From the NCBI GenBank assembly GCA_045568435.1, contig JBJLBB010000001.1, forward strand, positions 492,413 to 556,412: DNA of 64,000 nucleotides. Reading direction: 5' to 3'. Source of the DNA: Candidatus Poseidoniaceae archaeon. GTDB taxonomy: Archaea > Thermoplasmatota > Poseidoniia > Poseidoniales > Poseidoniaceae. Below are positions 1-64,000 of this stretch, one piece after another. Both the position numbers and the translations under genes were made by a program. The first letter of the stretch is position 1. Each line of letters starts with the position of its first letter. The notes below the pieces were generated by a model. That model was not told the origin of the DNA. It worked only from the letters and a program-made list of their open reading frames with translations, and did not search any database.

Positions 1-1238
1 TCACCGCCGCCGTCTCCGCCACCACCGTTATCGTCGGGGCAACCGTCACTATCAGCATCGTTTTCTGCTGTTGAGGCTTCGTTAGGACAAGCATCGTTTG
101 AATCGGGAATACCATCACCATCGGTGTCATCACTTCCACCGCCACCGCCGCCACCGTTTTGTGCATCTGAACAACCCCAAGCATCGACTTCAGCACCAGG
201 TGCTGTCCCTGGACAATCATCCCAATCGTCTTCAACATCATCACAGTCTTCGTCTGGTTCACCCCAGTCAGAGGTAGTACAAGTTCTACCTGAGGTACTC
301 ATCATACCAAATCCACCAGAAGTTTCCATTGAAGAAGTAAAGGTGAGATTCTCATGGACCATTGAAAGAGTATCTTTAGCGAAGCAAGCAACACCGGATT
401 GTTCATCTGTAATTGTAGTAGTCATACCTGCAAAGTTCATTTCGAGCGTAGAGTTTCCAACGATACTTACACGATAGCATTCTTTTCCAGAAACTGTATC
501 AGAACCTGTAACTGTCATTTGATGATACTCATCGTAAGTTGTTCCAAAGAATTCTGGCATCGAAACTGAAAGATTCCAAAAATCTCCATTAGACCATACT
601 GGTGCTGATTGCTTATCAGTAGTATTTGCATTAGCGAACTGATATGTTGAAAGACTGGATGTGTACATTAAATTGCCTTTAGCATCATACTGTTCAGATG
701 CAGCATACCATCCAACTTCTGGAGAATACCATTGAACTGCATAACCTGCATCAATTTCCAGAACATATGCACCTCCACCTGCTTCAGTCATTGTAGCATT
801 GATTGAAACAAAGTAAACACCACCCATGTCTGTTTCCTCTTCACCAAGGAATATTGTATCACGAGTTTTACTTGGATTACTGACTCCTAAGTGAGTATTC
901 TCTTCATCCCAAACCGACATAGAGACTCCATCGCCAGATGCATGAGACAAGGTTAGCAGTAATGTTTGGCCTGATTCCAGCCAAATTTTGAACCAGTCAT
1001 GCTTATCATCCCACATATCGACTGTGCCTCTAACAACGTCTCCAGGATAGGTTTCTTGTCCAGAAGTATTGACATTATTCGGTTCTACTTCACTGATTAC
1101 ATCAACTCCCGATGCACCCGTGAATTGTGGTTCAAATGGACTTTCATCAAGCGATGATGATGTAACCAAAGGATACATGGCTGTCAAAAGCAAGATAGTA
1201 ATTACTGCTACTCTCATACACACTGGTAGTGAAAGCAT
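1..1238 (-). CDS. Secreted protein, partial (3' end beyond the window start). N-terminal signal peptide, PPC (pre-peptidase C-terminal-like) domain, C-terminal Asp-rich thrombospondin-type-3-like Ca-binding repeats. Not in the ORF track because no stop codon lies inside the window.
   Basis: Manual translation of the minus strand from the ATG at 1238 gives MLSLPVCMRVAVITILLLTAMYPLVTSSS..., then EPNNVNTSGQETYPGDVVRGTVDMWDDKHDWFKIWLESGQTLLLTLSHASGDGVSMSVWDEE (PPC-like EPN...D.D.Y/W...G..L...L...D.D..L.D signature), then DTDGDGIPDSNDACPNE...DADSDGCPDD near the window start. The plus-strand ORF 124..477 is its antisense artefact. Confidence 0.55.
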   Translation of the reverse strand, partial: MLSLPVCMRVAVITILLLTAMYPLVTSSSLDESPFEPQFTGASGVDVISEVEPNNVNTSGQETYPGDVVRGTVDMWDDKHDWFKIWLESGQTLLLTLSHASGDGVSMSVWDEENTHLGVSNPSKTRDTIFLGEEETDMGGVYFVSINATMTEAGGGAYVLEIDAGYAVQWYSPEVGWYAASEQYDAKGNLMYTSSLSTYQFANANTTDKQSAPVWSNGDFWNLSVSMPEFFGTTYDEYHQMTVTGSDTVSGKECYRVSIVGNSTLEMNFAGMTTTITDEQSGVACFAKDTLSMVHENLTFTSSMETSGGFGMMSTSGRTCTTSDWGEPDEDCDDVEDDWDDCPGTAPGAEVDAWGCSDAQNGGGGGGGSDDTDGDGIPDSNDACPNEASTAENDADSDGCPDDNGGGGDGGG

Positions 1239-1304
1239 CGTTTAATACTTAGGTTACACTATCGTAACTCTCAAGGAGTAACTATTTCCGCAGAAATTTA
1301 GTAT

Positions 1305-4300
1305 TCACTTTTTGTTATCGTGTAATTCTCTGGCTTGCTTAGCCCACTGGTCTCGCTTAACACGGCCTGGGAAGAACTCGATTGCTTTGTTGACTTCTTC
1401 TTCGATCTTAGACGTCATATTACCAACTTGTTCAAAGTTGTAAATTCCCAAAGCATTCAATTTTTCAGCAATAAAAGGCCCTATTCCTTTGATTTCTTGC
1501 AAATCGTCTTGCTCATCAATAGTGGCAACTCCAAGTGTGGAAAAGTCAATCGTCTTGGCTCGAGCTCTAACACGTTCTAATTCTTCTAACTTCTTGGCTC
1601 TCAACTTCTCTGTTTCTGCTTCTGTTTTTGCTTTTGCTTCTGCTTCTGCTTTTGCTTTTGCTTTTGCTTCTGCTTTTGCTTCTGTCATTGATTTGGCTTT
1701 TGCCTCTGCTTCAGCATTGGTTTTCTTACTTTCAGATTCGAGATTCTCCTGTTGCTTAACATATCCAGGGTCCGGCTTTACCTTAACATCCCAGATCAAG
1801 TAAACTGAATTTCTACCAATCTTGATAGCACCTTGGAATTCACCACCGCCGAGAGTTGGCTCTAAACTATCATCAAAGATTAGTTGGAACTTAATCACTC
1901 CTTCCTCGTCTGCTTCAAACATTCTTACTTCTTCATTTCCGTATGTCAGGTCTTCTGTCGTAAACTTGCGCTCGCCTTGTTGCACTGAGTAATCAACTGA
2001 TTGTATTTTCAAACCAGGAGTGATGTTGGTAATGGTAATCAATTCCTCGCTGTAGATTGTATCACCAGGGTTGACGTCATTGGCTGGTTTGAGGACGAAA
2101 GGATTGTCCTTTGTTCCTTCACCTTCAGCAAACTTAGGCCTTGAAGTGGTATTTTCTGGTTCTGCATCAAGAATTACTTCTTTATCGCTCGGGAAAAACA
2201 GTACAAATATCAATAATAATAGAAGAATGATAATCGGGAAACATATGTAACCCCACTTAAATTGGCTATCACCTTCATCTTCATCTTCTAAATCTATAAC
2301 TTCTTCAAGCACACTAATCGTGATGTTAAACGATTGGCCATGAGCAGAATTGTTTGCCCATATAGTGAACTGTGTAGCATCCATTGCTTCAGTTGGTGTA
2401 CCTGTTATACTTCCATCAAGGTGTGCGTCTCTAGCTGGACTCCATCCAAAGATTAGACCTGCAGGCAGTTCGCTACTAATCTCCCAAGTTGCAACTTCAC
2501 CTAGGCCAGAAACTGTCGGTAATTGAATACTAATTTCATTGCCTAAGGTAAGTGTCAATGTGTCTGAAGGGTATGTCATGGTAAATGGTAAGTCAAGGAT
2601 TGTATCAAGTGCGTCACAGATTCCATCGCCATCTTCATCGCCTGGAACACTGTTTTGAACGGAACTGTCAGTTCCACAATTTACTTCCATTTCGTCTGAC
2701 CAGTTGTCATTGTCATCATCAAGGTCCTCAACAAGAGGTGGCGTACTAGTGGATTCTCCGTTCAAAGTGTCTGGCATTCCGTCACCATCGCTGTCAATGG
2801 AACCTGCAGAGTCGAATGGGAATGCATCTGGTCCAACTGAACAACCACCATTGGCAGGCACTTCAGGCCCATCACAAACGCCATCACCATCGCTATCAGC
2901 GTTTGATGAGTCGGTTCCAGTATTGTTTTGGTCAACGTAAGTTGATGAGTTGGTTTCCACATCATTGAGTAGTCCATCACCATCAATATCTTCATCAAGT
3001 TCATCACAAATGGAATCACCATCAAGGTCTGTTATCAATGAATTAGCGTCAAGTGGGTCGGTTGCACAATTGACTTCTTCAGCATCGCTAAAGCCGTCTG
3101 AGTCATCATCCAAGTCTTCAACTAGGCCACCTGATGGATTGTAATCAAGTGGTAGTTGATTTGGCATACCATCCGAGTCTGAATCATCAAGAACGCCTAT
3201 TTGGATTACCATCACATCATTGAACAAACTGTTGTTAGCATAGATGGTGAAGTTTGTCAACAACATATCATCTGTTGGTGTTCCCCAAATGGTTCCATTG
3301 CTTGCTCCAATAAACATGCCATCAGGCAGGTCAGGACTAATTTCATAGACAGAGTCAGAGAGAGTTGATGTTGGTCCTATACTCAACATTTCTTCATTTA
3401 TCAGCAGGTAAATCGGACCAATCGAAAGGTCATAGTCTAAATCTTCAACAGTTACATTCACCTTAACGCTCATTGAACCTACATCATTAGTTGCAGTAAT
3501 TTCATACTCTGTGCGCACCTTGATTTCTGTGGCCGTACCGCTGAGTATTCCAGTACTTGTGTCAAAGAACAAACCAGCAGATGGTTCTGGGGTAATCGAC
3601 CATTGGGCAATTGCTCCACCTGTTGACTCAGGTACCATATTCAAGACACTCGAGTTGTTTAGCAGAACTTCATCCAAAGGCACGTATGCAATCATTGGCA
3701 CTTGGTCAAGAACGGTGATTTCAATTTGTGTCGTATCCGTTCCACCAGTATTGGTGGCAGATACGGTGTAGATTTCAGATGCCTTGACTTCGTCTGGTGT
3801 ACCAGATATCTCTCCAGTTAACACATCGAACATCAAACCAGAACTGAGTTCTGGCGTAATCGACCAAGTCACTACTGGTCCACCAAGGTTTGTCGGATTA
3901 AGTGGTAAATCACTGCTTACCGTATCATTTGTCATCTGAACACTTACCAGACTGTAAGAGATTTCCGGAACAATGTCAAGAATTGTGATGTTGATGTCAT
4001 GGGATGAATTACCACCAGTGTTGTTGGCCCAAATCTTGTAGAGTTGTATTGGTTGAATCGATGTTGGTGTCCCCCAAATCGTACCGTTGCTGGTTCCAAA
4101 AGATAATCCATTATCCAGTTCTGGATAGATGCTCCATATATCAACATCAGCAACAGTACCATTGGTTATAATTGGAGTCAATGCGGTCATTGGCTGACCA
4201 ATGGTAATGACTGAACTATCTGGATCATAATCGAGTTCAACTCCCGGCGCATTTACTGTGAAATTCAATGTGTGGTTTATTGCACCACCAGTGTTGTTAG

Positions 4301-7300
4301 CCCATACAGTTAGCATAGTTTGAGATGTGACATCAATAGGTGTGCCTGTGAACACACCATTAGTGAAGAAGAGTCCATTTGGCAGGACGCCTTCATACTC
4401 CCACGTCTCGACCATTCCACCAGTGACAGTTGGATGCAATGGTGTGATTGTCGTTCCAGTAACAAATATTTCATTCTCTCGACTGTAATCTAAGCCCACT
4501 CGTGGCTCATTGATGGTAATGTTGAAATTTTGGCTCACATTTCCACCCGTATTGTTAGCCCATACGGTGTATTGTGTTCGAGTCATGTTGATTATCGGAG
4601 TACCTGAGATTTCACCGGTTGCCGAGTCAAAGCTAAGACCGGTCCCGGTAAGTTCAGGTTCAATTTCCCAAGTTTCTACAATGCCGTTGGAGACTGGACT
4701 GATTGGTGTGGCCATCGGTTCAGCGCGTGTCAGATTGTAATTGTCTGCTGCGTAACTGAAGACGACTGGAACATCAGAGATTGTTATATTCAAGTAAACC
4801 GAAAGTTGGCCACCAGAATTATTACCCCAAATCAGATACTGAGTCTTACTTTGAACGTCAATTGGTGTACCCCAAATTGTTCCATTTCCAGGACCGAAAT
4901 TCAAACCGTTTGGTTCAGTTCCCACGAATTCCCACGATGTGATAGTACCACCAGTACTGATTGGTGAGAATGATGTCGCCGAGTTGTTGGTTAATTCAAC
5001 TTCTAGTGATGGATAGGTAAACGCTGGTGCGATGTCATCAACGGTCATCTCGATAGTAGTTGAAATGTCACCAGCAGAGTTGTTCCCCCAAACTGTGAAG
5101 GTAACTGTAGCAGTCACTGCAGTTGGTGTGCCGGTGATCTCACCAGTTGTATTATCAAATTCGATGCCGGCTGGCAAATCATCATATGAATCAATCGACC
5201 ATGATGTCGGTGCTCCGTCGGTATATGTTGGAGCCGCTGCGTTAACAATACTATTCTTAGTGAACGTATACGGTGAACCTGGATACGAAATTGAAGATGG
5301 TGCTTCATCTCGAACTGATATCGTAATTGTTGTCGAAATATCGTCGGCAGAATTGTTTGCCCATACGGTGAATGTAATGGCAGAATGTATTCCTGTTGGC
5401 GTACCAGTAATGACACCGTTTCCTGAGTTAAAGGAAAGTCCTGGTATCGAAGAAGAGAGAACAGGATAAATTTCCCATGTGCTTACTACTCCACCAACGT
5501 TGGTTGGTGTTTCTCCACTGACTGGGTCATTCTTAGTAAACGTGAACGGTGAACCAGCATACGAAATGTCGGCTGCTTCATCTTGAACAGTAATCGAAAT
5601 CGTAGTCGAAATATCGTCGGCAGAATTGTTTGCCCATACTGTAAAGGTGACTGCGGAAGTTACCGCAGTTGGTGTTCCGTAGATGGTTCCGTTGGACGGC
5701 CCAAACAAGAGGCCGCTTGGCAAGGTGGATGCTGCTGGATGAATAGCCCATGTGCTGACCGCTCCACCAGCGTTGGTTGGAGTTTCTCCAACGACTTCGG
5801 TGTTCTTGGTAAACGTAAACGGTGAATTCGCATACGAAATATCAGCCGCTTCATCTTGAACGTTGATTGTAATTGTTGTCGAATTGCTGCCCGCAGAATT
5901 GTTCGCCCAAACTGTGAATGTGGAAGACCAAGTCGCATACGGGATACCATAGATCTCTCCAGTCATATCGTTGAATTGGATTCCTGTTGGTAATGCTCCA
6001 TCTCTCACAAATAACGGTGTCCCTGTCGGTGCTCCACCGGTGTTGGTGAGGGTCACTCCGCTGATGGCGGAGTTTTTGGTGAACATGTATGATGATTGTA
6101 AGTACGAAATATCAGGCGCTTCATCTTGAACAGTAATCGAAATCGTGGTTGAAATATCATCAGCAGAATTGTTTGCCCATACGGTGAATATAATGGCAGA
6201 ATGTATTCCTGTTGGTGTACCAGTAATGACACCGTTTGCTGGATTAAAAGAAAGTCCTGGTATCGAAGAAGAGAGAACAGGATAAATTTCCCATGTGCTT
6301 ACTGCTCCACCAACGTTGGTTGGTGTTTCTCCACTGACTGGGTCATTCTTAGTAAACGTGAACGGTGAACCAGCATACGAAATGTCGGCTGCTTCATCTT
6401 GAACGGTAATCGAAATCGTAGTCGAAATATCATCAGCAGAATTATTCGCCCAAACTGTAAACATGACTGCGGAGGTTACCGCAGTTGGCGTACCAGTAAT
6501 GACACCGTTTGCTGGATTAAAAGAAAGTCCTGGTATCGATATCGAAATATCAGGGGTGATTTCCCAACCATCCGGAACGCCACCTGAGTTAGTTGGAGTT
6601 TCTCCACTGACTGGGTCATTCTTAGTAAACGTGAACGGTGAATTCGCATACGAAATATCGGCTGCTTCGTCTTGAACAGTGATCGAAATCGTAGTCGAAA
6701 CATCGTCGGCAGAATTGTTCGCCCAAACTGTGAATGTTGCGGTGGAAGTCACCGCTGTTGGTGTCCCGTAGATGGTTCCGTTGGATGGACCAAACAAGAG
6801 ACCGCTTGGCAAGGTGGATGCTGCTGGGTGAATCTCCCAGGTGCTAACCGCTCCACCAGCGTTGGTTGGCGTTTCTCCAACGACTTCGGTGTTCTTGGTG
6901 AACGTGAATGGTGAGCCGGCATACGAAATGTCAGGTGCTTCATCTTGTACCGTGATCGAAACCGTGGTTGAACTACTACCTGCTGAGTTAGTCGCTGTAA
7001 TCGTAACAGAAGCCGTTGCATAGACAGCTGTTGGGGTTCCAATTAAATACCCAGAGCCAGGAGGAAGAAAAATACCTGCTGGAAGCGTACCACTGGTGAC
7101 CGAATATGATGTGCTTGAGCCACCAAAATTGCTGGGAGCGTTAATTGTATGAGTTCCCTTGGTCCACAAGAACGGTGAACCTGGATAAGAAATATCAGGT
7201 GCTTCATCTTGAACGGTGATTTGGATTGTAGTGAAACCAGAGCCAGCTGGGTTGGTTGCTTGAATTACTATCGAGTGTACAGTACTCACCGCCGTAGGTG

Positions 7301-8987
7301 TTCCAACAAGTTCGCCTGTGGAGGAATCCAGCGTCACACCGTTGGGGAGTGTACCACTGATGACCGTCCATGAATCTGCGACTCCACCAATGTTGGTTGG
7401 CGTTGCTAAATTCACAGTACTGTTCTTGGTGAACGTGAATGGTGAGCCGGCATACGAAATATCAGGGGCTTCGAGGACCATGAGCGTAAAGGTCTCTGAT
7501 GTAGTGGTGCCAAAGGCAGTCACTGTGACCGTGTGAGTAGTATTAGCGTGGCCTTCAGTAGGTGTTCCCGAGATAGTTCCGTTGCGCCAGTTCATGGTCA
7601 AACCGTCTGGAAGTTCAGGTGATACCTCGAAAATCGGATTAGTCGCTAGACCTTGACCCGTGCCTTGGTGCGATGTTAACCGCAACTCTATTGATGGAGT
7701 AGATCTCGAATGAGCGACGAATAAATCGTCATTATCGTCAATATCAATTCCAATTGTCCAACCTGCATCATCAATTTGGGTGGCAGTTGACCACGTACCA
7801 GAAATGTAATTTGTATACATCAGCTTCTTTGGTTGTCCAACGTGATAAACAGCATGCAAATTATCGTTAGAATCAACGGCAATTGCTGGGTAAAAAGCAG
7901 GAGTCCCAAGCGAGTGCCCTGCCCAGTTGCCCAGTGTTCCTGAATATACATGAGAATAAGTATCGGCAGCACCAATAATATGAATCACATCCTGTGAGTC
8001 TATCACCATATCGAGATTCTTACCAGAGTTAGAACTTAAACCCGGTATAGTTTCATTTTGCCAAATGCCATTTATGCGACTAGAAATTTTTATTTCAAGA
8101 GGATTGCTATGATAAACTGAATGTATATTGCCATCACCGTCGATTACAACTTTGGGGCTATATCCATCATCTTCCACAGTGTTTGAAATTGTGTTATCAA
8201 TCCAGGTTCCAGTTTCATCGGTGTAATGAACTAGGTTGTGATTTGTGCCATCATGTGCTGTAGCAACTACATGGATTGCTCCAGTAGTTGGATGTAAAGT
8301 AATTGCAGTTCCTGTTATCCCTTCGGGACCGGAATACACTACTGCTGACCCCAACTGAACAACATCCCATGTGCCTGATGAATTTGTGAGATATTCAACC
8401 ATTTGACTCGTTTCATTGATGTAAGCAATGTGTAATGCTCCTTGAGAATCAATAACTAAAGATGGAAGAAAACCTGTATCTGCACCATTGTCTTGGAATA
8501 CATTATCTGAAATTATACCTTCAAATTGGTAACTTAATGCCAATGTACCAGTATTATCTGAATCGGTAAAACCGTAGGCAACTGCAACTTCTCCCTGATT
8601 GTCAGTATCAATAGCCACGTCGTAAGTAATGAGTCTGTTGCCGATCAGTAATTCAGTAGTATTTTCGACTCCAGAGACCCAAGGGTTCACGGGATGAGTA
8701 TGAGTATAGGACATGGTAATGTCTGAGATAGCACTACCTGCGTTCGCTTCCGTTGAGATTGTGTCGATAATGAGCGAACCACCTGAAGCATTCACATTGA
8801 CGATGAGGCTGACCGGAAAGACCGCTGCCTGCTCGCATTCGAGGGAGTAATGGTGAGCGTCGTGTTGCCTAGACGTCGTAGGGGTTACCAGAAAGCACAC
8901 ATGTGTTGCTAAGCGAAAGGCCAGGTGGTAGTCCTGTGTGGCCGCATGAAGTCGGTGCACCGAAGCCAGAGTCAAAGGTTGGAACAA
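1305..8987 (-). CDS. Giant cell-surface protein gene 1, C-terminal 2560-aa portion. Contains Asp-box/BNR-like propeller units, about 24 He_PIG-type Ig-like domains (about 10 near-identical tandem copies), a TSP3-like Ca-binding Asp-repeat region, one TM helix, and a conserved cytoplasmic tail (beta-rich domain, E/K/A-rich helix, C-terminal HhH module). The N-terminal about 40 residues of this ORF are out-of-frame read-through; the true upstream continuation is ORF 8869..11862 via a frameshift near 8875.
   Basis: About 24 occurrences of the LPxGLxFxxxTGxIxGTPT motif. Repeated ITVQDEAADISYAxSPFTFTKN...FTVWANNSADDISTT units. DSDGDGMPD/DTDGDGICD-type repeats. TM helix WGYICFPIIILLLLLIFVLFF. C-terminal ...DDLQEIKGIGPFIAEKLNALGIYNFEQVGNMT...FFPGRVKRDQWAKQARELHDNKK. 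Confidence 0.85.
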   Translation of the reverse strand: MFQPLTLASVHRLHAATQDYHLAFRLATHVCFLVTPTTSRQHDAHHYSLECEQAAVFPVSLIVNVNASGGSLIIDTISTEANAGSAISDITMSYTHTHPVNPWVSGVENTTELLIGNRLITYDVAIDTDNQGEVAVAYGFTDSDNTGTLALSYQFEGIISDNVFQDNGADTGFLPSLVIDSQGALHIAYINETSQMVEYLTNSSGTWDVVQLGSAVVYSGPEGITGTAITLHPTTGAIHVVATAHDGTNHNLVHYTDETGTWIDNTISNTVEDDGYSPKVVIDGDGNIHSVYHSNPLEIKISSRINGIWQNETIPGLSSNSGKNLDMVIDSQDVIHIIGAADTYSHVYSGTLGNWAGHSLGTPAFYPAIAVDSNDNLHAVYHVGQPKKLMYTNYISGTWSTATQIDDAGWTIGIDIDDNDDLFVAHSRSTPSIELRLTSHQGTGQGLATNPIFEVSPELPDGLTMNWRNGTISGTPTEGHANTTHTVTVTAFGTTTSETFTLMVLEAPDISYAGSPFTFTKNSTVNLATPTNIGGVADSWTVISGTLPNGVTLDSSTGELVGTPTAVSTVHSIVIQATNPAGSGFTTIQITVQDEAPDISYPGSPFLWTKGTHTINAPSNFGGSSTSYSVTSGTLPAGIFLPPGSGYLIGTPTAVYATASVTITATNSAGSSSTTVSITVQDEAPDISYAGSPFTFTKNTEVVGETPTNAGGAVSTWEIHPAASTLPSGLLFGPSNGTIYGTPTAVTSTATFTVWANNSADDVSTTISITVQDEAADISYANSPFTFTKNDPVSGETPTNSGGVPDGWEITPDISISIPGLSFNPANGVITGTPTAVTSAVMFTVWANNSADDISTTISITVQDEAADISYAGSPFTFTKNDPVSGETPTNVGGAVSTWEIYPVLSSSIPGLSFNPANGVITGTPTGIHSAIIFTVWANNSADDISTTISITVQDEAPDISYLQSSYMFTKNSAISGVTLTNTGGAPTGTPLFVRDGALPTGIQFNDMTGEIYGIPYATWSSTFTVWANNSAGSNSTTITINVQDEAADISYANSPFTFTKNTEVVGETPTNAGGAVSTWAIHPAASTLPSGLLFGPSNGTIYGTPTAVTSAVTFTVWANNSADDISTTISITVQDEAADISYAGSPFTFTKNDPVSGETPTNVGGVVSTWEIYPVLSSSIPGLSFNSGNGVITGTPTGIHSAITFTVWANNSADDISTTITISVRDEAPSSISYPGSPYTFTKNSIVNAAAPTYTDGAPTSWSIDSYDDLPAGIEFDNTTGEITGTPTAVTATVTFTVWGNNSAGDISTTIEMTVDDIAPAFTYPSLEVELTNNSATSFSPISTGGTITSWEFVGTEPNGLNFGPGNGTIWGTPIDVQSKTQYLIWGNNSGGQLSVYLNITISDVPVVFSYAADNYNLTRAEPMATPISPVSNGIVETWEIEPELTGTGLSFDSATGEISGTPIINMTRTQYTVWANNTGGNVSQNFNITINEPRVGLDYSRENEIFVTGTTITPLHPTVTGGMVETWEYEGVLPNGLFFTNGVFTGTPIDVTSQTMLTVWANNTGGAINHTLNFTVNAPGVELDYDPDSSVITIGQPMTALTPIITNGTVADVDIWSIYPELDNGLSFGTSNGTIWGTPTSIQPIQLYKIWANNTGGNSSHDINITILDIVPEISYSLVSVQMTNDTVSSDLPLNPTNLGGPVVTWSITPELSSGLMFDVLTGEISGTPDEVKASEIYTVSATNTGGTDTTQIEITVLDQVPMIAYVPLDEVLLNNSSVLNMVPESTGGAIAQWSITPEPSAGLFFDTSTGILSGTATEIKVRTEYEITATNDVGSMSVKVNVTVEDLDYDLSIGPIYLLINEEMLSIGPTSTLSDSVYEISPDLPDGMFIGASNGTIWGTPTDDMLLTNFTIYANNSLFNDVMVIQIGVLDDSDSDGMPNQLPLDYNPSGGLVEDLDDDSDGFSDAEEVNCATDPLDANSLITDLDGDSICDELDEDIDGDGLLNDVETNSSTYVDQNNTGTDSSNADSDGDGVCDGPEVPANGGCSVGPDAFPFDSAGSIDSDGDGMPDTLNGESTSTPPLVEDLDDDNDNWSDEMEVNCGTDSSVQNSVPGDEDGDGICDALDTILDLPFTMTYPSDTLTLTLGNEISIQLPTVSGLGEVATWEISSELPAGLIFGWSPARDAHLDGSITGTPTEAMDATQFTIWANNSAHGQSFNITISVLEEVIDLEDEDEGDSQFKWGYICFPIIILLLLLIFVLFFPSDKEVILDAEPENTTSRPKFAEGEGTKDNPFVLKPANDVNPGDTIYSEELITITNITPGLKIQSVDYSVQQGERKFTTEDLTYGNEEVRMFEADEEGVIKFQLIFDDSLEPTLGGGEFQGAIKIGRNSVYLIWDVKVKPDPGYVKQQENLESESKKTNAEAEAKAKSMTEAKAEAKAKAKAEAEAKAKTEAETEKLRAKKLEELERVRARAKTIDFSTLGVATIDEQDDLQEIKGIGPFIAEKLNALGIYNFEQVGNMTSKIEEEVNKAIEFFPGRVKRDQWAKQARELHDNKK
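1611..1690 (-). repeat. Hexanucleotide microsatellite-like tract (GCTTTT/GCTTCT units) encoding the (A/E/K)n helical linker in the cytoplasmic tail of giant gene 1.
   Basis: Direct reading: ...tctgcttctgtttttgcttttgcttctgcttctgcttttgcttttgcttttgcttctgcttttgcttctg... encoding AKAEAKAKAKAEAEAKAK on the minus strand. Confidence 0.85.
4500..7520 (-). repeat. Coding tandem repeat array in giant gene 1: about 10 near-identical ~290-300-bp units, each encoding one He_PIG-type Ig-like domain.
   Basis: The protein shows about 10 consecutive ~97-aa units beginning ITVQDEA[AP]DISYAxSPFTFTKN and ending FTVWANNSADDISTTIS, several identical over more than 80 residues. The same peptides recur in multiple plus-strand artefact ORFs (5032..5469, 6463..6675, 6841..7023, 7318..7536). 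Coordinates are approximate. Confidence 0.8.
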
Positions 8988-11862
8988 GCGAACTCATCGG
9001 CACATTTTGTCCGAGTCGCAGGGTGCTTGAAACCAAGTTTGTCGTGTTATCCCAAGCATGGTTACCTGAAACCGAAACAGGTGCGTGTTGGTCAGTACCG
9101 ATTCCACCATCACCCAACTGCCCATATAGATTCCATCCCCAGCAAGTCATGGAAGCATCGTCAAGGATGACGCAGGTGTGGTATTGTCCCAGAGAAATCG
9201 CAACGGCAGTCCAGCCGGCGGACAGGTTGACGTGAACGGGTGAGGCTTGGTCGGTGTTTGTTGGGCCGTCAAATCCCAATCCCCCTACAATATTCGACCC
9301 CCAACAATAAGTGGATTCGTTGTCAAGGATGGCGCAGGTGTGGTAATCTCCTGCATCAACTGCAACTGCACCCCGACCGGGGGGAAGATCGACGTAAACA
9401 GGAGATAGTTGATTGCTGGTTCCAGCACCGTTGCCCAACTGAGAATTAACATCCTTCCCCCAGCACATCAATGAACGATTGTCAAGAATGGCGCAACTGT
9501 GTTGAAAAGCAGCAACGATTGAAACGGCGGTTCGGCCGGTGGGAAGGTTGACGTAAACAGGTGATACTTGATCACTGCCTCCCGCACCTTCGCCCAACTG
9601 TCCTGAATCGTCCCTTCCCCAGCACATCAGGGAACCGGTGTCAAGAAGAGCACAGGTATGCTGATTTCCAACAGACACCGCAACGGCGGTTCGGCCATAT
9701 GGAAGGTTGACGTAAACAGGTGATTCTTCGTCATCTTTATTCAAATCACCATTACCAAGTTGACCGTCTGCGCCTAAGCCCCAACACATCAAAGAACCAG
9801 TATCAAGAATCGCACAGGAGTGCTTCCCACCCACGCTAAGCCCAACTGCAGACCGGCCGGTGGGAAGGTCGACCAAAACAGGTTCATCTTGGAAGGCGGT
9901 CGTTGTTGCACCGTTGCCCAACTGCCCATTTCCATCACCGCCCCAACACATCACTGAACCGGTGTCAAGAAGAGCACAGGTGTGGAAGTTTCCAGCAGAC
10001 ACTGCAACGGCCTTTTGGCCGGAAGGCAAATTCACCAAAACAGGTTCCTCTTGGGAGACGGTCGTTGTTGCACCGTTGCCCAACTGTCCTACGTGGTCAC
10101 GTCCCCAGCACATCAATGAACCGGTGTCAAGGATGGCGCAGGTGTGTTGAAGTCCAGCTGCCAGCTTGTTGTTGACGTATTCCAAAGATTGGAAATTACT
10201 GCTCCCTGAACCCCAATCATAGGACATCAAAGGTGGTGCGTTGACTGAAATTGTCAGTGTAGTGGTATCTGAACCATGTGCATTGTATGCTGTAATGGTG
10301 TAGACTGCCGATGAAGAGATTTCAGTTGGTGTCCCCGAGATAGTCCCGTCGGCTAAATTCAAACTCAACCCGTTTGGTAGGTCAGGGCTTACTGAATATC
10401 CAAAAGAATCTGTGCCGATGTAACCCAAAGTCTGTCCTGACCAATTGGTGAATGTTATATGTACGCTATCATCAATCTGGTTAACAGCAAGTGAGTTCTC
10501 CCAGCCGACAAATGCTGTGCCTTCTACAAGTGTAACACTCGACCAAGATAATGCAGAAGCACATGATGAAAAGCATTTGGCATACTTTATGTCGTAATTG
10601 GGAAGATTCGTGAAATATGATACATGTATACCATTATTGGAATCAACACCGATAGAGTTGGGGGCACCACCGACATTATCAATGGCCGTAGTCGACCACG
10701 AAGATGCTGATGTACATAATGATGCACACATGCTGTAAAAGGGATTTGCAAGGTCTTGGTCATAGAAGACCATGTGCAATACATCGTTTGAGTCAACGGT
10801 CAAAGAGTGCCATTTAATCGAATCCTCAGGAGCATTTAGGTTTGTAATGGTCCATGAAGAGGCTGTTGTACAGGATAAAGTACAGGTGGCATAATATTGG
10901 TTAGAATTGCCCGAGCCAGTTCCCTGTGTACCCGCACTGCTGTAAACAATGTGTAAATCATTATTAGAATCAATCGTCATCGAGGCATATTCGCCAATAT
11001 CGCCATTATCATCAACAGTAATGCTAGACCATGAAGAGGCTGTTGTGCACAATGAAGTACATGTAGCATATTTTAGAGCCTTATTGGCACTAGAGGAATC
11101 GTAGTAGGAAATGTGTAAGTTATCATTTGAATCAATTGCAATCGAGTTGTATTTTCCTACATCACCTGAGTTGTCAATGATAATACTTGACCATGATGAT
11201 GGAGTTCCACAGGAAGAAGCACAAGAAGAGTACATGAGGTTTTTGACGCCAGTTCCTTCAGGGTTAAGATAACCAAAGTAAGCAATGTGAATTACATTAT
11301 TTGAATCAATAGCAAGGGAGTTGTGGCCGCCAACATCATTAGCAGAAACAAGAGATGTTTCGACCCAAGACCCACTACTATCGGAAATATATTTTAGATT
11401 ACCATTCCCAGAATCATACATAGATATATGGCTATCTCCATTCGAATCAAGAGCAAGTGAGTGAGGATGGGAACCATAGACCTGTAGGTTTGAGAGGGTT
11501 TGAGGTTCAACAGCTCCACCAGAATTTATCGGAGTTATTGGGGTCATGGTTTGGTTGTTGGAAAGATCGAGTGTACTTGAGGAATAGGTAATCGAAGGTG
11601 CGCTTGAGTACATGGGATTGTTTAACTCTTCAAGTTCGCTTTCATCGTCTTCTACAAGCCAAGGGGCTTTGTTCAGTTCCACGAGGCCCACAGAAAGGGA
11701 CATGGAGACCATTAACACGGCAAGAAGGATTGATTTCATGGATTTTAATCCTAAACTACTTCTGGAATTTGCATCATATGTGACACTCATGCTCGCGCTA
11801 ACTACGAACTGCTTATCATAGTTAACCCTATAATTTCCTAAAATGCAGGTTAAATTTAGCAC
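8869..11862 (-). CDS. Giant cell-surface protein gene 1, N-terminal 997-aa portion: signal peptide, Asp-box/BNR-like beta-propeller units, about 8 RCC1 repeats. Probable true start is the ATG at 11739 (MKSILLAVLMVSMSLSVGLV...). It ends at a stop created by a 1-nt frameshift; the gene continues in ORF 1305..8987.
   Basis: Signal-peptide-like MKSILLAVLMVSMSLSV after an internal ATG. Repeated G.Y.SxAxDSNxxxHIxY...SSWS units containing SGSW/SGTW (Asp-box-like). Repeated xHTCAILDTGSLMCWGxDxxGQLGNG units (RCC1 signature). The track start at 11862 is GTG. Confidence 0.8.
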   Translation of the reverse strand: MLNLTCILGNYRVNYDKQFVVSASMSVTYDANSRSSLGLKSMKSILLAVLMVSMSLSVGLVELNKAPWLVEDDESELEELNNPMYSSAPSITYSSSTLDLSNNQTMTPITPINSGGAVEPQTLSNLQVYGSHPHSLALDSNGDSHISMYDSGNGNLKYISDSSGSWVETSLVSANDVGGHNSLAIDSNNVIHIAYFGYLNPEGTGVKNLMYSSCASSCGTPSSWSSIIIDNSGDVGKYNSIAIDSNDNLHISYYDSSSANKALKYATCTSLCTTASSWSSITVDDNGDIGEYASMTIDSNNDLHIVYSSAGTQGTGSGNSNQYYATCTLSCTTASSWTITNLNAPEDSIKWHSLTVDSNDVLHMVFYDQDLANPFYSMCASLCTSASSWSTTAIDNVGGAPNSIGVDSNNGIHVSYFTNLPNYDIKYAKCFSSCASALSWSSVTLVEGTAFVGWENSLAVNQIDDSVHITFTNWSGQTLGYIGTDSFGYSVSPDLPNGLSLNLADGTISGTPTEISSSAVYTITAYNAHGSDTTTLTISVNAPPLMSYDWGSGSSNFQSLEYVNNKLAAGLQHTCAILDTGSLMCWGRDHVGQLGNGATTTVSQEEPVLVNLPSGQKAVAVSAGNFHTCALLDTGSVMCWGGDGNGQLGNGATTTAFQDEPVLVDLPTGRSAVGLSVGGKHSCAILDTGSLMCWGLGADGQLGNGDLNKDDEESPVYVNLPYGRTAVAVSVGNQHTCALLDTGSLMCWGRDDSGQLGEGAGGSDQVSPVYVNLPTGRTAVSIVAAFQHSCAILDNRSLMCWGKDVNSQLGNGAGTSNQLSPVYVDLPPGRGAVAVDAGDYHTCAILDNESTYCWGSNIVGGLGFDGPTNTDQASPVHVNLSAGWTAVAISLGQYHTCVILDDASMTCWGWNLYGQLGDGGIGTDQHAPVSVSGNHAWDNTTNLVSSTLRLGQNVPMSSLVPTFDSGFGAPTSCGHTGLPPGLSLSNTCVLSGNPYDV

Positions 11863-12069
11863 TCTTTTTAGTTGATTTTGACTGTGAAATTGTGGGGATA
11901 GCGATAATATCTACCATCACAACAAGTGGTGGAATTATCGCCATGATTGTTTGGTACAATTTGGGGAGGAAATAAAATCTAAAACTTACGAGCCAGGATT
12001 TGTCAAAAAGGCCTTTACCATTTTAGGAGTTTACTTTTCTTGTTAGCCACATTAATCACATTTAGAGGG

Positions 12070-12813
12070 TTATGAATTAGATGTTTGTTCAGCCCACGAA
12101 TTGATAATGATACTCTCTGCATTTTGCAAATGTTCAGCAACTGTTCCTTGCTTTACACCTAAAGCATCGGCGATATCATTTTGGTTACAGGTCCGAGGAG
12201 CGTCATAGTAGCCCATTTTGACCGCGGTTTTAATTGCCAAATTACGCTTGTTAGGTAGTTTAGGAGCAGACATCCAATCACCGATAATAAGTTTGGAAAT
12301 CCGCATCTCCATTCTCTCGGGAATCAATAATTCTAATTTATCTTTGATTCTTTTCAACCCTTTAGGTGTGCCATGTATGGTCATAAGAAATCCGTTCTCT
12401 CTGGAAAGCGAGGTCGGCGGCATAATCCATGCCTCTTCCTCAGCCCCAATTATCCGCTGAATTGGTCCAGGTGTTTTCGCCTTCAGGTAGGCAAAATTAT
12501 CACCTTCTTGGAGAATTTTATCGATGATTAAACTATCTTTTAGATTATCCTTTATCGCCAATATATCAATTCCATCATGTTCGACTTTTACAATACAGTT
12601 AGGGATAGAATCAATCACACCAGTGCCGGTAACTAATTCTAATTTATTGAAGTAATCAGTAATCACATTACCGGGTAAATGCTTAGCGTTTTCATATGAA
12701 ATAAGTATCTGGAAATACCTCATGTCTCCGCTCGCTTTCACCCCGCCCATGGGCACACTCATCAATCTACACGATTTATGGCTTTGCTTCCGTGACACGA
12801 TATGAATTCCCAA
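12070..12813 (-). CDS. Bat-type HTH_10 family transcriptional regulator: uncharacterised N-terminal domain plus C-terminal HTH_10. Track start at 12813 is TTG; the ATG at 12762 (MSVPMGG...) is a more likely start.
   Basis: C-terminal ...KTAVKMGYYDAPRTCNQNDIADALGVKQGTVAEHLQNAES... matches the GYYDxPR...LAeeLGisqsTvsEHLrrAE signature of the bacterio-opsin-activator-type HTH (PF04967). It is a paralogue of CDS 27062..27724 over its whole length. Confidence 0.65.
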   Translation of the reverse strand: MGIHIVSRKQSHKSCRLMSVPMGGVKASGDMRYFQILISYENAKHLPGNVITDYFNKLELVTGTGVIDSIPNCIVKVEHDGIDILAIKDNLKDSLIIDKILQEGDNFAYLKAKTPGPIQRIIGAEEEAWIMPPTSLSRENGFLMTIHGTPKGLKRIKDKLELLIPERMEMRISKLIIGDWMSAPKLPNKRNLAIKTAVKMGYYDAPRTCNQNDIADALGVKQGTVAEHLQNAESIIINSWAEQTSNS

Positions 12814-12920
12814 TATCTTGGACTAAACAAACACCAGACTTACGGTTAGTGTTGCGGTTTGCCGGACAAATCTAACAGACATCATCTATTGGTGATGCCT
12901 TGAGCCACTACAAATTCAGA

Positions 12921-15900
12921 TCACTTTTTGTTATCGTGTAATTCTCTGGCTTGCTTAGCCCACTGGTCTCGCTTAACACGGCCTGGGAAGAACTCGATTG
13001 CTTTGTTGACTTCTTCTTCGATCTTAGACGTCATATTACCAACTTGTTCAAAGGTGTAGATACCAAGAGCATACAGTTTCTCAGCGATAAAAGGACCAAT
13101 TCCCTTGATGGTTTGCAGGTCATCTTTCTCATCAATAGTTGCCACACCAAGTGTTGCAAAGTCAATAGTTTCGGCCTTCTTAGCAATACGCTCCAACTCT
13201 TCAGCCTGCTTGAGAGCTTTTTCGTCCAATTTGACATCTTCACCAAGTAGAATCTTGGCTTGATTTACCCATTGGTCTCGCTTGACTCGTCCTGGGAAGA
13301 ACTCGATAGCCTCGTTGACTTGAGTCTCCAGTTTAGCAGTCATGTTAGCAATTTGTCGATAGGTTGTGATACCTAAGGCATTCAACTTCTCTTCGATAAA
13401 CGGACCGATTCCCTTGATTACCTGCAAATCATCCTTTACCATTACAACTGAAGCTTTACCAAATACTCTGGTTATTCCACCAACACCGGTTAAAGTATTG
13501 CCGTCTTTACCAGTCCAAGTGATTATTGTCGAGCCCTTGTCATCGGTAATTGCGGCACTTCCAGCATCAGCAAACTCCTTAGCATTAGCAACTTCCAATG
13601 TCTTAGCACCCTTCTTGACTTCACTTTTCAGTTTGGTCGAAGATGCTGTTCCTAGTACCTTGAAGTCAATGGTCTTCGCACGTGATTTAACACGCTCAAT
13701 TTCCTCTTCCTTCTTGGCTTCTTTAGTGGTTGCTGGTTTCTTCTTTGCTGCTGCTTTCTTGGCCTTTTCTGCATCAGCCTTAGCCTTCTTTTCTGCCTCT
13801 TCGGCTTCCTTCTTGGCTTTGGCTTCTGCTTCAGCGGCTGCTGCTGCATCTGCTTCTTTCTTGGCTTTCGCTTCTGCCTCTTTGGTAGCCTTAGCATCTG
13901 CTTCTTCCTTAGCCTTCTTCTCAGCCTCTTCGGCTTCTTTCTTGGCTTTCTTGTCAGCAGCGGCTTCCTTCTTAGCCTTGGCTTCAGCAGCCTTGGCATC
14001 TTTTTCTGCCTTCTTTTGAGCCTTCTCTTCAGCCTCTGCTATTGCGACTGCTGCTAGAGCTTCTTCCTCAGCCTTCTTGGCTGCTTCAGCCTCTTCCTCC
14101 TCAAGTCGAGCCTTCTCTTCAGCCTCTGCTGCAGCGGTTTCTTCGGCTTCCTTCTCAGCCTTCTTTTCTGCTTCTTTGGCCTCCTTAGCGGCTTGCTTTT
14201 CAGCCTCTGCTGCTTCCTTCTTAGATTGCTTTTCGGCTTCTTTCTCAGCCTTCTTACGCTCTGCTTCGAGTTTCTTTTGTTCCTTGACATAATCTGGGTC
14301 TGGTTTGACCTTGATATCCCACATGAAGTAGACAGACCTTCGTCCTACCTTGACTGCACCTTGGAATTCTCCACCAGCAAGTGTTGGTTTGAAACTATCA
14401 TCAAACAATAATCGGAATTTCATTACTCCATCATCATCAGCGACTATCATTCGAGTTCCTTCTTCACTTCCTGAATCATCTTGCATCAGGAATCTACGCT
14501 CGTTCTCGCGGTCAAAGTAGTCTTGAGACTTAACCTTCAAACCCGGAGTAATATCAGTAATTGTAATCAATTCTTTACTGACTACAACCGAACCAGGCTT
14601 AACTGTCTTGAGTGGTTTCAAGATGAATGGATTATCCTTAGTACCGACACCATCTGTAAACTTCGGCTTTGAAGTTGTATTTTCTGGTTCAGCATCATCA
14701 ACTAATGCAATTACTCTATCCCTTAGAAGGAATATAGGTATCAGTAGAAGTAGCAGTAATAAGAAGCAAAGTGGGAAACACCACCAAGCCATTCCTTCAT
14801 CATCCTCATTATCACCATCGCCTTGTAGTTGGTCACAAATATCACCATCTGTATTTTCTGGACTCGATGAATTATCATATGGATTAGACCCACAATCAAT
14901 TTCATCTTGGTCAAAGAAACCATCATTATCATCATCATGGTCTACAGTGATATTTCCTGTATAATTAGCAGGCAGACTATCTGGTAAAGAGTCATTATCG
15001 GTATCATTGAAAACGGTAATTGATAGAATAAATGAATGTTGATAATTACTATTGTTAGCCCAAACGGTAACATTAACTGGCTCTTCGGAGTAATTTGTAG
15101 GTGTACCTCTAATTCCACCATCGAGCATTGCATCTCTTGCTGGGCTCCAGCCAAATGTCAATCCTTCAGGGATTTCTCCATCGATTTCCCATGAAGCAAC
15201 TTCGCCTATTCCAGTAACGTTTGGTAAGAAATCAACCATTGTCTTGTTGACAAATAGGTCGACATATTGAGATTCATAAGTCATATTGAAATCAAGGTCA
15301 ATAATGTCATCTAATGCATCACAAATTCCATCCCCATCCATATCTGGAAGGAGATTGACAACCTTTGGATCAGTTCCGCACATTTCCTCAGTCAAGTCAA
15401 CAATGGTATCATTATCGTCATCTAAGTCTTCGATTAGACCTGTTGTTGAATTTCCATTGAGCTCATCAGGCATACCATCCCCGTCAGTATCAAGCGATGC
15501 TGCTGGGTCGTTAGGGAACGCGTCTGGGCCAGCGACACAAATTGCTACATCAGGAGTTGCAGGTCCGTCACAAACTCCGTCACCATCGGTGTCAGGGTTT
15601 GCAGGGTCTGTACCTGTATCTGAAGTTGAATTGTATATTCCAGTCTCGGTTTCAAAGATATTATCGATTCCATCACCGTCTTTGTCATCATCAAGTGCAT
15701 CACAAATTCCGTCACCGTCCATGTCACTAGGAACATCAGTTGCATTTAGTGGGTCAGACAAACAATCGTTCTCTAGGGTGTCTAGGAAACCATCGTTATC
15801 ATCATCATCATCTGCAATTAGACCACCATCACCATCAGGGTCATCGTCTGGGAAGGCGTCACCATCGGTGTTAACCGGCAGTGCTGGGTCAAGAGGATGT

Positions 15901-18900
15901 GAGTCAGGACCAGCGTAGCATACGCCGTCAACTGCATCAGGACCGTCACAGAATCCATCACCATCGGTGTCTGGATTGAGTGAATCAGTACCATTGGTTG
16001 CTTCATCAACATCCGGCATACCATCAGCGTCATCATCCAAATCTTCGATTAAATCAAATGGTGGCAAGCCAGTATCTGGATAATCATCCGGCAACTGGTC
16101 AGGCATACCATCTCCGTCGGTGTCTTCCAAAATCTCAAGCCAGAAAGTAGATTCTACACTTCTTGGCTCAGAAGTATTAGCCCAGAGAGTGAATGTGGTA
16201 TTGTCCATGGTCTCAAGTGGTGTTCCACTAATTATTCCGGTGTTGACATCTAAAGTCAAACCTGCAGGTAAGTCAGGAGATACTGCCCAAATAGCGCCAG
16301 GAACGGCGTTAGCAGGAGGTAGTGGAATCATCTCAGTATTATTGACAAGTACAGTTGGGCCAAGTGGACCGGTTCCAACTGGGTTGGAGTCAGGACCAGC
16401 GATACAAATTGGTAAGACCGAATTTGGACCATCACAAATACCATCATCATCGGTATCTGGGTCAAGTGGGTCTGTTCCCATATCACCAGAACCATTGAAT
16501 ATTCCAGTTCCAGTTTCAGCGACATCAGATGCCCCATCGCCATCATCATCCAAGTCTTCAACCAAGTCAAATGGTGCTTCACCAATTGTTGGATAATCAT
16601 CTGGTAATTCGTTTGGCAGACCGTCTCCGTCAGTATCTTCCAACACTTGCATGTTGAATGACCAACTCGAAGTGAAACCATCTGCAGTTACATTAGCAAA
16701 TAGCGTGTATGTGATATTATCTGTGACTTCTGTTGGTGTTCCAGAGATTACTCCAGTAACTGGATCTATTACGATTCCAGCAGGTAGTGCTGGATGAACT
16801 TCGTAAACCGCATCATCAACATCATACTTAGGCATCAAGTAGGTCATTGGTGTATTGTTGAGTAAGTATGCTGTACCATCAATTGCCGTACCAAGTTCAG
16901 TATCTGGACCTGCTACACAGATTGGTAATACGTCAATTGGACCATCACAAATACCGTCGTTATCGGTATCTGGGTCAAGTGGGTCGGTACCAGTATCTGT
17001 GTCGCCATTGTAGATTCCAGTATTGGTTTCGTTAACGTCCTCAATACCGTCACCATCATCGTCCAAGTCCTCAACAAGAGGAGGCACGCTGTTGGATGGT
17101 GGATTCAGAGTATCTGGGTCACCATCACCGTCAGTATCAGTATCAGCCGATGGGTCAAGTGGGAAAGCATCTGGACCAGCAACACAGTCTGGCTCAAAGG
17201 CAACTGGACCATCACACATACCGTCACCATCAGTGTCCGGATTAGTTGGGTCGGTACCATCTTCTGCTTCATCAACATCAGAGTTACCGTCATTATCATC
17301 ATCCATATCCTCAATCAAGCCAGGTGAGTCAGGATTGGTTGGGTCGTAATCATCTGGCAGCTCATTTGGCATACCATCGCCGTCACTGTCCTCAAGAATC
17401 TCAATTGTGAAATCCCAAGACAGCGAAGTTCCGTCAGTGTGGTTAGACCAGACAGTGAATGTTGTGTTAGTCAAGGTTTCAGTTGGCATACCGGTAATAT
17501 CACCAGTGTTTGGATCGATTGACAAACTCGCCGGTAGGTCAGGTGAAATCTCGAAAGTTCCACCAGGCACTACCAAGTAAGGTGCAAGGTCGTTGATGGC
17601 AGTATTGTTGACTCCAACCAAGGTTGGTGGTGGTGTGTTACCATTTGGTGATGGGTCAGGACCGGCAATACAAATTGGTGGTACTGCATTTGGACCATCA
17701 CAAATTCCATCATCATCAGTGTCAGGGTCAAGTGGGTCAGTTCCAGTATCTTGTCCATTGATGTAGATGCCAGTATCAGTCTCAACGGTGTCAAGTAAGC
17801 CATCTCCGTCATCATCATCATCAGCAATCAAGCCGGAAGTAGGTGGATTGGCTGGGTTGTAGGCTGGTGGCAAGTCATTTGCCAGGCCATCGCCATCAGT
17901 ATCGAGTAGACTTTCAAGACTGAAAGTAAAGGTTTCAGTTGCGCCACTACTATGGGTTGCAGTAACGGTAAATGTATCACTCATTGGACTGTCAACCGTA
18001 CCGGTAATCTCACCAGTTGCACTATCTTGCAATAGAGTGTTTGGCAAAGTTGGTGAAATGCTCCATGTGGTTGTGCCATCCCAGAATGCAGGATGGAAGC
18101 CGATTGCATCAATCGGTTGGTCTTCCACTACAGTGTGTGGATAAGCATTGTCCACGCTGAAGTACAATTCGTGCGTGGTCGAATAACCGCTTTGGTTGGC
18201 GTAAATAGTGTAGGTTTGATTGGTCGCATAGACCGAAGGTGTGCCGCTAATCGTACCGCCTGAGATACTCATACCTGCAGGTAGTGGTGGTTCGGTCTCC
18301 CATGATACTGGTGGAGTGTAATTTGAGTAAGTAATCACTGAAGGTTGATATCCAGCAACTCTTGGGTATGGGCAATTTGGACTTCCTTGCCCAGTTTCCG
18401 ACCACCGAGTTCCAATATCATAATACAGAACATCATCAATTACAAATGAAAAGCGCTTACCTGGACTTACACCATAATTAATGATATAACTAGAGCATGA
18501 TGAAGTGGCAGTAGGATGTGTAGGCATATCAGTATAATGATTTGATACAAAATATAGTGACTCGTTTGATATATCATAAGCCCAAAGATGACCATTATTT
18601 GCAGTATAGTAACCCGGACTCCCTCCTTGTTGGAATGAGTTATCGTGTGCATGTCCTGAAAAATAAATAGTATCACCGACAACCAAACTCATTTCACTCC
18701 CCGGGTCGAACCCGGTAAACGGATTACCTGGTAAGTCCGTTATCATCCATGCTGTTTCGTTTGTGGTGTTGTAAGCCCAAAGTTCCTCAGCGTTGCTATC
18801 GTCATCAAAACCAAAATAAATTACATCATTAACTATGAGGCGCATGTTATTAGTGGGAAAGCCACAACCACTATTGTAAAGACACGGGAAATTCGGCACT

Positions 18901-21782
18901 TGCCATGCTGATTCATTTTCAGTATTAATTGCCCAAATTTGTTGGGACATGTGATTTTGACCTGTACCCATTCCTATGTAATTGGTTCCAATTGTATAGA
19001 TAGTTGAACCAATAACTCCAATGTATTGCATTCGATTATAATTCTGATAAGAAAGAGTGTCTGACTGGTCTACATCGGTAACTACCCAATGAGTATAATT
19101 TGATGTATCATAAGCAAAGATTTTTCGATCAGCAAGGTTTGTTCCTGTTGTTGTTATAGCATCGAAGTAAATTGTATCACCTATAACTACACTGAAATCA
19201 TCACCTGGTCTAGAAGATGAAGAAGAACCAGAAGCTGCAATACCTGGATTAATATCAGCGGCTAACCAAGTTGTTTGGTTGGTTGCAGTATATGCCCAGA
19301 GTGCTTCGCTATGAGGATAAGGCCATGATGTATCTTCACGGGCACCAAAATAGAGCGTGTCGCCGACAACTTGCGTCATGTATTGTCCTGGGTATGCACC
19401 ATTTCCATTATCAAAGATATCAGTTACATTCCATGCTGTTCCATTTTGTGGATTAAAGCCCCATATTTCAACATTATTTGCAGTGTCGTTTTTAGCATCA
19501 AAATACAACACTCCATCCATAACTTCTGTAAAATATGCTCCTATCATTGATGCAAATGCAGTCGGATTGATATCTTTAACAAACCAAGTTGTGTTTGTCA
19601 ATATGTCGTGTGCCCATAATTCTCTTCCATGAACCCCATCGTCTGCATCGAATATAATCGTATTATCAATCAAAACTGACATTCTTTCACCTGGTACACT
19701 GTCACCATTGGAATTAATATCTGCTACAAGCCATGACATGCCTGTATCAATGCTATATGCATAGAGTTCATGACCTGCCGAACCACTTGCTACTATTCCA
19801 TCCATGTATATTGTATTACCATGATGTATTGCCATATGTTCTCCGCAATCACAGAATATGTCTTGATTATCCCACCAGATTGAACCATTTCCTGTTACAT
19901 TTACTGGTGCTGTTTGATGTCCATCTTGCGAGGTGTAGGATAGAGAGATTGGGGTCATTGCTTCACCAAGTTGCAGTTCAGCACCATCAACTGTTGAGGT
20001 GATTTCACCAAAAGTAAATGTTGACAACCAAATATCTGCCTCATAGGTAATTCCGTTAATGACGGCGGAGATGGTGTAGGTCGTGTTTACTGAGTCTACT
20101 GTTGGTGTACCGCTGATTGTACATGTTCCAGAATCGATGTTGAGTCCTGTAGGTAGGCTTGGTGAAGCAACACAACTTGTTGCACTGGTGATTGGACTTG
20201 AATATTCGACTCCTGAACCTGAACCACTACCTGAACCACTATCCGGCCCTTGCTGATACAGTGAAACCAAAGTCATTTGTGAGTTTAATTCAAAGCCATG
20301 TAAAATCTCTACATCACCATTTGAATCAACAACTACTGCGGTTTCATAACCATATCCTGTCGTACCGGTTGGCCCTGGATTATTGTATTGTGCGGTTTGC
20401 CAAGACCCAGAAACATCGTTCACATAGAGCAAGTGCCTGGCGTCTTGGAATTGATGTGAAATGTGTATATTATCATCGGTATCAATAAATATCGAGGATA
20501 AAGCTCCGCATGAGTGTGTACCGCTTTGAAAGCCAACTGAGCATGGGAAGGTACTGGAGGAGGTTGATGTCCAAGTCCCTCCAGAATTATTCGAATAGAT
20601 AAGATCGCTGTTGCTTTGATGAACAGAATGGACCACATCTGTAGAATCGATATTCACTGACACGTATCTAGCACCGTAGGAACCAAAGACGGTTGAACCA
20701 ATCTGCGTTGAAACCCAACTTCCACCTTCATTTGTGGTATGGTTCAATCTGTTATTCTGGCCATCACGCATAGTGTAGAGGACATGCGCAGCATCATCCG
20801 AATCAAGAATCAGGTCAAACGATGTATCGGACAAATGATAGCTACTGTAGGTTTGTTGGAGAATTGTTGATGACCATGAGCCACCCGAATTATCCGCTAT
20901 CTCCAATTTTGCAGTTGAACGGCCGCAGTCATATACGTAAGCGATGTATGCATTATTGTTTGAATCAACATCAATTGAGGTTCCACAATGGTAGTTATAG
21001 CCCCAAAAACGAAGGAAATCTGATGCAACAGACGTTGCCCACGAGCCAGCAACATTGTTGGTGTACATGACTTCTTTATTGGTGAAATTAAGATAGGAAA
21101 TGTGGATCTTATCGTTGGAATCTATGACTATGGAAGGGTCATATTGGGATTCTCCTGTCGCTAAAACCTCACTTGACCAAGTTCCTGAAGCGTCATTGGT
21201 GTATATTAGGCTCAACGAATCTGGGTCGAAAAAGACTGCATGGATGACATCATTGGAATCAATATCTGCTTCTAAATCTTGTATTCTTGCGTTTGTTCCA
21301 CCCGCAAAGATCGTTTCAATGGTTCCATTTGCTGGTGGCAATGGAGCGTTAAACGTAATATCGGTCATTACTTCACCGGTCTCAAGGTCAACACCTTCGA
21401 CGCTCGACGTGAGAATAGGGTTTGAAGAGGATAACCAAACACTTGTCTGGAAGGTTGTTCCACTGATTACTGCAGTAATTGTGTAGGTTGTGTTACTGGT
21501 TACTACTGTTGGTGTGCCGCTAATTGTGCACGTGCTGCTGTCGATGTTCAAACCGCTAGGCAACGAAGGTGTTGCAACGCAGGAGGTTGCACCGGCGACA
21601 TTAGTGATCAATCCAGTGCTGGAATCCCAGGTGTTGCTGCCGGAAACCGCATACGGGTGAACCCTGGTCGGTGTTGGCCAACACCATCGCCCAACTGTCC
21701 GTAGCTCGTTCCGTCCCCAGCACTTCATCTCGTTGTTATCAAGAATCACGCAGGTGTGGCCCGACGCCAGCAGAAACCGCAA
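12921..21782 (-). CDS. Giant cell-surface protein gene 2, C-terminal 2953-aa portion. Contains the RCC1 tail, He_PIG Ig-like domains, Asp-box units, ELW-type propeller repeats, 4-5 blocks of TSP3-like Ca-binding Asp repeats, one TM helix, a conserved cytoplasmic beta-rich domain, a long E/K/A-rich helix (about 230 aa) and two tandem C-terminal HhH modules. It begins mid-RCC1-repeat; the true upstream continuation is ORFs 21903..22244 and 22184..25615 via several indels.
   Basis: Starts with ...SGHTCVILDNNEMKCWG (an interior RCC1 unit; track start is TTG). Multiple LPxGLxxDxxTGxISGTPT motifs. Repeated DTDGDGxxD / DPDTDDDGICDGP units. TM helix AWWCFPLCFLLLLLLLIPIFLL. KKAEKEAEEAEKKAK...-type region. 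Two copies of DDLQxIKGIGPFIxEKLxALGIxTxxQxxNMT...EAIEFFPGRVKRDQW. Confidence 0.85.
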   Translation of the reverse strand: MRFLLASGHTCVILDNNEMKCWGRNELRTVGRWCWPTPTRVHPYAVSGSNTWDSSTGLITNVAGATSCVATPSLPSGLNIDSSTCTISGTPTVVTSNTTYTITAVISGTTFQTSVWLSSSNPILTSSVEGVDLETGEVMTDITFNAPLPPANGTIETIFAGGTNARIQDLEADIDSNDVIHAVFFDPDSLSLIYTNDASGTWSSEVLATGESQYDPSIVIDSNDKIHISYLNFTNKEVMYTNNVAGSWATSVASDFLRFWGYNYHCGTSIDVDSNNNAYIAYVYDCGRSTAKLEIADNSGGSWSSTILQQTYSSYHLSDTSFDLILDSDDAAHVLYTMRDGQNNRLNHTTNEGGSWVSTQIGSTVFGSYGARYVSVNIDSTDVVHSVHQSNSDLIYSNNSGGTWTSTSSSTFPCSVGFQSGTHSCGALSSIFIDTDDNIHISHQFQDARHLLYVNDVSGSWQTAQYNNPGPTGTTGYGYETAVVVDSNGDVEILHGFELNSQMTLVSLYQQGPDSGSGSGSGSGVEYSSPITSATSCVASPSLPTGLNIDSGTCTISGTPTVDSVNTTYTISAVINGITYEADIWLSTFTFGEITSTVDGAELQLGEAMTPISLSYTSQDGHQTAPVNVTGNGSIWWDNQDIFCDCGEHMAIHHGNTIYMDGIVASGSAGHELYAYSIDTGMSWLVADINSNGDSVPGERMSVLIDNTIIFDADDGVHGRELWAHDILTNTTWFVKDINPTAFASMIGAYFTEVMDGVLYFDAKNDTANNVEIWGFNPQNGTAWNVTDIFDNGNGAYPGQYMTQVVGDTLYFGAREDTSWPYPHSEALWAYTATNQTTWLAADINPGIAASGSSSSSRPGDDFSVVIGDTIYFDAITTTGTNLADRKIFAYDTSNYTHWVVTDVDQSDTLSYQNYNRMQYIGVIGSTIYTIGTNYIGMGTGQNHMSQQIWAINTENESAWQVPNFPCLYNSGCGFPTNNMRLIVNDVIYFGFDDDSNAEELWAYNTTNETAWMITDLPGNPFTGFDPGSEMSLVVGDTIYFSGHAHDNSFQQGGSPGYYTANNGHLWAYDISNESLYFVSNHYTDMPTHPTATSSCSSYIINYGVSPGKRFSFVIDDVLYYDIGTRWSETGQGSPNCPYPRVAGYQPSVITYSNYTPPVSWETEPPLPAGMSISGGTISGTPSVYATNQTYTIYANQSGYSTTHELYFSVDNAYPHTVVEDQPIDAIGFHPAFWDGTTTWSISPTLPNTLLQDSATGEITGTVDSPMSDTFTVTATHSSGATETFTFSLESLLDTDGDGLANDLPPAYNPANPPTSGLIADDDDDGDGLLDTVETDTGIYINGQDTGTDPLDPDTDDDGICDGPNAVPPICIAGPDPSPNGNTPPPTLVGVNNTAINDLAPYLVVPGGTFEISPDLPASLSIDPNTGDITGMPTETLTNTTFTVWSNHTDGTSLSWDFTIEILEDSDGDGMPNELPDDYDPTNPDSPGLIEDMDDDNDGNSDVDEAEDGTDPTNPDTDGDGMCDGPVAFEPDCVAGPDAFPLDPSADTDTDGDGDPDTLNPPSNSVPPLVEDLDDDGDGIEDVNETNTGIYNGDTDTGTDPLDPDTDNDGICDGPIDVLPICVAGPDTELGTAIDGTAYLLNNTPMTYLMPKYDVDDAVYEVHPALPAGIVIDPVTGVISGTPTEVTDNITYTLFANVTADGFTSSWSFNMQVLEDTDGDGLPNELPDDYPTIGEAPFDLVEDLDDDGDGASDVAETGTGIFNGSGDMGTDPLDPDTDDDGICDGPNSVLPICIAGPDSNPVGTGPLGPTVLVNNTEMIPLPPANAVPGAIWAVSPDLPAGLTLDVNTGIISGTPLETMDNTTFTLWANTSEPRSVESTFWLEILEDTDGDGMPDQLPDDYPDTGLPPFDLIEDLDDDADGMPDVDEATNGTDSLNPDTDGDGFCDGPDAVDGVCYAGPDSHPLDPALPVNTDGDAFPDDDPDGDGGLIADDDDDNDGFLDTLENDCLSDPLNATDVPSDMDGDGICDALDDDKDGDGIDNIFETETGIYNSTSDTGTDPANPDTDGDGVCDGPATPDVAICVAGPDAFPNDPAASLDTDGDGMPDELNGNSTTGLIEDLDDDNDTIVDLTEEMCGTDPKVVNLLPDMDGDGICDALDDIIDLDFNMTYESQYVDLFVNKTMVDFLPNVTGIGEVASWEIDGEIPEGLTFGWSPARDAMLDGGIRGTPTNYSEEPVNVTVWANNSNYQHSFILSITVFNDTDNDSLPDSLPANYTGNITVDHDDDNDGFFDQDEIDCGSNPYDNSSSPENTDGDICDQLQGDGDNEDDEGMAWWCFPLCFLLLLLLLIPIFLLRDRVIALVDDAEPENTTSKPKFTDGVGTKDNPFILKPLKTVKPGSVVVSKELITITDITPGLKVKSQDYFDRENERRFLMQDDSGSEEGTRMIVADDDGVMKFRLLFDDSFKPTLAGGEFQGAVKVGRRSVYFMWDIKVKPDPDYVKEQKKLEAERKKAEKEAEKQSKKEAAEAEKQAAKEAKEAEKKAEKEAEETAAAEAEEKARLEEEEAEAAKKAEEEALAAVAIAEAEEKAQKKAEKDAKAAEAKAKKEAAADKKAKKEAEEAEKKAKEEADAKATKEAEAKAKKEADAAAAAEAEAKAKKEAEEAEKKAKADAEKAKKAAAKKKPATTKEAKKEEEIERVKSRAKTIDFKVLGTASSTKLKSEVKKGAKTLEVANAKEFADAGSAAITDDKGSTIITWTGKDGNTLTGVGGITRVFGKASVVMVKDDLQVIKGIGPFIEEKLNALGITTYRQIANMTAKLETQVNEAIEFFPGRVKRDQWVNQAKILLGEDVKLDEKALKQAEELERIAKKAETIDFATLGVATIDEKDDLQTIKGIGPFIAEKLYALGIYTFEQVGNMTSKIEEEVNKAIEFFPGRVKRDQWAKQARELHDNKK
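13740..14290 (-). repeat. Low-complexity GCT/TCT/CTT-rich tract encoding the about 230-aa E/K/A-rich linker of giant gene 2.
   Basis: Long run of gcttct/ggcttt/cttctt motifs; protein KKAEKEAEEAEKKAKEEADAKATKEAEAKAKKEAD...; antisense artefact ORFs 13366..14019 and 14077..14292 are A/S/F-rich. Confidence 0.8.
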
Positions 21783-21902
21783 CGGCCGTGCGGCCTGTGC
21801 CTAGGTCAATCGCTGTGGAAGGTGCGTTGGTGGCGGTGTTAGTTCCACCATCGCCCAACTCGTCCGTAGATGTCCCGTCCCCAACACTTCAATTCGCCGT
21901 TA

Positions 21903-22244
21903 TCAAGAATGGCGCAGGTGTGGTCCTCTCCAGCAGACACTGCAACGGCAGTGCGGCCGGCACCGAGGTCGACCGCTGTGGAAGAAGGTATGTGTCCAGG
22001 TGTGTCGTGTAATGCCTCCTACCCAATCGCCCCACTGTCCGTACCTGTCATATCCCCAGCACTTCAGGTCGCCGTTGTCAAGAATCGCGCAGGCGTGATA
22101 CGAACCTGCTGAAACCGCAAGCGCAGTTCGGCCTGAACCGAGGTCAATCGGTGTGGAGAGGAGGAGTTGATTCCGCTGGAATGTTAGTGCCGATGGAGGG
22201 GATATACAATGCCCAACTCTCCCGCGAAGTTCTGCCCCCAGCAC
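21903..22244 (-). CDS. Out-of-frame RCC1-repeat fragment of giant gene 2, probably part of one originally continuous reading frame.
   Basis: Contains STPIDLGSGRTALAVSAGSYHACAILDNGDLKCWGYDRYGQ, a canonical RCC1 unit. Its N- and C-terminal ends are read-through garbage in the wrong frame. Confidence 0.6.
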   Translation of the reverse strand: MLGAELRGRVGHCISPPSALTFQRNQLLLSTPIDLGSGRTALAVSAGSYHACAILDNGDLKCWGYDRYGQWGDWVGGITRHTWTHTFFHSGRPRCRPHCRCSVCWRGPHLRHS

Positions 22245-25200
22245 TTCAGGTCGCCATTGTCAAGAATCGCACAGACGTGCATAAACCCGCCATCTACTGC
22301 AACGGCCGTGCGGCCCGGGCCGAGGTCAATCGGTGTAGAGGGAGGAGTGTACTCGTCGTTGCTGGTACCAATACCCAACTGACCATAGTCGCCCCTTCCC
22401 CAGCACTTCAGGTCACCGTTATCGAGAATAGCGCAGGTGCGATAATAATCTGCAGAAATGGCAACGGCCGTTCGGCCCGTGCCAAAGTCTATTGAAACAG
22501 GTGAAAGTTGGTTTGCGGAGCTCATATCGTCACCCAACTGTCCGTATTGGTCGCTTCCCCAACACTTCATGTCACCGTTGTCAAGGATGGCGCAGTTGTG
22601 AGTTGACCCAGTTGAAATGGCAACGGCCGTTCGGCCCGTGCCGAGGTCAATCGCTGTGGATGAAGGAGTGTTTTGGGCAAAGAGAGAGGTTGCACCATTG
22701 CCCAACTGTCCTTGTTGATTAAATCCCCAGCACTTGGCATCGCCGTTGTCGAGAATAGCGCAAGTGTGGAGTTCTCCAACACCGACCTTGTTGTTCGCAT
22801 AAGCAGAGGCGGAGGAACTCGAAGAGCCGCTGCTTGAGCCGCTGCTCAGTACAGTTGAGGAATCCCAGGTGTTGCTACCAGTAACCAAAACAGGTGTGAT
22901 TTGGCCTACGGAGGAGGCGGAACCTTGGCCCAACTGCCCACGATCCTGTCTCCCCCAGCACTTCGCATCGCTGTTGTCAAGGATGGCGCAGGTGTAGTAA
23001 GTTCCAGCAGAAACCGCAACGGCCGTCCGGCCCGTGCCGAGGTCAATTGCTGTGGAGGAAGGTGCTGTTGTGTACGTGGAAGTTGTATGTTGTGTTCCAC
23101 CGTCGCCCAACTGTCCGTAGTTATCCCATCCCCAACACTTCAAGTCGCCGTTGTCAAGGATGGCGCAGGTATGGTGAAGTCCAGTAGAAACCGCAACGGC
23201 TGTGCGACCAGTACCGAGGTCAATCGCTGTGGACGAAGGGGCGTTGGTGTCCGTGTTGGTTCCACCGTCGCCCAACTGTCCCTTGTAGTCTCGCCCCCAA
23301 CACTTCAGGTCGCCGTTGTCAAGGATAGCACAGGTGTGGAAGTTTCCAGCAGACACCGCAATGGCCGTGCGGCCCAGGCCGAGATCAATCGGTGTGGATG
23401 AAGGGGCGTTGGTGGCAATGTTGCTTCCACCATTGCCCAACTGTCCATAGTTATCGGCCCCCCAACACTTCAGGTCGCCGTTGTCGAGAATTGCGCAGGT
23501 GTGGCTCGAACCAGCAGATACAGCAATGGCCGTTCGGCCCATGCCGAGATCTATCGGTGTGGATGAAGGTGCGAGGATGTCCGTGTTGGTTGCACCGTAG
23601 CCGTGGGCGGAATCTATTCCCCAACATTTCAAGTCGCCGTTGTCGAGGATGGCGCAGGTGTGGTAATCTCCAGCAGATGCCGCAACTGCCGTTCGGCCTG
23701 AGCCGAGATTAATCGGTGTGGATGAAGGAGCGTTGAGGTCGTTCGCAGTAGGATCAGCGCTGGACCATGCTGGCCCGCCATCGCCCAACTGTCCTTTCCA
23801 GTCATATCCCCAACACTTCATGTCGCCGTTGTCGAGAATGGCGCAGGTGTGTTGGAGACCTGTGACCACCTGCAAAGCCGTTCGGCCCGTGCCGAGATCA
23901 ATCGCAGTGGATGAAGGTGCGAGGATGTCCGTGTTGAATCCACCGTCGCCCAACTGTCCCTTGTGGTCATTCCCCCAACACTTCAGGTCGCCGTTGTCAG
24001 TAATAGCGCAGGTGTGACTGCTGTGTTTTGCATCAAGCTTGTTGTTCGCATAAGCAGAGGCGGAGGAACTCGAAGAGCCGCTGCCTGAGCCGCTGCCTGA
24101 GCCGCTTACTGCACTGGAGTCATATTGGAAGGTGATGTTGGTCATGGCCTGCCCAACTGTAAGGTCTGCACCTTCTGAACTGGCAATTAAGTCAGTAGCA
24201 GAACTGCCGCTATTAGAGCCGGTTGAATTGTCCCATGTAAAACCGCCATCAACAATTCCAGGAACCGATGAATCGCTTTGACCAGGTCCATTACCTAGGG
24301 CACCATTGTGATCATGTCCAAAGCATGTCAAGGAACTATCGTCAAGAATGGCGCAAGTGTGGTCGCTTCCAGCAGAGATGGCTAATGCTGTTCTGCCAAC
24401 TCCGAGGTCAACCCACGCAGGAGAATAAGCGGGTTGTGTTGTCGGGGCACCGGTACCAAGTCTGCCATAACCGTTAGCGCCCCAGCAATATAATGAGCCG
24501 TTGTCAACAATAGCACAGGTGTGAAAATCTCCAGCAGATACTGCAACTGGTGTGCTACCTGCTCCCAGATCAACCCAACTTGGTGTACCAATTGTTTGCA
24601 TAGAGCCTCCTGAACCATTACCCAACTGACCATACGAGTTATGTCCCCAACAGTAGAGTGAACCGTTGTCATAAATTGCGCACATGTGTTGGCTTCCCAG
24701 AGATATTTGCGCAGCAGTTCTACCGGCTCCAAGGTCTACCCAGAGCGGAGCATACTCATTGGCTTGGGGGCCTGATGAGTGAAAAGGGCCGCCGCGGCCA
24801 AGCTGACCATATGCGTCGCTGCCCCAGCAGTAAAGCGAACCATTATTGAGAATCGAACAAACGTTCATGCTACCAACACCGACTGCTACTGCGGCATTTC
24901 CGCCCAAGTCAACCCAGCCTGGAGACGTTTGAAGTCCCAGATGTTGATTTCCATAGCCCAGTTGTCCATGAGTATTACTGCCCCAGCAATAGAGTGAACT
25001 ATTATCAGCAATAGCACAAGTTGTACCGTAGGCAGCAGCAATTCTTGTCGCAGTCCTACCCACTCCTAAATCCACCCACACCGGAGTAGTTTGTGTTTGA
25101 GTTTGTTGTCCATTGCCTAGTTGACCATATGTATTCTCTCCCCAACACATCAGTGAGCCGTTGCTCAGAGTAGCACAAGTATGACGATATCCGTTTACGA

Positions 25201-25615
25201 CCTCATTAACAGTTGTACCAGTGCCAAGGTCAACCCATACCGGAGTATGGGCATTTGTGGTGGTGCCATCACCAACTTGTCCGCGATTATTCAGCCCCCA
25301 GCACAATAGCGTGCCGTTGTCCAGAATCGCACATGTATGAAGTCCTGATGCGTCAAGTTGGTAACTATGCCTAATCTCAGTACTAGGTGAATTGCTTGAG
25401 CCACCTGTCTCCATAGCCGATGAATAATCATCAAATGAATCATTACCGGTTCTTGGACTATTTATCAGGTCTAAGTACCCGACTTGAGTCATGATTATCA
25501 TAATAATAATCAAAAACGCTGATTTTACAGTTTTTCCATGGCTTGCGCTACGCTGCATGATAGATGTTTTTACAGCAAGTGGATATAAGTTAACCCGTTC
25601 ATGAAAGGAACTCAA
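22184..25615 (-). CDS. Giant cell-surface protein gene 2, N-terminal 1143-aa portion: signal/anchor peptide then about 20 RCC1 repeats with GSGSGSG linkers. By manual translation the track start is TTG (computed at 25616); the internal ATG at 25559 (MQRSASHGKTVKSAFLIIIMIIMTQVGYL) is a more likely start.
   Basis: Hydrophobic N-terminus. About 20 copies of xHTCAILDNGDLKCWGxxxxGQLGDGGTxxxxxPxxxxIDLGxGRTAVAVSAG. Terminates at a stop produced by a 16-nt insertion-like lesion. Confidence 0.8.
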   Translation of the reverse strand: MSSFHERVNLYPLAVKTSIMQRSASHGKTVKSAFLIIIMIIMTQVGYLDLINSPRTGNDSFDDYSSAMETGGSSNSPSTEIRHSYQLDASGLHTCAILDNGTLLCWGLNNRGQVGDGTTTNAHTPVWVDLGTGTTVNEVVNGYRHTCATLSNGSLMCWGENTYGQLGNGQQTQTQTTPVWVDLGVGRTATRIAAAYGTTCAIADNSSLYCWGSNTHGQLGYGNQHLGLQTSPGWVDLGGNAAVAVGVGSMNVCSILNNGSLYCWGSDAYGQLGRGGPFHSSGPQANEYAPLWVDLGAGRTAAQISLGSQHMCAIYDNGSLYCWGHNSYGQLGNGSGGSMQTIGTPSWVDLGAGSTPVAVSAGDFHTCAIVDNGSLYCWGANGYGRLGTGAPTTQPAYSPAWVDLGVGRTALAISAGSDHTCAILDDSSLTCFGHDHNGALGNGPGQSDSSVPGIVDGGFTWDNSTGSNSGSSATDLIASSEGADLTVGQAMTNITFQYDSSAVSGSGSGSGSGSSSSSASAYANNKLDAKHSSHTCAITDNGDLKCWGNDHKGQLGDGGFNTDILAPSSTAIDLGTGRTALQVVTGLQHTCAILDNGDMKCWGYDWKGQLGDGGPAWSSADPTANDLNAPSSTPINLGSGRTAVAASAGDYHTCAILDNGDLKCWGIDSAHGYGATNTDILAPSSTPIDLGMGRTAIAVSAGSSHTCAILDNGDLKCWGADNYGQLGNGGSNIATNAPSSTPIDLGLGRTAIAVSAGNFHTCAILDNGDLKCWGRDYKGQLGDGGTNTDTNAPSSTAIDLGTGRTAVAVSTGLHHTCAILDNGDLKCWGWDNYGQLGDGGTQHTTSTYTTAPSSTAIDLGTGRTAVAVSAGTYYTCAILDNSDAKCWGRQDRGQLGQGSASSVGQITPVLVTGSNTWDSSTVLSSGSSSGSSSSSASAYANNKVGVGELHTCAILDNGDAKCWGFNQQGQLGNGATSLFAQNTPSSTAIDLGTGRTAVAISTGSTHNCAILDNGDMKCWGSDQYGQLGDDMSSANQLSPVSIDFGTGRTAVAISADYYRTCAILDNGDLKCWGRGDYGQLGIGTSNDEYTPPSTPIDLGPGRTAVAVDGGFMHVCAILDNGDLKCWGQNFAGELGIVYPLHRH

Positions 25616-26913
25616 GCGGAATCATACATGTTAATAGCAGTTTCCAGACGTCTTGCTTCTTCTTCAAGTTCAGCCCTTTTCTTCTTATCCATGTTGACAT
25701 CTTTGAGTTGCTCTTGAATAGCATCAAGTTGCTTCTTCGCTTCTTCACGTTCTTCAAGGTGCTTTTGTTCTTCCTTCTCCATCTTCTTAGATGCTGCAGC
25801 CTGCTTTCTAGTTGATGCTTGAGTGTAAACACTTTCTGTTAACTCAACAGATGTTGGATATGGAATATTGATTCCTTCATCGCTAAACGTACTGTCGATC
25901 GTTCTTAAGAGCCAATCTCTTGCTAGCCACTCATCTGAGTAGTCATTGACCCAACCAAATAGGCGGAACACTTTAGCAAAGTCACCAAGTTCAGTCAACA
26001 AAACCTGCGGTTTTGGCTCATCAATAACGTATTCACAATCCCTGGCAATCTTGACCATCGTTAGCTTAACGTGTTCGGTGCTCTCACGGTAATCAACACC
26101 CACATCGATAACAATAGAGATACGTCGAGCCATTCCATCACCGCCACCACGAGCATGGTTAACTATCGTGGAGGAAACTAATGTGTTGTTTGGAATGACC
26201 ACCAGGCGCTCATCTCGGTCAAGAACCTTGGTTGAAAGAATACCTGTTCCGACAACTGAACCCCAAGTGCCATCAACTTCAATTCGATCACCGATTTCAA
26301 ACGGACGGTCAATTGCAAGTAAGAAAGAGTTGATGATGTTACCAAGAGTTTGTTGTACTGCAAGTCCGATAATTAAGGAGAATACCGCTAATGAAGCAAG
26401 TACTCCAAATAATTCAACTCCAATTTCCGTAAGGGCAAGGTAAAGACCTCCAAACCATACTGTGAATCTTAATGTAAAGGTAATCAGAGGATTACTACCA
26501 GATACTGTAACGCTTGACTTCTCTGTGAACCGGTCCATTATCATAGGAATAATATGTTTAATCGAAACACTGGCAATTGAAGTAGCCAGCAATATGTAAA
26601 TGGCTGAAAAAATAGGATCTAATGTGTCATTGAATGAATATCCTTCAAATACCCATAATAGAGTTAGTTGAGCAGCACCAACATAGAGGAAAAAGTATGC
26701 CCTTGTCGCTACTGGACGGTGTAATTTGTCATCCCACGCGGTGTCAGTAGACATCACAATACGGCCCCAAGGCCTTACAATACCAAACTTTACGACTTGA
26801 AAAGCAATGAAAGTAAGAATAATACTAATTCCGAATTTAAAGAATGAATTTAATTCATCTACCGCATCTAATTGTTCGTTGACCGTATTCATGAAATCAT
26901 CAATAGCACTCAT
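25612..26913 (-). CDS. mscS: Small-conductance mechanosensitive channel (MscS family) with a C-terminal charged coiled-coil extension.
   Basis: Three N-terminal TM helices and a conserved MscS core (...LAVQQTLGNIINSFLLAIDRPFEIGDRIEVDGTWGSVVGTGILSTKVLDRDERLVVIPNNTL...). ATG at 26913 verified. Confidence 0.85.
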   Translation of the reverse strand: MSAIDDFMNTVNEQLDAVDELNSFFKFGISIILTFIAFQVVKFGIVRPWGRIVMSTDTAWDDKLHRPVATRAYFFLYVGAAQLTLLWVFEGYSFNDTLDPIFSAIYILLATSIASVSIKHIIPMIMDRFTEKSSVTVSGSNPLITFTLRFTVWFGGLYLALTEIGVELFGVLASLAVFSLIIGLAVQQTLGNIINSFLLAIDRPFEIGDRIEVDGTWGSVVGTGILSTKVLDRDERLVVIPNNTLVSSTIVNHARGGGDGMARRISIVIDVGVDYRESTEHVKLTMVKIARDCEYVIDEPKPQVLLTELGDFAKVFRLFGWVNDYSDEWLARDWLLRTIDSTFSDEGINIPYPTSVELTESVYTQASTRKQAAASKKMEKEEQKHLEEREEAKKQLDAIQEQLKDVNMDKKKRAELEEEARRLETAINMYDSA

Positions 26914-27061
26914 AAGAAACCCTACTCAGTAATTGCGCCACTTGTGATTGTCTTTTGACCTTTACTCCGATATCAATTATACAAAAAATATTTTTTACGT
27001 AAGAAATTTTGATACATTACATTGATATGTATGAGTTGAGACCCGTTCATGAGAGGTTATC
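26914..27061. promoter_or_regulatory. AT-rich divergent intergenic region between mscS (minus) and the HTH_10 regulator (plus); presumably holds both promoters (archaeal BRE/TATA).
   Basis: 148-bp non-coding, AT-rich (...tatacaaaaaatattttttacgtaagaaattttgatacattacattgatatgtatgag...) between divergently oriented starts. No specific TATA box assigned. Confidence 0.3.
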
Positions 27062-27724
27062 ATGTCGCAGCAAGTTCTCCGCTTTTTACAGATGAAGGTG
27101 ACGATGGAACAAGCCAAAGACTCACCTGGTAGTATCTTAACCAAATACTTTCAAAAAGTAGAATTGGTTTCTGCCGTATCATGGTTTGGAAATTATCCTG
27201 AATATCTGTTGAGATTGGAATTGTATAATGAAATGGATTTAGAGAATTTTTCGATAGATGGTATATTTGAGATTGTCAAGGTCATTTCAAACGGAAGTGA
27301 CTCTGCAATTGTAATCGGTAGACTTCTTGGACCAATACTTCTCTTGATTCACCAAATAGAGGAATGTTGGATTCAAACTCCTTCCACTCTAAGTAATATT
27401 AATGGTTTATTCATCACAGTTCATGGAACAACTGAAGGCCTCAAGAAATTTAGAGATGGTGTGAAAAGACTATTGCCAGATTCAGTAAAAATGAGAATTA
27501 CAAAGAATCTGAAAGCCGACTGGATAGCAGCTCCTCAACTACCAGAAAGACGTCGAGAAGTGATCGACCTTGCAGTTAGAAGAGGATACTACAAGACCCC
27601 TCGTAAGTGTACACAAAGAGAACTAGCCGATGAATTGGGAGTTAGACAAGGGACTGTAGCAGAGCACTTACAATCAGCAGAAGGAATGATCATAGAATCA
27701 TGGTCTGAGCAATCCAGAGCTTAA
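27062..27724 (+). CDS. Bat-type HTH_10 family transcriptional regulator, paralogue of 12070..12813.
   Basis: C-terminal ...LAVRRGYYKTPRKCTQRELADELGVRQGTVAEHLQSAEGMI... (HTH_10 signature). The N-terminal domain aligns with the other regulator (LTKYFQKVELVS vs ITDYFNKLELVT; ITVHGTTEGLKKFRDGVKRLLPDSVKMRITKNL vs MTIHGTPKGLKRIKDKLELLIPERMEMRISKLI). Confidence 0.7.
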   Translation: MSQQVLRFLQMKVTMEQAKDSPGSILTKYFQKVELVSAVSWFGNYPEYLLRLELYNEMDLENFSIDGIFEIVKVISNGSDSAIVIGRLLGPILLLIHQIEECWIQTPSTLSNINGLFITVHGTTEGLKKFRDGVKRLLPDSVKMRITKNLKADWIAAPQLPERRREVIDLAVRRGYYKTPRKCTQRELADELGVRQGTVAEHLQSAEGMIIESWSEQSRA

Positions 27725-28561
27725 TCAAGCCAGATTACCTGACTGGAAATCCATTACGGCTTGATGAATCTCTTGGCGTGTATTCATCACAAAAGGCCCA
27801 TACCTAGCGATTGGTTCATTTATTTCAGGACCTGCAAGAATCAAAAACTCCGCTCCATCTTTTGAAGAAATCTCAAGTTCATCTCCTTCATCGAGAATAA
27901 TCAGTTGTCCATCCTCAATTACTTTACCAGATACTTCGCCTTGACCTCCAAACATGTATATCATCCCGTTGAGGTCCGATGAAATCTTATGTGTTAAATT
28001 TGAATCTTCTTTCATGCGATAATGAATGAACTGAATAGGGATTACTGTGTCGATTACAGCCTTAGCGCCCATCGCCTCACCTGCAACCACTTTCGCCCAA
28101 ACTTTACCATCAACCGATTCAACAACAGGCAATTCATCTGAAGGAATGTCTTGATATCGAGGTTGCATCATCTTATCTTTCGCAGGCAAGTTCACCCATA
28201 TTTGGAAACCATGCATAACTCCGCCTGAATCATAAAAATCTGGATGAGGCAATTCAGAATGAATAATACCTCGACCCGCAGTCATCCATTGTACATCACC
28301 AGGATTCAAGTCACCAGAATTACCTGCAGAATCAGCATGTTGCATCGAACCTTCAAGCATGTAAGTCACAGTTTCAAAGCCTCTATGTGGGTGAGATGGT
28401 GCACCAATTGCTTGTTTGGGCCCATAATTTACTGGACCCATCTCATCAAGAAGTAAAAATGGACTCATCAAAGAACCCATGGCAACAGGCCTCCTTACTT
28501 TGAAGCCACCACCTTCGAGTACTGTATGAGTTGGAATCACTGATTTTACCGAACGCTGCAA
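27725..28561 (-). CDS. Pirin-family (bicupin) protein.
   Basis: HPHRGFETVTYMLEGSMQHADSAGNSGDLNPGDVQWMTAGRGIIHSE: the pirin N-terminal cupin metal-binding motif. Confidence 0.8.
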   Translation of the reverse strand: MQRSVKSVIPTHTVLEGGGFKVRRPVAMGSLMSPFLLLDEMGPVNYGPKQAIGAPSHPHRGFETVTYMLEGSMQHADSAGNSGDLNPGDVQWMTAGRGIIHSELPHPDFYDSGGVMHGFQIWVNLPAKDKMMQPRYQDIPSDELPVVESVDGKVWAKVVAGEAMGAKAVIDTVIPIQFIHYRMKEDSNLTHKISSDLNGMIYMFGGQGEVSGKVIEDGQLIILDEGDELEISSKDGAEFLILAGPEINEPIARYGPFVMNTRQEIHQAVMDFQSGNLA

Positions 28562-28668
28562 ACTCTCACCAATACAATTGGAGGGTTGAATGTATTCAAA
28601 GTCTTGCTACCGTCCACGATACTATCGCATTACCAAATCTTAACAAGGATGGCACTAGAGTCAGTATC

Positions 28669-28944
28669 ATGTCTGAAGAAGTCATACTACAACATGCTAA
28701 AGATGCTGGAACTGATTTTTTAATGTATACAGGGAATTTCTGTGGTTATTGTGAAGCAGCAAAACGATTATTCAAAAATAAAAATTTATCATACGTCGAA
28801 TATAATTTTGAACATCATTCTGGTTTGCGTCAAGAAGTAGTAGCAGCAACAGGTCACCGAACCGTACCAGTAATCTTCGATTTGAGGGACGGCAATGTGA
28901 TGTATATTGGCGGATTTGATGAAACCAATAAATATCTAAATTAA
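28669..28944 (+). CDS. Glutaredoxin (thioredoxin fold). The track ORF 28531..28944 overlaps the pirin start; the ATG at 28669 (MSEEVILQ...) gives a typical ~91-aa Grx.
   Basis: CGYC active site (YTGNFCGYCEAAKRLF) and ...RTVPVIFDLRDGNVMYIGGFDET (the glutaredoxin TVP...GG.D motif). Confidence 0.7.
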   Translation: MSEEVILQHAKDAGTDFLMYTGNFCGYCEAAKRLFKNKNLSYVEYNFEHHSGLRQEVVAATGHRTVPVIFDLRDGNVMYIGGFDETNKYLN

Positions 28945-29543
28945 TCGAAAGTTTCCAACCATTCTTTGATTGAATCATGATGCTCAAGAGGTATCATGTG
29001 ACCTTTTTTATGCTCTATTAATTCTACTGACCAGCCACCCGCTTCAAATAAATGAGCAACAGACCAACCATCTTCAATTGGAACTCTGACATCTTTTTCA
29101 CCATGCATCCAAAACATTCTCTTTGGGTCTAATTCTTCTAGTCTCATACGAAGTTCCATCGGACGAACCAGTCTAGTTCCAATGCATATGATTCCAACTA
29201 TCCTATCTGCAATGGGTAAGTGCATCAATTCTTGAGCCATAGCTCCTCCTTGAGAAAAGCCACCGACAACCAATGGGCCCATAGGTGCTTGTTCAGAAAT
29301 TATCTTTTCAAGTTGTGAAAGACTTGAATCAACATCAATCAATTCTCTTCTTGACAAATTTAATCTGCGTGTGGAATCGATATCATAGTCTTCATATCGC
29401 CACCAAGTCAAACCTCTCATCGGATGATTATACCTTGCTTCAGGTACGATTAAAGTCCAACCATCTGGAAGAATCTTTTCAGCAAAAGGACGCATCATAC
29501 TTGCATCGCCAGTCATGCCATGCATCATGATCAGAGTTGGCAA
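28941..29543 (-). CDS. Alpha/beta-hydrolase, phospholipase/carboxylesterase family.
   Basis: VVGGFSQGGAMA nucleophile-elbow (GxSxG) context; 200-aa size; overall layout typical of the PF02230-like esterase family. Confidence 0.6.
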   Translation of the reverse strand: MPTLIMMHGMTGDASMMRPFAEKILPDGWTLIVPEARYNHPMRGLTWWRYEDYDIDSTRRLNLSRRELIDVDSSLSQLEKIISEQAPMGPLVVGGFSQGGAMAQELMHLPIADRIVGIICIGTRLVRPMELRMRLEELDPKRMFWMHGEKDVRVPIEDGWSVAHLFEAGGWSVELIEHKKGHMIPLEHHDSIKEWLETFD

Positions 29544-29552
29544 GAAAACACC

Positions 29553-30512
29553 TCACAGTGTCCAAGAACGTACTAGAGCCCCAGCAACTTTGAGGTGAAC
29601 AAATGAAGTTTCACCTTGTAATGTTAGAGTTATTCTGTGCTCGCCTGTCTTTGAAGGGATGGTACCAAATGAGCCTTTTTCAGTTGCTCCATTACCCCAT
29701 GCTCTAGATAACGGCGATGTGCCATCTTGCTGGTCGCTTATTGTCAAAGTTCCAGATCCTCCTTTATCGTCGATTTCTACATCCAAATACCAGACTAATG
29801 TATCCCATGCCTCGTTAGATGAGTATCCTTCATCAAAGAATGTGTCATATATTTCTTGGTCATTTTCTTCATACATGTTATCATGTAAATCTCCAGCACG
29901 ATAGAAGAAAACATCGCCAGAGTATCCAGTATCTTTCAAATTAAGTGACATGCGAAGATTATCAACTCCTTCATCAGTTGTCCAAGTTAGAGTTTTGACA
30001 AATCCTTGTCTACCACTAAAGACATAATCAAGCATATGTCCTTCACTGGAGGTTGCAGAAACTGTTACTTCTCCATTGTAGACGTTATCGGTTTGTGCGC
30101 TCCAATCTTGTCCAAGTAATCTGAAATTCCAAGTTGAGCCAACCTCCCAAGGGAAATTGAAAACTGGTTGTGGCTCACCATTCTCATAAACTGAAAGACC
30201 ATCCATAGTGACTCTACCAAGGAATGGATTGTGATTGATAACGGCGTGACGCTGAGCTTCACCTTCTGATGAGATACCAAGCATGAATAGTCCGTCGTCT
30301 TCACGGATATCTGCTACGACTAATCTTGCACTATCTTCTCCGAACTCAGGAGTGATAAATGTATAGAGCCATTGGTCGCCAATTTGCCAATCTGGCAAGG
30401 CTAATTCATCCTCAGTAGTATCGCCGATACCAGATGAAGAATTACCTTCATCTGTGACACATCCAGCAAGGCTGACTGTCAACATCAATAGCGACAGCAA
30501 GTAGGCACGCAT
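29553..30512 (-). CDS. Hypothetical secreted/lipoprotein.
   Basis: N-terminus MRAYLLSLLMLTVSLAGCVTDEG (signal peptide with lipobox-like LAGC). No recognisable catalytic motif. Confidence 0.5.
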   Translation of the reverse strand: MRAYLLSLLMLTVSLAGCVTDEGNSSSGIGDTTEDELALPDWQIGDQWLYTFITPEFGEDSARLVVADIREDDGLFMLGISSEGEAQRHAVINHNPFLGRVTMDGLSVYENGEPQPVFNFPWEVGSTWNFRLLGQDWSAQTDNVYNGEVTVSATSSEGHMLDYVFSGRQGFVKTLTWTTDEGVDNLRMSLNLKDTGYSGDVFFYRAGDLHDNMYEENDQEIYDTFFDEGYSSNEAWDTLVWYLDVEIDDKGGSGTLTISDQQDGTSPLSRAWGNGATEKGSFGTIPSKTGEHRITLTLQGETSFVHLKVAGALVRSWTL

Positions 30513-30572
30513 GGTAGAGCGTGTATGACTTCTTTTGAAAGCCTAACGCTTCCAAGACCGTCTTGAATCTAT

Positions 30573-32684
30573 TCAAAGCAATCCATTTTCGCTCATCTTA
30601 CCTGTACCGGCAAGAACTACTGCGACGATGGACATCAACTTGATTAGAATGTTTAGAGAAGGACCGGAGGTATCCTTGAATGGGTCTCCGATAGTATCTC
30701 CAATAACGGCTGCATTGTGAGCCTCATCGCCCTTCTTTGCACCATCGATGTGACCTTGTTCGATCGCTTTCTTGGCATTGTCCCAAGCACCACCAGCATT
30801 AGCCATGAATAGTGCCATTAGAACACCTGTGACTAAAGATCCTGCTAGCATTCCACCAAGAGCGACTTCTCCCAAAATAAAGCCGACTACAACAGGAGCA
30901 GCTATTGCAACTACACCTGGGCCAACCATTTCACGAAGAGCGGCTTGAGTTGAAATATCTACACACTTCTTAGAGTCTGGCTTGACTCCTTCCTTGCCTT
31001 CTAGAAGGCCAGGGATTTCCTTGAATTGTCTACGGATTTCTACTACCATTTCTCCAGCAGCCTTACCAACTGAAGTCATTGTCATAGCAGCGACAACAAA
31101 CGGTAGTCCACCGCCGATAAGTAATCCGACTACAACCATTGGATTGGTCAATTCAAGTTCAAGGCCAGTACCAACAGCGGTTGTATATGCTGCAAATAGA
31201 GCGAGTGAAGTTAGAGCAGCAGAACCTATTGCGAATCCTTTTCCAACCGCAGCAGTTGTGTTACCGATTGAATCGAGTTCATCGGTGATTGCACGTACTT
31301 CATCACCAAGACTACACATCTCAGCAATTCCACCAGCGTTGTCTGCAACTGGTCCGTAAGCATCAACAGTCATTGTGACACCAACAGTTGCTAGCATACC
31401 CATAGCAGCCATAGCAATACAATATAGTCCAAGACCTGCAATATCAGTTTGTCCACCAAATTCATTAGCACCTAGAATACCAAGTGCAATCAAAAGGATA
31501 GGAATGAATGTTGACATCATACCAACAGACAATCCTGCGATAGCATTGGTTGCTGGTCCTGTCTTAGACATTTCTCCAATGTGAGGAATTGCCTTTGTCT
31601 TGATTCCAAATACCGGTTCAATACCAGTATAGTATTCTGTTACCAGACCAATTAGAATTCCAACAACGCTTCCAAGTACTACAGAGTGCATTACCCAATA
31701 CTCGACATCGATTATGTTTTGTTGGATTGCAGCATAACCGCCAATAGCGAATAGTATTGCGCCAATGAAAGTAGTATTTCTTAGAGCAGCCGCTGGGTCT
31801 TTGCCATTCTTCAGGAAAGCCATTGAAAATACACCGATAATAGAAGCAGTGTATCCAATGAATCCAAGAAGGATTGGTAGAAGAACATAATCTGCAGCGT
31901 TAGGAATATCAAATTCGTTAGCAATTATCATTGCAGCAATTATTGAACCGACAAAGGATTCGAAGATATCTGCGCCCATTCCAGCAACGTCACCGACGTT
32001 GTCACCTACGTTATCAGCGATAACACCAGGGTTTCTTGGGTCATCTTCAGGAATACCTGCTTCGACCTTACCGACTAAGTCAGCACCTACATCAGCAGCC
32101 TTGGTGTAAATACCGCCACCAACACGAGCGAAAAGGGCGATTGAAGATGCACCCATTCCAAACCCTGCTGCTGCTTGAATATCAACAAGTCCAGTTCCAG
32201 AGGATGCTGCATCACCTGCACCAAGCCACCAAGCGATAAGTGAGATACCAAGAAGACCAAGTCCTCCTACTGAAAGACCCATAACTGCACCACCATTGTA
32301 AGAAACCGCTAAAGCAGCAGGTTGTCCACCTTCCTTAGCAGCCATTGCTGTTCTTCCGTTAGCAGAAGTTGCAGCACGCATACCAGAGAATCCAGCAATA
32401 ACTGATGCGAGAGCACCAGCAAAGAATGCAATTGTGGTGTCAGCCTCTCCACCGTTGAGGAACCACAGAAGGAGTCCGACAACTACTACGAAGATACCAA
32501 GTACACGGTACTCAGCCTTAAGGAAGGCCATTGCACCATCTTGTATTTCGGTTGTAATCTCGGCAACTTTTTCGTTGTCTATTTCTACTTTGTTTACGCG
32601 CATGTACAACATAAAAGCGATCAAAAGTCCTACAAGACCGGCTCCAGCTGCGATTAAGGGTATATTTTCCATCATAAAGAACAC
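30573..32684 (-). CDS. hppA: Membrane-bound proton/sodium-translocating inorganic pyrophosphatase (H+-PPase).
   Basis: Diagnostic motifs [19 protein letters not shown] and [27 protein letters not shown]; about 16 TM segments; 703 aa. Confidence 0.92.
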
Positions 32685-32833
32685 CTATTGAGTCGGCGAC
32701 CAAAGAACCCCTCATAAGTGGTTCGTAGGTTTTTATGACAAAACTGTTCATTGATATACCAACAGTTCCAAGCCGATATGTTTTTCATGGTTTTAATGAC
32801 ATTATTCAAGAATGATGGCTTCGAGGGTTAGCC

Positions 32834-33169
32834 ATGGCGATTAGTGCTGAACAGGTCTTGGCTGAGATCGGACCGGTTCAAGAAGTCCTTGATGCGCACG
32901 ATGGAGTCGTGACGGTCTTAGACACTTCAGACGGCAATATTATGCTCTCTTTAGACGGTGGATGTACAGGATGTTCATCCACTCCAATGACCGCTATGCA
33001 GATATTTTATGCATTGATGAAACTGGATAATGTTAACGATGTTATTTTTGTAAATGGCGAATTACCTGAGTATATGAGAGACTTCATCAATAAAAAAATG
33101 GCCAAAGAAGCCGCTTCAACTGAAAATTCATCATCTGATGAAGGCCAACCTCGTGGAGAAATCATCTGA
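32834..33169 (+). CDS. NifU-like (Nfu C-terminal domain) Fe-S cluster scaffold-type small protein.
   Basis: LSLDGGCTGCSSTPMTAMQ: GGCxGC motif in an Nfu-like context; 111 aa. Confidence 0.55.
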   Translation: MAISAEQVLAEIGPVQEVLDAHDGVVTVLDTSDGNIMLSLDGGCTGCSSTPMTAMQIFYALMKLDNVNDVIFVNGELPEYMRDFINKKMAKEAASTENSSSDEGQPRGEII

Positions 33170-33505
33170 TTACTCTTCTTCGGATTTTTTCCCAATACTG
33201 TGAGGATTTGCTCCAAAGGAAACATTTGTTCCTCTAATGTTTAATCTAGCAGAAATTGCTAAGATGATACAAACTAATGAAAGCGGCTTAGGAAGATAGT
33301 TAGAGCCCCAAAGAGAACCACCTGAAAGCGATAACCACCAAAGTACACCTGCAGCGAGTACAAGTGTCAATGCAATGGTGTTTTGTGCCATTAATTCAGC
33401 TTTTTCCGAGCGTGAAAAGGTGGCGATGAAAGTAAAAAGAATGGCAGATATACCACATAATGCCTCTGCAAGGTGTTCTATGAAAACTGGGTCGACACCT
33501 GCCAT
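33170..33505 (-). CDS. Hypothetical small membrane protein.
   Basis: Three predicted TM helices (ISAILFTFIATF; IALTLVLAAGVLWWLSL; LSLVCIILAISA). No motifs. Confidence 0.35.
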   Translation of the reverse strand: MAGVDPVFIEHLAEALCGISAILFTFIATFSRSEKAELMAQNTIALTLVLAAGVLWWLSLSGGSLWGSNYLPKPLSLVCIILAISARLNIRGTNVSFGANPHSIGKKSEEE

Positions 33506-33579
33506 AGTATTGCCAGCAGGTCGTGGTTCTTAAGCAATCGAGGGGCAAGGTTTGAGAAGTACCAGTTCTCGTTTAGTTC

Positions 33580-35517
33580 ATGGCTGGTGGCGCGTTTGTA
33601 CTCCCTAAGCCGCGCCCAAGGGGGCCACCATATTTTTCTAGAAACCAAGTGGCCCAAGCACTACATCAAGTAGCAGTGCTTTTGGAGTTAAACGGGGCTA
33701 ATGTATTTCGAGTCCGTTCATATCAAAATGCAAGTAGAATGCTTGGTGGCCTAACCCAAGACCTTGGAGAGTTAGTTGCCAGTGGCGAATTATTCGAACT
33801 CAAAGGAATCGGCAAAGGACTCGGATCTGCTCTTTCACAAGCAATTGGCGAAGGTCGATGGCCCGATGATTGGATTGCATTACACCAAGATACACCTGAA
33901 GGAATGATCGAAATGTTGGGTATTCCTGGCCTTGGCCCAAAAAGAATCAAAATTATGAATCAAGAACTTGGTGTTGATTCAATAGCAACTCTAAGAGAAG
34001 CAGCAGAAGATGATTCTATCGCTGGACTGAAAGGTTTTGGTGCTAAATCACAACAGAGAATGTTGGATGGTATTGAATTATTGGCAAGGTTTAGGTCGAG
34101 AAGAAGATTGGATATCGGGCTGAAATATGGTGAGGCTTTTGAACAAAGAATTGCAAACATACCGGGTGTTCAAAAGGCTCAACTTGCAGGCAGTGCAAGA
34201 AGAAGAAAAGACACTATTGGAGACTTAGACCTTGTTGTGGGTGTTGAGGATAAAGACAAGGAAAGTGTATCCAATGCAATTTTACAGTTACCCGGAATTG
34301 CTGATATCAAAGGCGCAGGAGATTCTAAAATCAGTCTAATCTTAGACACGAGTATATTTGATGAAAACTTCTCTATTGGCCATATCGACACCAATGTACT
34401 GGACGCAATCGGTGGTGATGACTACGAGCAACTCGAGGCTGGTGGAACTATTGATGCTCAAGTTCGTTTGGTTAGTCTCGAGGTTTTCCCATTCACCTTA
34501 GCATACTTCACAGGCAGTAAAGAACACAACATAGCAATGCGACAAAGAGCAATCGACAGAGGCCTACGCCTTAGTGAATTTGGACTGATTCCTGAAAAGG
34601 ATGCAGGTGATTTGAAAGGTATGGCAGCAGCCGAATTTTCTCTTTCCGCAGTTGACGAAAATGAGATTTATCAACATCTCGAACTTGACTGGGTAACTCC
34701 AGAACTTCGTGAAGATACAGGAGAAATTCTTGCAGCTGAAAGTGCAAATCTACCACAACTAATCGTTCAGAGTGACATCAAAGGTTCCCTTCACAACCAC
34801 ACCACACTGTCTGATGGCGAAGCAAGTTTGGAGCAAATGGCTGATGCAGCGAGAAAGATTGGATGGAATTGGCTTGGTCTTGCTGACCACTCCCCGACAT
34901 TGAAAATTGCTAATGGTGCAAGTGCTGAAGACCTATTAGCACAAGGTCAATTAATCAAGAGATATAATTCTGAGTGGGCTGAACAAGGAGTAGATTTCAG
35001 ACTATTTCACGGAGTCGAATCCGATATACTTGAAGGTGGCAAGTTAGACCATCCAGACGATGTCTTAGCAGAGTTAGACTATACTGTTGCTTCTGTTCAT
35101 GCGATGAATAAATGGAAAGGTCGTGATGAGCAAACCAATACTGAAGAATTGATGAAATGTATTGACCATCCTTCAACCACAATTCTCGGCCATCCAACTG
35201 GACGCATCTTACAAGGTAGGGACGGTTATGAAGTAGATATGTTTGCAATAATTGAATACATGGCGGAATATAATAAAAATGGGGAAATGAAAGCCGTTGA
35301 ACTCAATGCGAGTCCTTACCGCCTTGACCTTGATTGGCGATTATGTAAATTCGCTAAGACAAATGAAGTTCCTGTAATCATTAATCCTGATGCCCACTCG
35401 ATTAGAGGACTTGGCGATATTGCTTATGGAGTAATGGCTGCAAGAAAAGGCTGGTTAGAATCAGGAGATGTACTAAATTCCCTTAGTGGAGAAGATTTAG
35501 CAAACCGTCTAAAATAG
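33580..35517 (+). CDS. polX: Family X DNA polymerase (PolX) with C-terminal PHP phosphoesterase domain.
   Basis: N-terminal HhH region (...VRSYQNASRML...GIGKGLGSALSQAI...), pol-beta-like nucleotidyltransferase motif GSARRRKDTIGDLDLVV, PHP motifs LHNHTTLSDGEAS...LGLADHSP...HPTGR. Confidence 0.88.
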   Translation: MAGGAFVLPKPRPRGPPYFSRNQVAQALHQVAVLLELNGANVFRVRSYQNASRMLGGLTQDLGELVASGELFELKGIGKGLGSALSQAIGEGRWPDDWIALHQDTPEGMIEMLGIPGLGPKRIKIMNQELGVDSIATLREAAEDDSIAGLKGFGAKSQQRMLDGIELLARFRSRRRLDIGLKYGEAFEQRIANIPGVQKAQLAGSARRRKDTIGDLDLVVGVEDKDKESVSNAILQLPGIADIKGAGDSKISLILDTSIFDENFSIGHIDTNVLDAIGGDDYEQLEAGGTIDAQVRLVSLEVFPFTLAYFTGSKEHNIAMRQRAIDRGLRLSEFGLIPEKDAGDLKGMAAAEFSLSAVDENEIYQHLELDWVTPELREDTGEILAAESANLPQLIVQSDIKGSLHNHTTLSDGEASLEQMADAARKIGWNWLGLADHSPTLKIANGASAEDLLAQGQLIKRYNSEWAEQGVDFRLFHGVESDILEGGKLDHPDDVLAELDYTVASVHAMNKWKGRDEQTNTEELMKCIDHPSTTILGHPTGRILQGRDGYEVDMFAIIEYMAEYNKNGEMKAVELNASPYRLDLDWRLCKFAKTNEVPVIINPDAHSIRGLGDIAYGVMAARKGWLESGDVLNSLSGEDLANRLK

Positions 35518-35552
35518 AATACCTTCATCATGGTCGGCGATTTGCGTACATC

Positions 35553-35750
35553 ATGCGCCTTCTTAGGACCATGATTATGGGGAGTATGATGGTATTACCT
35601 GGCTTGTTCTTGGCACTTCTTATCTGGTACATTGCAGGGAAACCTGAAACAGAGCCTCTAGAATCTCTAATCTGTAATGTAATTCCTCTAACATCAATCG
35701 GCCTTGGTCTGTTTTTCGGTTGGAAAACTGGCGGAGAATATGCAAATTAG
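35553..35750 (+). CDS. Hypothetical small two-TM membrane protein immediately downstream of polX.
   Basis: MRLLRTMIMGSMMVLPGLFLALLIWYIAGKPETEPLESLICNVIPLTSIGLGLFFGWKTGG: two hydrophobic helices; in the same orientation between polX and nth. Confidence 0.35.
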   Translation: MRLLRTMIMGSMMVLPGLFLALLIWYIAGKPETEPLESLICNVIPLTSIGLGLFFGWKTGGEYAN

Positions 35751-36070
35751 GCCTGATTATTATGTCAACCCAATACTCGATTGAAGATTGGGAATCAATC
35801 GTCAAACATTTCAAAACCTTATTCGATGGAATGGGTGAAATCGATCATACCAATAAATCGATTAGATTTTCATCGGTTAAACCTGATGTCATGACAAGTA
35901 TATCGATCAATAAAGACGGAAGTTTTGATGCTTCAATGCCTTTACATGGTGCTGAAGGAATTGTTGAGAAAGTATCATTTAGCAAATCAAATGTAATTAT
36001 GACAGGACAAAATTTGAACTATACATATCGAATTCCACCTGAAATATTAAGCAAGAGGATTAGTGATTGA
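35720..36070 (+). CDS. Hypothetical protein. The likely start is the ATG near 35762 (MSTQYSIEDWE...); its end overlaps the nth start.
   Basis: Open frame only; sits inside the polX-nth cluster. Confidence 0.4.
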   Translation: MENWRRICKLGLIIMSTQYSIEDWESIVKHFKTLFDGMGEIDHTNKSIRFSSVKPDVMTSISINKDGSFDASMPLHGAEGIVEKVSFSKSNVIMTGQNLNYTYRIPPEILSKRISD

Positions 36071-36722
36071 TTTGAAGCGTTCACAAAAAGCTGAAAAAAT
36101 CGTTGAGATGCTGGAAGAATTTTACCCTGAAACTCCCGTCCCTTTAGACCATCAAAATACATTCCAACTATTGGTAGCGGTTTTGATGAGCGCTCAAACA
36201 ACTGACTTGAAGGTCAATCAAGTGACACCTGCACTTTTCAAAAAAGCACCTGATGCAAAATCGATGGTTAAATTATCTGTTGAAACGATTCTAAATGATA
36301 TCCGCCAAGTCGGCTTAGCGCCTACTAAAGCAAAGAATATTCATCGTTTGTCCGAAATGCTGGTCGAACAATATGATGGTGAAGTTCCAAAAGGTTTTGA
36401 ACCCTTAGAGGCATTACCAGGTGTTGGACATAAGACTGCAGGAGTTGTGATGGCACAAGCATTTGGAGTGCCTGCATTCCCAGTTGATACTCATATCCAT
36501 AGACTTGCAGCAAGATGGGGCTTATCTAATGGCAAGAATGTCGAAAAAACTGAGAAAGACCTGAAGGCTGTCTTTCCAAAACATCTGTGGAATAAGTTGC
36601 ATTTACAGATTATTTTCTTTGGCAGAGAATACTGCCCAGCAAGAAATCATGACTTAACAAAGTGTCCTATCTGTTCTTGGACAGCCACTAAAAAGCGTAT
36701 ATTAGAAGAATCTAAACGATGA
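36063..36722 (+). CDS. nth: Endonuclease III (HhH-GPD DNA glycosylase/AP lyase).
   Basis: HhH-GPD core LPGVGHKTAGVVMAQAFGVPAFPVDTHIHRLAARWGL and a C-terminal Cys cluster (CPARNHDLTKCPICSW). Confidence 0.85.
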   Translation: MIDLKRSQKAEKIVEMLEEFYPETPVPLDHQNTFQLLVAVLMSAQTTDLKVNQVTPALFKKAPDAKSMVKLSVETILNDIRQVGLAPTKAKNIHRLSEMLVEQYDGEVPKGFEPLEALPGVGHKTAGVVMAQAFGVPAFPVDTHIHRLAARWGLSNGKNVEKTEKDLKAVFPKHLWNKLHLQIIFFGREYCPARNHDLTKCPICSWTATKKRILEESKR

Positions 36723-37163
36723 TTAGAACAATCCAATATTACTTGATGCCAAGTTGGTTATGACGAGTATTCCACCAATAATAACCGATATACGTAGTGC
36801 TGTGTGATGAGCGTTCCCGTCATATCCTTCGCGAATAAATGCATAGCCAATCATACCAAGAGCTGCTGATTGCATCATTGCTCCTAAGGCACCCAAGGTT
36901 CCCACTAGAGAATTATGACTTGTAAGAGCATCTGTATATTTTTCAGCATCATCATAATCACTCACTACTGGCTCTCCTGTGAGGTTTGGAATCTCGGTTA
37001 GAATCGCTGCCGCTACAACCAGAATAACGCCCACCATCAACCATCTTTGGAATGAATAGGCCCCGTATTTGTCAAGGAATTTCGGTTGTGGTTGGTACGC
37101 TGCCATAGGCTGCATAGGTTGAGGTTGCTGGGCTACTACTGGGGGAGAGGGTGCTGGTTGCAT
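36723..37163 (-). CDS. Hypothetical membrane protein with Pro/Gln-rich N-terminus, downstream of flaJ.
   Basis: MQPAPSPPVVAQQPQPMQPMAAYQPQP... followed by 3 TM helices. Confidence 0.4.
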   Translation of the reverse strand: MQPAPSPPVVAQQPQPMQPMAAYQPQPKFLDKYGAYSFQRWLMVGVILVVAAAILTEIPNLTGEPVVSDYDDAEKYTDALTSHNSLVGTLGALGAMMQSAALGMIGYAFIREGYDGNAHHTALRISVIIGGILVITNLASSNIGLF

Positions 37164-37204
37164 AATTTGTGATTATACAACTCAATCTATCAAGGTTTTC
37201 AAAT

Positions 37205-39013
37205 CTAAACCGAGAATATAGAGGATGCTGAGTCAAGTATCACTGACGTAAGTAATGAGGTAAGGCCAGCGATCCAAAGGAGATTAATCGACTGTCCTAG
37301 AGCACTGGTTTTACCTCCACCTCTAAGCCTAGTAGCAATCATTGATACCGCTATTACTTGAACCAAAATTAGTATAGACACTACTATCTTGAACATCCTA
37401 ATGTTTTCACCCACAGAACTAGAATCTTCCATCACAGGTAAAGCGACACCACCACCGAAATCCGAGAGTGCTGAGACATCAGTATCAGCAAGACCACTCG
37501 CAACACCAGCAATGGCATCACCCAATTGAAGAACAATCGAAATGGTAACGTTGAGACTGGTTACGCTTGCAATCAACAATCCTATTGCTACACCCCACAT
37601 GGTGTTTGCTGAAAGTGCACGTCGACGTCTTAGAGAAAGCAGACTACCTACTGAACGAGATACCATTTCAGCAGTTTCAGCAGGCCGCCCAGATGACTGA
37701 GAACCTTCGATGTAAATACGCATATATCTTGATATGACGGATGAATTGGTATCTGCATTGAAATAATCCCATGCACGGTCAGAATCAATACGGGTTGAAA
37801 GTCTCTTTTCCAATCTATCAATTGAATTGTCTAACATACCAAAATCAATTCCTCTTAGTGCCTTGATAGTAGCAGAAGGTTCGGCAGAACGTGCTTGAGC
37901 AGTACCGCCTAATGCTCTAATGAAATCAGGATATGTTTCATCGCGACGTAAAACTTGTTTCTCTTCACGACTTACCATCAATGAAGGGAAAATTAGTGGC
38001 GTTAGCGGTATAGCAACGATTAGAAGACCATATTTATCCCATTGGTCTGACAAAGCATCCCAAGCAGAAATTACTGAGATGAACATCACTAATGCTAAGA
38101 AGATAGATATGCCACCTGAAATCAAAAAAGACCTTCTGAAATTAATCCTAAATGGTGTATCCATCTCATCTCTGGCAAATGTTTGATCTTCGGGGATAGT
38201 TGCCCTAAATGCAAATACTGCACCAATCTGAACTATGATAAATATCAAACCTGTCAAAAGTAAGAAACGTATTCTACTAAAAACTTCAATAGGTGTAGAG
38301 TCTGAAGAACCTACCTCGAATAAGACCAAATGAATTCCAGCAATTACCAATGCGAAAAGGCCTGCAGAAACCAATGACACATAAATTTCCTTTAGAGTAT
38401 CCACGGATTCTAATCTTGTATCATATAATGTAGTATATTGCTCAGCAACTGTTTCTTGTTCAGCGCGCATGAATTCATCAATAGGCTGGCCTGCTTCGAT
38501 AGAGAACGCCATTCGGTCGAGGAAATCGGTCCATAATGGACTTGGACTTTGTTGAGCAACAATTCTTGCAGCCTCAGGTAAAGAAGTATGCCACTTATCT
38601 ACAAGTGTCTCAATTCTCTTTACTTCCGATGCCAATTCCCCATAATCGCTCATCTGTTTTAGAATATCAAATATTGATTTGGCGCCGACTTCACCTAGTG
38701 ATAAAATCCCCATACGTGTGATGAACATATGCATCTCTTTTTCAATACGAGTAGCTGAACGTTGTACTTCCAAAAATGGAAAAGATAGCGCCGCTAATGC
38801 TGTAATTAATGGGAATACTAGAATCATCAAAATTCCAGCAAAACCTTGGAATAGGGCACCTTCACCTAAACCTCCTGTAAGATAAATTAGAATTATTGCA
38901 GTGATAAGACCAATTAGGCCTGCACCGCCAACAAAAACAACCAAGAAACGTATAATTGGCATTTCTAAGCGACGAATGGCCACTTGCCAAATTGGCATTC
39001 TTTCCATGTTCAT
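37205..39013 (-). CDS. flaJ: Archaellum assembly polytopic membrane protein FlaJ (ArlJ).
   Basis: 602-aa multi-TM protein with two cytoplasmic domains, TadB/TadC-like; last gene of a flaB...flaH-flaI-flaJ array. Confidence 0.8.
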   Translation of the reverse strand: MNMERMPIWQVAIRRLEMPIIRFLVVFVGGAGLIGLITAIILIYLTGGLGEGALFQGFAGILMILVFPLITALAALSFPFLEVQRSATRIEKEMHMFITRMGILSLGEVGAKSIFDILKQMSDYGELASEVKRIETLVDKWHTSLPEAARIVAQQSPSPLWTDFLDRMAFSIEAGQPIDEFMRAEQETVAEQYTTLYDTRLESVDTLKEIYVSLVSAGLFALVIAGIHLVLFEVGSSDSTPIEVFSRIRFLLLTGLIFIIVQIGAVFAFRATIPEDQTFARDEMDTPFRINFRRSFLISGGISIFLALVMFISVISAWDALSDQWDKYGLLIVAIPLTPLIFPSLMVSREEKQVLRRDETYPDFIRALGGTAQARSAEPSATIKALRGIDFGMLDNSIDRLEKRLSTRIDSDRAWDYFNADTNSSVISRYMRIYIEGSQSSGRPAETAEMVSRSVGSLLSLRRRRALSANTMWGVAIGLLIASVTSLNVTISIVLQLGDAIAGVASGLADTDVSALSDFGGGVALPVMEDSSSVGENIRMFKIVVSILILVQVIAVSMIATRLRGGGKTSALGQSINLLWIAGLTSLLTSVILDSASSIFSV

Positions 39014-39018
39014 ACCTC

Positions 39019-40752
39019 CTAACTATGATTGACTCCAGTCCATGAGTCAATTGCTCTATCAAAGGATTCAAAGCCATTATTATAATAAATTCCAAGCAAA
39101 TCAAAGACATCATCATAGTGAGTTAAATCTCTATCTGCCATCTTTTGAAGTGATGCTGCTCTGTTAAGCATCTCATCATAGATGTCACGCTTGTTAGCAA
39201 AACCAGCCATAGCAGCAATTTTGTTTTCCAAAAGGTGACTTTGGAACATACCACGGAAATAGTGCTTATCCTTGACAGGGTCCCATTCGAACATACCACG
39301 AGTCAACACACCATCGCTATGTTTGTTGTAACCAATTACTTCGTCAATACCTGTGACACGTCTGGCGATTCCTCCCCCAGGTGCCTCAACTACTTCTTGG
39401 AAAATTGCGAAATTCAAGTTATCGAAGAAACGAATTGGAACATTGATTGGGTCACCAGTAAATCTTTGAATCATTTTTACGATTGAAGATGCGTGGAATG
39501 TAGCGATAACCGGGTGACCAGTCTGCATCGCTTGGAATGCTGTTGCACCCTCAACACCACGTATCTCACCGATAATGATGTATCTTGGACGACTTCTTAG
39601 AGCGGCTTTCAGCAAGTCGAACATCTCAACTCTTGATTCTTCATTCTTAGAATCACGAGTAACAAGTCGTTGCCATATCTTGTGACGTACTTTAACTTCA
39701 GGAGTATCTTCTGCTGAGTATATCTTGACATTGTGGTCAATGAATGGTAAAATTGCATTTAACGTCGTAGTTTTACCAGATGCTGTTTCTCCAGATACCA
39801 GAACTGACATACCATATTCTAAGCAGATCCATATGTATGCTGCTACTTGAGTAGAAATAGTACCCCATTTGATCAGTTGGATAATTGAAATTGTTTCTTC
39901 CGCGAATTTACGGATAGTGAATGACGGACCTAACATAGATACATCGTCTGAGAAAATGATATTGATACGTGAACCGTCCAACAATGCACCATCAATAATT
40001 GGTTTGTTGTCTGAAACTGGACGTCCGATACGTTCGGACATTGCTCTTAGATATCTTGAGAGAATCTCTCTCTCACGGAATCGAATATTAGAAGTGACCA
40101 TTCCAAACACTTTGTGGTCCATATGAATATGCTTTAGGCCGATTGAGTGTATATCTTCCAGCATCTCATCAGAAAGAAGGGGCTCAAGTGGACCATTTTT
40201 AATTAAATCTCTAATTACAATATATTGTAATCTATCTCTTTGTTCTGGTGAAACAACAAGTCTCTTATCGTCCATACCAATCATTTCCCAAAACCTTCCT
40301 TGGCGGCGGACTGTTGAGCCAACCTCGCTGTCTAGCATTGTGAATCTGTCAACCATTTGTTCCAGAATATTCTCAAATTCTCCATCTGTGGTAAAAGTAG
40401 GAGCAGTTGGTGCTTCTTGAAGTAATGTCTCCACTAATTCACGTCTAATGTTTTCTTCTTCCTCGCTTAATTGAGGTTCAAGACCAAACCAAAGAATTTC
40501 TCCACCAGCTCCATCTTCATCTTCAGGAGGTTCGTAAATGTGAATGAAAATTGGTTCTTTAGCAGAGTAAATTAGATTATATGGCCTCTCTTTCTTAGCA
40601 TCACGGTCTAATGGACCATAATAAATCGGCCTAGAGCCGTATCTTGATTCAAAGTCACGAACCCAATCTCCAACGTGTGGAAAAGCAGCCATTACGCTGT
40701 TGAGGTCGCCCTTTGCAAAACGTGGTTCATCTGCCATTGAATCCCTCCTCAA
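39019..40752 (-). CDS. flaI: Archaellum ATPase FlaI (ArlI), type II/IV secretion-family ATPase.
   Basis: Walker A LVSGETASGKTTTLNAIL plus downstream Asp/His boxes; 577 aa; between flaH and flaJ. Confidence 0.9.
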   Translation of the reverse strand: MRRDSMADEPRFAKGDLNSVMAAFPHVGDWVRDFESRYGSRPIYYGPLDRDAKKERPYNLIYSAKEPIFIHIYEPPEDEDGAGGEILWFGLEPQLSEEEENIRRELVETLLQEAPTAPTFTTDGEFENILEQMVDRFTMLDSEVGSTVRRQGRFWEMIGMDDKRLVVSPEQRDRLQYIVIRDLIKNGPLEPLLSDEMLEDIHSIGLKHIHMDHKVFGMVTSNIRFREREILSRYLRAMSERIGRPVSDNKPIIDGALLDGSRINIIFSDDVSMLGPSFTIRKFAEETISIIQLIKWGTISTQVAAYIWICLEYGMSVLVSGETASGKTTTLNAILPFIDHNVKIYSAEDTPEVKVRHKIWQRLVTRDSKNEESRVEMFDLLKAALRSRPRYIIIGEIRGVEGATAFQAMQTGHPVIATFHASSIVKMIQRFTGDPINVPIRFFDNLNFAIFQEVVEAPGGGIARRVTGIDEVIGYNKHSDGVLTRGMFEWDPVKDKHYFRGMFQSHLLENKIAAMAGFANKRDIYDEMLNRAASLQKMADRDLTHYDDVFDLLGIYYNNGFESFDRAIDSWTGVNHS

Positions 40753-41483
40753 CTTACCGCCGTAATATCAACGATGAAGCCCATACTAGGCTCAACACGC
40801 CATCCAACAGATGTTTGAACCGGACCTGCGGCTCTTAAGAATCTGGTAACTACAATACTTCTCTTTAGGTCTCCACCTATGAGATTAGTCGATAAATCCA
40901 ATACAACTTCAGAAGATGCTCTCATTGAATGAAGCAACTTATGGTCCATTTCATCAGGGTCAACGCACAACATAATTGAACGACCTTCAGATGAAACCTT
41001 ACGTAATCTTTGCATCATTTCAAACCTCTGATTTTCATCAAGCGAGTCTGGCATCAATGCACTTGCAGAATCAAGAATAATTACGTCTGCTTGCTTTATT
41101 GCATCACTGTTAAGCACTTGCTCTAAACCAACTTCAGCTTTGGATTCTGCAATAGTCCCAAATCGGCTGAAAATCATCAACTGTCCATCTCTGAGATATT
41201 CAGTAACTCCATATCCAATCGATTCCATCTGTTCAATCCATCCTCTAGTGGTAAGTTCTGTAGTTATGACAAGAATTTTTGTACCATTCTCTAACATACC
41301 ATGAACGAGTCTTTGGGCAATCAGAGATTTACCAGCACCGACAACTCCTTGAACAACATACAAAGAACGATTTGGAAGTCTTAGACCCATTGTATCTGCA
41401 AGTGAATCGGTTTCTACATCAAATGGAAAACCATCCTCAACAGGCTTGTGAGGGATAAATAGTGGGTCTTCTTCAGACTTCAT
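40749..41483 (-). CDS. flaH: Archaellum protein FlaH (ArlH), KaiC/RecA-like ATP-binding protein.
   Basis: Walker A VVQGVVGAGKSLIAQ; 244 aa; 4-nt overlap with the flaI start. Confidence 0.8.
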   Translation of the reverse strand: MKSEEDPLFIPHKPVEDGFPFDVETDSLADTMGLRLPNRSLYVVQGVVGAGKSLIAQRLVHGMLENGTKILVITTELTTRGWIEQMESIGYGVTEYLRDGQLMIFSRFGTIAESKAEVGLEQVLNSDAIKQADVIILDSASALMPDSLDENQRFEMMQRLRKVSSEGRSIMLCVDPDEMDHKLLHSMRASSEVVLDLSTNLIGGDLKRSIVVTRFLRAAGPVQTSVGWRVEPSMGFIVDITAVS

Positions 41484-41982
41484 TAACTCTCACCTCTTGA
41501 TTGATTACTGTTTGTCCAGAATATCCGCCAACCGATATTGATTCAGCGAAGATAGAAAACGAGATTTCAGTATCGTCAACTAATCCCCAGGTACCTGAAA
41601 CTTCGACTTCAAGAAGTTGTCCTGAAGCCCAAATTACGCCCGATGGTAAAATAGTTGTAGATGTATCAACATCTGCTATAATTTCACCATTCAATTGGAT
41701 AAATAATGAGGATTCATCAAGTTCATACTGACCTGTATTTTGAAGATAGAAAGTTATCTTCTCATCAGCAGGATTCGAAGTATCATATTCAATATTAGAT
41801 AAATCTCCTGCGAATTTCATTTCAGTATTGAAATCAGCCTCATCTCCACGCCGTTGTTGGTCAAAACTAGTCGCCATTTCTCCCCATTGGGAGATCAATA
41901 CGGCAGAGACACTACCTGAAACCAGAAGTGCGGTTGCAAGCAAAATGAATGATGAAGCTCCTCCGTCTGCCATTGATAACAC
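41473..41982 (-). CDS. flaG: Archaellum protein FlaG-like (ArlG).
   Basis: 169 aa; N-terminal TM (SSFILLATALLVSGSVSAVLI) then a beta-rich domain; position between the flaF-like gene and flaH. The F-versus-G assignment rests on gene order only. Confidence 0.5.
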   Translation of the reverse strand: MLSMADGGASSFILLATALLVSGSVSAVLISQWGEMATSFDQQRRGDEADFNTEMKFAGDLSNIEYDTSNPADEKITFYLQNTGQYELDESSLFIQLNGEIIADVDTSTTILPSGVIWASGQLLEVEVSGTWGLVDDTEISFSIFAESISVGGYSGQTVINQEVRVNEV

Positions 41983-41983
41983 C

Positions 41984-42637
41984 TCAGTCTAAAGCCCTCG
42001 CTAGGTTATATCCATGAGAAGAAACCGCCATTGTAGTAAATGTCGAAGACCCAAATCCTCTCCATTCAATGTTGATGGTTTCTCCTGAATACCAATTTGA
42101 TGTTGCTCCTGGCACTAATACGTCCATTGTTCTAGCATTACTGCCATCTACGAATAGCCATACATCCTCTTGCGGAAGTACAACTGGTCCATTATTTGTC
42201 ACATTGGTATGGATAACTGTACCTAAAGTGGCTTGTAAGTTTGCTACTGTAACTCCTACAGGTGGGCTGTCTACCTGAATAGCCGGCGCTGGGGAAGAGT
42301 AATTCCCATGACTGGTGATTGTCACGGCGTTAATTTCCCCTGTTGCCGGAATTACGGTAAAATCGGCAGTAAAACCACCGGCTACTCCAGTACTCAATGT
42401 ACCATTGACATAGCCAGCACCACCATCTACGATTGTGATACTAATTACAGCTCCTTCCCAAATTGTCGCATCATCAATAGTGAATGATGGTAACGGGTCA
42501 TTGGCCGAATCAAGAGCATCTAATGATGAGTCCATCCTAACATCTAATGTAGTAATTGCTAAAGCAAAAACCACCATTAGGGATGTACCCACTATTAGCC
42601 CTCCTATTCCGACCGATGCGCCCATTTCACTCTTCAC
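41984..42637 (-). CDS. flaF: Archaellum protein FlaF-like (ArlF).
   Basis: 217 aa; N-terminal TM (VGIGGLIVGTSLMVVFALAITT) then a beta-sandwich-like domain; position after the FlaC/D/E-like gene. Confidence 0.5.
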   Translation of the reverse strand: MKSEMGASVGIGGLIVGTSLMVVFALAITTLDVRMDSSLDALDSANDPLPSFTIDDATIWEGAVISITIVDGGAGYVNGTLSTGVAGGFTADFTVIPATGEINAVTITSHGNYSSPAPAIQVDSPPVGVTVANLQATLGTVIHTNVTNNGPVVLPQEDVWLFVDGSNARTMDVLVPGATSNWYSGETINIEWRGFGSSTFTTMAVSSHGYNLARALD

Positions 42638-43484
42638 CTCGAAGATTCTTTACTTCGCGCCATGATGTTACTAATGCAGATAAAGTAAGCAACTCTCTAT
42701 GTGAGAGGTGATCTTCCAATGCATCTTCAGTTTCACCAGGGGAAGCAAGTTGAACAATTGCTAAAACCGCATTACCTTCTTCACTAGATAGCATACCTGA
42801 ATTGGTTGCCTTCTGCGTAAAACTGACTGCTGCCATTCCAGACATATTGTCTAGAAGTAATGCTGCAATTGTTGGTGCTCCAACCTGATTTGCCTGAGTC
42901 GTAGGTCCCGATGAAGGGGCGACTAGGAAAGGATTAGCTGCTAATGCCTGTGCTTCGTAAAGTTCGACCAATGGTGCTTCATCATCACCTTTGAGGCGTT
43001 CAACGCCCCCAGTAGTGATCACTTCTCCATCAGATGTGACTATACGGTCTCCGATATGTCCGTTCTCTCCTTCATCGTCTGAAATAATCTCTCCATCATC
43101 ACCAATTTTTGGTGCGTTTGGATTAATAGAGATTCCTTCTTCAATACGAACTTCGACCATTCTCAGTACATCCTCAACCATGTCGAGGCGACTGCTGATC
43201 AGTCTTTCAAGTCCTGAAGTATCAACTTGAGCATTGACAGTAGCAGGCTGTGCTGAAACAGGATTCATGCTAGAAGCAACTGTTGGAACACTACCAATAC
43301 TGTTCAATTTCGCTCTTGTCGGACCCGGGGAAATCGTCCATGCATCTTCTTCGCTTAGTTCACCCTCTTCTGGAAGAGGTACTTGTTCGATGGCCACGTT
43401 GGCCATTATTTTCAAGCGTTCTTCACTAAGTTCGGCGTCTGCATCTCTGATATTTCCCGAGTTATTTCCAAATGGCCAAGCCAT
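42627..43484 (-). CDS. FlaC/D/E-like archaellum accessory protein (putative).
   Basis: 285-aa acidic soluble protein immediately downstream of the archaellin genes, where euryarchaeal operons encode FlaC/D/E. No strong motif recognised. Confidence 0.4.
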   Translation of the reverse strand: MAWPFGNNSGNIRDADAELSEERLKIMANVAIEQVPLPEEGELSEEDAWTISPGPTRAKLNSIGSVPTVASSMNPVSAQPATVNAQVDTSGLERLISSRLDMVEDVLRMVEVRIEEGISINPNAPKIGDDGEIISDDEGENGHIGDRIVTSDGEVITTGGVERLKGDDEAPLVELYEAQALAANPFLVAPSSGPTTQANQVGAPTIAALLLDNMSGMAAVSFTQKATNSGMLSSEEGNAVLAIVQLASPGETEDALEDHLSHRELLTLSALVTSWREVKNLRGEE

Positions 43485-43495
43485 TGTAATACCTC

Positions 43496-43529
43496 CTTGC
43501 TGTCAAGAATATAATTCTTTAACAGCAAG
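43496..43529 (-). terminator. Stem-loop between flaB2 and downstream accessory genes; candidate attenuator/terminator giving high archaellin:accessory transcript ratios.
   Basis: On the coding strand: TGA-ttttt-CTTGCTGT-(18-nt loop)-ACAGCAAG-GAGGT-n6-ATG. A perfect 8-bp inverted repeat (plus-strand 43496-43503 and 43522-43529) preceded by a T-run and followed by a Shine-Dalgarno-like GGAGGT. Confidence 0.35.
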
Positions 43530-43534
43530 AAAAA

Positions 43535-44110
43535 TCAGATGACTGGGCTTCCAGTTTGGGCGTTGGCAGGTACAGACAATGTTTCGAAGGTGGTTCCACC
43601 GCTCTCAACGTGTATGTATAACTGAGCCTCTTGTCCTGCGATAAGGTTTGCATTGCAAACACCTTGTGCATCGATCAATATCTTGTATGAGTTAGAGACA
43701 AGCATTGGAGATACACCTGCACCGAAAGCAGAAACGGATTGACGTTGGACTTGAGCTGCCCCAAATCCTCCAGCACCCACACTGTCTTCATATCCAGCAC
43801 CATTTGCACAATACAATTGCCATGAAACAGTAGCTGCAGGAATTGAACTACTACCAGCAGCTAGTCTAACATATAGAACATAATCATTGTTACCATCAAC
43901 ATAACCTTGCATTACAGATAATTTACCAGACAATTCGTCCGAGGTTTGATCACCTGTATTTTGAGCATTTTGTTGGAGTTTTTCAGCGGTTTGGATAATT
44001 ACTGCAGAAGCAACTGCAGCAACCAATATTAGAGAGATAAATACAATCATAGCTCCAATACCAATAGCGCCCCATGTGTCTTCTTCTTGGGAAGTGTTTT
44101 CTGTTCTCAC
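43535..44110 (-). CDS. flaB: Archaellin (FlaB/ArlB) 2.
   Basis: N-terminus ...WGAIGIGAMIVFISLILVAAVASAVIIQTAEKLQQNAQN: class III (prepilin-like) signal peptide with the conserved archaellin hydrophobic N-domain. Confidence 0.9.
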   Translation of the reverse strand: MRTENTSQEEDTWGAIGIGAMIVFISLILVAAVASAVIIQTAEKLQQNAQNTGDQTSDELSGKLSVMQGYVDGNNDYVLYVRLAAGSSSIPAATVSWQLYCANGAGYEDSVGAGGFGAAQVQRQSVSAFGAGVSPMLVSNSYKILIDAQGVCNANLIAGQEAQLYIHVESGGTTFETLSVPANAQTGSPVI

Positions 44111-44673
44111 ACTACCACCGTCCCTTGAGCTGTGGATGAACCATAGGTAAGTACCTCGTAAGTGAATCCAGAGTTACCAGCTGCCAAAGTCAAGTAATGA
44201 TTTTGGTTTGTAGTTGGTGCACAATTTGCTGCTACAAGTGTGGTTTGATACACTTGTCCAGGAGTACCGGTTGTACCACCGTTAGCTGAAACTGCTGCAG
44301 TATTGGTACCAGCAGAAGCAAATGTTCCTGCATCGGCACCAACGCCACCAGCTTGACAGGTTATTGACCATTCAATATTTGCCCAAGGTATTGTTTCAGA
44401 CCCAGGAGCTAATTCCCATGTCATCTGCAGATTACCACCAGCATTGATTACAATATTCAATGGCATTACTTTGGATGCCATTTGGTCTTGTGTTTGTTCG
44501 CCTGCTGTCTGGGCGTTTTGTTGCAACTTCTCAGCGGTCTGAATAATGACCGCTGAGGCCACCGCTGCGACTAGGATTAGCGCAATGAATACAATCATCG
44601 CACCAATTCCCATAGCAGCGAGGGTCTCGCTATTTTGGTTTTCTATTTCATTTTTATTTTTCATATTTTTCAC
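44107..44673 (-). CDS. flaB: Archaellin (FlaB/ArlB) 1.
   Basis: N-terminus ...LAAMGIGAMIVFIALILVAAVASAVIIQTAEKLQQNAQT, near-identical to flaB2 over the N-domain. GGTGA Shine-Dalgarno 7 nt upstream of the ATG. Confidence 0.9.
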   Translation of the reverse strand: MKNMKNKNEIENQNSETLAAMGIGAMIVFIALILVAAVASAVIIQTAEKLQQNAQTAGEQTQDQMASKVMPLNIVINAGGNLQMTWELAPGSETIPWANIEWSITCQAGGVGADAGTFASAGTNTAAVSANGGTTGTPGQVYQTTLVAANCAPTTNQNHYLTLAAGNSGFTYEVLTYGSSTAQGTVVV

Positions 44674-44727
44674 CTTTTTTGTTTTTTACTCGTCCTCCCG
44701 CTCCTGCGGGTGGAATGTGATTGGGGC

Positions 44728-45927
44728 TTAGGAGTGACCTCCTCTGCCCATGTCGATGGTCAGTTGCATTCTAATTACTGCAACCTCATCGGGGGATAGA
44801 CGTTCCACAAAGGGAACTTTAGCTGTAGTATAACCCGGAGGTAACCACGGCGTGAGTACGACATCTACTAATGGCTCCATAGAACGATTTTGTGCCCGGA
44901 TTGTAACTATTATCTCTCCAGAGCGCATTTCATAACCAGTAGAAACGGCTAACTTACGAGACAATGGTATTTCATCAGCACCAAACCTTTCAGCAGACTT
45001 AATATCAAATCTTAGTGGAAGATTGCCACCTGGAGCAATTATTGGTAGGTCGACTGAATTCGGTTCAGAATACCATCCCTCTGGTACTGGAGGGGATAGG
45101 CGCATTGCAGGCATTGCAATAGGGCCGTCATTTATCAATCTGACAAGTAAAACTCCTGTGTCGCCTCCAGCAGGCCATCGTGTATCTACTCCAAGCCAGA
45201 AATGCCTGAAAAAGAATGGATTGAGAGTCGAAGTATTACCACCTATCAAATCATCAACAAGGTATTCAACTTCGTTTGCCGCTTGACTAACGTCTCCTAT
45301 TTCAGCAGCGGAAGTAGCGTTTCTTAACCTCAAAAGAATATTTTCAACTTCATCTTTCTCGACTTTCTTTTCCTTTAGCAGACGGTGCAACATAGCAATG
45401 CTGCGCCTTAGATAAAGGACATCTTCCTCGAGAGTAACAAGTGCCTGTTCGGCTTTGTGAACACTCTTCTTGGCGCGACTCAATTTGTGCATAGAGAGGA
45501 ATTTTTTGGCTTCCATTATATCTATCTCTGTTGCAGCGAGTGAGTTGGTATCATCTTGGATAACACTTTGAACTATATGTTCAAGATTATTGGAAGCATT
45601 ACGTATTCGTTCGTTGGAGTTCTCCGGGGCAGAGGCTGTTGGTCCGATTTCTTGGTGCAGATTTTCTTCTGTCACTGCATCCTCTTCGACAGTTTCTTCG
45701 ACGGCGGGTTCTTCTGCTTCAGGAGATTCGTATAACTGATTGAACTCGGTAGCATCTTCATCGATTTCATCCTCGGCAGAAGTACTCGGCAAAGAATTAG
45801 TGTCTATATCTGTAGATGCCGTGTCCCCTTCTTCAGCCACTTCTTCTACTATATTCTGCTCCTCCTCTTGACCAGGAATTATGATGTCGTCAATATCTAT
45901 CTCAACGATTTCGTCTTCAGGCATCAT
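44728..45927 (-). CDS. Hypothetical acidic protein with a central coiled coil, immediately upstream of the archaellin genes.
   Basis: 399 aa; N-terminal third highly acidic (EEEQNIVEEVAEEGD...); predicted coiled coil (KKSVHKAEQALVTLEEDVLYLRRSIAMLHRLLKEKKVEKDEV); start overlaps the end of the 1670-aa gene (45917..45927). Confidence 0.6.
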   Translation of the reverse strand: MMPEDEIVEIDIDDIIIPGQEEEQNIVEEVAEEGDTASTDIDTNSLPSTSAEDEIDEDATEFNQLYESPEAEEPAVEETVEEDAVTEENLHQEIGPTASAPENSNERIRNASNNLEHIVQSVIQDDTNSLAATEIDIMEAKKFLSMHKLSRAKKSVHKAEQALVTLEEDVLYLRRSIAMLHRLLKEKKVEKDEVENILLRLRNATSAAEIGDVSQAANEVEYLVDDLIGGNTSTLNPFFFRHFWLGVDTRWPAGGDTGVLLVRLINDGPIAMPAMRLSPPVPEGWYSEPNSVDLPIIAPGGNLPLRFDIKSAERFGADEIPLSRKLAVSTGYEMRSGEIIVTIRAQNRSMEPLVDVVLTPWLPPGYTTAKVPFVERLSPDEVAVIRMQLTIDMGRGGHS

Positions 45928-48900
45928 CTCTCACCTCCTCATCACCAAGTATTGCATCGATATGCAAGTTATCTAGCATATTAGAATCGGATGCTGTGAT
46001 AGTTTCATCGAATATTTCACTAAGGTCGATTCCTTCATTGGCCAAATCATTGAGTAATCGTGCAGGGTCACTGAGATCTCTTTCAATACGTGTTGCTTTG
46101 ACTTCAATATCGGTCAGCCTTCCATATAAGCCACCATAAAGGCTGTCTGCCCTCTTGACTAGAACCCAAACCCCAATAGTCACTATACCTACATAGCCAC
46201 CTAAAGAGATGAGGTTGGCCTTATTCATCTCGAGTTGAGGGGGAATTCCAAGGACGACTCCTAGCATTCCAAGGAGAGGTAGAGAGAGAATTATTCTTAG
46301 TTGTCTACGGCTATCAGCAAGGGCTTGGAAATGGTCTGCATAAAGGGTTGAAACACCCTTACGTGCTCTTTGATAATCTTCATGTATCAATCTAAATTCA
46401 TCAGTGCTACTCCAAGCCATCTTCCAAACCATCAAGGCAGCAACTAACAATATGAATGGTCCCCAGAATAGAATATTGATCAAGTGGAAGGCGAATCCTA
46501 ATCCTAAGATTCCGGAGTAAACTGCGAATAATCTAAACTTCTCATTCTGACCGGTTAGACGGCCAAGAATTAGAGATAGAAGTGTGAAAACGACAAATGC
46601 TACGAAACTTGAGGATTGGTCTGGAGACCAAGAGTATACTTCATCTTCATAAACTAATTTATCATTACCAGCTACATTCTTTGATAGGAATAGGGGGTCT
46701 ATCTGGACAATACAAGTCCCATCTATTGATTGTGCCCACCAATCTATCTTTTCAGTAGTCAAATTCCATTGAACTGTAGTTTCCTCATCTGGTCCTAGTT
46801 GAGTAATCGGCATAGGGACTGTATTGATAGTAGAACCAGAACAAGTTGCTTCTACTGCAAATATTAGTGCTTGAGAAGTCCCTTCATTTCTTATTGTAGC
46901 ACTTAATACTGAATCAGTACCTTCTTGTAATGTTCCTTCACTAATCCAAACTCGCTTGACTGCAGGGTCTGCATAAACGTCTAATTCAAATCTAAATGTT
47001 TCATTGAATGATTCGGTATATCCTGCATTCTCATCTGGATGGAATAATTTGAACTTTAAGTCCCAACCATCTTCTGTAATCAAGTTGGGCTTATCAGGCA
47101 TATCGACTGAAATTCTAATCAAATTAGGATTCCAAGCAGTGGAAACTGGGAGAGTGTATCTATTGCCACCAGTTGTTTCACCACAATCTACATTGATTAG
47201 CGGTAGTGAATAGGATGTGACTGAACCATTTACTTCATCTATCAATAGAGTAAATGTCCAAGGATAGTTGGCTTCATCTAAACCATTGGCATCAAAGTCA
47301 AACAGTCTTGTGGCAGAACATAATTCAAACTCATATGCCACTGAAGTCGAAGGACCCCTTGGTATGTGAGAGTAAAGCATGTTCACTTCGACTGGTCCGC
47401 CATCTTGTGGAGGTTGCAACACATAATCGCTTATCTTGAAGAATCTAGACATTACCAATGTAGTGTTTAGATATTCAACGCCCTCTACTGAAGTGTCTTG
47501 TGGAGTTAAAGTTACAACCAAGTTAGAGGTTAAATCAAGGTCTGGAGTTATGTCTGTAGCACGGATTAAAAATTCAAAACTAACATTCGAATTACGCGGT
47601 AGAGTAATTTGAGATGGACCTAGTGCTAAAATCCAATCATCGCTGTAAATATCTGAGCTTGGTTCATCATCAAGGTCGAAACCGGATTTGAATATTTTAT
47701 ACTCCACATCGACTGTAACATCTTTATTTCCAACATTGACTATTGTCGCTTCCCATGTCCTGTTACTTTCTCTACTGAATTCCATCTCATAGGGCCAATC
47801 TCTAACCTCGAGCATAAACATTGGAGAAATAACCAACTTCACATTGGCTATTCCGGCTGTTAAGTCAGTAGAAGGATATGCCAGTCTAATTGTTAGATTA
47901 TGAATAGAACCATCGTCAAGCCCTTCGACCTCTGATATTTCAGGGACCGTGACTGTGACGCTACCTTGAATCACTTGATCTTTGATTAAAGTCATCGATT
48001 GTGACTCAGGAACTACTTCCCAGCCACCCTCTACGCTTGCTATGACATCGAAGTTTTCTGCTAAATTTCCAAGATTTGTGACTGTGAAATTTACTACTTG
48101 CTCTTGACCTGGTAGTATCCCCATTTGTTGTGGTGCATCGATTAGAAGAGAACGTTGTTCACTAACATTTGCAACAATATCAGCAGATAAATTCACCCCA
48201 GTATCTGTTGAAACCCAAACTGTGGCCATGTAAAAGGAATCTGAATCGGCATCAGCTGCCGCACTCATACGAATCTTGATAGAATCTTGAGACCCAGGGG
48301 CAATTATAATTTGGTTAGGTGATTCAAGACTGAAATCTACTGCTCCTGATTGAGATTCATCTAACCATATCGAGTATGTTGTAGGAGCATTACCAGTATT
48401 TGTCACATAAACTCTGGTTAGTGGAGTTTCCATTTGTGAAGTATTAATTGGGACTGTTTGATTGGTGGGGGAGAGTGTTGCGTTAATGAAAGGACCGACC
48501 CTAATATCAACGGTTTCCACACCGATTAACATGCCCGTATCCTTATCTTCAATCTTGATGTTAATTGGCTGAATAGTATAGGCTTCAGCGAATGGGTCTG
48601 TTGTTACTGTAAGTCTAAAATTCGTAATGTGAGAATTACCCGATGATACACCATCTGCAACATCAGCAGGAAGGTTATCGATTGTGTTAGAAGTTGTAGT
48701 CGTAGTATTGAGTGAAGCGACCCAGCCATTTGGCAAGTCGTCTAGAATAGAAAGTTGATAAGATGTTAGGTCATTACCAGTATTTGCAAAAGCTAAATCA
48801 TGCCATTTCGGTTCGCCAAGTGGTACGTCGAATGGACCTATGTCGATTATCTCTGCATCTCGTATTGAAGGGATTATGATAGTCATATTTCTAGTCACAT

Positions 48901-50929
48901 CAGAAACTAAAACATTAGGAATTGTTGGACCATTAAGCGTTGGAGTAGCAGTCAAAGGTATGGTTAATGTACCTGCTAGAGGATAATCGTCGTAAGGACC
49001 TTGGATACCTAAAGAAGTAGTACTGCTATCTCCTAGTGACATCCCGGTAAACGACCAAGGGCTTAGGTTAGTAGACCACCTTTTAGCCTCTGAAAAGCCG
49101 CCACTATTCAAGGGCTCAAAGGAGAGATTACCTACAGTTAATACCGAATCCACAGTATTGGATAGAACGCCGTCAAGATTATGACGCACTTCCACTGAGA
49201 GAGGCAACAGGTAATCCCAGCCTAAACCATTCTTAGCATCAATAACTTCTTGTGCAGTTAATTCTAATTGTTCACCATTGAGACCAGGGTCTACGACGAT
49301 TACTGGCCTAACTTCAATTTGACTTGTCGATGTGGAAGGTAGCCCACCATTACTTGACATTGCTTGAACCCAGACATTTAACACATCTCCAGCACGATTG
49401 TATTCAGACAAGTCCAATGGCTTTTGAATTGGAGGCACTGTAATAGAAACTTCGAAGGTAATAACTTCTGAATCATTTACTAATCCAGTGAATGGAGTAG
49501 AAAGTTCAACAGACCAATTACTAGCATTTACTGAAAGTCCGGCAGATAGAGAAAAAGTACCCGGCACGTTACCTGTGTTAGTGAGTGTAGCAGTGAAATT
49601 GACTTCCTTTCCTGGTGTCACCGATGTTGTAGTGGCTGGCATTGTAATAGTTGCTTCAAATAATTCTCCTGCCATTACTCTGGCGGTAGAAGTAAGTGTG
49701 TAACTGCCGCCAACAGACACCAAATCTACAGTAATTGTATCTATTTGAGACCTTAGAGCGTTAGATGGGACGGTCACTGGTACCAAAATGGTTGCACTAG
49801 CACCTGGGGCAAATACATTGGTCGAAGGGCTTGGTGAATGAGGTTGGTTCCAACCTAGGACGCTAGAAACGGCAATAGAAAATGAATCGCTGTTTAGCCC
49901 TTTATTTGTTACAATGAAAGTTAGAGTAGTGGTCAATCCTGGCTCGGTAGTCCTGTCAGCAGGAGTGGATAAAACAGAGATATAATCGGAGAATTCGACA
50001 TCTCTTTGTTGCACTATATCGGAATCTGTCCAGCCTCCTGTTCCGTTGTAAATCACTTTGGCAGTAAGTGACCAAACACCAGCCATAGAACCACCATTGA
50101 AGGAAGTGGAAAGATTTTCACTAACCGCAGGAACGTAAAGAGAGCCCGGGCTTAGTATAATTTCACCAGACCAAAATGTCTTGACATTACTTGGGTCTGC
50201 AACGTTGATAAATTCCAGTTCGAATACTGCTGAAATATCCTTTATTCCATTATTGATGACAGTTGCATTGAAAACTTGGGCGCTGTTAGCAATTCTAGCA
50301 ATCGAAGACCCGCCAGTAGGCAAAGGCACAGAATCGCCAAGGGCGTCACCCTTCATGAAAGGAGGAGAAGAAACATTGAAGTCGAGGCGCTTCTCATCAT
50401 TAGCGGAATTTGGATCAGGGCTTTGCGGCACTACTCTCGCGAACAGTGTTTGTAAATCACCTGGAGAAGCAGTCCAAGCAATTAGCACTGGATTGGATGA
50501 CGACGTCATTGGAATATTACCTAAATTAACAGTCTTGACAATCGTTTCACCTGCCAGAGGGGTGCCTCTGTGTACTAGGGAAACCGATGTCGCCCCATCT
50601 ACTGAACCTGAATTAGAAACCACAATTCTTGCAACATGGGTCGCGTTTTCAACTTCCATACTTGTTCCGTAATCAACAGAACCTGCACCATCCAAAGTGA
50701 ATAGTGAAACGCTGAAGTCTGCAGTGGAGCGAGCCGATGTACCTTCCCCAGCGCTAACTATTGGAGACATAGCTGGGGCCAAGAATAACATTATCATGAT
50801 AATGCCAAGAGACATTTGTGAAAGTTTTTCACGCAGATGCGCCACCTCCTGGTGCTTCGAAATTATCGATTCTAACCTTCTTTCCTTGTCGCTTCCATTG
50901 AGCCAATAACTGGTCAAGTAGCCTTCCAT
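45917..50929 (-). CDS. Giant (about 1630-1670 aa) surface protein: signal peptide, long beta-rich ectodomain (Ig/CARDB-like repeats), C-terminal polytopic (about 6 TM) membrane anchor, cytoplasmic acidic tail. Probable true start is the ATG at 50815 (MSLGIIMIMLFLAPAMSPIVSAGEG).
   Basis: Signal peptide after an internal ATG (verified at 50813-50815). Extended T/S/N/V-rich ectodomain. C-terminal hydrophobic segments SSFVAFVVFTLLSLILGRL, LFAVYSGILGLGFAFHLINILFWGPFILLVAALMVW, IILSLPLLGMLGVVLGI, LISLGGYVGIVTIGVWVLV. Confidence 0.8.
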   Translation of the reverse strand: MEGYLTSYWLNGSDKERRLESIISKHQEVAHLREKLSQMSLGIIMIMLFLAPAMSPIVSAGEGTSARSTADFSVSLFTLDGAGSVDYGTSMEVENATHVARIVVSNSGSVDGATSVSLVHRGTPLAGETIVKTVNLGNIPMTSSSNPVLIAWTASPGDLQTLFARVVPQSPDPNSANDEKRLDFNVSSPPFMKGDALGDSVPLPTGGSSIARIANSAQVFNATVINNGIKDISAVFELEFINVADPSNVKTFWSGEIILSPGSLYVPAVSENLSTSFNGGSMAGVWSLTAKVIYNGTGGWTDSDIVQQRDVEFSDYISVLSTPADRTTEPGLTTTLTFIVTNKGLNSDSFSIAVSSVLGWNQPHSPSPSTNVFAPGASATILVPVTVPSNALRSQIDTITVDLVSVGGSYTLTSTARVMAGELFEATITMPATTTSVTPGKEVNFTATLTNTGNVPGTFSLSAGLSVNASNWSVELSTPFTGLVNDSEVITFEVSITVPPIQKPLDLSEYNRAGDVLNVWVQAMSSNGGLPSTSTSQIEVRPVIVVDPGLNGEQLELTAQEVIDAKNGLGWDYLLPLSVEVRHNLDGVLSNTVDSVLTVGNLSFEPLNSGGFSEAKRWSTNLSPWSFTGMSLGDSSTTSLGIQGPYDDYPLAGTLTIPLTATPTLNGPTIPNVLVSDVTRNMTIIIPSIRDAEIIDIGPFDVPLGEPKWHDLAFANTGNDLTSYQLSILDDLPNGWVASLNTTTTTSNTIDNLPADVADGVSSGNSHITNFRLTVTTDPFAEAYTIQPINIKIEDKDTGMLIGVETVDIRVGPFINATLSPTNQTVPINTSQMETPLTRVYVTNTGNAPTTYSIWLDESQSGAVDFSLESPNQIIIAPGSQDSIKIRMSAAADADSDSFYMATVWVSTDTGVNLSADIVANVSEQRSLLIDAPQQMGILPGQEQVVNFTVTNLGNLAENFDVIASVEGGWEVVPESQSMTLIKDQVIQGSVTVTVPEISEVEGLDDGSIHNLTIRLAYPSTDLTAGIANVKLVISPMFMLEVRDWPYEMEFSRESNRTWEATIVNVGNKDVTVDVEYKIFKSGFDLDDEPSSDIYSDDWILALGPSQITLPRNSNVSFEFLIRATDITPDLDLTSNLVVTLTPQDTSVEGVEYLNTTLVMSRFFKISDYVLQPPQDGGPVEVNMLYSHIPRGPSTSVAYEFELCSATRLFDFDANGLDEANYPWTFTLLIDEVNGSVTSYSLPLINVDCGETTGGNRYTLPVSTAWNPNLIRISVDMPDKPNLITEDGWDLKFKLFHPDENAGYTESFNETFRFELDVYADPAVKRVWISEGTLQEGTDSVLSATIRNEGTSQALIFAVEATCSGSTINTVPMPITQLGPDEETTVQWNLTTEKIDWWAQSIDGTCIVQIDPLFLSKNVAGNDKLVYEDEVYSWSPDQSSSFVAFVVFTLLSLILGRLTGQNEKFRLFAVYSGILGLGFAFHLINILFWGPFILLVAALMVWKMAWSSTDEFRLIHEDYQRARKGVSTLYADHFQALADSRRQLRIILSLPLLGMLGVVLGIPPQLEMNKANLISLGGYVGIVTIGVWVLVKRADSLYGGLYGRLTDIEVKATRIERDLSDPARLLNDLANEGIDLSEIFDETITASDSNMLDNLHIDAILGDEEVRDDA

Positions 50930-51308
50930 GTTCGATGTCGGTAATTCCTAGCCTTCGGCGCTCTTCCCAAAGCAGTAGTTGCTCTGTTTTGGTCAATAGT
51001 GCATCTCTAAGATATAGTTCGAGAGTTCTGCGATAGGCGTCTCTATCTGAAATTGCATAAACAATTACATCGCCAGGAAGTTGGTCGGCACGGTTTTGAA
51101 TGATATTGCCAAGGGTTAGAGCCTCGTCATATGAGAGGTTGCGCTTATCCAAGTCTGCTTGGATTGAACTGGCTATTTGCTGGAGTTCATACTTGCCTGG
51201 AGCACGCTGAACTTGCTTCAACAAGCGGCGGGCCTTTCGAGACATACGTAGACCTACCATGGCAAGTCCTTGAACAAGGCAGTTATTCAAAGAATCGGTT
51301 GCTACCAC
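50829..51308 (-). CDS. Hypothetical protein, first gene of the minus-strand run leading into the archaellum operon.
   Basis: 159-aa basic/helical ORF; stop 14 nt before the probable start of the 1670-aa gene; no motif recognised. Confidence 0.45.
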   Translation of the reverse strand: MVATDSLNNCLVQGLAMVGLRMSRKARRLLKQVQRAPGKYELQQIASSIQADLDKRNLSYDEALTLGNIIQNRADQLPGDVIVYAISDRDAYRRTLELYLRDALLTKTEQLLLWEERRRLGITDIEHGRLLDQLLAQWKRQGKKVRIDNFEAPGGGASA

Positions 51309-51463
51309 ATCGGCTACCCAATATGCGCTTGTTTTTATTCAAATTGCATATTCGATTTACTAAGAGCCTAAATAACGATTGAATTTTACAAAAACTATGA
51401 AAATAACGAATCAAACTGAAAAAACTTGTATCTCGAAATAATGCAACCTTTGATGAGTGATAA
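51309..51463. promoter_or_regulatory. AT-rich divergent promoter region between the 159-aa gene (minus) and bcp (plus).
   Basis: 155-bp non-coding AT-rich sequence (...ttttattcaaattgcatattcgatttactaagagcctaaataacgattgaattttacaaaaactatgaaaataacg...). Confidence 0.3.
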
Positions 51464-51961
51464 ATGCCACGAATATCTATGTCCGAAGTAACAACCTTGC
51501 AAGTTGACCAGCCTGCACCTCGATTTTCATGCCTTGATTCCGCTGGAGAAAACCATGACTTAGAGGCGTATATGTCTGAAGGAAAAACCGTTATTTTGTA
51601 TTTCTACCCTCGTGACTCAACTCCTGGATGTACAGTACAAGCATGTGACTTTAGAGATTCTATGGCTAGGCTGAATAAAGGAGACTATGTGGTTCTTGGA
51701 GTTTCCAAAGATTCTGCTAAATCTCATGATAAATTTATTTCCAAGAAAGAATTGAATTTCCCACTTCTCATGGATGAAGATGGCGCACTACACGAGGCTT
51801 ACGGAACTTGGAGATTAAAGAAAAATTACGGTAGAGAGTATATGGGATGCGCCCGTTCTACCTTTGTGATAAACTCTGAAGGAAATATCTCATGGGTTAG
51901 ATACAACGTGAAAGCCAAGGGTCACGTAGATATGTTGATGCGAGAACTTAGTGTTGAGTGA
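51464..51961 (+). CDS. bcp: Peroxiredoxin, Bcp-type thiol peroxidase.
   Basis: FYPRDSTPGCTVQACDFRD: peroxidatic Cys in the T/SxxC motif plus a resolving Cys 5 residues later, typical of Bcp/PrxQ. Confidence 0.85.
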   Translation: MPRISMSEVTTLQVDQPAPRFSCLDSAGENHDLEAYMSEGKTVILYFYPRDSTPGCTVQACDFRDSMARLNKGDYVVLGVSKDSAKSHDKFISKKELNFPLLMDEDGALHEAYGTWRLKKNYGREYMGCARSTFVINSEGNISWVRYNVKAKGHVDMLMRELSVE

Positions 51962-52454
51962 GAGTGAAAATATGGGTGAAGATAACCCAGTTCCTAAAAA
52001 TAGGATACCATTAGCAAACAATAGCGTTGCTTGGTCACCTTGCATGATTGGAGAAAATCTAACTCATGGTCATGATTGTTCAATTGGAGCTATGGCGCAT
52101 ATCGGGAGAAATGTCACTATGGGAGATAAATGTCGTATCCAAGGTGGAGCATACATTGCCGATGATTGCTCATTAGGAAACTCTGTATTCATTGGTCCAA
52201 ATGCAACACTCCTCAATGACAAATACCCTCCATCGGGTGATTCGAAATATTGGTCGCCTGTCAAGATAGAAGACAATGCAGTCATTGGAGGAGGGGCGAC
52301 TGTGATTGCTGGATGTATAGTTGGCATTGATGCTGTTCTTGGCGCAGGCTCCGTCCTTACCAGAGATGTTCCAGCAGGTGAAGTTTGGGCTGGAAATCCT
52401 GCTAAATTCATGATGAGTCGGAAACAATATGATTCAAAAAGAGGAAACTCATAA
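51951..52454 (+). CDS. Hexapeptide-repeat (left-handed beta-helix) acyl/acetyltransferase.
   Basis: Tandem [LIV]-G-x-x-x-x hexapeptides (IGRNVTMGDKCRIQGGAYIADDCSLGNSVFIGPNATLL...IGGGATVIAGCIVGIDAVLGAGSVL...VWAGNPAK). Confidence 0.75.
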   Translation: MLSESENMGEDNPVPKNRIPLANNSVAWSPCMIGENLTHGHDCSIGAMAHIGRNVTMGDKCRIQGGAYIADDCSLGNSVFIGPNATLLNDKYPPSGDSKYWSPVKIEDNAVIGGGATVIAGCIVGIDAVLGAGSVLTRDVPAGEVWAGNPAKFMMSRKQYDSKRGNS

Positions 52455-52474
52455 CTAGATTAAAAGGTGATTAA

Positions 52475-53278
52475 ATGGATAGAAAAGGAATAGTAGCAGA
52501 CTTTCTTCAGCGTTGTATTGATTATTCGGAAGCATCGATTTCTCGTAAAGAGAAAAGAGGCGATACCGAAGAGATTGAATCATGGAAGACATATCAAGAA
52601 TTCACCAAGCACGCACTGATGGAAGTTCATACTGGGAAACTAGATTCTTGGTTTGAAAATGAAAAGCCTGCTGAATTAAAACAACCAAAAAGAATCGATG
52701 TCCTTGATTTAGAACATCGAGAAAGAGCTACTTGGCTCTCTGGAATTCTTTCTCCACGTCCTTTGGTATTGGTTTCAACAAAGAATAGTGAGGGCTTAGG
52801 CAATCTAGCACCGCTGACATCTGCGATGGCTGTTTCAACAAAGCCACCTTTGATGATCGTATCGCTGAGTCAAGGGAAAAATGGCCGCCAACGAGATACA
52901 ATGAATAATCTTCGTGAAACTAAGAAGGCTATCTTGCACATGATGCCCAGTACTCTTGAAGCAGTAGATTGGGTTGATGATGCAGGCTCTCCAATTCCAC
53001 CGAGTGAAAGTGAATGGGATTTGACAGGACTCGAGGCAGACGAAGATGAACCAATGTTGGTAAAGCAAGCAGTTGCTGCCATTGAAGTCGAATACCTCGA
53101 AGAGGTTAAACTACCTGATGCAGTCGCTAAATTAGTTGTACTCAAAGTCACACATATCTGGACTTCTCTAGACCAGGCACCATTATCTGGATTGGATATT
53201 TTGTGTCAGCACGGCCTAGATAGATTGACTCCATCACCAGAAAATTGGGGTAAAACAATCGACAAGCACTATGGCTGA
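52475..53278 (+). CDS. Flavin reductase-like (FMN-binding split-barrel) domain protein with a C-terminal extension.
   Basis: Region RPLVLVSTKNSEGLGNLAPLTSAMAVSTKPPLMIVSLSQGKNGRQRDTMNNLRETKKAILH resembles the PF01613 flavin reductase-like core. Confidence 0.5.
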   Translation: MDRKGIVADFLQRCIDYSEASISRKEKRGDTEEIESWKTYQEFTKHALMEVHTGKLDSWFENEKPAELKQPKRIDVLDLEHRERATWLSGILSPRPLVLVSTKNSEGLGNLAPLTSAMAVSTKPPLMIVSLSQGKNGRQRDTMNNLRETKKAILHMMPSTLEAVDWVDDAGSPIPPSESEWDLTGLEADEDEPMLVKQAVAAIEVEYLEEVKLPDAVAKLVVLKVTHIWTSLDQAPLSGLDILCQHGLDRLTPSPENWGKTIDKHYG

Positions 53279-53279
53279 A

Positions 53280-54272
53280 TCAATTTTCTGTCAATTCCTT
53301 CCACATCATTTGGAGGCCTTGTTGTAAATCAACAGTTGGTTGCCATCCAAGGATACGTTTTGAATCCTCAATATCGGGCAAGCGTCTTTTGGAATCACCG
53401 AAGTATCCTGTACCAAATTCAATATCAAAGTCATCTTTAGCAGAAGCAATTACTACTTTTTCAGCCAATTGTGAGATGGTTGTTTCTTCGGTAGAACCAA
53501 TGTTGAAAGCGACGCCTGAAAGGACACTACCATCGATTCCTTGGTCTAATAAGCCGGCTTTTACAAAGCCGTCAGTAATATCATCTATCCAAGTAAAAGA
53601 ACGGGTTTGTAAGCCATCACCATGAACGACTATTGTTTCCTTGTTGAGTAATTTATTGAAAAATATCGAAACTACTTGACCGTAATCATCACCCATCAAT
53701 CGAGGCCCATATGCATTAAATGGCCTTACAATCCTAACATCAAGGCCTTCTCTTGCTGCGTGTTGACAAGCAACTTCATCGAGGTACTTACTGGCACCAT
53801 AAGAATGCCTTTGGTGTTTAGCAGGGTCGGTGAATTGCATCATATTTCCATCTCGAATCGGTTGCTCAGGTGCTTCACCAAAGGCTTCAGGAGATGAGGC
53901 CAAGACATATCTTGCATCATGAGCCATCGCTAATTCCAAAGTCCTAAGAGTACCATTGATATTTACATCGATAACTGAATGTGCCGCTTCGTGGAACCAT
54001 TTTGTTCCATTAACCGCTGCTAAATGAAAGACTAAATCCAATCCTCCAAGTGTTTCAACCGCACTATCTAAAGCCTCAACTTCTCTAACATCAGCGTGAA
54101 GAAATGTGAAGTTTTCATCATCTTGAATCAGTGATAAGTTTTCTAAATTTCCACGAAAAAGAGAATCTAAAGCAACTACCTTATGCCCTAGTTCAATTAA
54201 TGAGTGACATAATGAAGAGCCAAGAAAACCAGCACCGCCGGTGACAAGTATCCTAAGTTCAGCCATATTCAC
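53280..54272 (-). CDS. NAD-dependent sugar-nucleotide epimerase/dehydratase (short-chain dehydrogenase/reductase family; UDP-glucuronate decarboxylase / UDP-glucose 4-epimerase-like).
   Basis: Rossmann motif ILVTGGAGFLGSSLCHSL and catalytic YGASKYLDE (YxxxK). Confidence 0.85.
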   Translation of the reverse strand: MNMAELRILVTGGAGFLGSSLCHSLIELGHKVVALDSLFRGNLENLSLIQDDENFTFLHADVREVEALDSAVETLGGLDLVFHLAAVNGTKWFHEAAHSVIDVNINGTLRTLELAMAHDARYVLASSPEAFGEAPEQPIRDGNMMQFTDPAKHQRHSYGASKYLDEVACQHAAREGLDVRIVRPFNAYGPRLMGDDYGQVVSIFFNKLLNKETIVVHGDGLQTRSFTWIDDITDGFVKAGLLDQGIDGSVLSGVAFNIGSTEETTISQLAEKVVIASAKDDFDIEFGTGYFGDSKRRLPDIEDSKRILGWQPTVDLQQGLQMMWKELTEN

Positions 54273-54274
54273 AC

Positions 54275-56137
54275 CTAGTTTGAATTACGTTCGAGGATTT
54301 TTACTGTGACCACTCCGTCTTTACGATTCATCTCGATGAAGTCTCCATCATTTATTTCCAAGCATGGGTCTTGGTCAAAACCATGGCCATAAGGAACATC
54401 TAACAGTGAACAAGCTGGAAGGGTTAGAGGACAAACATCTCTATTGATTATCGCTTTAGGACCTTTTCCAGTATATACAAGACCCATTAGAACAAATGGT
54501 GCTACAGTAGAGCCTGAACCTTTTGGATAGATTAGAATTGTATCTTCGATCGCTCTACCATCCAAAGGATGACCTGTTTCTTCAATCACTCCGCTATCTC
54601 GATTAACATATCCAAGATAAGTAATTGGAACATCACTAACCATCGCTCTACCGGTGACTGTGAAATCACTTTGACTTTCTAATCCTGCACCAATTACACT
54701 GTTAAGGCCACTCTTATGGGTCTTTGCAGACTTGTGTTGAGGTTGAGATTTAGTCTCCAAAATCGGAGTTGGTCCCGCTGAAAGAGATGGGTCAAAAGCA
54801 TGAGCAACACAATCTTGAATCGTCATAACACTGGTTGGTAAACGATTCAGCCCACTGGTTAGATAATGTTCTGCTTTTAGTGAATTGGTCAGTAAATGAT
54901 TGTAATGCTCACGGTTATAGGGGGTTACTTCAGGACATGTATCTCGTAAAATTACTGCACCTGCGTCTTCAAGAATATCGAGGCTACCATCGCCTTTGGC
55001 TAAATCAAAATTGGCTTGGCTGGTAAATACCCACAGCCTTTCATTAGGAATTTTCTGACCCATTTCAGCATATGAGCGAACTGCTGAAGCTGTTCTTCGA
55101 ATCTCTTCAGCACTTGCTTGAGGACATCCAATCACTATCAAATCGACTTGACCCTTAGGGGCTAATTCCTCATATCTTGATTGCAATTCTTTCTCGCCAA
55201 AAATAAGTTCGCCTTGCCAGCCACCTTCGGGGGCTGACCAAGAACCATTTTCAGCGATTTTCAGCGGAGGGTCTGCCGAATGACCTTGAGCCCAAAGCAT
55301 AGGTGTTCCATAGTTAGCTGCTGCTGATGTTAGTGCTTTTTTAGAAGCAAAAGAAGCATGAGAAGGTAGACCATGAATCAAAGGCATAGGACCCCAAGGA
55401 AGTTTCCAGTTCGGCAAAACTTGCTTGCCAATCCAATCTCCAAGAATTGACCAGTCAGAAAGACTGTTTAATTCGCAGGTAACTTCAACAATAATATTTG
55501 GAATACGATTCTCTTCAAGATGTAGCCCCCACCTTGGAGCATAACCTGTTAGTGCTGTTGCCAGAGCGGAAAGGCCAGACTCCCGATTGGTGATAAGTGA
55601 AGTCCATGAATTTGAAAAGCACACTGCATTAGATTCTGCCCAAGATGCTATTCCTGATTGAGATTCAATTCCTCTATCATATGGGGTACATGATAGCGTA
55701 GTCTCGATACCAAGTTGTTCATATGCGTGAATAATTTCAAATTGTTGTTCTAAGAAATTAGGCCATGCTATATCCATCTCTTTCATTCTTTCTTTATCGC
55801 AACCAGCGGAATTTAAGGTTGTAGGGATGACAACCTTTCCGTCATTATCGCCAGATAAATCAGAAAGAAATCGGCGTAAGCCATGTCCGCCGGTAATCAC
55901 TGAAACTCCTGAAACGTGGGCATTATCAACTTCAATAAAGCCATCAGAGTTTGCAGTATGAGCCAAATCTACAACCAATCTTGCGGCTTTTTGCCTAGTT
56001 GGCCCTTCTTCTCCACGTAGTTGTGCAGAAAGTCTTGGGGGCATGTCCATGTTTGCGGGGATAAGTCTAGATTGATGAATCCACCCCTTGACCAATTCAT
56101 CTAAAGTCGAAATATCGACCGAAGGTTTTGATACCAT
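54275..56137 (-). CDS. Aconitase X family protein: fused large (DUF521-like) and small swivel (DUF126-like) domains. Substrate unknown (mevalonate-5-phosphate or hydroxyproline dehydratase-like).
   Basis: 620 aa; the C-terminal about 130 aa (...GHPLDGRAIEDTILIYPKGSGSTVAPFVLMGLVYTGKGPKAIINRDVCPLTLPA...) look like the AcnX small-subunit swivel domain following an about 400-aa catalytic domain. Assigned by recollection of family features, not by search. Confidence 0.4.
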   Translation of the reverse strand: MVSKPSVDISTLDELVKGWIHQSRLIPANMDMPPRLSAQLRGEEGPTRQKAARLVVDLAHTANSDGFIEVDNAHVSGVSVITGGHGLRRFLSDLSGDNDGKVVIPTTLNSAGCDKERMKEMDIAWPNFLEQQFEIIHAYEQLGIETTLSCTPYDRGIESQSGIASWAESNAVCFSNSWTSLITNRESGLSALATALTGYAPRWGLHLEENRIPNIIVEVTCELNSLSDWSILGDWIGKQVLPNWKLPWGPMPLIHGLPSHASFASKKALTSAAANYGTPMLWAQGHSADPPLKIAENGSWSAPEGGWQGELIFGEKELQSRYEELAPKGQVDLIVIGCPQASAEEIRRTASAVRSYAEMGQKIPNERLWVFTSQANFDLAKGDGSLDILEDAGAVILRDTCPEVTPYNREHYNHLLTNSLKAEHYLTSGLNRLPTSVMTIQDCVAHAFDPSLSAGPTPILETKSQPQHKSAKTHKSGLNSVIGAGLESQSDFTVTGRAMVSDVPITYLGYVNRDSGVIEETGHPLDGRAIEDTILIYPKGSGSTVAPFVLMGLVYTGKGPKAIINRDVCPLTLPACSLLDVPYGHGFDQDPCLEINDGDFIEMNRKDGVVTVKILERNSN

Positions 56138-58404
56138 TGAGGGTGTTAGTCGATTTCATGACTAACCCTCACACACAGGATAGACAAGCCCCTATTGCAG
56201 GTGAACCTGCTACTGCTCAGCCATACAAGAATATCCCTCCACTCAAGGGTAACAGAGCAAACCTTTCACAACCGAGTGAAAATCAACAGTCAAGTGATAA
56301 GACAAACGGAAAGCCTCGTCGAAAATATCTAGTATTCTTTCAAGTAATCATACTAGTTTTAGCATTGGCTATGTCAACTTATTCCATTCTACTTGCCGAC
56401 TCACTTGAAGGCAAAGAAGGCAATTCCATCGGTGAAGGAAATGAAGTCTTAGTAAGAACTGAAGGAAGGGATGCCGACCATATTTGTTCCGAAGGTGGCG
56501 CTGATATTTTCATTGGAAATGATAGCAATAAAAATGGTATTCTAGATGAATCTGAGGTCACTTCAACAACTAGGATTTGTCATGGCCAAGAAGGTTTGTC
56601 AGGACCGCAAGGAGCAACTGGCCCAAATGGGTTTAGTGGTGTTAGTAGTATGATTGAAACTCAAGAGATTGAATATGGAAATATGACCTGTAATTATGGA
56701 GGGTTATTGATACAAAGCGGACTGGATAATAATTCAAATGACATATTAGAACAGGAAGAGATTACCGATCAAGAATTCTTATGTGATGGTTCGATTGGTA
56801 GCGATGGAATAAATGGAGTAAATGGAACTCAAGGTGCTCCGGCTCTGGTGAAAAAGAGTAATCCTCCCGCTTATCTTTGTTCAAATGGCGTAATACTCGA
56901 ATTTGGTGTTGATGATGGCATTGGTCAGGCGGTTGCCATGGATGGAATACTACAGCCTGAAGAAGTACGTGAGAATTTGAAAATCTGTTCTCAACCACTC
57001 AATAGTGGATTGATCAGTGATTTTTCATTAGGTGTGACTAACGGAGTGAACACAGCTTGTGATTCGATGAATTGGATGGAGAGTAAATCGATGTTACTTA
57101 GTGCAGGTAGTGATGGAGCAAATGGGTGTGAATTATGGACCAGTATGGCAACTTTATCCTCTACTTCTATGTTGATTGATATCAATCCATCAGGTGATTC
57201 CACCCCTGGTTTATGGATGGGCATGCAAGAGATAATCGGTGATGAAAATGATTTGGTCTTCTTTGATGCTGATGATGGAATAAATGGCAGAGAGATGTGG
57301 GTCAGTGATGGAACTGTTAGTGGAACACAACGAATCACTTCGCTAAATGGTGCAGGTGATGGCTTGAAAATTAGTTCTAAGATGTCACCTTGGATGAATG
57401 GAATCGTATTTAGTGATGCGGAAAATAATTTTATTTGGAGTAATGGAAGTATAACTGTAGAATTATTTGATGCTCCTTTCTTTTCCAACAGTATGCAAGT
57501 AATTCTTGATTCAACAGCATCTGATATTACTGTTCATTCTCTTACTAAATTATGGCCGGTTGAGACTGGTTTATGGTTTTCAGCAGCCACAATTGCTGAA
57601 GATTTCGAAATGCATTATATCTCAAATAATGGAGTTTTAACTTCTTGGAACCTTAACTCACTCGAAGGAAGTTTACCTGATTCATTCTTATCCCAAGGCC
57701 CCAATAATTTCGTAATTGCAGAAGACGGCAATAATGGACGCCAATTAGCCCGTTTAAATTGGGATGGAACGCATAATTGGTTGACTTCTTTGACCCTACA
57801 AAGCAATGGTGCTTCTGCAACTAATGTAGGTTCTAATTTAGGATTAAATATAATTGGTGATAATGTCATTTTTGATGCTCAGACCAGTGGAGTAGATACA
57901 ACTCTATGGGGATTTAATATCACAACTAATGTTGCTCAAGAACTGTCCGCATCGATCCTTGCACCTGGTGATAAAACCGGTGCAGTATCACTTGATGGGA
58001 AAATTTGGTTCGATTGTGTGACCTCAATGACAGCCACTGAATTATGCTACAGTGATGGAACTATTGCGGGAAGTAAACTAGCCTATGAATTCCAACCAGG
58101 CATCAGTAGTTCAGATATTCGAGAAATTGTTGTTGTCAACCAGCAATTATTGATAATCGCAGATGGTGAACAAGACGGAATTGATTCTGGACACTGCTTA
58201 TGGACATTAAATAGTCAAAGTTTGGAGGCGAGTATAGCCTATGACCCGTGGCAAGGAATAGGAAATAATTCACAATCTGGAACATATGGTGAAATAGAAA
58301 CCTCAAATGAAATCCTTTTCTTTATTGGCAATAATGGCCTTAACGGCCATGAAATCCACTCTTGGAGTCCTTTAGGGTTGACTGGGGACTGGCTGATTTG
58401 GTGA
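56128..58404 (+). CDS. Secreted/membrane-anchored protein: N-terminal TM/signal anchor, collagen-like Gly-X-Y triplets, ELWxxDG-type beta-propeller repeats.
   Basis: TM YLVFFQVIILVLALAMSTYSILLA; GQEGLSGPQGATGPNGFSGV and GSIGSDGINGVNGTQGAP triplet runs; repeated ...GCELWTSM..., ...NGREMWVSDGT..., ...NGHEIHSWSP... motifs like those in giant gene 2 (GRELWAHD, EELWAY). Confidence 0.7.
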   Translation: MIPLRVLVDFMTNPHTQDRQAPIAGEPATAQPYKNIPPLKGNRANLSQPSENQQSSDKTNGKPRRKYLVFFQVIILVLALAMSTYSILLADSLEGKEGNSIGEGNEVLVRTEGRDADHICSEGGADIFIGNDSNKNGILDESEVTSTTRICHGQEGLSGPQGATGPNGFSGVSSMIETQEIEYGNMTCNYGGLLIQSGLDNNSNDILEQEEITDQEFLCDGSIGSDGINGVNGTQGAPALVKKSNPPAYLCSNGVILEFGVDDGIGQAVAMDGILQPEEVRENLKICSQPLNSGLISDFSLGVTNGVNTACDSMNWMESKSMLLSAGSDGANGCELWTSMATLSSTSMLIDINPSGDSTPGLWMGMQEIIGDENDLVFFDADDGINGREMWVSDGTVSGTQRITSLNGAGDGLKISSKMSPWMNGIVFSDAENNFIWSNGSITVELFDAPFFSNSMQVILDSTASDITVHSLTKLWPVETGLWFSAATIAEDFEMHYISNNGVLTSWNLNSLEGSLPDSFLSQGPNNFVIAEDGNNGRQLARLNWDGTHNWLTSLTLQSNGASATNVGSNLGLNIIGDNVIFDAQTSGVDTTLWGFNITTNVAQELSASILAPGDKTGAVSLDGKIWFDCVTSMTATELCYSDGTIAGSKLAYEFQPGISSSDIREIVVVNQQLLIIADGEQDGIDSGHCLWTLNSQSLEASIAYDPWQGIGNNSQSGTYGEIETSNEILFFIGNNGLNGHEIHSWSPLGLTGDWLIW

Positions 58405-59235
58405 TGAACCGTTGTTACGGTCTATACAGTAAGGGCAAGAGACTCCAATCTCATAATGTTCTGATTGTTGGTCTTTCACAGATAATGGATTTCTACAGGC
58501 AAAACATTGTGCTACTTCTGTCTCCTTCAATTCAGGGTTTACCGCCACTCTGTGGTCAAAAACAAAACAATCGCCGTCCCAATAATCTCCGCCGACTTCC
58601 TCGAAGTAGCCAAGAATTCCGCCCTTTAACTGTTTGACATTCGAAAATCCTGCATCCATCATTACGACGCTGGCTTTCTCACAGCGAATACCACCTGTGC
58701 AGAACATTACAACTGGAGTGTCTTTCAAGTCATCTGACATCTCACTCACCGCTCTAGGAAAATCTCGAAACGATTTGATGTCTAGTTCAACCGCATTTTG
58801 AAAAGTTCCTATTCGACATTCATAATCATTCCTTGTATCCAATACTAGAACTTCTTTACCAGCATCTAGCCAACTCTTGAATTCGCTCGGAGTTATCTCT
58901 TCACCAGTATGTACTGCAGGCTTTATGTGGTCAAGTCCAATGGAAATAATTTCTTTCTTCAAACGAACATTCATTCGATTAAATGGCTGATATTGAGTGT
59001 TCGAGATTTTCAATGTGATGTTTCTAAATCTCTCATCTTGGTCGAGGTATTGGATAAATAAGTCAATCGAGTCTTGTTGCCCTGCTAAAAAGAAATTGAT
59101 TCCTTCATTGGAAAGCAATATAGTTCCTTTAAGATTTAACTTTGCACAAACATCCCTGAAGGGTTGTCTTAATTCATCTCTATCTGGAAGGTCAACAAAT
59201 CGATACCCTGCGATATTGATGATGTTTCCGACCAT
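58372..59235 (-). CDS. trhO: Rhodanese-domain tRNA uridine(34) hydroxylase (TrhO/YceA family).
   Basis: N-terminal UPF0176 domain, rhodanese domain with active-site loop MFCTGGIRCEKAS, C-terminal Cys pairs (CFACRNPL...CPYC). Confidence 0.75.
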   Translation of the reverse strand: MVGNIINIAGYRFVDLPDRDELRQPFRDVCAKLNLKGTILLSNEGINFFLAGQQDSIDLFIQYLDQDERFRNITLKISNTQYQPFNRMNVRLKKEIISIGLDHIKPAVHTGEEITPSEFKSWLDAGKEVLVLDTRNDYECRIGTFQNAVELDIKSFRDFPRAVSEMSDDLKDTPVVMFCTGGIRCEKASVVMMDAGFSNVKQLKGGILGYFEEVGGDYWDGDCFVFDHRVAVNPELKETEVAQCFACRNPLSVKDQQSEHYEIGVSCPYCIDRNNGSSPNQPVPSQP

Positions 59236-59279
59236 GATTGAGCGTGAAACATCTAACTTTTGATTCCATCGTTAATCTT

Positions 59280-61055
59280 TCATTTACGCCAATCATGTTT
59301 GGATGCAAGCGGCCTGCGCCACCCTTGACCAAATGCTCGACTAGAAACTCTTGGAGCTGGAGACATTTGCCAACGCTTGTGTTCATTGCGTTCTAATCGG
59401 GATAAAACCTCTAGAACTGTTTCGCGTTCAAGGCCATGTTGAACCATCTGCTCAGCGTCCATAGATTGTTCGATATGCAATCTCAAAATCTCATCGAGAA
59501 CTGGATATGGTGGCAAGGTGTCCTCGTCTTTTTGGTCGGGTGCTAACTCTGCCGATGGTGGCTTTGTCATTGTGGAGGAATTGACTGGAGGGTTTTGTTT
59601 CATGTCTTGGGCTCTATTATTGAACTCTTCACAAATGGCATAGACTTGCATTTTGTAAAGGTCACCAAGTGGAGAATAACCACCGGCCATGTCTCCATAC
59701 AAGGTGCAGTAACCTTGGGCTAATTCAGATTTATTTCCAGTGGCTATTGCCATTCTACCTTGGGCATTAGCATATGCCATTACAATCATTCCACGTAATC
59801 TAGACTGGACATTCTCTGCAGCAACACTGTTACCTTCGCTTAGCATCGAACCGATTTGTTGTTCTAAAGTTGTATGAAGGTCGTCGATAGGTTCGACTTT
59901 GAATTCAATACCCAAAGATTCAGCGGTATATTTTGCATCATCGATAGAATGCTGAGAAGAAAAACGACTTGGCATAGCGATACCAAGTACATTTTCAGGA
60001 CCCACTGCAGCAGCGGCTACACAAGCAGCAGCGGCTGAATCAATTCCACCAGATAGACCAAGAACTATCTTAGAAATATTTGACTTCCTACAATAATCTG
60101 CCAAACCTGTTACTACAGCATCGGTGATATCTTCGATAATATCAGAACTATCTTCATGCCCGTCATCTTGTGGTGAAAGGAATTTCAACTGTGACTTTCC
60201 AACGCTCAAAGCATCTTTGTGTGAGGATTTTATCCATTGTGAATTAGATGAATCATCAATATCAACCAATAGGACTCCTTCCTGCCATGATGGTGCAATA
60301 ACCACTGAACCATCTGGCCATGCTGCAAGGGAGCATCCATCGAATAGAAGGTCATCATTCCCTCCTACTTGATTAGCAAGAAGGAATGGATGTCCAAGTA
60401 TTTTGGCGGCTGTTCGACAGACTTGGATCCTTGTACTGACTTTATCGGCGTGATAAGGTGAAGCAGATAGATTGACAGTTGCGTCCAATTCCACGCCTTG
60501 ACGACCCCATTCGGCTAGATTTTCAATCGGGTCAGAGCCATATGCTGATGGAGTCAAGCCTGCAGCTTGCCATGCATCTTCACAAATTGTGACTCCTAAA
60601 TCTAAATCCCCAATAGTTCGACAAATACCTGAACGATTGGATGCTTGGAAATATCTCGTTTCATCAAATACATCATAAGAAGGCAATAATTGCTTTCTTG
60701 TTACAACTCTATTGGTCTGTTCGCCACTAGGATGTGAAGATAGTGGGCCTGCCCTAACAACTCCATTACCTGGGAGTTTTCTCTCACTATCAGGGGATAC
60801 TGGAGTGCCGACTAAAACTGGTATTTCCACAGTGAGTGAACTCGCTTGTTGTTGTGACATTCGAACAAAATCAGGCTGAAGTAATAGGTCTCTAGGTGGA
60901 TAGCCACTAACTGCTAATTCGGTGGTAATCGCCATCAATGCACCGTTATCTTTGGCTAATGAGGCAAGGCTTTCCAATCTCGCAGAATTACCGGATAAAT
61001 CTCCAATTGTGGAGTCCACTTGTAGCAGACCGATAATACGCGACAATTCTCTCAC
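59280..61055 (-). CDS. nadE: Glutamine-dependent NAD+ synthetase (N-terminal nitrilase/CN-hydrolase domain plus C-terminal NAD synthetase PP-loop domain).
   Basis: PP-loop LGLSGGIDSAAAACVAAAAVG (SGGxDS); N-terminal about 280-aa CN-hydrolase domain; 591 aa. Confidence 0.88.
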   Translation of the reverse strand: MRELSRIIGLLQVDSTIGDLSGNSARLESLASLAKDNGALMAITTELAVSGYPPRDLLLQPDFVRMSQQQASSLTVEIPVLVGTPVSPDSERKLPGNGVVRAGPLSSHPSGEQTNRVVTRKQLLPSYDVFDETRYFQASNRSGICRTIGDLDLGVTICEDAWQAAGLTPSAYGSDPIENLAEWGRQGVELDATVNLSASPYHADKVSTRIQVCRTAAKILGHPFLLANQVGGNDDLLFDGCSLAAWPDGSVVIAPSWQEGVLLVDIDDSSNSQWIKSSHKDALSVGKSQLKFLSPQDDGHEDSSDIIEDITDAVVTGLADYCRKSNISKIVLGLSGGIDSAAAACVAAAAVGPENVLGIAMPSRFSSQHSIDDAKYTAESLGIEFKVEPIDDLHTTLEQQIGSMLSEGNSVAAENVQSRLRGMIVMAYANAQGRMAIATGNKSELAQGYCTLYGDMAGGYSPLGDLYKMQVYAICEEFNNRAQDMKQNPPVNSSTMTKPPSAELAPDQKDEDTLPPYPVLDEILRLHIEQSMDAEQMVQHGLERETVLEVLSRLERNEHKRWQMSPAPRVSSRAFGQGWRRPLASKHDWRK

Positions 61056-61059
61056 CTAT

Positions 61060-64000
61060 TCAACTAAACTGGACTATTTCGCCGTCTTCGTTCTTGTACC
61101 ACCATTCATCGGTTGCTTTGTCATGATACCACCAATAACCGTCTGAGCCTTTGACCCACTCAGATTCTTCAGTGGCACCATCGCTTGATTCCGTAGAATC
61201 GCTTACTCCAAGAGCGGATGCTGCTGCTGAAAGAGAAGCCGCAGGAGCGATACTTCCAGTCTGATACTCTTTTTCTGGAGCATCGACTTGACCGTATTGG
61301 TCGTCTTCGTATTCATCATCTTCGATTTCCGAAGAATATTCATCCCAATCATACTCGGAACGTGAACCTCTTCGAGTTGTTGCTTTCTTCGCCCACAATA
61401 ATGCGGTCATGATAATTGAGATTACAATGAGTAAGACTGCTGAACCAATTATTGGGTTTACATCGCCAAATAGTTTCTCAGTAAATGATTGATCTCTTGC
61501 TGGCCTAACATCAATTGTTGGACCTTTTGCAGTTTCACCATTTTCTAATTCAACTTCTATCCATTGAACCCCTCTTGTAGTTGGTGCCCAATCTAAGGCA
61601 ATCAAGCCAACTCCACCGGCTGGAACTTCTACATTTGGTCTTTGGATTACTTCTGATGAACCATCGATTCTGGTAACCGAAATTACTGCATCTACATTAC
61701 CATCCAATGAACCAATATTGTTTACTAGAACCTTTACCGAGGTTGATTGGTCAACTTCAACCAGTAGACGTGTGTATGAAACTGACGATGCCTCTAAAGA
61801 AAATTCTGGCTTAAGCCATTCCAAATCCCACTGCCCAACCAACGAACCTGCAGGAGTTGCCCCCATTCCAAGTACATCGTTATCCGCTAGGTCTCTACCA
61901 TCGATTTTAATGAATAAAATCATTTGTCTTTCTAACATTGAAGATGTGATATCCGATAGGTCGACTTGAGCAAATACTTCCAGTTGTAAACCATCGATTT
62001 CATCTCCTTCAAGACTCATTGTTTCGACACCATTTCTTAGATAATCACCGGTTTCAGCGTCTTCCACCCACCAAACTAACTGGAGAGAATCAACATCTAA
62101 TCCACCTTCTTCATCTAAGGCAATTCTAACTTCATATGCCTCTGCTTTCAGTTGTGAACCTGGTCTTGGATTGAGAATTTCAACAGGCTCAGGTCCGGTT
62201 CCATCGATTAGAATCCAACGAACACTAGATTGGTCTGTAACATCTACTCCTTGACCAGTGACACAGTTAATCCCCCAAGTCAAAGCAATCTTACCAGAGG
62301 TTTCAGGTGCTTGAAGACCAGTTGACCAAAGGCCATCAACAGAAGTAACCAAAGTAGATTGTCCATTGAATAATAATTCGACATCACAATCGAAAGTTGG
62401 TTTAGTGGATGTTTCAATAAATAATACTTCACCGCCAACTTCAAAGGTACTACTTGGACCCATACGAGCACCATCTGAGACGATTGAACCTTGGTTCAAA
62501 TAAAGTGTAACTGTTTCATCTGGTATCGCCATTTCTGCAGAGAATCTCCATCTCAATTCAGGGAAGGATTTGGTTGCAATTTGACCCGCTCTGTCAACAA
62601 CCTTGAGGCTCGGCTCCCTCCTGGTATCACCCAGGTCAGGTAATGACCATTCTAAGTGGAACTCTATCCTTAGTGTCAACTCGGTTTCATATGGACCGGC
62701 AGGACCATCTGCGCCCATCATGTCACAGTCATCAACTATCAAGTGAATGCTGGTAGTGGTACAGTTTCCTGTGTAAAAGTCCCATGAAATAGGTAGTTTA
62801 TCACTGCCTTGCTTAGAAGCTAGTTCTACAGTAACAGTGGACAAATCTGAACCTCCATTCGGTTCACTCATAGAAACTTCAAAGGCATAATCCATATGAG
62901 GATGGAGCCAATTCTTCTTGCCACCGTCCCAAGAGAAAGAGTTTGATGCAATAGAAGGTGGACCATCGGCATTGAGTTGATACATGAATAGATGCTTTCC
63001 TTCTTCATCTGTGCCATTATCTTCCAATGGATGACCTGCAGCATCGCTTCCGGTCAAATAAACCGCTACTTTATCGCCGGTACTTCCTCCAGCATCATCA
63101 AGCAAGAGAGTGTATTGACCTACAAGTGCAGTCATATCATTAGGCATCAATAGCGAGAATGGTTCGAACTCACCTGGATTTGGCATTCCACTGAAATCAT
63201 AGTCATTCACCCATTCTCTCCAAACCATCGCTTCAACATTTGAAGGTAGTGTTGGTTGGTCTGTAATCTGTAATTGAATGGTTTGAGTCGATGAAGGAGT
63301 TCTGTGATCATAAGGTGCGACATTAGACCAGTATACCGACGGACTAACAGAGTCTGCGAAGAATACTCGCTCAAATATAGCATCTGATGTAGTGCCTGAG
63401 CCGTTTAGAGGTGTGACCTCAATTTTCCAATTAAGAACGCCATTGGTAAATGGAACTACATCGGTGAAATTCCAAGTATCTCCATCTAATGACGTGGTAT
63501 TTGCTACAAGAGTGGAACCGTGGAATAACTCGACAATAGCCTCACCAGGGGCAAATGATTCACCGCTATCTATTCCTTCAAATCCAACATCAACTGAAAT
63601 ATCTAATTGTTGTCCTGCTGGAAGGTAATACTCATCACTTGGCAATTCGCCCATAGATGTTGTGAATGTGACGCTCTTTAATTCTAAATCATTCTCATAT
63701 GCAACAGATGTACCACCTATTGAACCCCATGAATGGGTTGCTGGGATTGATATTACTCCGTTTGCTAGAACCATACGCGTAGATGCTATCATGTATGTTT
63801 CGTCATCCCAACCTGGTTCAATTCTAAACTTGATAGCAACATCTACATCATCTCCTGATTCGGTGACACTAAGCCATGAATCTGGATGAAGTTCTACAAG
63901 ATGAGAGTCGCCTTGTCCAACTGGAGTGCCTCCACCAATTGGGAGTAACCATGTGGCGTGAGTATCCATACCCACTATGTCTAGACGAGCCAATGCGGCT
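61060..64000 (-). CDS. Large cell-surface protein, probably partial (the reading frame stays open to the window end; the track start at 63993 is TTG). Beta-rich ectodomain, single C-terminal TM helix, acidic cytoplasmic tail ending in a Trp-rich motif.
   Basis: No signal peptide at the apparent N-terminus and the frame is open upstream to position 64000. TM IIGSAVLLIVISIIMTALLW followed by KKATTRRGSR (positive-inside). Tail ...WVKGSDGYWWYHDKATDEWWYKNEDGEIVQFS. Confidence 0.75.
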   Translation of the reverse strand, partial: AALARLDIVGMDTHATWLLPIGGGTPVGQGDSHLVELHPDSWLSVTESGDDVDVAIKFRIEPGWDDETYMIASTRMVLANGVISIPATHSWGSIGGTSVAYENDLELKSVTFTTSMGELPSDEYYLPAGQQLDISVDVGFEGIDSGESFAPGEAIVELFHGSTLVANTTSLDGDTWNFTDVVPFTNGVLNWKIEVTPLNGSGTTSDAIFERVFFADSVSPSVYWSNVAPYDHRTPSSTQTIQLQITDQPTLPSNVEAMVWREWVNDYDFSGMPNPGEFEPFSLLMPNDMTALVGQYTLLLDDAGGSTGDKVAVYLTGSDAAGHPLEDNGTDEEGKHLFMYQLNADGPPSIASNSFSWDGGKKNWLHPHMDYAFEVSMSEPNGGSDLSTVTVELASKQGSDKLPISWDFYTGNCTTTSIHLIVDDCDMMGADGPAGPYETELTLRIEFHLEWSLPDLGDTRREPSLKVVDRAGQIATKSFPELRWRFSAEMAIPDETVTLYLNQGSIVSDGARMGPSSTFEVGGEVLFIETSTKPTFDCDVELLFNGQSTLVTSVDGLWSTGLQAPETSGKIALTWGINCVTGQGVDVTDQSSVRWILIDGTGPEPVEILNPRPGSQLKAEAYEVRIALDEEGGLDVDSLQLVWWVEDAETGDYLRNGVETMSLEGDEIDGLQLEVFAQVDLSDITSSMLERQMILFIKIDGRDLADNDVLGMGATPAGSLVGQWDLEWLKPEFSLEASSVSYTRLLVEVDQSTSVKVLVNNIGSLDGNVDAVISVTRIDGSSEVIQRPNVEVPAGGVGLIALDWAPTTRGVQWIEVELENGETAKGPTIDVRPARDQSFTEKLFGDVNPIIGSAVLLIVISIIMTALLWAKKATTRRGSRSEYDWDEYSSEIEDDEYEDDQYGQVDAPEKEYQTGSIAPAASLSAAASALGVSDSTESSDGATEESEWVKGSDGYWWYHDKATDEWWYKNEDGEIVQFS

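Follow-up and report, generated by a model that had tools for sequence, protein, structure and literature searches.

The window, by which we mean the whole 64-kb stretch of DNA that was analysed, belongs to a Poseidoniales (Marine Group II) archaeon and encodes two paralogous giant surface proteins, which are of the type I, adhesin-like kind (gene 1 and gene 2; Table 1). Marine Group II is uncultured and counts among the most abundant planktonic archaea of the surface ocean; attachment to particles is the role presumed for its giant surface proteins. The ectodomain of gene 2 is built from He_PIG Ig-like repeats (Pfam He_PIG, 3e-43), Asp-rich repeats of the Ca-binding type and an RCC1 remnant (RCC1_2), and the Pfam scan also returned a Cdd1 match; the He_PIG, TSP3 and RCC1 domains lie on the ectodomain side. 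Sequence comparison of the two genes reveals a common C-terminal cassette placed after one transmembrane (TM) helix. In gene 2 this tail runs from the TM helix through a 136-aa juxtamembrane (JM) domain of predicted Ig-like fold and a 195-aa tract of Glu, Lys and Ala (E/K/A) to two helix-hairpin-helix (HhH) modules. Beyond the TM helix the protein continues for another 600 residues in gene 2 and 295 in gene 1. Two complete relatives (P0153 and P0164) possess an N-terminal signal peptide together with the matching C-terminal TM helix, and the type I topology is assigned on this basis and on the RDR that comes after the TM helix. A sorting signal of the PEP-CTERM or PGF-CTERM/archaeosortase type was considered and rejected, as a long tail follows the TM helix and the AEPENT motif comes after the helix and not before it. 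Scanning the window for Rfam families and for tRNAs gave no match. Between the two genes lies an HTH_10 regulator (12070-12813), which gave no tblastn match in the syntenic contigs L001 and L002 and is therefore not counted in the system.

Table 1 Features of gene 1 and gene 2 and of their cytoplasmic tails, in window coordinates
Feature	Coordinates	Strand	Basis
Gene 2, giant type I surface protein, 2953 aa	12921..21782	-	ORF
Gene 2 single TM helix, aa 2331-2353, MAWWCFPLCFLLLLLLLIPIFLL, then RDR	14724..14792	-	sequence reading
Gene 2 juxtamembrane (JM) cytoplasmic domain, 136 aa	14286..14693	-	predicted Ig-like beta-sandwich, AlphaFold2
Gene 2 E/K/A spacer, 195 aa, aa 2500-2694	13701..14285	-	composition, charge pattern, AlphaFold2
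Gene 2 hinge, the C-terminal end of the spacer, KKKPATTKEAKKEEE	13701-13745	-	conserved
N-terminal helix of HhH module 1, IERVKSRAKTIDFKVLG	13650..13700	-	aligns with the helices of module 2 and the gene 1 module
All-beta insertion in module 1, ~70 aa	13434..13649	-	alignment gap, AlphaFold2
HhH core of module 1, DDLQVIKGIGPF...FPGRVKRDQW...	13239..13433	-	tblastn, alignment, AlphaFold2 helices
Short inter-module helix, DVKLDEKALKQAEE	13197..13238	-	AlphaFold2 helix 215-233
HhH module 2, 91 aa, COG3743 / NuoE-C-terminal type	12924..13196	-	NCBIfam and PDB sequence matches
Gene 2 stop codon	12921-12923	-	
133-nt block at the gene 2 3' end, 100% identical to 1305-1437 (gene 1 3' end)	12921..13053	-	exact-match search
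Gene 1, giant surface protein, 2560 aa	1305..8987	-	ORF
Gene 1 tail overall	1305..2255	-	comparison with gene 2
Gene 1 TM helix	2193-2255	-	
Gene 1 JM domain	1758-2165	-	
Gene 1 E/K/A spacer, 59 aa, aa 2411-2469	1581-1757	-	
Gene 1 single HhH module	1308-1580	-	

The JM domain opens with an invariant AEPENT motif and is present in 36 Poseidoniales loci. It has no match in Pfam or NCBIfam, and just 4 and 10 fragments of it were recovered from a set of 5.8 billion proteins. The AlphaFold2 model, made from a shallow alignment of 17 sequences, contains nine strands at pLDDT 75-88 (74.9 on average over the model), and Foldseek against the PDB returned weak, generic matches to Ig-like domains of the PapD/ASH/FW type (E 3.5e-4 to 1e-3, TM-score 0.3-0.5). 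The predicted fold is an Ig-like beta-sandwich.

Search of the whole window by tblastn located three copies of the HhH module, at 12936-13166 and 13248-13436 in gene 2 and at 1320-1550 in gene 1. All three are recovered at E 1.5e-29 or better, and the next match in the 64 kb has E=1.5. In gene 2 the HhH core of module 1 is 73% identical to module 2, the motif LQxIKGIGPFIxEKLxALGI is found in each of the three copies, and the segment between the two modules has a constant length in all orthologues. Module 1 is normal in its parts, but between the N-terminal helix, IERVKSRAKTIDFKVLG, and the HhH core it has an insertion, annotated as 72 aa and adding 65 alignment columns compared with the other modules. 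AlphaFold2 predicts this insertion as an all-beta, barrel-like unit (strands at model residues 76-143, pLDDT 80-87); it carries a net charge of +4 and is 86-90% identical in L001 and L002. A second copy was not found in the window by tblastn, NCBIfam gave no match, and Foldseek gave only weak matches to small beta-barrels (E at least 3.8e-3). This is the segment that had been taken, from the letters of the DNA, for a degenerate third segment. We rejected a third HhH because tblastn with E<=10 gives two copies in gene 2, and both the alignment and the AlphaFold2 prediction identify the segment as the beta insertion. The second module of gene 2 appears to be an old duplication, which its orthologues conserve, and the first copy has gained a beta-barrel insertion. 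Among relatives the number of modules ranges from 1 to 3; L024, for one, has a gene-2-like tail with a single module, which may go back to a deletion between the two. At their 3' ends the two genes share the exact block listed in Table 1. Just upstream of it their identity is ~77-80%, and the orthologues of the block in another genome are only 83-93% identical.

The sequence-only reading of this locus was partly confirmed in what it observed and is partly supported in how it interpreted it. The two tandem modules of gene 2, the one module of gene 1 and a gene 1 E/K/A tract of about 60 aa (measured, 59 aa) all stand. The gene 2 tract, given as ~230 aa, comes to 195 aa, and the ratio of the two spacers falls from about fourfold to 3.3-fold. 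Of the two reaches proposed, 9 nm agrees with the straight-helix length of the gene 1 spacer (~9 nm), but 35 nm is too long for gene 2 (~29 nm as a straight helix). The interval assigned to the tail, 12921-14750, does contain it, but has its edge inside the TM helix and passed over the JM domain.

The spacer of gene 2 consists of 34% Ala, 27% Lys and 27% Glu with a net charge of -3. Large hydrophobics (LIVMFWY) make up 2.6% of it, and its 195 residues include one Pro and no Gly (0.5% Gly+Pro). Charged residues amount to 58% in gene 2 and 49% in gene 1, and Ala to 34% and 25%, respectively. Opposite charges are enriched at the i/i+4 spacing (z=4.06 for gene 2 and z=2.14 for gene 1), and the other spacings show no excess. 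Both ends of the spacer are conserved. AlphaFold2 gives the spacer as helix in both models. Its pLDDT is 76-85 where it adjoins the JM domain and falls to ~50 when the stretch is isolated; helix is modelled in the distal part as well, with a break at KKKPATT. The charge pairing, the scarcity of hydrophobics and the modelled helix argue for a single helix over disorder, as the earlier reading had supposed. The pairing at i/i+4 without a hydrophobic seam is the signature of single alpha-helices (SAHs). The charged residues, which typically exceed 70% in ER/K helices, are fewer here, and the hydrophobic heptad or hendecad core of a coiled coil is missing. With 58% charged residues and 34% Ala the spacer is therefore not a textbook ER/K SAH. 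It is nearer to the Ala-based helices of the EAAAK type and is for this reason classed as one that works like an SAH, not as canonical ER/K. Peptides built from E, K and A on the EAAAK pattern are a classic example of a helix that is stable as a monomer. The E/K/A tract, as modelled, looks like a single alpha-helix; from this we infer that it would be helical as a monomer in solution and would give the tether distances stated above.

Were the tract instead a two- or three-stranded coiled coil, the surface proteins would be oligomeric and the spacer would serve as their oligomerisation stalk. Module-bearing homologues often match the Crescentin rod, Filament and CENP-F families of Pfam, and Ala-rich helices can pack as 'alacoils'. 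Matches of coiled-coil families to charged, low-complexity sequence are, however, commonly compositional. Even in the best heptad register, the a/d positions of the gene 2 spacer hold 3.6% large hydrophobics (LIVMFYW), 31% Ala and 60% charged residues, in a tract that is nearly devoid of such hydrophobics overall. We give the coiled coil very little credence.

The DNA that encodes the spacer is of low complexity, with 75% purine on the coding strand, and Tandem Repeats Finder (TRF) detects in it imperfect repeats alone, with periods of 6-48 nt. The best of these are a 33-nt unit in 3.2 copies (70% matches) and a 48-nt unit in 2.4 copies (77% matches). As all TRF repeats are imperfect, simple sequence of the microsatellite type was rejected. 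Two ORFs that overlap the tract, 13366..14019 (+) and 13652..13999 (in another - frame), were likewise set aside as low-complexity by-products of GAA/AAG/GCN repeats. Their translations are poly-Ala/Ser/Leu or Arg/Lys/Pro. The Arg-rich overlapping frame recurs as the frameshift products P0001 and P0007 in long-read assemblies.

Spacer length was compared across metagenome-assembled genomes (MAGs), the loci L003-L023 being from Poseidoniales and Poseidoniaceae MAGs, and it varies. For the gene-2 type, 19 independent Poseidoniales loci and proteins have spacers of 85-236 aa. Gene-1-type spacers are constant at 51-59 aa across 12 loci, which suggests a length constraint within each paralogue, and other single-module classes have spacers of 17 and ~126 aa. 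The cassette downstream has a constant length wherever it could be measured (86 residues from IDF1 to GIG1 and 168 from IDF1 to IDF2). The spacers differ by block indels or duplications of 11-65 codons within sequence that is otherwise alignable. In the closest pair compared, L007 and L025, the DNA flanking on the JM side is 97.5% identical and the spacers are 171 and 236 aa long; what sets them apart is a tandem duplication of 195 nt, with 87% matches between its copies. The spacer of L014 has five copies of a 33-nt unit, and four others (L010, L026, L027 and P0042) contain a piece inside the tract that is not E/K/A. These comparisons suggest that spacer length evolves quickly, by tandem duplication and deletion of imperfect blocks of 33 to 195 nt between conserved ends and a conserved downstream region. 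The variable length anticipated from the low complexity of the DNA is thereby borne out between related genomes; slippage of the microsatellite kind is not, as the changes are block indels.

A flexible polyampholyte linker, acting as an entropic spacer or bristle with a near-neutral length that drifts by gain and loss of repeats and needs only to suffice, no particular reach being required, would also be low in complexity and variable in length. The range of 17 to 236 aa across the family, the pLDDT of ~50 for the isolated stretch and the pieces that are not E/K/A are in keeping with it. Pairing specific to i/i+4 at z=4.06, however, is unexpected for a random polyampholyte, and the abundance of Ala with almost no Gly or Pro, the helix predicted in both models (with its better pLDDT beside the JM domain), the narrow range of the gene-1-type spacers and the known stability of EAAAK-type peptides as monomeric helices all speak against it. 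We regard the flexible linker as improbable and retain the SAH-like helix.

Metagenome assembly could itself have generated both the length differences, by collapse or expansion of repeats, and the 133-nt identity, by chimeric joins. Many database proteins begin or stop inside the tract at contig breaks, the long-read contigs L001 and L002 have frameshifts in it and a run of N interrupts that of L008. Given such frequent contig breaks and the frameshifts of the long-read assemblies, part of the length differences could be assembly error. As the explanation of the whole pattern, we give artefact little credence. Ten independent short-read assemblies hold complete two-module tails in frame, with conserved ends and differing internal lengths, and L005 and L007 are in frame up to the contig end. 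The repeats are imperfect (66-87% matches) and reads can therefore be placed uniquely. Furthermore, the copies of the 195-nt duplication in L025 have diverged, and L029 reproduces the gene 1 tail of the window exactly.

The HhH module can be assigned by sequence similarity to the COG3743, or NuoE-C-terminal, family. It gives local matches in NCBIfam to the C-terminal regions of NuoE, S2, L21 and PhaH (2e-16 to 2e-8) and matches the PDB sequences 8yy9_O (E 6.9e-12, query 15-87) and 9wqv_a (E 1.9e-10). The similarity extends over both the HhH half and the FPGRxxRDxWxxQA half, and in both genes the module is a cytoplasmic C-terminal appendage joined through a linker (59 or 195 aa) to an unrelated carrier. 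The HhH signature DDLxxIxGIGPxxExxLNxxGI is conserved, and a profile of 40 diverse modules retains D15, L17, I20, G22, L31, G35, Q41, R63, W69, Q72 and A73. On Cdd1 (PF11731) the tail as a whole reaches 32.5 bits, compared with a gathering score of 25.5. A lone module reaches 22.9-23.5 bits, under the gathering thresholds of Pfam, and matches the classical HhH models (such as Cdd1 and HHH_5 PF14520) over its first ~35 residues alone. The nearest solved HhH domains are those of RadA (N-terminal), NusA (acidic repeats, AR), Dpo4 and Pol beta. At E<=1e-3 the module is borne by 7659 representative clusters (50% identity), and as many as 25-26 copies can stand in tandem in a single protein. Among 142 representatives a TM-like segment occurs in 65%, and long rods, charged or coiled, are frequent. 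Homologues carry the JGI label 'predicted flap endonuclease-1-like 5' DNA nuclease'. The net charge of the module core averages -1.8 over 633 instances and is 0 to -2 in the three copies of the window. DNA binders do not usually have such a slightly acidic core, which recalls the acidic repeats of NusA, which bind protein.

Should the modules serve for protein docking or self-association, as do the acidic repeats of NusA and the HhH2 domains by which ERCC1/XPF dimerises, the tail would cluster the surface proteins or couple them to a protein scaffold in the cytoplasm, and the helix would still be a spacer. The neutral to acidic cores are compatible with docking, as is the place of NusA AR among the closest solved sequences (E=5e-3). 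The occurrence of the module on machines as different as NuoE, Urf1, L21, S2 and PhaH could be explained by a common partner or by self-association, and tandem arrays of 20-26 copies would suit a multivalent scaffold. On the other hand, the modules have a GIGP hairpin and, within FPGR(V/I)KRD, conserved Arg/Lys, as is typical of HhH motifs that contact the nucleic-acid backbone. Among solved HhH domains the nearest is the N-terminal one of RadA, which binds DNA; Dpo4 and Pol beta come next. We consider docking possible, if rather unlikely, and nucleic acid the first candidate ligand.

Comparison with known systems shows what is shared and what is particular to these tails. The C-terminal module of NuoE, Urf1, L21, S2 and PhaH belongs to the same family of ~65-75 residues (DDLxxIxGIGPxxExxLNxxGIxxFxQ...FPGR(I/V)xRDxWxxQA), and in these alphaproteobacterial carriers it is, as in the genes of the window, a C-terminal cytoplasmic appendage joined by a linker. 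Urf1 is the membrane-anchored protein-O of the Dinoroseobacter shibae RC-LH1 complex and protein-3h of Rhodovulum sulfidophilum. In the corresponding entries, 8yy9_O and 9wqv_a, just the N-terminal region is modelled, and the authors of the two cryo-EM studies call the function of the C-terminal domain obscure or unknown (PMC12079452, PMC13066640). A literature search on COG3743, on the HhH extensions of NuoE and L21 and on both PDB entries found no functional study. In contrast to the NuoE/Urf1 type, the module is carried here by giant surface proteins of an archaeon, type I in topology; in place of a 'long flexible loop' the linker is a long helix predicted to be rigid, and in gene 2 the module is duplicated, with a beta-barrel insertion in one copy.

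The spacer shares with the ER/K SAHs (myosin VI/X, INCENP, drebrin and the KER of CAF-1) and with designed EAAAK/AEEEXXX helices a charged, hydrophobic-poor sequence, i/i+4 pairing and a position between functional parts. In three papers SAHs are likened to springs of constant force and to spacers that are semi-flexible (PMC4183817, PMC5378345, PMC5347031). Compared with the ER/K SAHs, the spacer of gene 2 has more Ala (34%), less charge (58%) and almost no Arg, it is archaeal and membrane-anchored, and at 195 aa (up to 236 aa in relatives) it would be long for an SAH; it is most like the designed EAAAK-type helices. TolA provides a further parallel, its domain II being a long helical stalk, rich in Ala, Lys and Glu, that crosses the periplasm and sets the reach. 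There, too, a membrane anchor leads through an Ala/Lys/Glu/Asp-rich stalk to a globular terminal binding domain. TolA differs in acting in the periplasm and not in the cytoplasm and in having another terminal domain; the likeness is one of composition and architecture alone, with no homology detected. In the phasins PhaM and PhaF and in ComEA, a membrane-anchored HhH receptor for DNA, a nonspecific DNA-binding appendage tethers a PHA granule or incoming DNA, and DNA binding by the modules here would be by analogy with these. The phasin model PhaH and PhaC2 of Halomonas sp. O-1 fall within the module family, and the COG3743 H3TH domain of the latter has been discussed as a possible DNA or nucleoid anchor (PMC8686332). 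PhaM and PhaF, by contrast, have Lys/Ala/Pro tails of the histone-H1 kind and not the COG3743 module, and the HhH of ComEA is outside the cytoplasmic membrane, whereas the tails of gene 1 and gene 2 are inside.

A model for the tail can now be proposed. The helix would act as a semi-rigid spacer that keeps the modules clear of the inner membrane face, by ~9 nm in gene 1 and by as much as 29 nm in gene 2, and a short conserved Pro hinge would join it to the COG3743-type modules. Through these the tail would most probably be attached to some partner that is ubiquitous in the cytoplasm. Nucleic acid on the surface of the nucleoid is the first candidate, and its binding would be independent of sequence, as is usual for HhH domains. 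In that case the protein would tether the envelope to the nucleoid, with a reach set by spacer length and an avidity set by module number. We put the probability of this reading, an SAH-type, length-tunable cytoplasmic tether whose modules attach to such a partner, at about one half. Most likely, the tail holds modules that bind nucleic acid or dock on protein away from the membrane, the ligand being putative; that the length of the helix would determine how far a DNA-binding module reaches is our inference.

A broader proposal, tentative and in our view fairly doubtful, is that the COG3743 module is a general 'nucleoid hook', by which bacteria and archaea would fasten large cytoplasmic machines, or machines embedded in the membrane, to the surface of the chromosome: complex I, RC-LH1 by way of Urf1, ribosomes, PHA granules and giant adhesins. 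The outer adhesive coat of the Poseidoniales would then be coupled to the nucleoid. If true, the coupling would be mechanical, by a spring made of a single alpha-helix of tunable length. This would be a prokaryotic analogue of the LINC-type bridge between envelope and chromatin, with spacer length and module number both open to evolution.

The locus displays a conserved modular cytoplasmic cassette, made up of a domain predicted to be Ig-like, a helix of rigid appearance and one or two HhH modules, in which the evolving parts are the length of the helix and the number of modules. It links these archaeal proteins to a very large family of modules that also occurs on NuoE, Urf1, L21, S2 and phasins. 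The natural series of spacers from 17 to 236 aa and of modules from 1 to about 25 copies amounts to a ready-made 'molecular ruler' experiment, and the ligand of one module, once found, would explain thousands of proteins.

Gene 2 and its downstream paralogue gene 1 encode giant surface proteins whose large N-terminal parts contain He_PIG Ig-like repeats, Asp-rich TSP3-type repeats and RCC1 remnants, and whose tails follow a single strongly hydrophobic helix near the C-terminus. Related loci in a species-representative genome collection all come from Poseidoniales, Poseidoniaceae or unclassified euryarchaeotal/Thermoplasmatota-type MAGs, which assigns the window to a Marine Group II archaeon. 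Two more divergent, complete database proteins, P0153 and P0164, have an N-terminal signal peptide and a C-terminal transmembrane (TM) helix with the same tail; this arrangement, together with the RDR after the TM helix, argues for a type I topology with a predicted cytoplasmic tail in the gene 1 and gene 2 proteins.

Features of the giant genes, their tails and their neighbors (window positions)
Feature	Residues (aa)	Position	Strand
Gene 2, 2953-aa ORF (3' end, 12921-14750)		12921..21782	minus
Gene 1, paralogue, 2560 aa		1305..8987	
Hydrophobic (TM) helix, gene 2	2331-2353		
Hydrophobic (TM) helix, gene 1	2245-2265		
Juxtamembrane (JM) domain, begins with AEPENT	2364-2499	14286-14693	
E/K/A tract (spacer), 195 aa	2500-2694	13701-14285	
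Module 1, N-terminal helix (IERVKSRAKTIDFKVLG)	2695-2711	13650-13700	
Inserted segment, 72 aa	2712-2783	13434-13649	
Module 1, HhH core	2784-2848	13239-13433	
Connecting helix, 14 aa	2849-2862	13197-13238	
Module 2	2863-2953	12924-13196	
AEPENT, gene 2		14676-14693	
AEPENT, gene 1		2148-2165	
HTH_10 regulator gene		12070-12813	minus
RCC1-repeat ORF ahead of gene 1		8869..11862	
RCC1-repeat ORF ahead of gene 2		22184..25615	
Identical 3' block, gene 1		1305-1437	
Identical 3' block, gene 2		12921-13053	

The combined list of tail parts is, in our judgment, very probably correct as tabulated. The sequence-only reading was right in giving gene 2 two tandem HhH modules, as tblastn over the entire window locates three modules and no more, along with two JM domains and a single inserted segment; in the gene 1 tail the same JM domain, at 62.5% identity, is followed by a 59-aa tract and a single module. 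The gene 2 tract, closed by the conserved hinge KKKPATTKEAKKEEE, is shorter than the ~230 aa first estimated, and the ratio of the two spacers is 3.3x instead of ~4x. What had been taken for a degenerate third segment holds no HhH remnant: in alignment with the other modules it stands out as a clean insertion of 65 columns, with IDFxxLG before and DDLQ after it, which AlphaFold2 predicts as an all-beta domain (pLDDT 80-87) whose sole structural neighbors are small beta-barrels, in weak matches (E at least 3.8e-3). Gene 2 orthologues keep the two-module-plus-insertion layout at 86-95% identity, which argues that the duplication is old and no strain-specific event.

Neither Pfam nor NCBIfam matches the JM domain, and a large protein set contains almost no relatives; among Poseidoniales contigs it occurs at 36 loci. 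The AlphaFold2 model, built on a shallow alignment, is a nine-strand beta-sandwich (pLDDT 75-88) with generic Ig-like (PapD/ASH/FW-type) domains as sole fold neighbors. Its opening AEPENT lies ~10 residues past the TM helix and is invariant in 20 aligned JM domains, with a PEPEN variant retained in more divergent members. The motif contains an N-x-T sequon despite the expected cytoplasmic location, and could be a processing or recognition site.

The gene 2 spacer is 34% Ala, 27% Lys and 27% Glu, with 2.6% large hydrophobics, a net charge of -3, one Pro and zero Gly in 195 residues. Against 2000 same-composition shuffles, opposite-charge pairs are in excess at i/i+4 only (51 opposite vs 18 like, z=4.06), the excess being absent at i+1, +2, +3 and +7; the gene 1 spacer follows the same i/i+4 pattern (z=2.14). 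A conventional coiled coil is excluded, since the best heptad register has a/d positions that are 3.6% hydrophobic and 60% charged. In the AlphaFold2 model the helix runs straight on from the JM domain into the spacer (pLDDT 76-85), and the distal 40 residues are helical at pLDDT ~50, with a break at the Pro hinge. The single helix first considered is supported: the E/K/A tract carries the sequence signature of one, with i/i+4 pairing and no heptad seam, and we put the probability that the spacer is a single alpha-helix at about 0.7. Being Ala-rich and only 58% charged, it stands nearer to the Ala-rich EAAAK-type helices than to canonical ER/K domains. If fully helical, the gene 2 spacer would reach ~29 nm and the gene 1 spacer ~9 nm; the latter agrees with the reach first calculated, while the ~35 nm given for gene 2 was too long.

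Every related locus was followed in frame through its tail to the point where the first module begins. Gene-2-type spacers (two modules plus insertion) measure 195 (window), 180, 183, 137, 208, 171, 209, 151, 154, 236, 102 and 160 aa, about 141 and 203 aa in two long-read contigs, and 138, 172, 85, 118 and 113 aa in database proteins. The suspected variability is borne out between loci and proteins (85-236 aa). Gene-1-type spacers are 51-59 aa in 12 loci, and those of other single-module classes 17 and ~126 aa. In all complete gene-2-type tails with locatable motifs, the first IDF lies 86 residues from the first GIG and 168 from the second IDF. Alignment of the closest orthologues finds conserved spacer ends and internal block indels of 5-65 residues. 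The loci L007 and L025 are 97.5% identical in their JM DNA and 93.8% in their module DNA, yet their spacers differ by 65 residues; the extra L025 block is a 195-nt tandem duplication (TRF) whose two copies are 87% alike, so it is no collapsed or expanded perfect repeat. Five 33-nt units occur in the spacer of locus L014, and the window spacer has imperfect 33-nt and 48-nt repeats. These observations argue that length changes by block duplication and deletion and not, as the appeal to simple sequence had implied, by microsatellite slippage.

Near-perfect 11-residue (33-nt) repeats, KEAKAAEEKAA, reach 5-7 copies in some spacers (L014 at 766-929; L015; proteins P0055 and P0128), and the 33-nt period is detectable also in the window (14139-14242) and L025. 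As eleven residues correspond to three turns of helix, gaining or losing a unit keeps the charge pattern in phase. A conserved ~45-aa non-E/K/A element (KKEDKELYEKAKVVAEATGRSVESTFEDLKDDGVVNLSNETDE) near the spacer start of loci L010, L026 and L027 (tail residues ~150-195) and protein P0042 could represent an additional small domain, or a binding site, in the stalk. ORFs overlapping the spacer (13366-14019, plus; 13652-13999, minus, other frame) encode poly-Ala/Ser/Leu or Arg/Lys/Pro-rich sequence and are compositional by-products of GAA/AAG/GCN repeats; P0001 and P0007 are Arg-rich frameshift products from gene callers on long-read assemblies.

Module number also varies among the database relatives. 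P0005, P0007 and P0008 have three modules; P0006 and P0113 have two insertion-bearing modules with a second E/K/A tract between; P0115 has a module directly after the JM domain, then a tract and two more modules; and P0159 has two without insertion. Locus L024 (Ga0066866_10000865, tail from 1783) has a JM domain 93% identical to that of gene 2 and a gene-2-like 126-aa spacer, followed by one module only, without insertion, its N-helix like module 1 and its core like module 2; recombination between the two modules may have deleted the rest, or the locus may preserve the ancestral state. The duplication is taken to an extreme in P0131, P0132 and P0133 (2280-3115 aa), with 20-26 tandem copies of the same HhH module at a ~112-residue period and, in P0131, an N-terminal TM helix; by sequence these are not Poseidoniales proteins, and they look bacterial.

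Over their final 133 nt, stop codon included, the two giant genes are 100% identical; immediately upstream they are only ~77-80% identical, and orthologues of another genome have 83-93% identity in this block. The identity points to recent gene conversion between the paralogue 3' ends, or to an assembly chimera. An RCC1-repeat ORF of ~1000-1100 aa precedes each giant ORF; the one ahead of gene 1 starts with a signal peptide and shares 119 nt (8869-8987) with gene 1 in another frame, the corresponding junction ahead of gene 2 is at 21782-22184, and a garbled RCC1 blade lies at the gene 2 start. Each pair may be one 3500-4100-aa gene, frameshift-broken at the same relative position; sequencing error, pseudogene or recoding may be the cause. 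The HTH_10 (bacterio-opsin-activator-type) regulator gene between the giant genes is not matched by tblastn in L001 or L002, the syntenic long-read loci, so its association with the giant genes is not conserved.

The module (~65-75 aa) is contained in NCBIfam models at the C-termini of alphaproteobacterial NuoE, S2, L21 and phasin PhaH. Its sole strong PDB sequence matches are protein-O (Urf1) of the Dinoroseobacter shibae RC-LH1 and its Rhodovulum counterpart. In both structures the modelled part is the N-terminal transmembrane or helical region only; the papers report a flexible linker, and a compact C-terminal domain with a function called 'obscure' or 'unknown' (PMC12079452, PMC13066640). 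Archaeal homologues carry the JGI label 'predicted flap endonuclease-1-like 5' DNA nuclease', which is how PMC8686332 quotes the H3TH annotation of COG3743. An exhaustive HMMER search (E<=1e-3) returned 7659 representative clusters, including proteins with 20-26 tandem copies. A TM-like segment, in most cases N-terminal with basic residues next, is found in 65% of 142 representatives, and many also contain long rods of charged or coiled-coil-like sequence. In its first half the module is a classical HhH, nearest among solved domains to RadA N-terminal, NusA AR, Dpo4 and Pol beta; for its second half (FPGRxxRDxWxxQA) the PDB sequence search gave no solved counterpart.

Drawn from sequence and prediction, the best-supported reading makes the tail a cytoplasmic tether, in which a membrane anchor and an Ig-like base would hold a semi-rigid helix whose length differs between the paralogues and drifts between lineages. 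This helix would offer a cytoplasmic partner one or two HhH modules, one of which carries an added basic beta-barrel. A possible, if rather doubtful, ligand is nucleic acid at the surface of the nucleoid, favored by the HhH signature and annotation history, and by the precedent of nucleoid-tethered PHA-granule proteins with the phasin model in the family. The acidic charge of the modules (the core averages a slightly acidic -1.8) and the similarity to NusA acidic repeats favor protein docking instead, or make it about as likely. The SAH-like spacer, the HhH modules and the giant adhesin are each of known kind; for an archaeal giant surface protein with Ig-like domain, length-variable helix and COG3743 modules as its cytoplasmic tail, the literature searches and family libraries gave no description. 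Apparently new is the combined cytoplasmic tail with its natural series of spacer lengths and module copy numbers, which is chiefly valuable for opening the way to a very large, uncharacterised module family.

What the first reader, a model, noticed from the sequence alone, without database searches (positions are those of the whole stretch)
37205..51308. Archaellum operon extended upstream by three co-oriented non-canonical genes, including a 1630-aa protein with polytopic C-terminal anchor
The canonical flaB1-flaB2-(C/D/E-like)-flaF-flaG-flaH-flaI-flaJ run (44673 down to 37205) is preceded, same strand, by a 159-aa ORF, a 1670-aa giant (signal peptide, huge beta-rich ectodomain, about 6 C-terminal TM helices, acidic cytoplasmic tail) and a 399-aa acidic coiled-coil protein. 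Gaps are short: 14 nt between the first two, and an 11-nt overlap between the giant and the 399-aa gene. Tight coupling with the archaellins suggests an archaellum-associated surface structure (sheath or anchor, S-layer-like platform, or adhesin co-regulated with motility) not part of described archaellum models.
Basis: inference. Interest (0 to 1): 0.6.

Follow-up and report, generated by a model that had tools for sequence, protein, structure and literature searches.

The report
Giant membrane protein heads archaellum operon
In the abundant marine archaea of Marine Group II (Poseidoniales), the operon for the swimming filament (archaellum) always begins with an uncharacterised 1,600-residue surface protein and a cytoplasmic coiled-coil partner, which are probably unrecognised parts of the machine.

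Summary
On the minus strand lie a 143-aa gene (not 159 aa), a 1632-aa giant, a 399-aa acidic coiled-coil protein, then arlB1, arlB2, a 285-aa unknown, and arlF-like, G, H, I and J.

The proposed test was passed. All 48 related species-representative loci with enough upstream sequence carry the trio in the same order. Giants only 21-25% identical, in different genomic surroundings, are still followed by a p399-like gene (62/62), archaellins (37/37) and ArlI (14/14). The 143-aa gene is missing from most of those deep lineages.

The giant's stop overlaps the p399 start in 49/49 loci. A 15-nt motif marks the operon head in both lineages. No T-rich terminator separates p399 from arlB1.

The giant has a signal peptide, about ten NEW3/CARDB-type Ig-like domains, five TM helices and an acidic tail. 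Its cytoplasmic segments are its most conserved parts. No ArlCDE or ArlX is detectable.

Best reading (inferred, not shown): an envelope-spanning scaffold or stator anchor for the archaellum motor. No structure or homology evidence fixes the function. It is a new variant of a known kind, because S-layer-like Ig proteins have been reported in other archaellum loci.

The parts
51282..51299 (-). Head-of-operon motif ACCGATTCTTTGAATAAC (core CCGNTTNTTTCAWWA), 22-39 nt upstream of the p143 ATG. Candidate promoter or operator.
   Evidence: The motif is exact in 38 loci and unique in the window. The core occurs 72 times in 159 loci, always on the operon strand and always just before the first operon gene; naive expectation is 0.07. 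The reading frame to the ATG is not conserved, so it is non-coding. The promoter role is inferred.
51321..51351 (-). Variable inverted repeat (ATATGC...GCATAT) upstream of the motif, in the divergent intergenic region.
   Evidence: Inverted repeats with a different sequence occur at the same place in other loci, for example an 11-bp stem in L031. Function unknown.
50829..51260 (-). p143: small basic (pI 9.8) soluble protein, first gene of the operon in this lineage.
   Evidence: 67-98% identical across loci in which the giant is only 37-90% identical. No Pfam, NCBIfam or PDB match. Present in 48/48 MGIIa-type loci but only 1/53 deep-lineage loci.
45917..50815 (-). Giant, 1632 aa: signal peptide (1-24), ectodomain of about ten or more NEW3/CARDB-type Ig-like domains (25-1398), five TM helices (1399-1554), acidic cytoplasmic tail (1555-1632).
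   Evidence: Five Ig-like Pfam families score above their cut-offs. Topology. AF2 model of residues 1285-1632 has pLDDT 70. Sequons: 26 against 16.9 +/- 3.6 expected. The most conserved segments are the cytoplasmic loop 1469-1504 and the proximal tail 1555-1600. The family is narrow, with full-length members of 1385-1696 aa.
44728..45927 (-). p399: acidic disordered N-terminus (1-105), long helical or coiled-coil region (about 102-228), C-terminal NEW3-like beta domain. No signal peptide or TM helix.
   Evidence: Its start overlaps the giant's stop by 11 nt here and in 49/49 loci. The family alignment across deep lineages keeps the C-terminal domain. NEW3 scores below threshold at the same position in five lineages. 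The AF2 model is poor, pLDDT 48.
44693..44714 (-). Conserved hairpin (UCC-A-CCCGC / GCGGG-A-GGA) in the p399-arlB1 spacer. It is followed by an A-run and the Shine-Dalgarno sequence GGTGA (44670-44674).
   Evidence: Present in about 45 loci, with compensatory stem variants such as CACUCG/CGAGUG and CAUCCUC/GAGGGUG. No T-run follows it.
44107..44664 (-). arlB1 archaellin. The probable start is ATG 44664, downstream of the SD, not GTG 44673.
   Evidence: PF01917, E 9e-18. SD-to-ATG spacing is conserved.
43535..44110 (-). arlB2 archaellin.
   Evidence: PF01917, E 3e-21.
42627..43484 (-). p285: acidic soluble protein at the position where euryarchaeal operons carry arlC/D/E. No recognisable family.
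   Evidence: No Pfam or NCBIfam hit. Conserved at 58-94% in MGIIa-type loci and 25-32% in deep lineages.
41984..42637 (-). ArlF-like protein (N-terminal TM helix plus beta domain).
   Evidence: NF052590, E 7e-6, below the cut-off; weak CARDB match. Position is upstream of arlG.
41473..41982 (-). ArlG.
   Evidence: NF052591, E 8e-16.
40749..41483 (-). ArlH (KaiC-like).
   Evidence: NF052589, E 3e-53.
39019..40752 (-). ArlI ATPase.
   Evidence: PF00437, E 4e-37.
37205..39013 (-). ArlJ platform protein.
   Evidence: NF004704, E 5e-116.
36723..37163 (-). p146: small membrane protein following arlJ on the same strand.
   Evidence: Conserved (33-95%) downstream of arlJ in most MGIIa-type loci and not detected in deep lineages.

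Best explanation
The upstream genes are the leading genes of a Poseidoniales-type archaellum operon.

The giant is a glycosylated, S-layer-like chain of Ig-like domains. Five TM helices hold it in the membrane. Its conserved cytoplasmic loop and tail most likely dock the cytoplasmic coiled-coil/beta-sandwich protein p399, which is made by coupled translation.

Together they would form a fixed, envelope-spanning scaffold around the ArlJ/I/H motor:
- Inside the cell they take the place of the missing ArlX or ArlCDE ring.
- Outside they give the ArlF/G stator something to hold against, so that torque turns the filament and not the motor.

p143 is a lineage-restricted add-on, perhaps a regulator or chaperone, and is not a core part.

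Shown: the gene linkage, the domain architecture and the conservation pattern. Inferred: the physical complex and its stator or scaffold role.
For: Linkage
- 48/48 ArlH-anchored species-representative loci carry p143, the giant and p399 in order.
- Giant-anchored loci always continue into p399 (55/55 and 62/62), ArlB (55/55 and 37/37) and ArlI (48/48 and 14/14).
- The linkage survives at 21-25% giant identity and with different flanking genes. Neighbourhood inertia therefore does not explain it.

Operon structure
- The giant's stop overlaps the p399 start in 49/49 loci.
- The same 15-nt motif sits before the first operon gene in both lineages.
- There is no T-run or AT-rich box before arlB1 in the window's lineage.

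A structural rather than adaptive character
- Length stays at 1385-1696 aa across the whole family.
- The family is narrow, at most about 65 of 1.84 billion representatives.
- The cytoplasmic loop and proximal tail are the most conserved parts of the giant.
- p399 residues 120-399 are nearly invariant within MGIIa.

A vacant role
- No ArlC/D/E or ArlX is found by Pfam or NCBIfam.
- Published analyses report no identifiable chemotaxis genes in this order (PMC6461757).

An open question that fits
- How ArlF/G are anchored in Thermoplasmatota without an S-layer is unresolved (PMC12448462).
Against: - No structural or sequence homology ties the giant's TM module, p399 or p143 to any known motor part.
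- The p399 model was unusable, and no complex was modelled.
- In the deep lineages the p399-arlB spacer carries an AT-rich TATA-like box. There the archaellins may have their own promoter, and co-transcription is unproven everywhere.
- Whether Poseidoniales have an ordinary S-layer is unknown.
- A NEW3-like domain in a cytoplasmic protein is unusual.
- Whether genomes that lost the archaellum also lost the giant could not be tested.
Confidence: 0.45

Rival explanations
1. Co-regulated adhesin. The giant is a surface adhesin made together with the filament for particle attachment. p399 is its cytoplasmic handling or anchoring factor. Neither is part of the motor.
For: Rinke 2019 argues that the MGII archaellum serves adhesion, because no chemotaxis genes are identifiable (PMC6461757). 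The ectodomain consists of Ig-like NEW3/CARDB domains of the kind found in many surface proteins, and it is enriched in glycosylation sequons.
Against: - Length is fixed and there is one copy per locus. No repeat expansion is seen, and conservation is even along the ectodomain.
- The strongest conservation is cytoplasmic.
- The same window holds different giant proteins (He_PIG Ig repeats, RCC1 repeats) that fit an adhesin better.
Confidence: 0.22
2. Local envelope port. The giant is an S-layer-like protein that opens or remodels the cell envelope where the filament passes through, as proposed for arCOG05057 proteins in Methanococcales and Thermococcales. It bears no torque.
For: A published proposal exists for S-layer-like multi-Ig proteins in archaellum loci (bioRxiv 10.64898/2026.04.22.720090). 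The giant has the same general build, a signal peptide plus many Ig-like folds.
Against: This reading does not explain the five-helix anchor, the invariant cytoplasmic motifs or the coupled cytoplasmic partner. Homology to arCOG05057 could not be tested.
Confidence: 0.15
3. The cell's general S-layer or envelope glycoprotein, which merely lies beside the arl genes.
For: It is an acidic, sequon-rich, multi-Ig ectodomain with a membrane anchor, as in archaeal S-layer glycoproteins.
Against: - Every homologue seen lies directly upstream of arl genes, in several lineages with different flanks.
- Published surveys find half of the Thalassarchaeaceae genera without the operon (PMC6461757). These would still need an envelope protein, yet the family search found no homologues in another context.
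Confidence: 0.08
4. Functionally unrelated neighbours, kept together only because gene order is conserved in this group.
For: Within MGIIa-type genomes the wider neighbourhood is also syntenic (AhpC, hexapeptide transferase, flavin reductase, HhH-GPD).
Against: In the deep lineages the flanks differ, yet the giant-p399-arl block persists. The genes overlap, and a shared motif marks the operon head.
Confidence: 0.05

Closest known systems
S-layer-like multi-Ig proteins in Methanococcales (arCOG05057) and Thermococcales archaellum loci, and in archaeal type IV pilus loci (Makarova 2016, PMC4858521; bioRxiv 10.64898/2026.04.22.720090)
   Same: A secreted protein built of several Ig-like folds, encoded inside an archaellum gene cluster and of unknown role.
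   Different: - The giant ends in five TM helices with invariant cytoplasmic motifs.
- It is coupled to a cytoplasmic coiled-coil partner.
- It leads the operon.
- It is universal in its lineage rather than sporadic.
- Sequence relatedness to arCOG05057 could not be tested here.
ArlX (FlaX) ring of Thermoproteota, and the ArlC/D/E complex of Euryarchaeota
   Same: These are lineage-specific cytoplasmic accessory proteins that surround or support ArlH/I/J. ArlX is a membrane-anchored coiled-coil protein. Here p399 (coiled coil) plus the giant's anchor could supply the same two features, and p285 sits where arlC/D/E normally lie.
   Different: There is no detectable homology. p399 has no TM helix of its own and carries a beta-sandwich domain. 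The linked chemotaxis system is reported to be absent (PMC6461757).
ArlF/ArlG stator anchored to the S-layer (Tsai 2019 and Umrekar 2021, as cited in PMC12448462)
   Same: This is the concept of an extracellular anchoring point that stops the motor from spinning in the membrane. ArlF-like and ArlG genes are present in this operon.
   Different: The anchoring partner known so far is the general S-layer. Here a dedicated, operon-encoded membrane protein is proposed. This is inference only.
PilM-PilN/O/P alignment subcomplex of bacterial type IV pili
   Same: An analogy only: a membrane-spanning component whose short cytoplasmic segment docks a cytoplasmic partner, linking the inner machine to the outer envelope.
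   Different: There is no homology. The domain types, size and organisms all differ.

Membership tests
Archaellum (arl/fla) gene cluster | Archaellin genes with the PF01917 N-terminal domain | tested here: met
   Two genes, E 9e-18 and 3e-21, above the 29.5-bit cut-off.
Archaellum (arl/fla) gene cluster | Core motor genes arlH, arlI and arlJ in one locus | tested here: met
   NF052589 E 3e-53; PF00437 E 4e-37; NF004704 E 5e-116. The NCBIfam scores fall below the curated equivalog cut-offs, as expected for a divergent lineage.
Archaellum (arl/fla) gene cluster | Stator genes arlF and arlG | tested here: inconclusive
   ArlG E 8e-16 (58 bits, cut-off 110). ArlF only E 7e-6 (26 bits). Gene order supports both.
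Archaellum (arl/fla) gene cluster | Either arlC/D/E (euryarchaeal type) or arlX (crenarchaeal type) | tested here: not met
   p285, p399 and p143 have no hit to any such model in Pfam or NCBIfam, even at E up to 10.
NEW3 / CARDB-type Ig-like domain proteins | Domain matches above Pfam gathering scores (the giant) | tested here: met
   Bits against cut-off: PF22544 44.6/25.5; PF23619 31.2/27; PF11614 29.0/25.6; PF10633 27.2/24.4; PF07705 23.1/22.7. The Foldseek top hits cover only the Ig-like domain.
NEW3 / CARDB-type Ig-like domain proteins | Domain match in p399 | tested here: inconclusive
   PF10633 scores below threshold but at the equivalent position in five lineages: 15.9 bits for the window protein and 12.1-20.6 bits for four deep-lineage homologues. 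The N.G and P.GW motifs are conserved.
S-layer-like archaellum-locus proteins (arCOG05057 type) | Signal peptide plus several Ig-like folds, encoded in an archaellum locus | tested here: met
S-layer-like archaellum-locus proteins (arCOG05057 type) | Sequence membership of arCOG05057 | not testable with these tools
   No arCOG library or member sequences were available. The profile search with the C-terminal module found no relatives outside the 1385-1696-aa family.
ArlX | N-terminal TM helix followed by a cytoplasmic coiled coil that forms a ring around ArlH/I | tested here: not met
   p399 has a long helix but no TM segment and no sequence match. Ring formation cannot be tested.
Archaellum transcription regulators (EarA, ArnR type), considered for p143 | Recognisable DNA-binding domain or family match | tested here: not met
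   No family or PDB match. Only its basic pI of 9.8 suggests nucleic-acid binding.

The most novel reading that the evidence does not exclude
Poseidoniales run their archaellum with a previously unknown kind of stator and scaffold. It is a single giant protein that spans from a canopy of about 10-12 Ig-like domains outside the cell, through five membrane helices, to conserved cytoplasmic docking motifs that hold a coiled-coil ring (p399). This replaces both ArlX/ArlCDE and the need for an S-layer anchor. It would answer how archaella generate torque in Thermoplasmatota whose envelopes lack an ordered S-layer.
Probability: 0.3. Interest if true: 0.8.

Novelty: new variant of a known kind. Interest (0 to 1): 0.6.

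Why it matters
Marine Group II archaea are among the most abundant archaea in surface oceans, and none has been cultured. Whether their archaellum swims or sticks is debated. This work shows that their arl operon has a distinct composition: no recognisable ArlCDE or ArlX, but a universal giant membrane protein with a cytoplasmic partner.

That gives archaellum researchers concrete candidates for two things: the missing cytoplasmic ring, and the anchoring point of the ArlF/G stator. How the stator is anchored is explicitly an open question for relatives that lack an S-layer (PMC12448462).

It also supplies a 15-nt cis-element and conserved leader hairpins that could be used to trace regulation of motility in ocean metatranscriptomes.

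Tried and rejected
It was not used for fold search.
- AF2 on the giant's C-terminal 347 residues gave pLDDT 70. Foldseek against the PDB matched only the Ig-like domain (Fsx1, FixG-related protein, macroglobulin domains) and nothing for the TM module.
- Profile searches of p143 and of the p399 family against PDB sequences gave only noise and coiled-coil matches.
- Pfam at E up to 10 and NCBIfam gave nothing for p143, p285 or the giant's TM region.
- An Rfam gathering-threshold scan of the window found nothing.
- The promoter/terminator scanner is bacterial in type. Its hits were at or below shuffle expectation and were disregarded.
- A ten-sequence alignment of deep-lineage giants was too diverse for the locus search. 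A three-sequence alignment was used instead.
- Taxon names for the deep lineages could not be obtained. Cluster members carry no organism names, and the LUMT/LUMS records are bulk Red Sea metagenome assemblies. Calling them MGIIb is therefore only a guess.
- A Red Sea start-site study (PMC5069720) reports a highly expressed MGII pilin-like gene, not this operon.
- I considered that the 159-aa ORF extension might be coding. I rejected this because the frame between the motif and the ATG varies between loci.
- I considered p143 to be a core part of the module. I rejected this because most deep-lineage operons start directly with the giant.
Full report
**1. What is in the window**

Between 36.7 and 51.3 kb, thirteen genes lie head to tail on the minus strand. 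HMM searches identify:
- two archaellins (PF01917, E 9e-18 and 3e-21);
- ArlG (E 8e-16);
- ArlH (E 3e-53);
- ArlI (T2SSE, E 4e-37);
- ArlJ (E 5e-116);
- a weak ArlF-like protein (E 7e-6).

The 285-aa protein at the position where euryarchaeal operons carry arlC/D/E matches nothing.

Upstream lie the three genes of the finding. The first-stage description needs small corrections.
- The first gene is 143 aa, starting at ATG 51260. The 16 extra codons of the 159-aa GTG ORF cover an invariant nucleotide motif whose reading frame relative to the ATG differs between loci, so they are not coding.
- The giant starts at ATG 50815 and is 1632 aa. It lies 13 nt after the stop of the first gene.
- Its stop overlaps the start of the 399-aa gene by 11 nt.

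Homologues carry names such as 'Candidatus Poseidoniaceae archaeon' and 'Poseidonia sp.'. The window therefore comes from a Marine Group II archaeon.

**2. Anatomy of the three proteins**

*The giant.*
- It has a signal peptide and a 1374-residue ectodomain.
- The ectodomain matches five Ig-like Pfam families above their cut-offs: HYDIN/VesB-like, VWA7-Ig, FixG_C, NEW3 and CARDB.
- The 'hydrophobic-x-hydrophobic-x-N-x-G' strand signature recurs about every 110-130 residues. Invariant N.G columns persist across deep relatives. I infer ten to twelve beta-sandwich domains.
- N-glycosylation sequons are enriched: 26 against 16.9 +/- 3.6 in shuffles.
- Five hydrophobic helices follow (1399-1554), then a 78-residue acidic tail.
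- An AF2 model of the last 347 residues (pLDDT 70) shows one beta sandwich followed by five long helices. Two of these helices extend well beyond the membrane span. The distal tail is disordered.
- The best-conserved parts of the whole protein are the predicted cytoplasmic loop (EFRLIHEDYQRARKGVSTLYADHFQAL) and the proximal tail (YGxLYGRLTDIEVKATRIERDLxDPARLL). Recognisable versions survive in relatives only 21-25% identical overall.

*p399.*
- It has no signal peptide and no TM segment.
- Its first 105 residues are acidic (37 D+E, 0 K+R) and variable.
- A long helix and further helices follow, then a beta domain (low-confidence model, secondary structure only).
- The beta domain gives sub-threshold NEW3 matches at the same position in five separate lineages. 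It keeps the N.G and P.GW motifs typical of that fold.
- Within MGIIa-type genomes, residues 120-399 are almost invariant.

*p143.* It is small, basic (pI 9.8), helical by composition and very conserved: 67-98% identical where the giant is 37-90%. It has no family or PDB match.

**3. Is the association real?**

I anchored a search of species-representative genomes on ArlH, so that loci would be found whether or not the trio was present. Of the 80 best loci, 48 have at least 9.4 kb upstream. All 48 carry p143, the giant and p399 in the same order and on the same strand. Every apparent absence is a contig end.

Wider gene order is also conserved among these genomes, so this result alone could reflect simple synteny. 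I therefore looked for distant relatives.
- A profile of the giant's C-terminal module, searched against 1.84 billion representative proteins, found a narrow family. At most about 65 hits cover the TM and cytoplasmic module, and the full-length ones are 1385-1696 aa. All other hits touch only the Ig domain.
- Several branches are 21-30% identical to the window protein.
- I fetched one such branch from marine metagenomes. Every locus long enough continues into a p399-like gene (62/62), archaellins (37/37) and ArlI (14/14). ArlH is about 50% and ArlI about 68% identical to the window's.
- The flanking genes there are different. The giant is the first gene on its strand, preceded by a divergent gene.
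- A third branch keeps a 138-aa p143 homologue directly before the giant (L149; also the P0075 contig).

So the giant and p399 are constant companions of this type of arl operon. p143 is not: it occurs in 1/53 deep loci.

**4. Transcription-unit evidence (sequence only)**

- The giant's stop overlaps the p399 start in 49/49 loci, mostly by 8, 11 or 14 nt. The p143-giant gap ranges from -17 to +58 nt.
- An 18-nt block, ACCGATTCTTT(C/G)AATAAC, is exact in 38 loci, 22-39 nt before the p143 ATG.
- Its core, CCGNTTNTTTCAWWA, also precedes the giant in the deep branch that lacks p143. Overall there are 72 matches in 159 loci (4.6 Mb counting both strands; naive expectation 0.07). All are on the operon strand and all are at the operon head.
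- I read this as the operon's promoter or operator. That is an inference; the spacing would fit a TATA-like box with a very short leader.
- Between p399 and arlB1 the window's lineage has no T-run and no AT-rich box. It has a conserved hairpin with compensatory variants, an A-run and a GGTGA Shine-Dalgarno sequence. This looks like a leader or processing element rather than a terminator/promoter pair.
- In the deep branch the corresponding spacer is longer and contains TTTTCCACTAATATCATAAGTGA about 49 nt before the ATG. There the archaellins may have a promoter of their own.
- Co-transcription is therefore likely but unproven.

**5. What it most likely does**

The data argue for a dedicated part of the archaellum apparatus rather than a passenger.
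- The linkage survives deep divergence and changes of genomic context.
- Length and single-copy status are fixed.
- Conservation peaks on the cytoplasmic side of a protein that is mostly extracellular.
- A cytoplasmic partner is translationally coupled to it.
- The operon lacks any recognisable ArlX or ArlCDE, and published analyses found no identifiable chemotaxis genes in this order (PMC6461757).

My best model, given 0.45 confidence, is an envelope-spanning static scaffold. p399 forms the cytoplasmic support around ArlH/I and is tethered by the giant's conserved loop and tail. The ectodomain gives ArlF/G a fixed hold. This matters because how the stator is anchored in Thermoplasmatota without an ordered S-layer is an acknowledged open question (PMC12448462). 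None of these contacts has been shown.

The rivals are:
- a co-expressed adhesin (0.22);
- a local envelope 'port', as proposed for arCOG05057 proteins (0.15);
- the general S-layer protein (0.08);
- mere neighbourhood (0.05).

The adhesin reading is weakened by the conservation pattern. It is also weakened by the presence in the same window of different and more adhesin-like giants, with He_PIG and RCC1 repeats.

**6. Relation to what is known**

- Tully 2019 drew a 'putative MGII motility operon' with 'several orthologous proteins lacking annotations' and noted conserved neighbours in MGIIa (PMC6336850). These proteins were not analysed.
- Rinke 2019 reported the operon in all Poseidoniaceae genera and in half of the Thalassarchaeaceae genera (PMC6461757).
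- S-layer-like Ig-fold proteins have been recorded as extras in archaeal type IV pilus loci (PMC4858521). They have also been recorded in Methanococcales and Thermococcales archaellum loci (bioRxiv 10.64898/2026.04.22.720090).
- I found no description of a polytopic giant with a coupled coiled-coil partner as a constant feature of an archaellum operon.
- I therefore rate it a new variant of a known kind, not a new category.

**7. Limits**

- Only two structure jobs were allowed, and one failed for lack of alignment depth.
- Two fold libraries were unavailable.
- The taxonomy of the deep branches could not be established.
- I could not test whether lineages that lost the archaellum also lost the giant.
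- There are no expression data.

Noticed in passing
window 44693-44714 (- strand), and the p399-arlB1 spacers of L001-L082: A conserved hairpin lies just upstream of the archaellin ribosome-binding site: UCC-A-CCCGC / GCGGG-A-GGA, followed by an A-run, GGTGA and ATG. Other loci keep the stem through compensatory changes (CACUCG/CGAGUG, CAUCCUC/GAGGGUG, CACCC/GGGUG). Mean folding z-score against mononucleotide shuffles is -2.0 over 35 spacers. The 5' arm (CCACC) could alternatively pair with the SD. It may be an mRNA processing, stability or translational control element.
   Followed up: partly
window 51282-51299 (- strand); L083-L146, about 54 nt before the giant's ATG: The motif CCGNTTNTTTCAWWA is shared by the operon heads of two lineages whose giants are under 25% identical, whichever gene comes first. 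There are 72 matches, all on the operon strand, against an expectation of 0.07. It is too specific to be a generic TATA box, so it may be the site of a dedicated regulator.
   Followed up: partly
L086-L146, the 38 nt between the head motif and the giant's ATG: In the deep lineage the leader holds an almost invariant hairpin, CTCCTC-TAC-GAGGAG, followed by GGGAGCGGAAGC. The SD-like GGAGG lies in the 3' arm of the hairpin.
   Followed up: no
window 51321-51351 (- strand) and the same position in other loci: An inverted repeat lies in the divergent intergenic region. Its sequence differs between loci but its symmetry is kept, for example GCAGTATGAAT...ATTCATACTGC in L031. It starts at a TTTTATGC box.
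   Followed up: no
window 42627-43484 (- strand): p285, at the arlC/D/E position, has no family match. It is nevertheless conserved in all lineages (58-94% and 25-32% identity). It is a second uncharacterised, lineage-specific archaellum-operon protein.
   Followed up: partly
window 41984-42637 compared with L140:17469-17873 and L149:13678-14073: The ArlF-like protein is 217 aa in the window's lineage but 131-134 aa in the deep lineages. The window's lineage therefore carries about 85 extra residues.
   Followed up: no
window 36723-37163 (- strand): A 146-aa membrane protein directly follows arlJ. It is conserved in most MGIIa-type loci (33-95%) and was not detected in the deep lineages.
   Followed up: no
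window 1305-8987, 12921-21782, 8869-11862, 22184-25615: Four other very large ORFs lie on the minus strand. Two carry He_PIG Ig repeats (2560 and 2953 aa). Two carry RCC1 repeats (997 and 1143 aa); the 997-aa protein also has one He_PIG domain. The 22-24 kb stretch, with GC of 0.57 against about 0.43 elsewhere, lies in an RCC1-repeat gene.
   Followed up: partly
L078 (NZEQ01000038.1): This contig carries a complete Poseidoniales-type operon (giant 40%, ArlI 89% identical) but is filed under 'Verrucomicrobiales bacterium isolate ARS100'. It is probably a mis-binned contig.
   Followed up: no
P0210, P0222, P0283 and the window ORF 50829-51308: Several database versions of p143 carry a spurious N-terminal extension (…TDSLNN…). 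It arises from translating the conserved non-coding head motif.
   Followed up: yes
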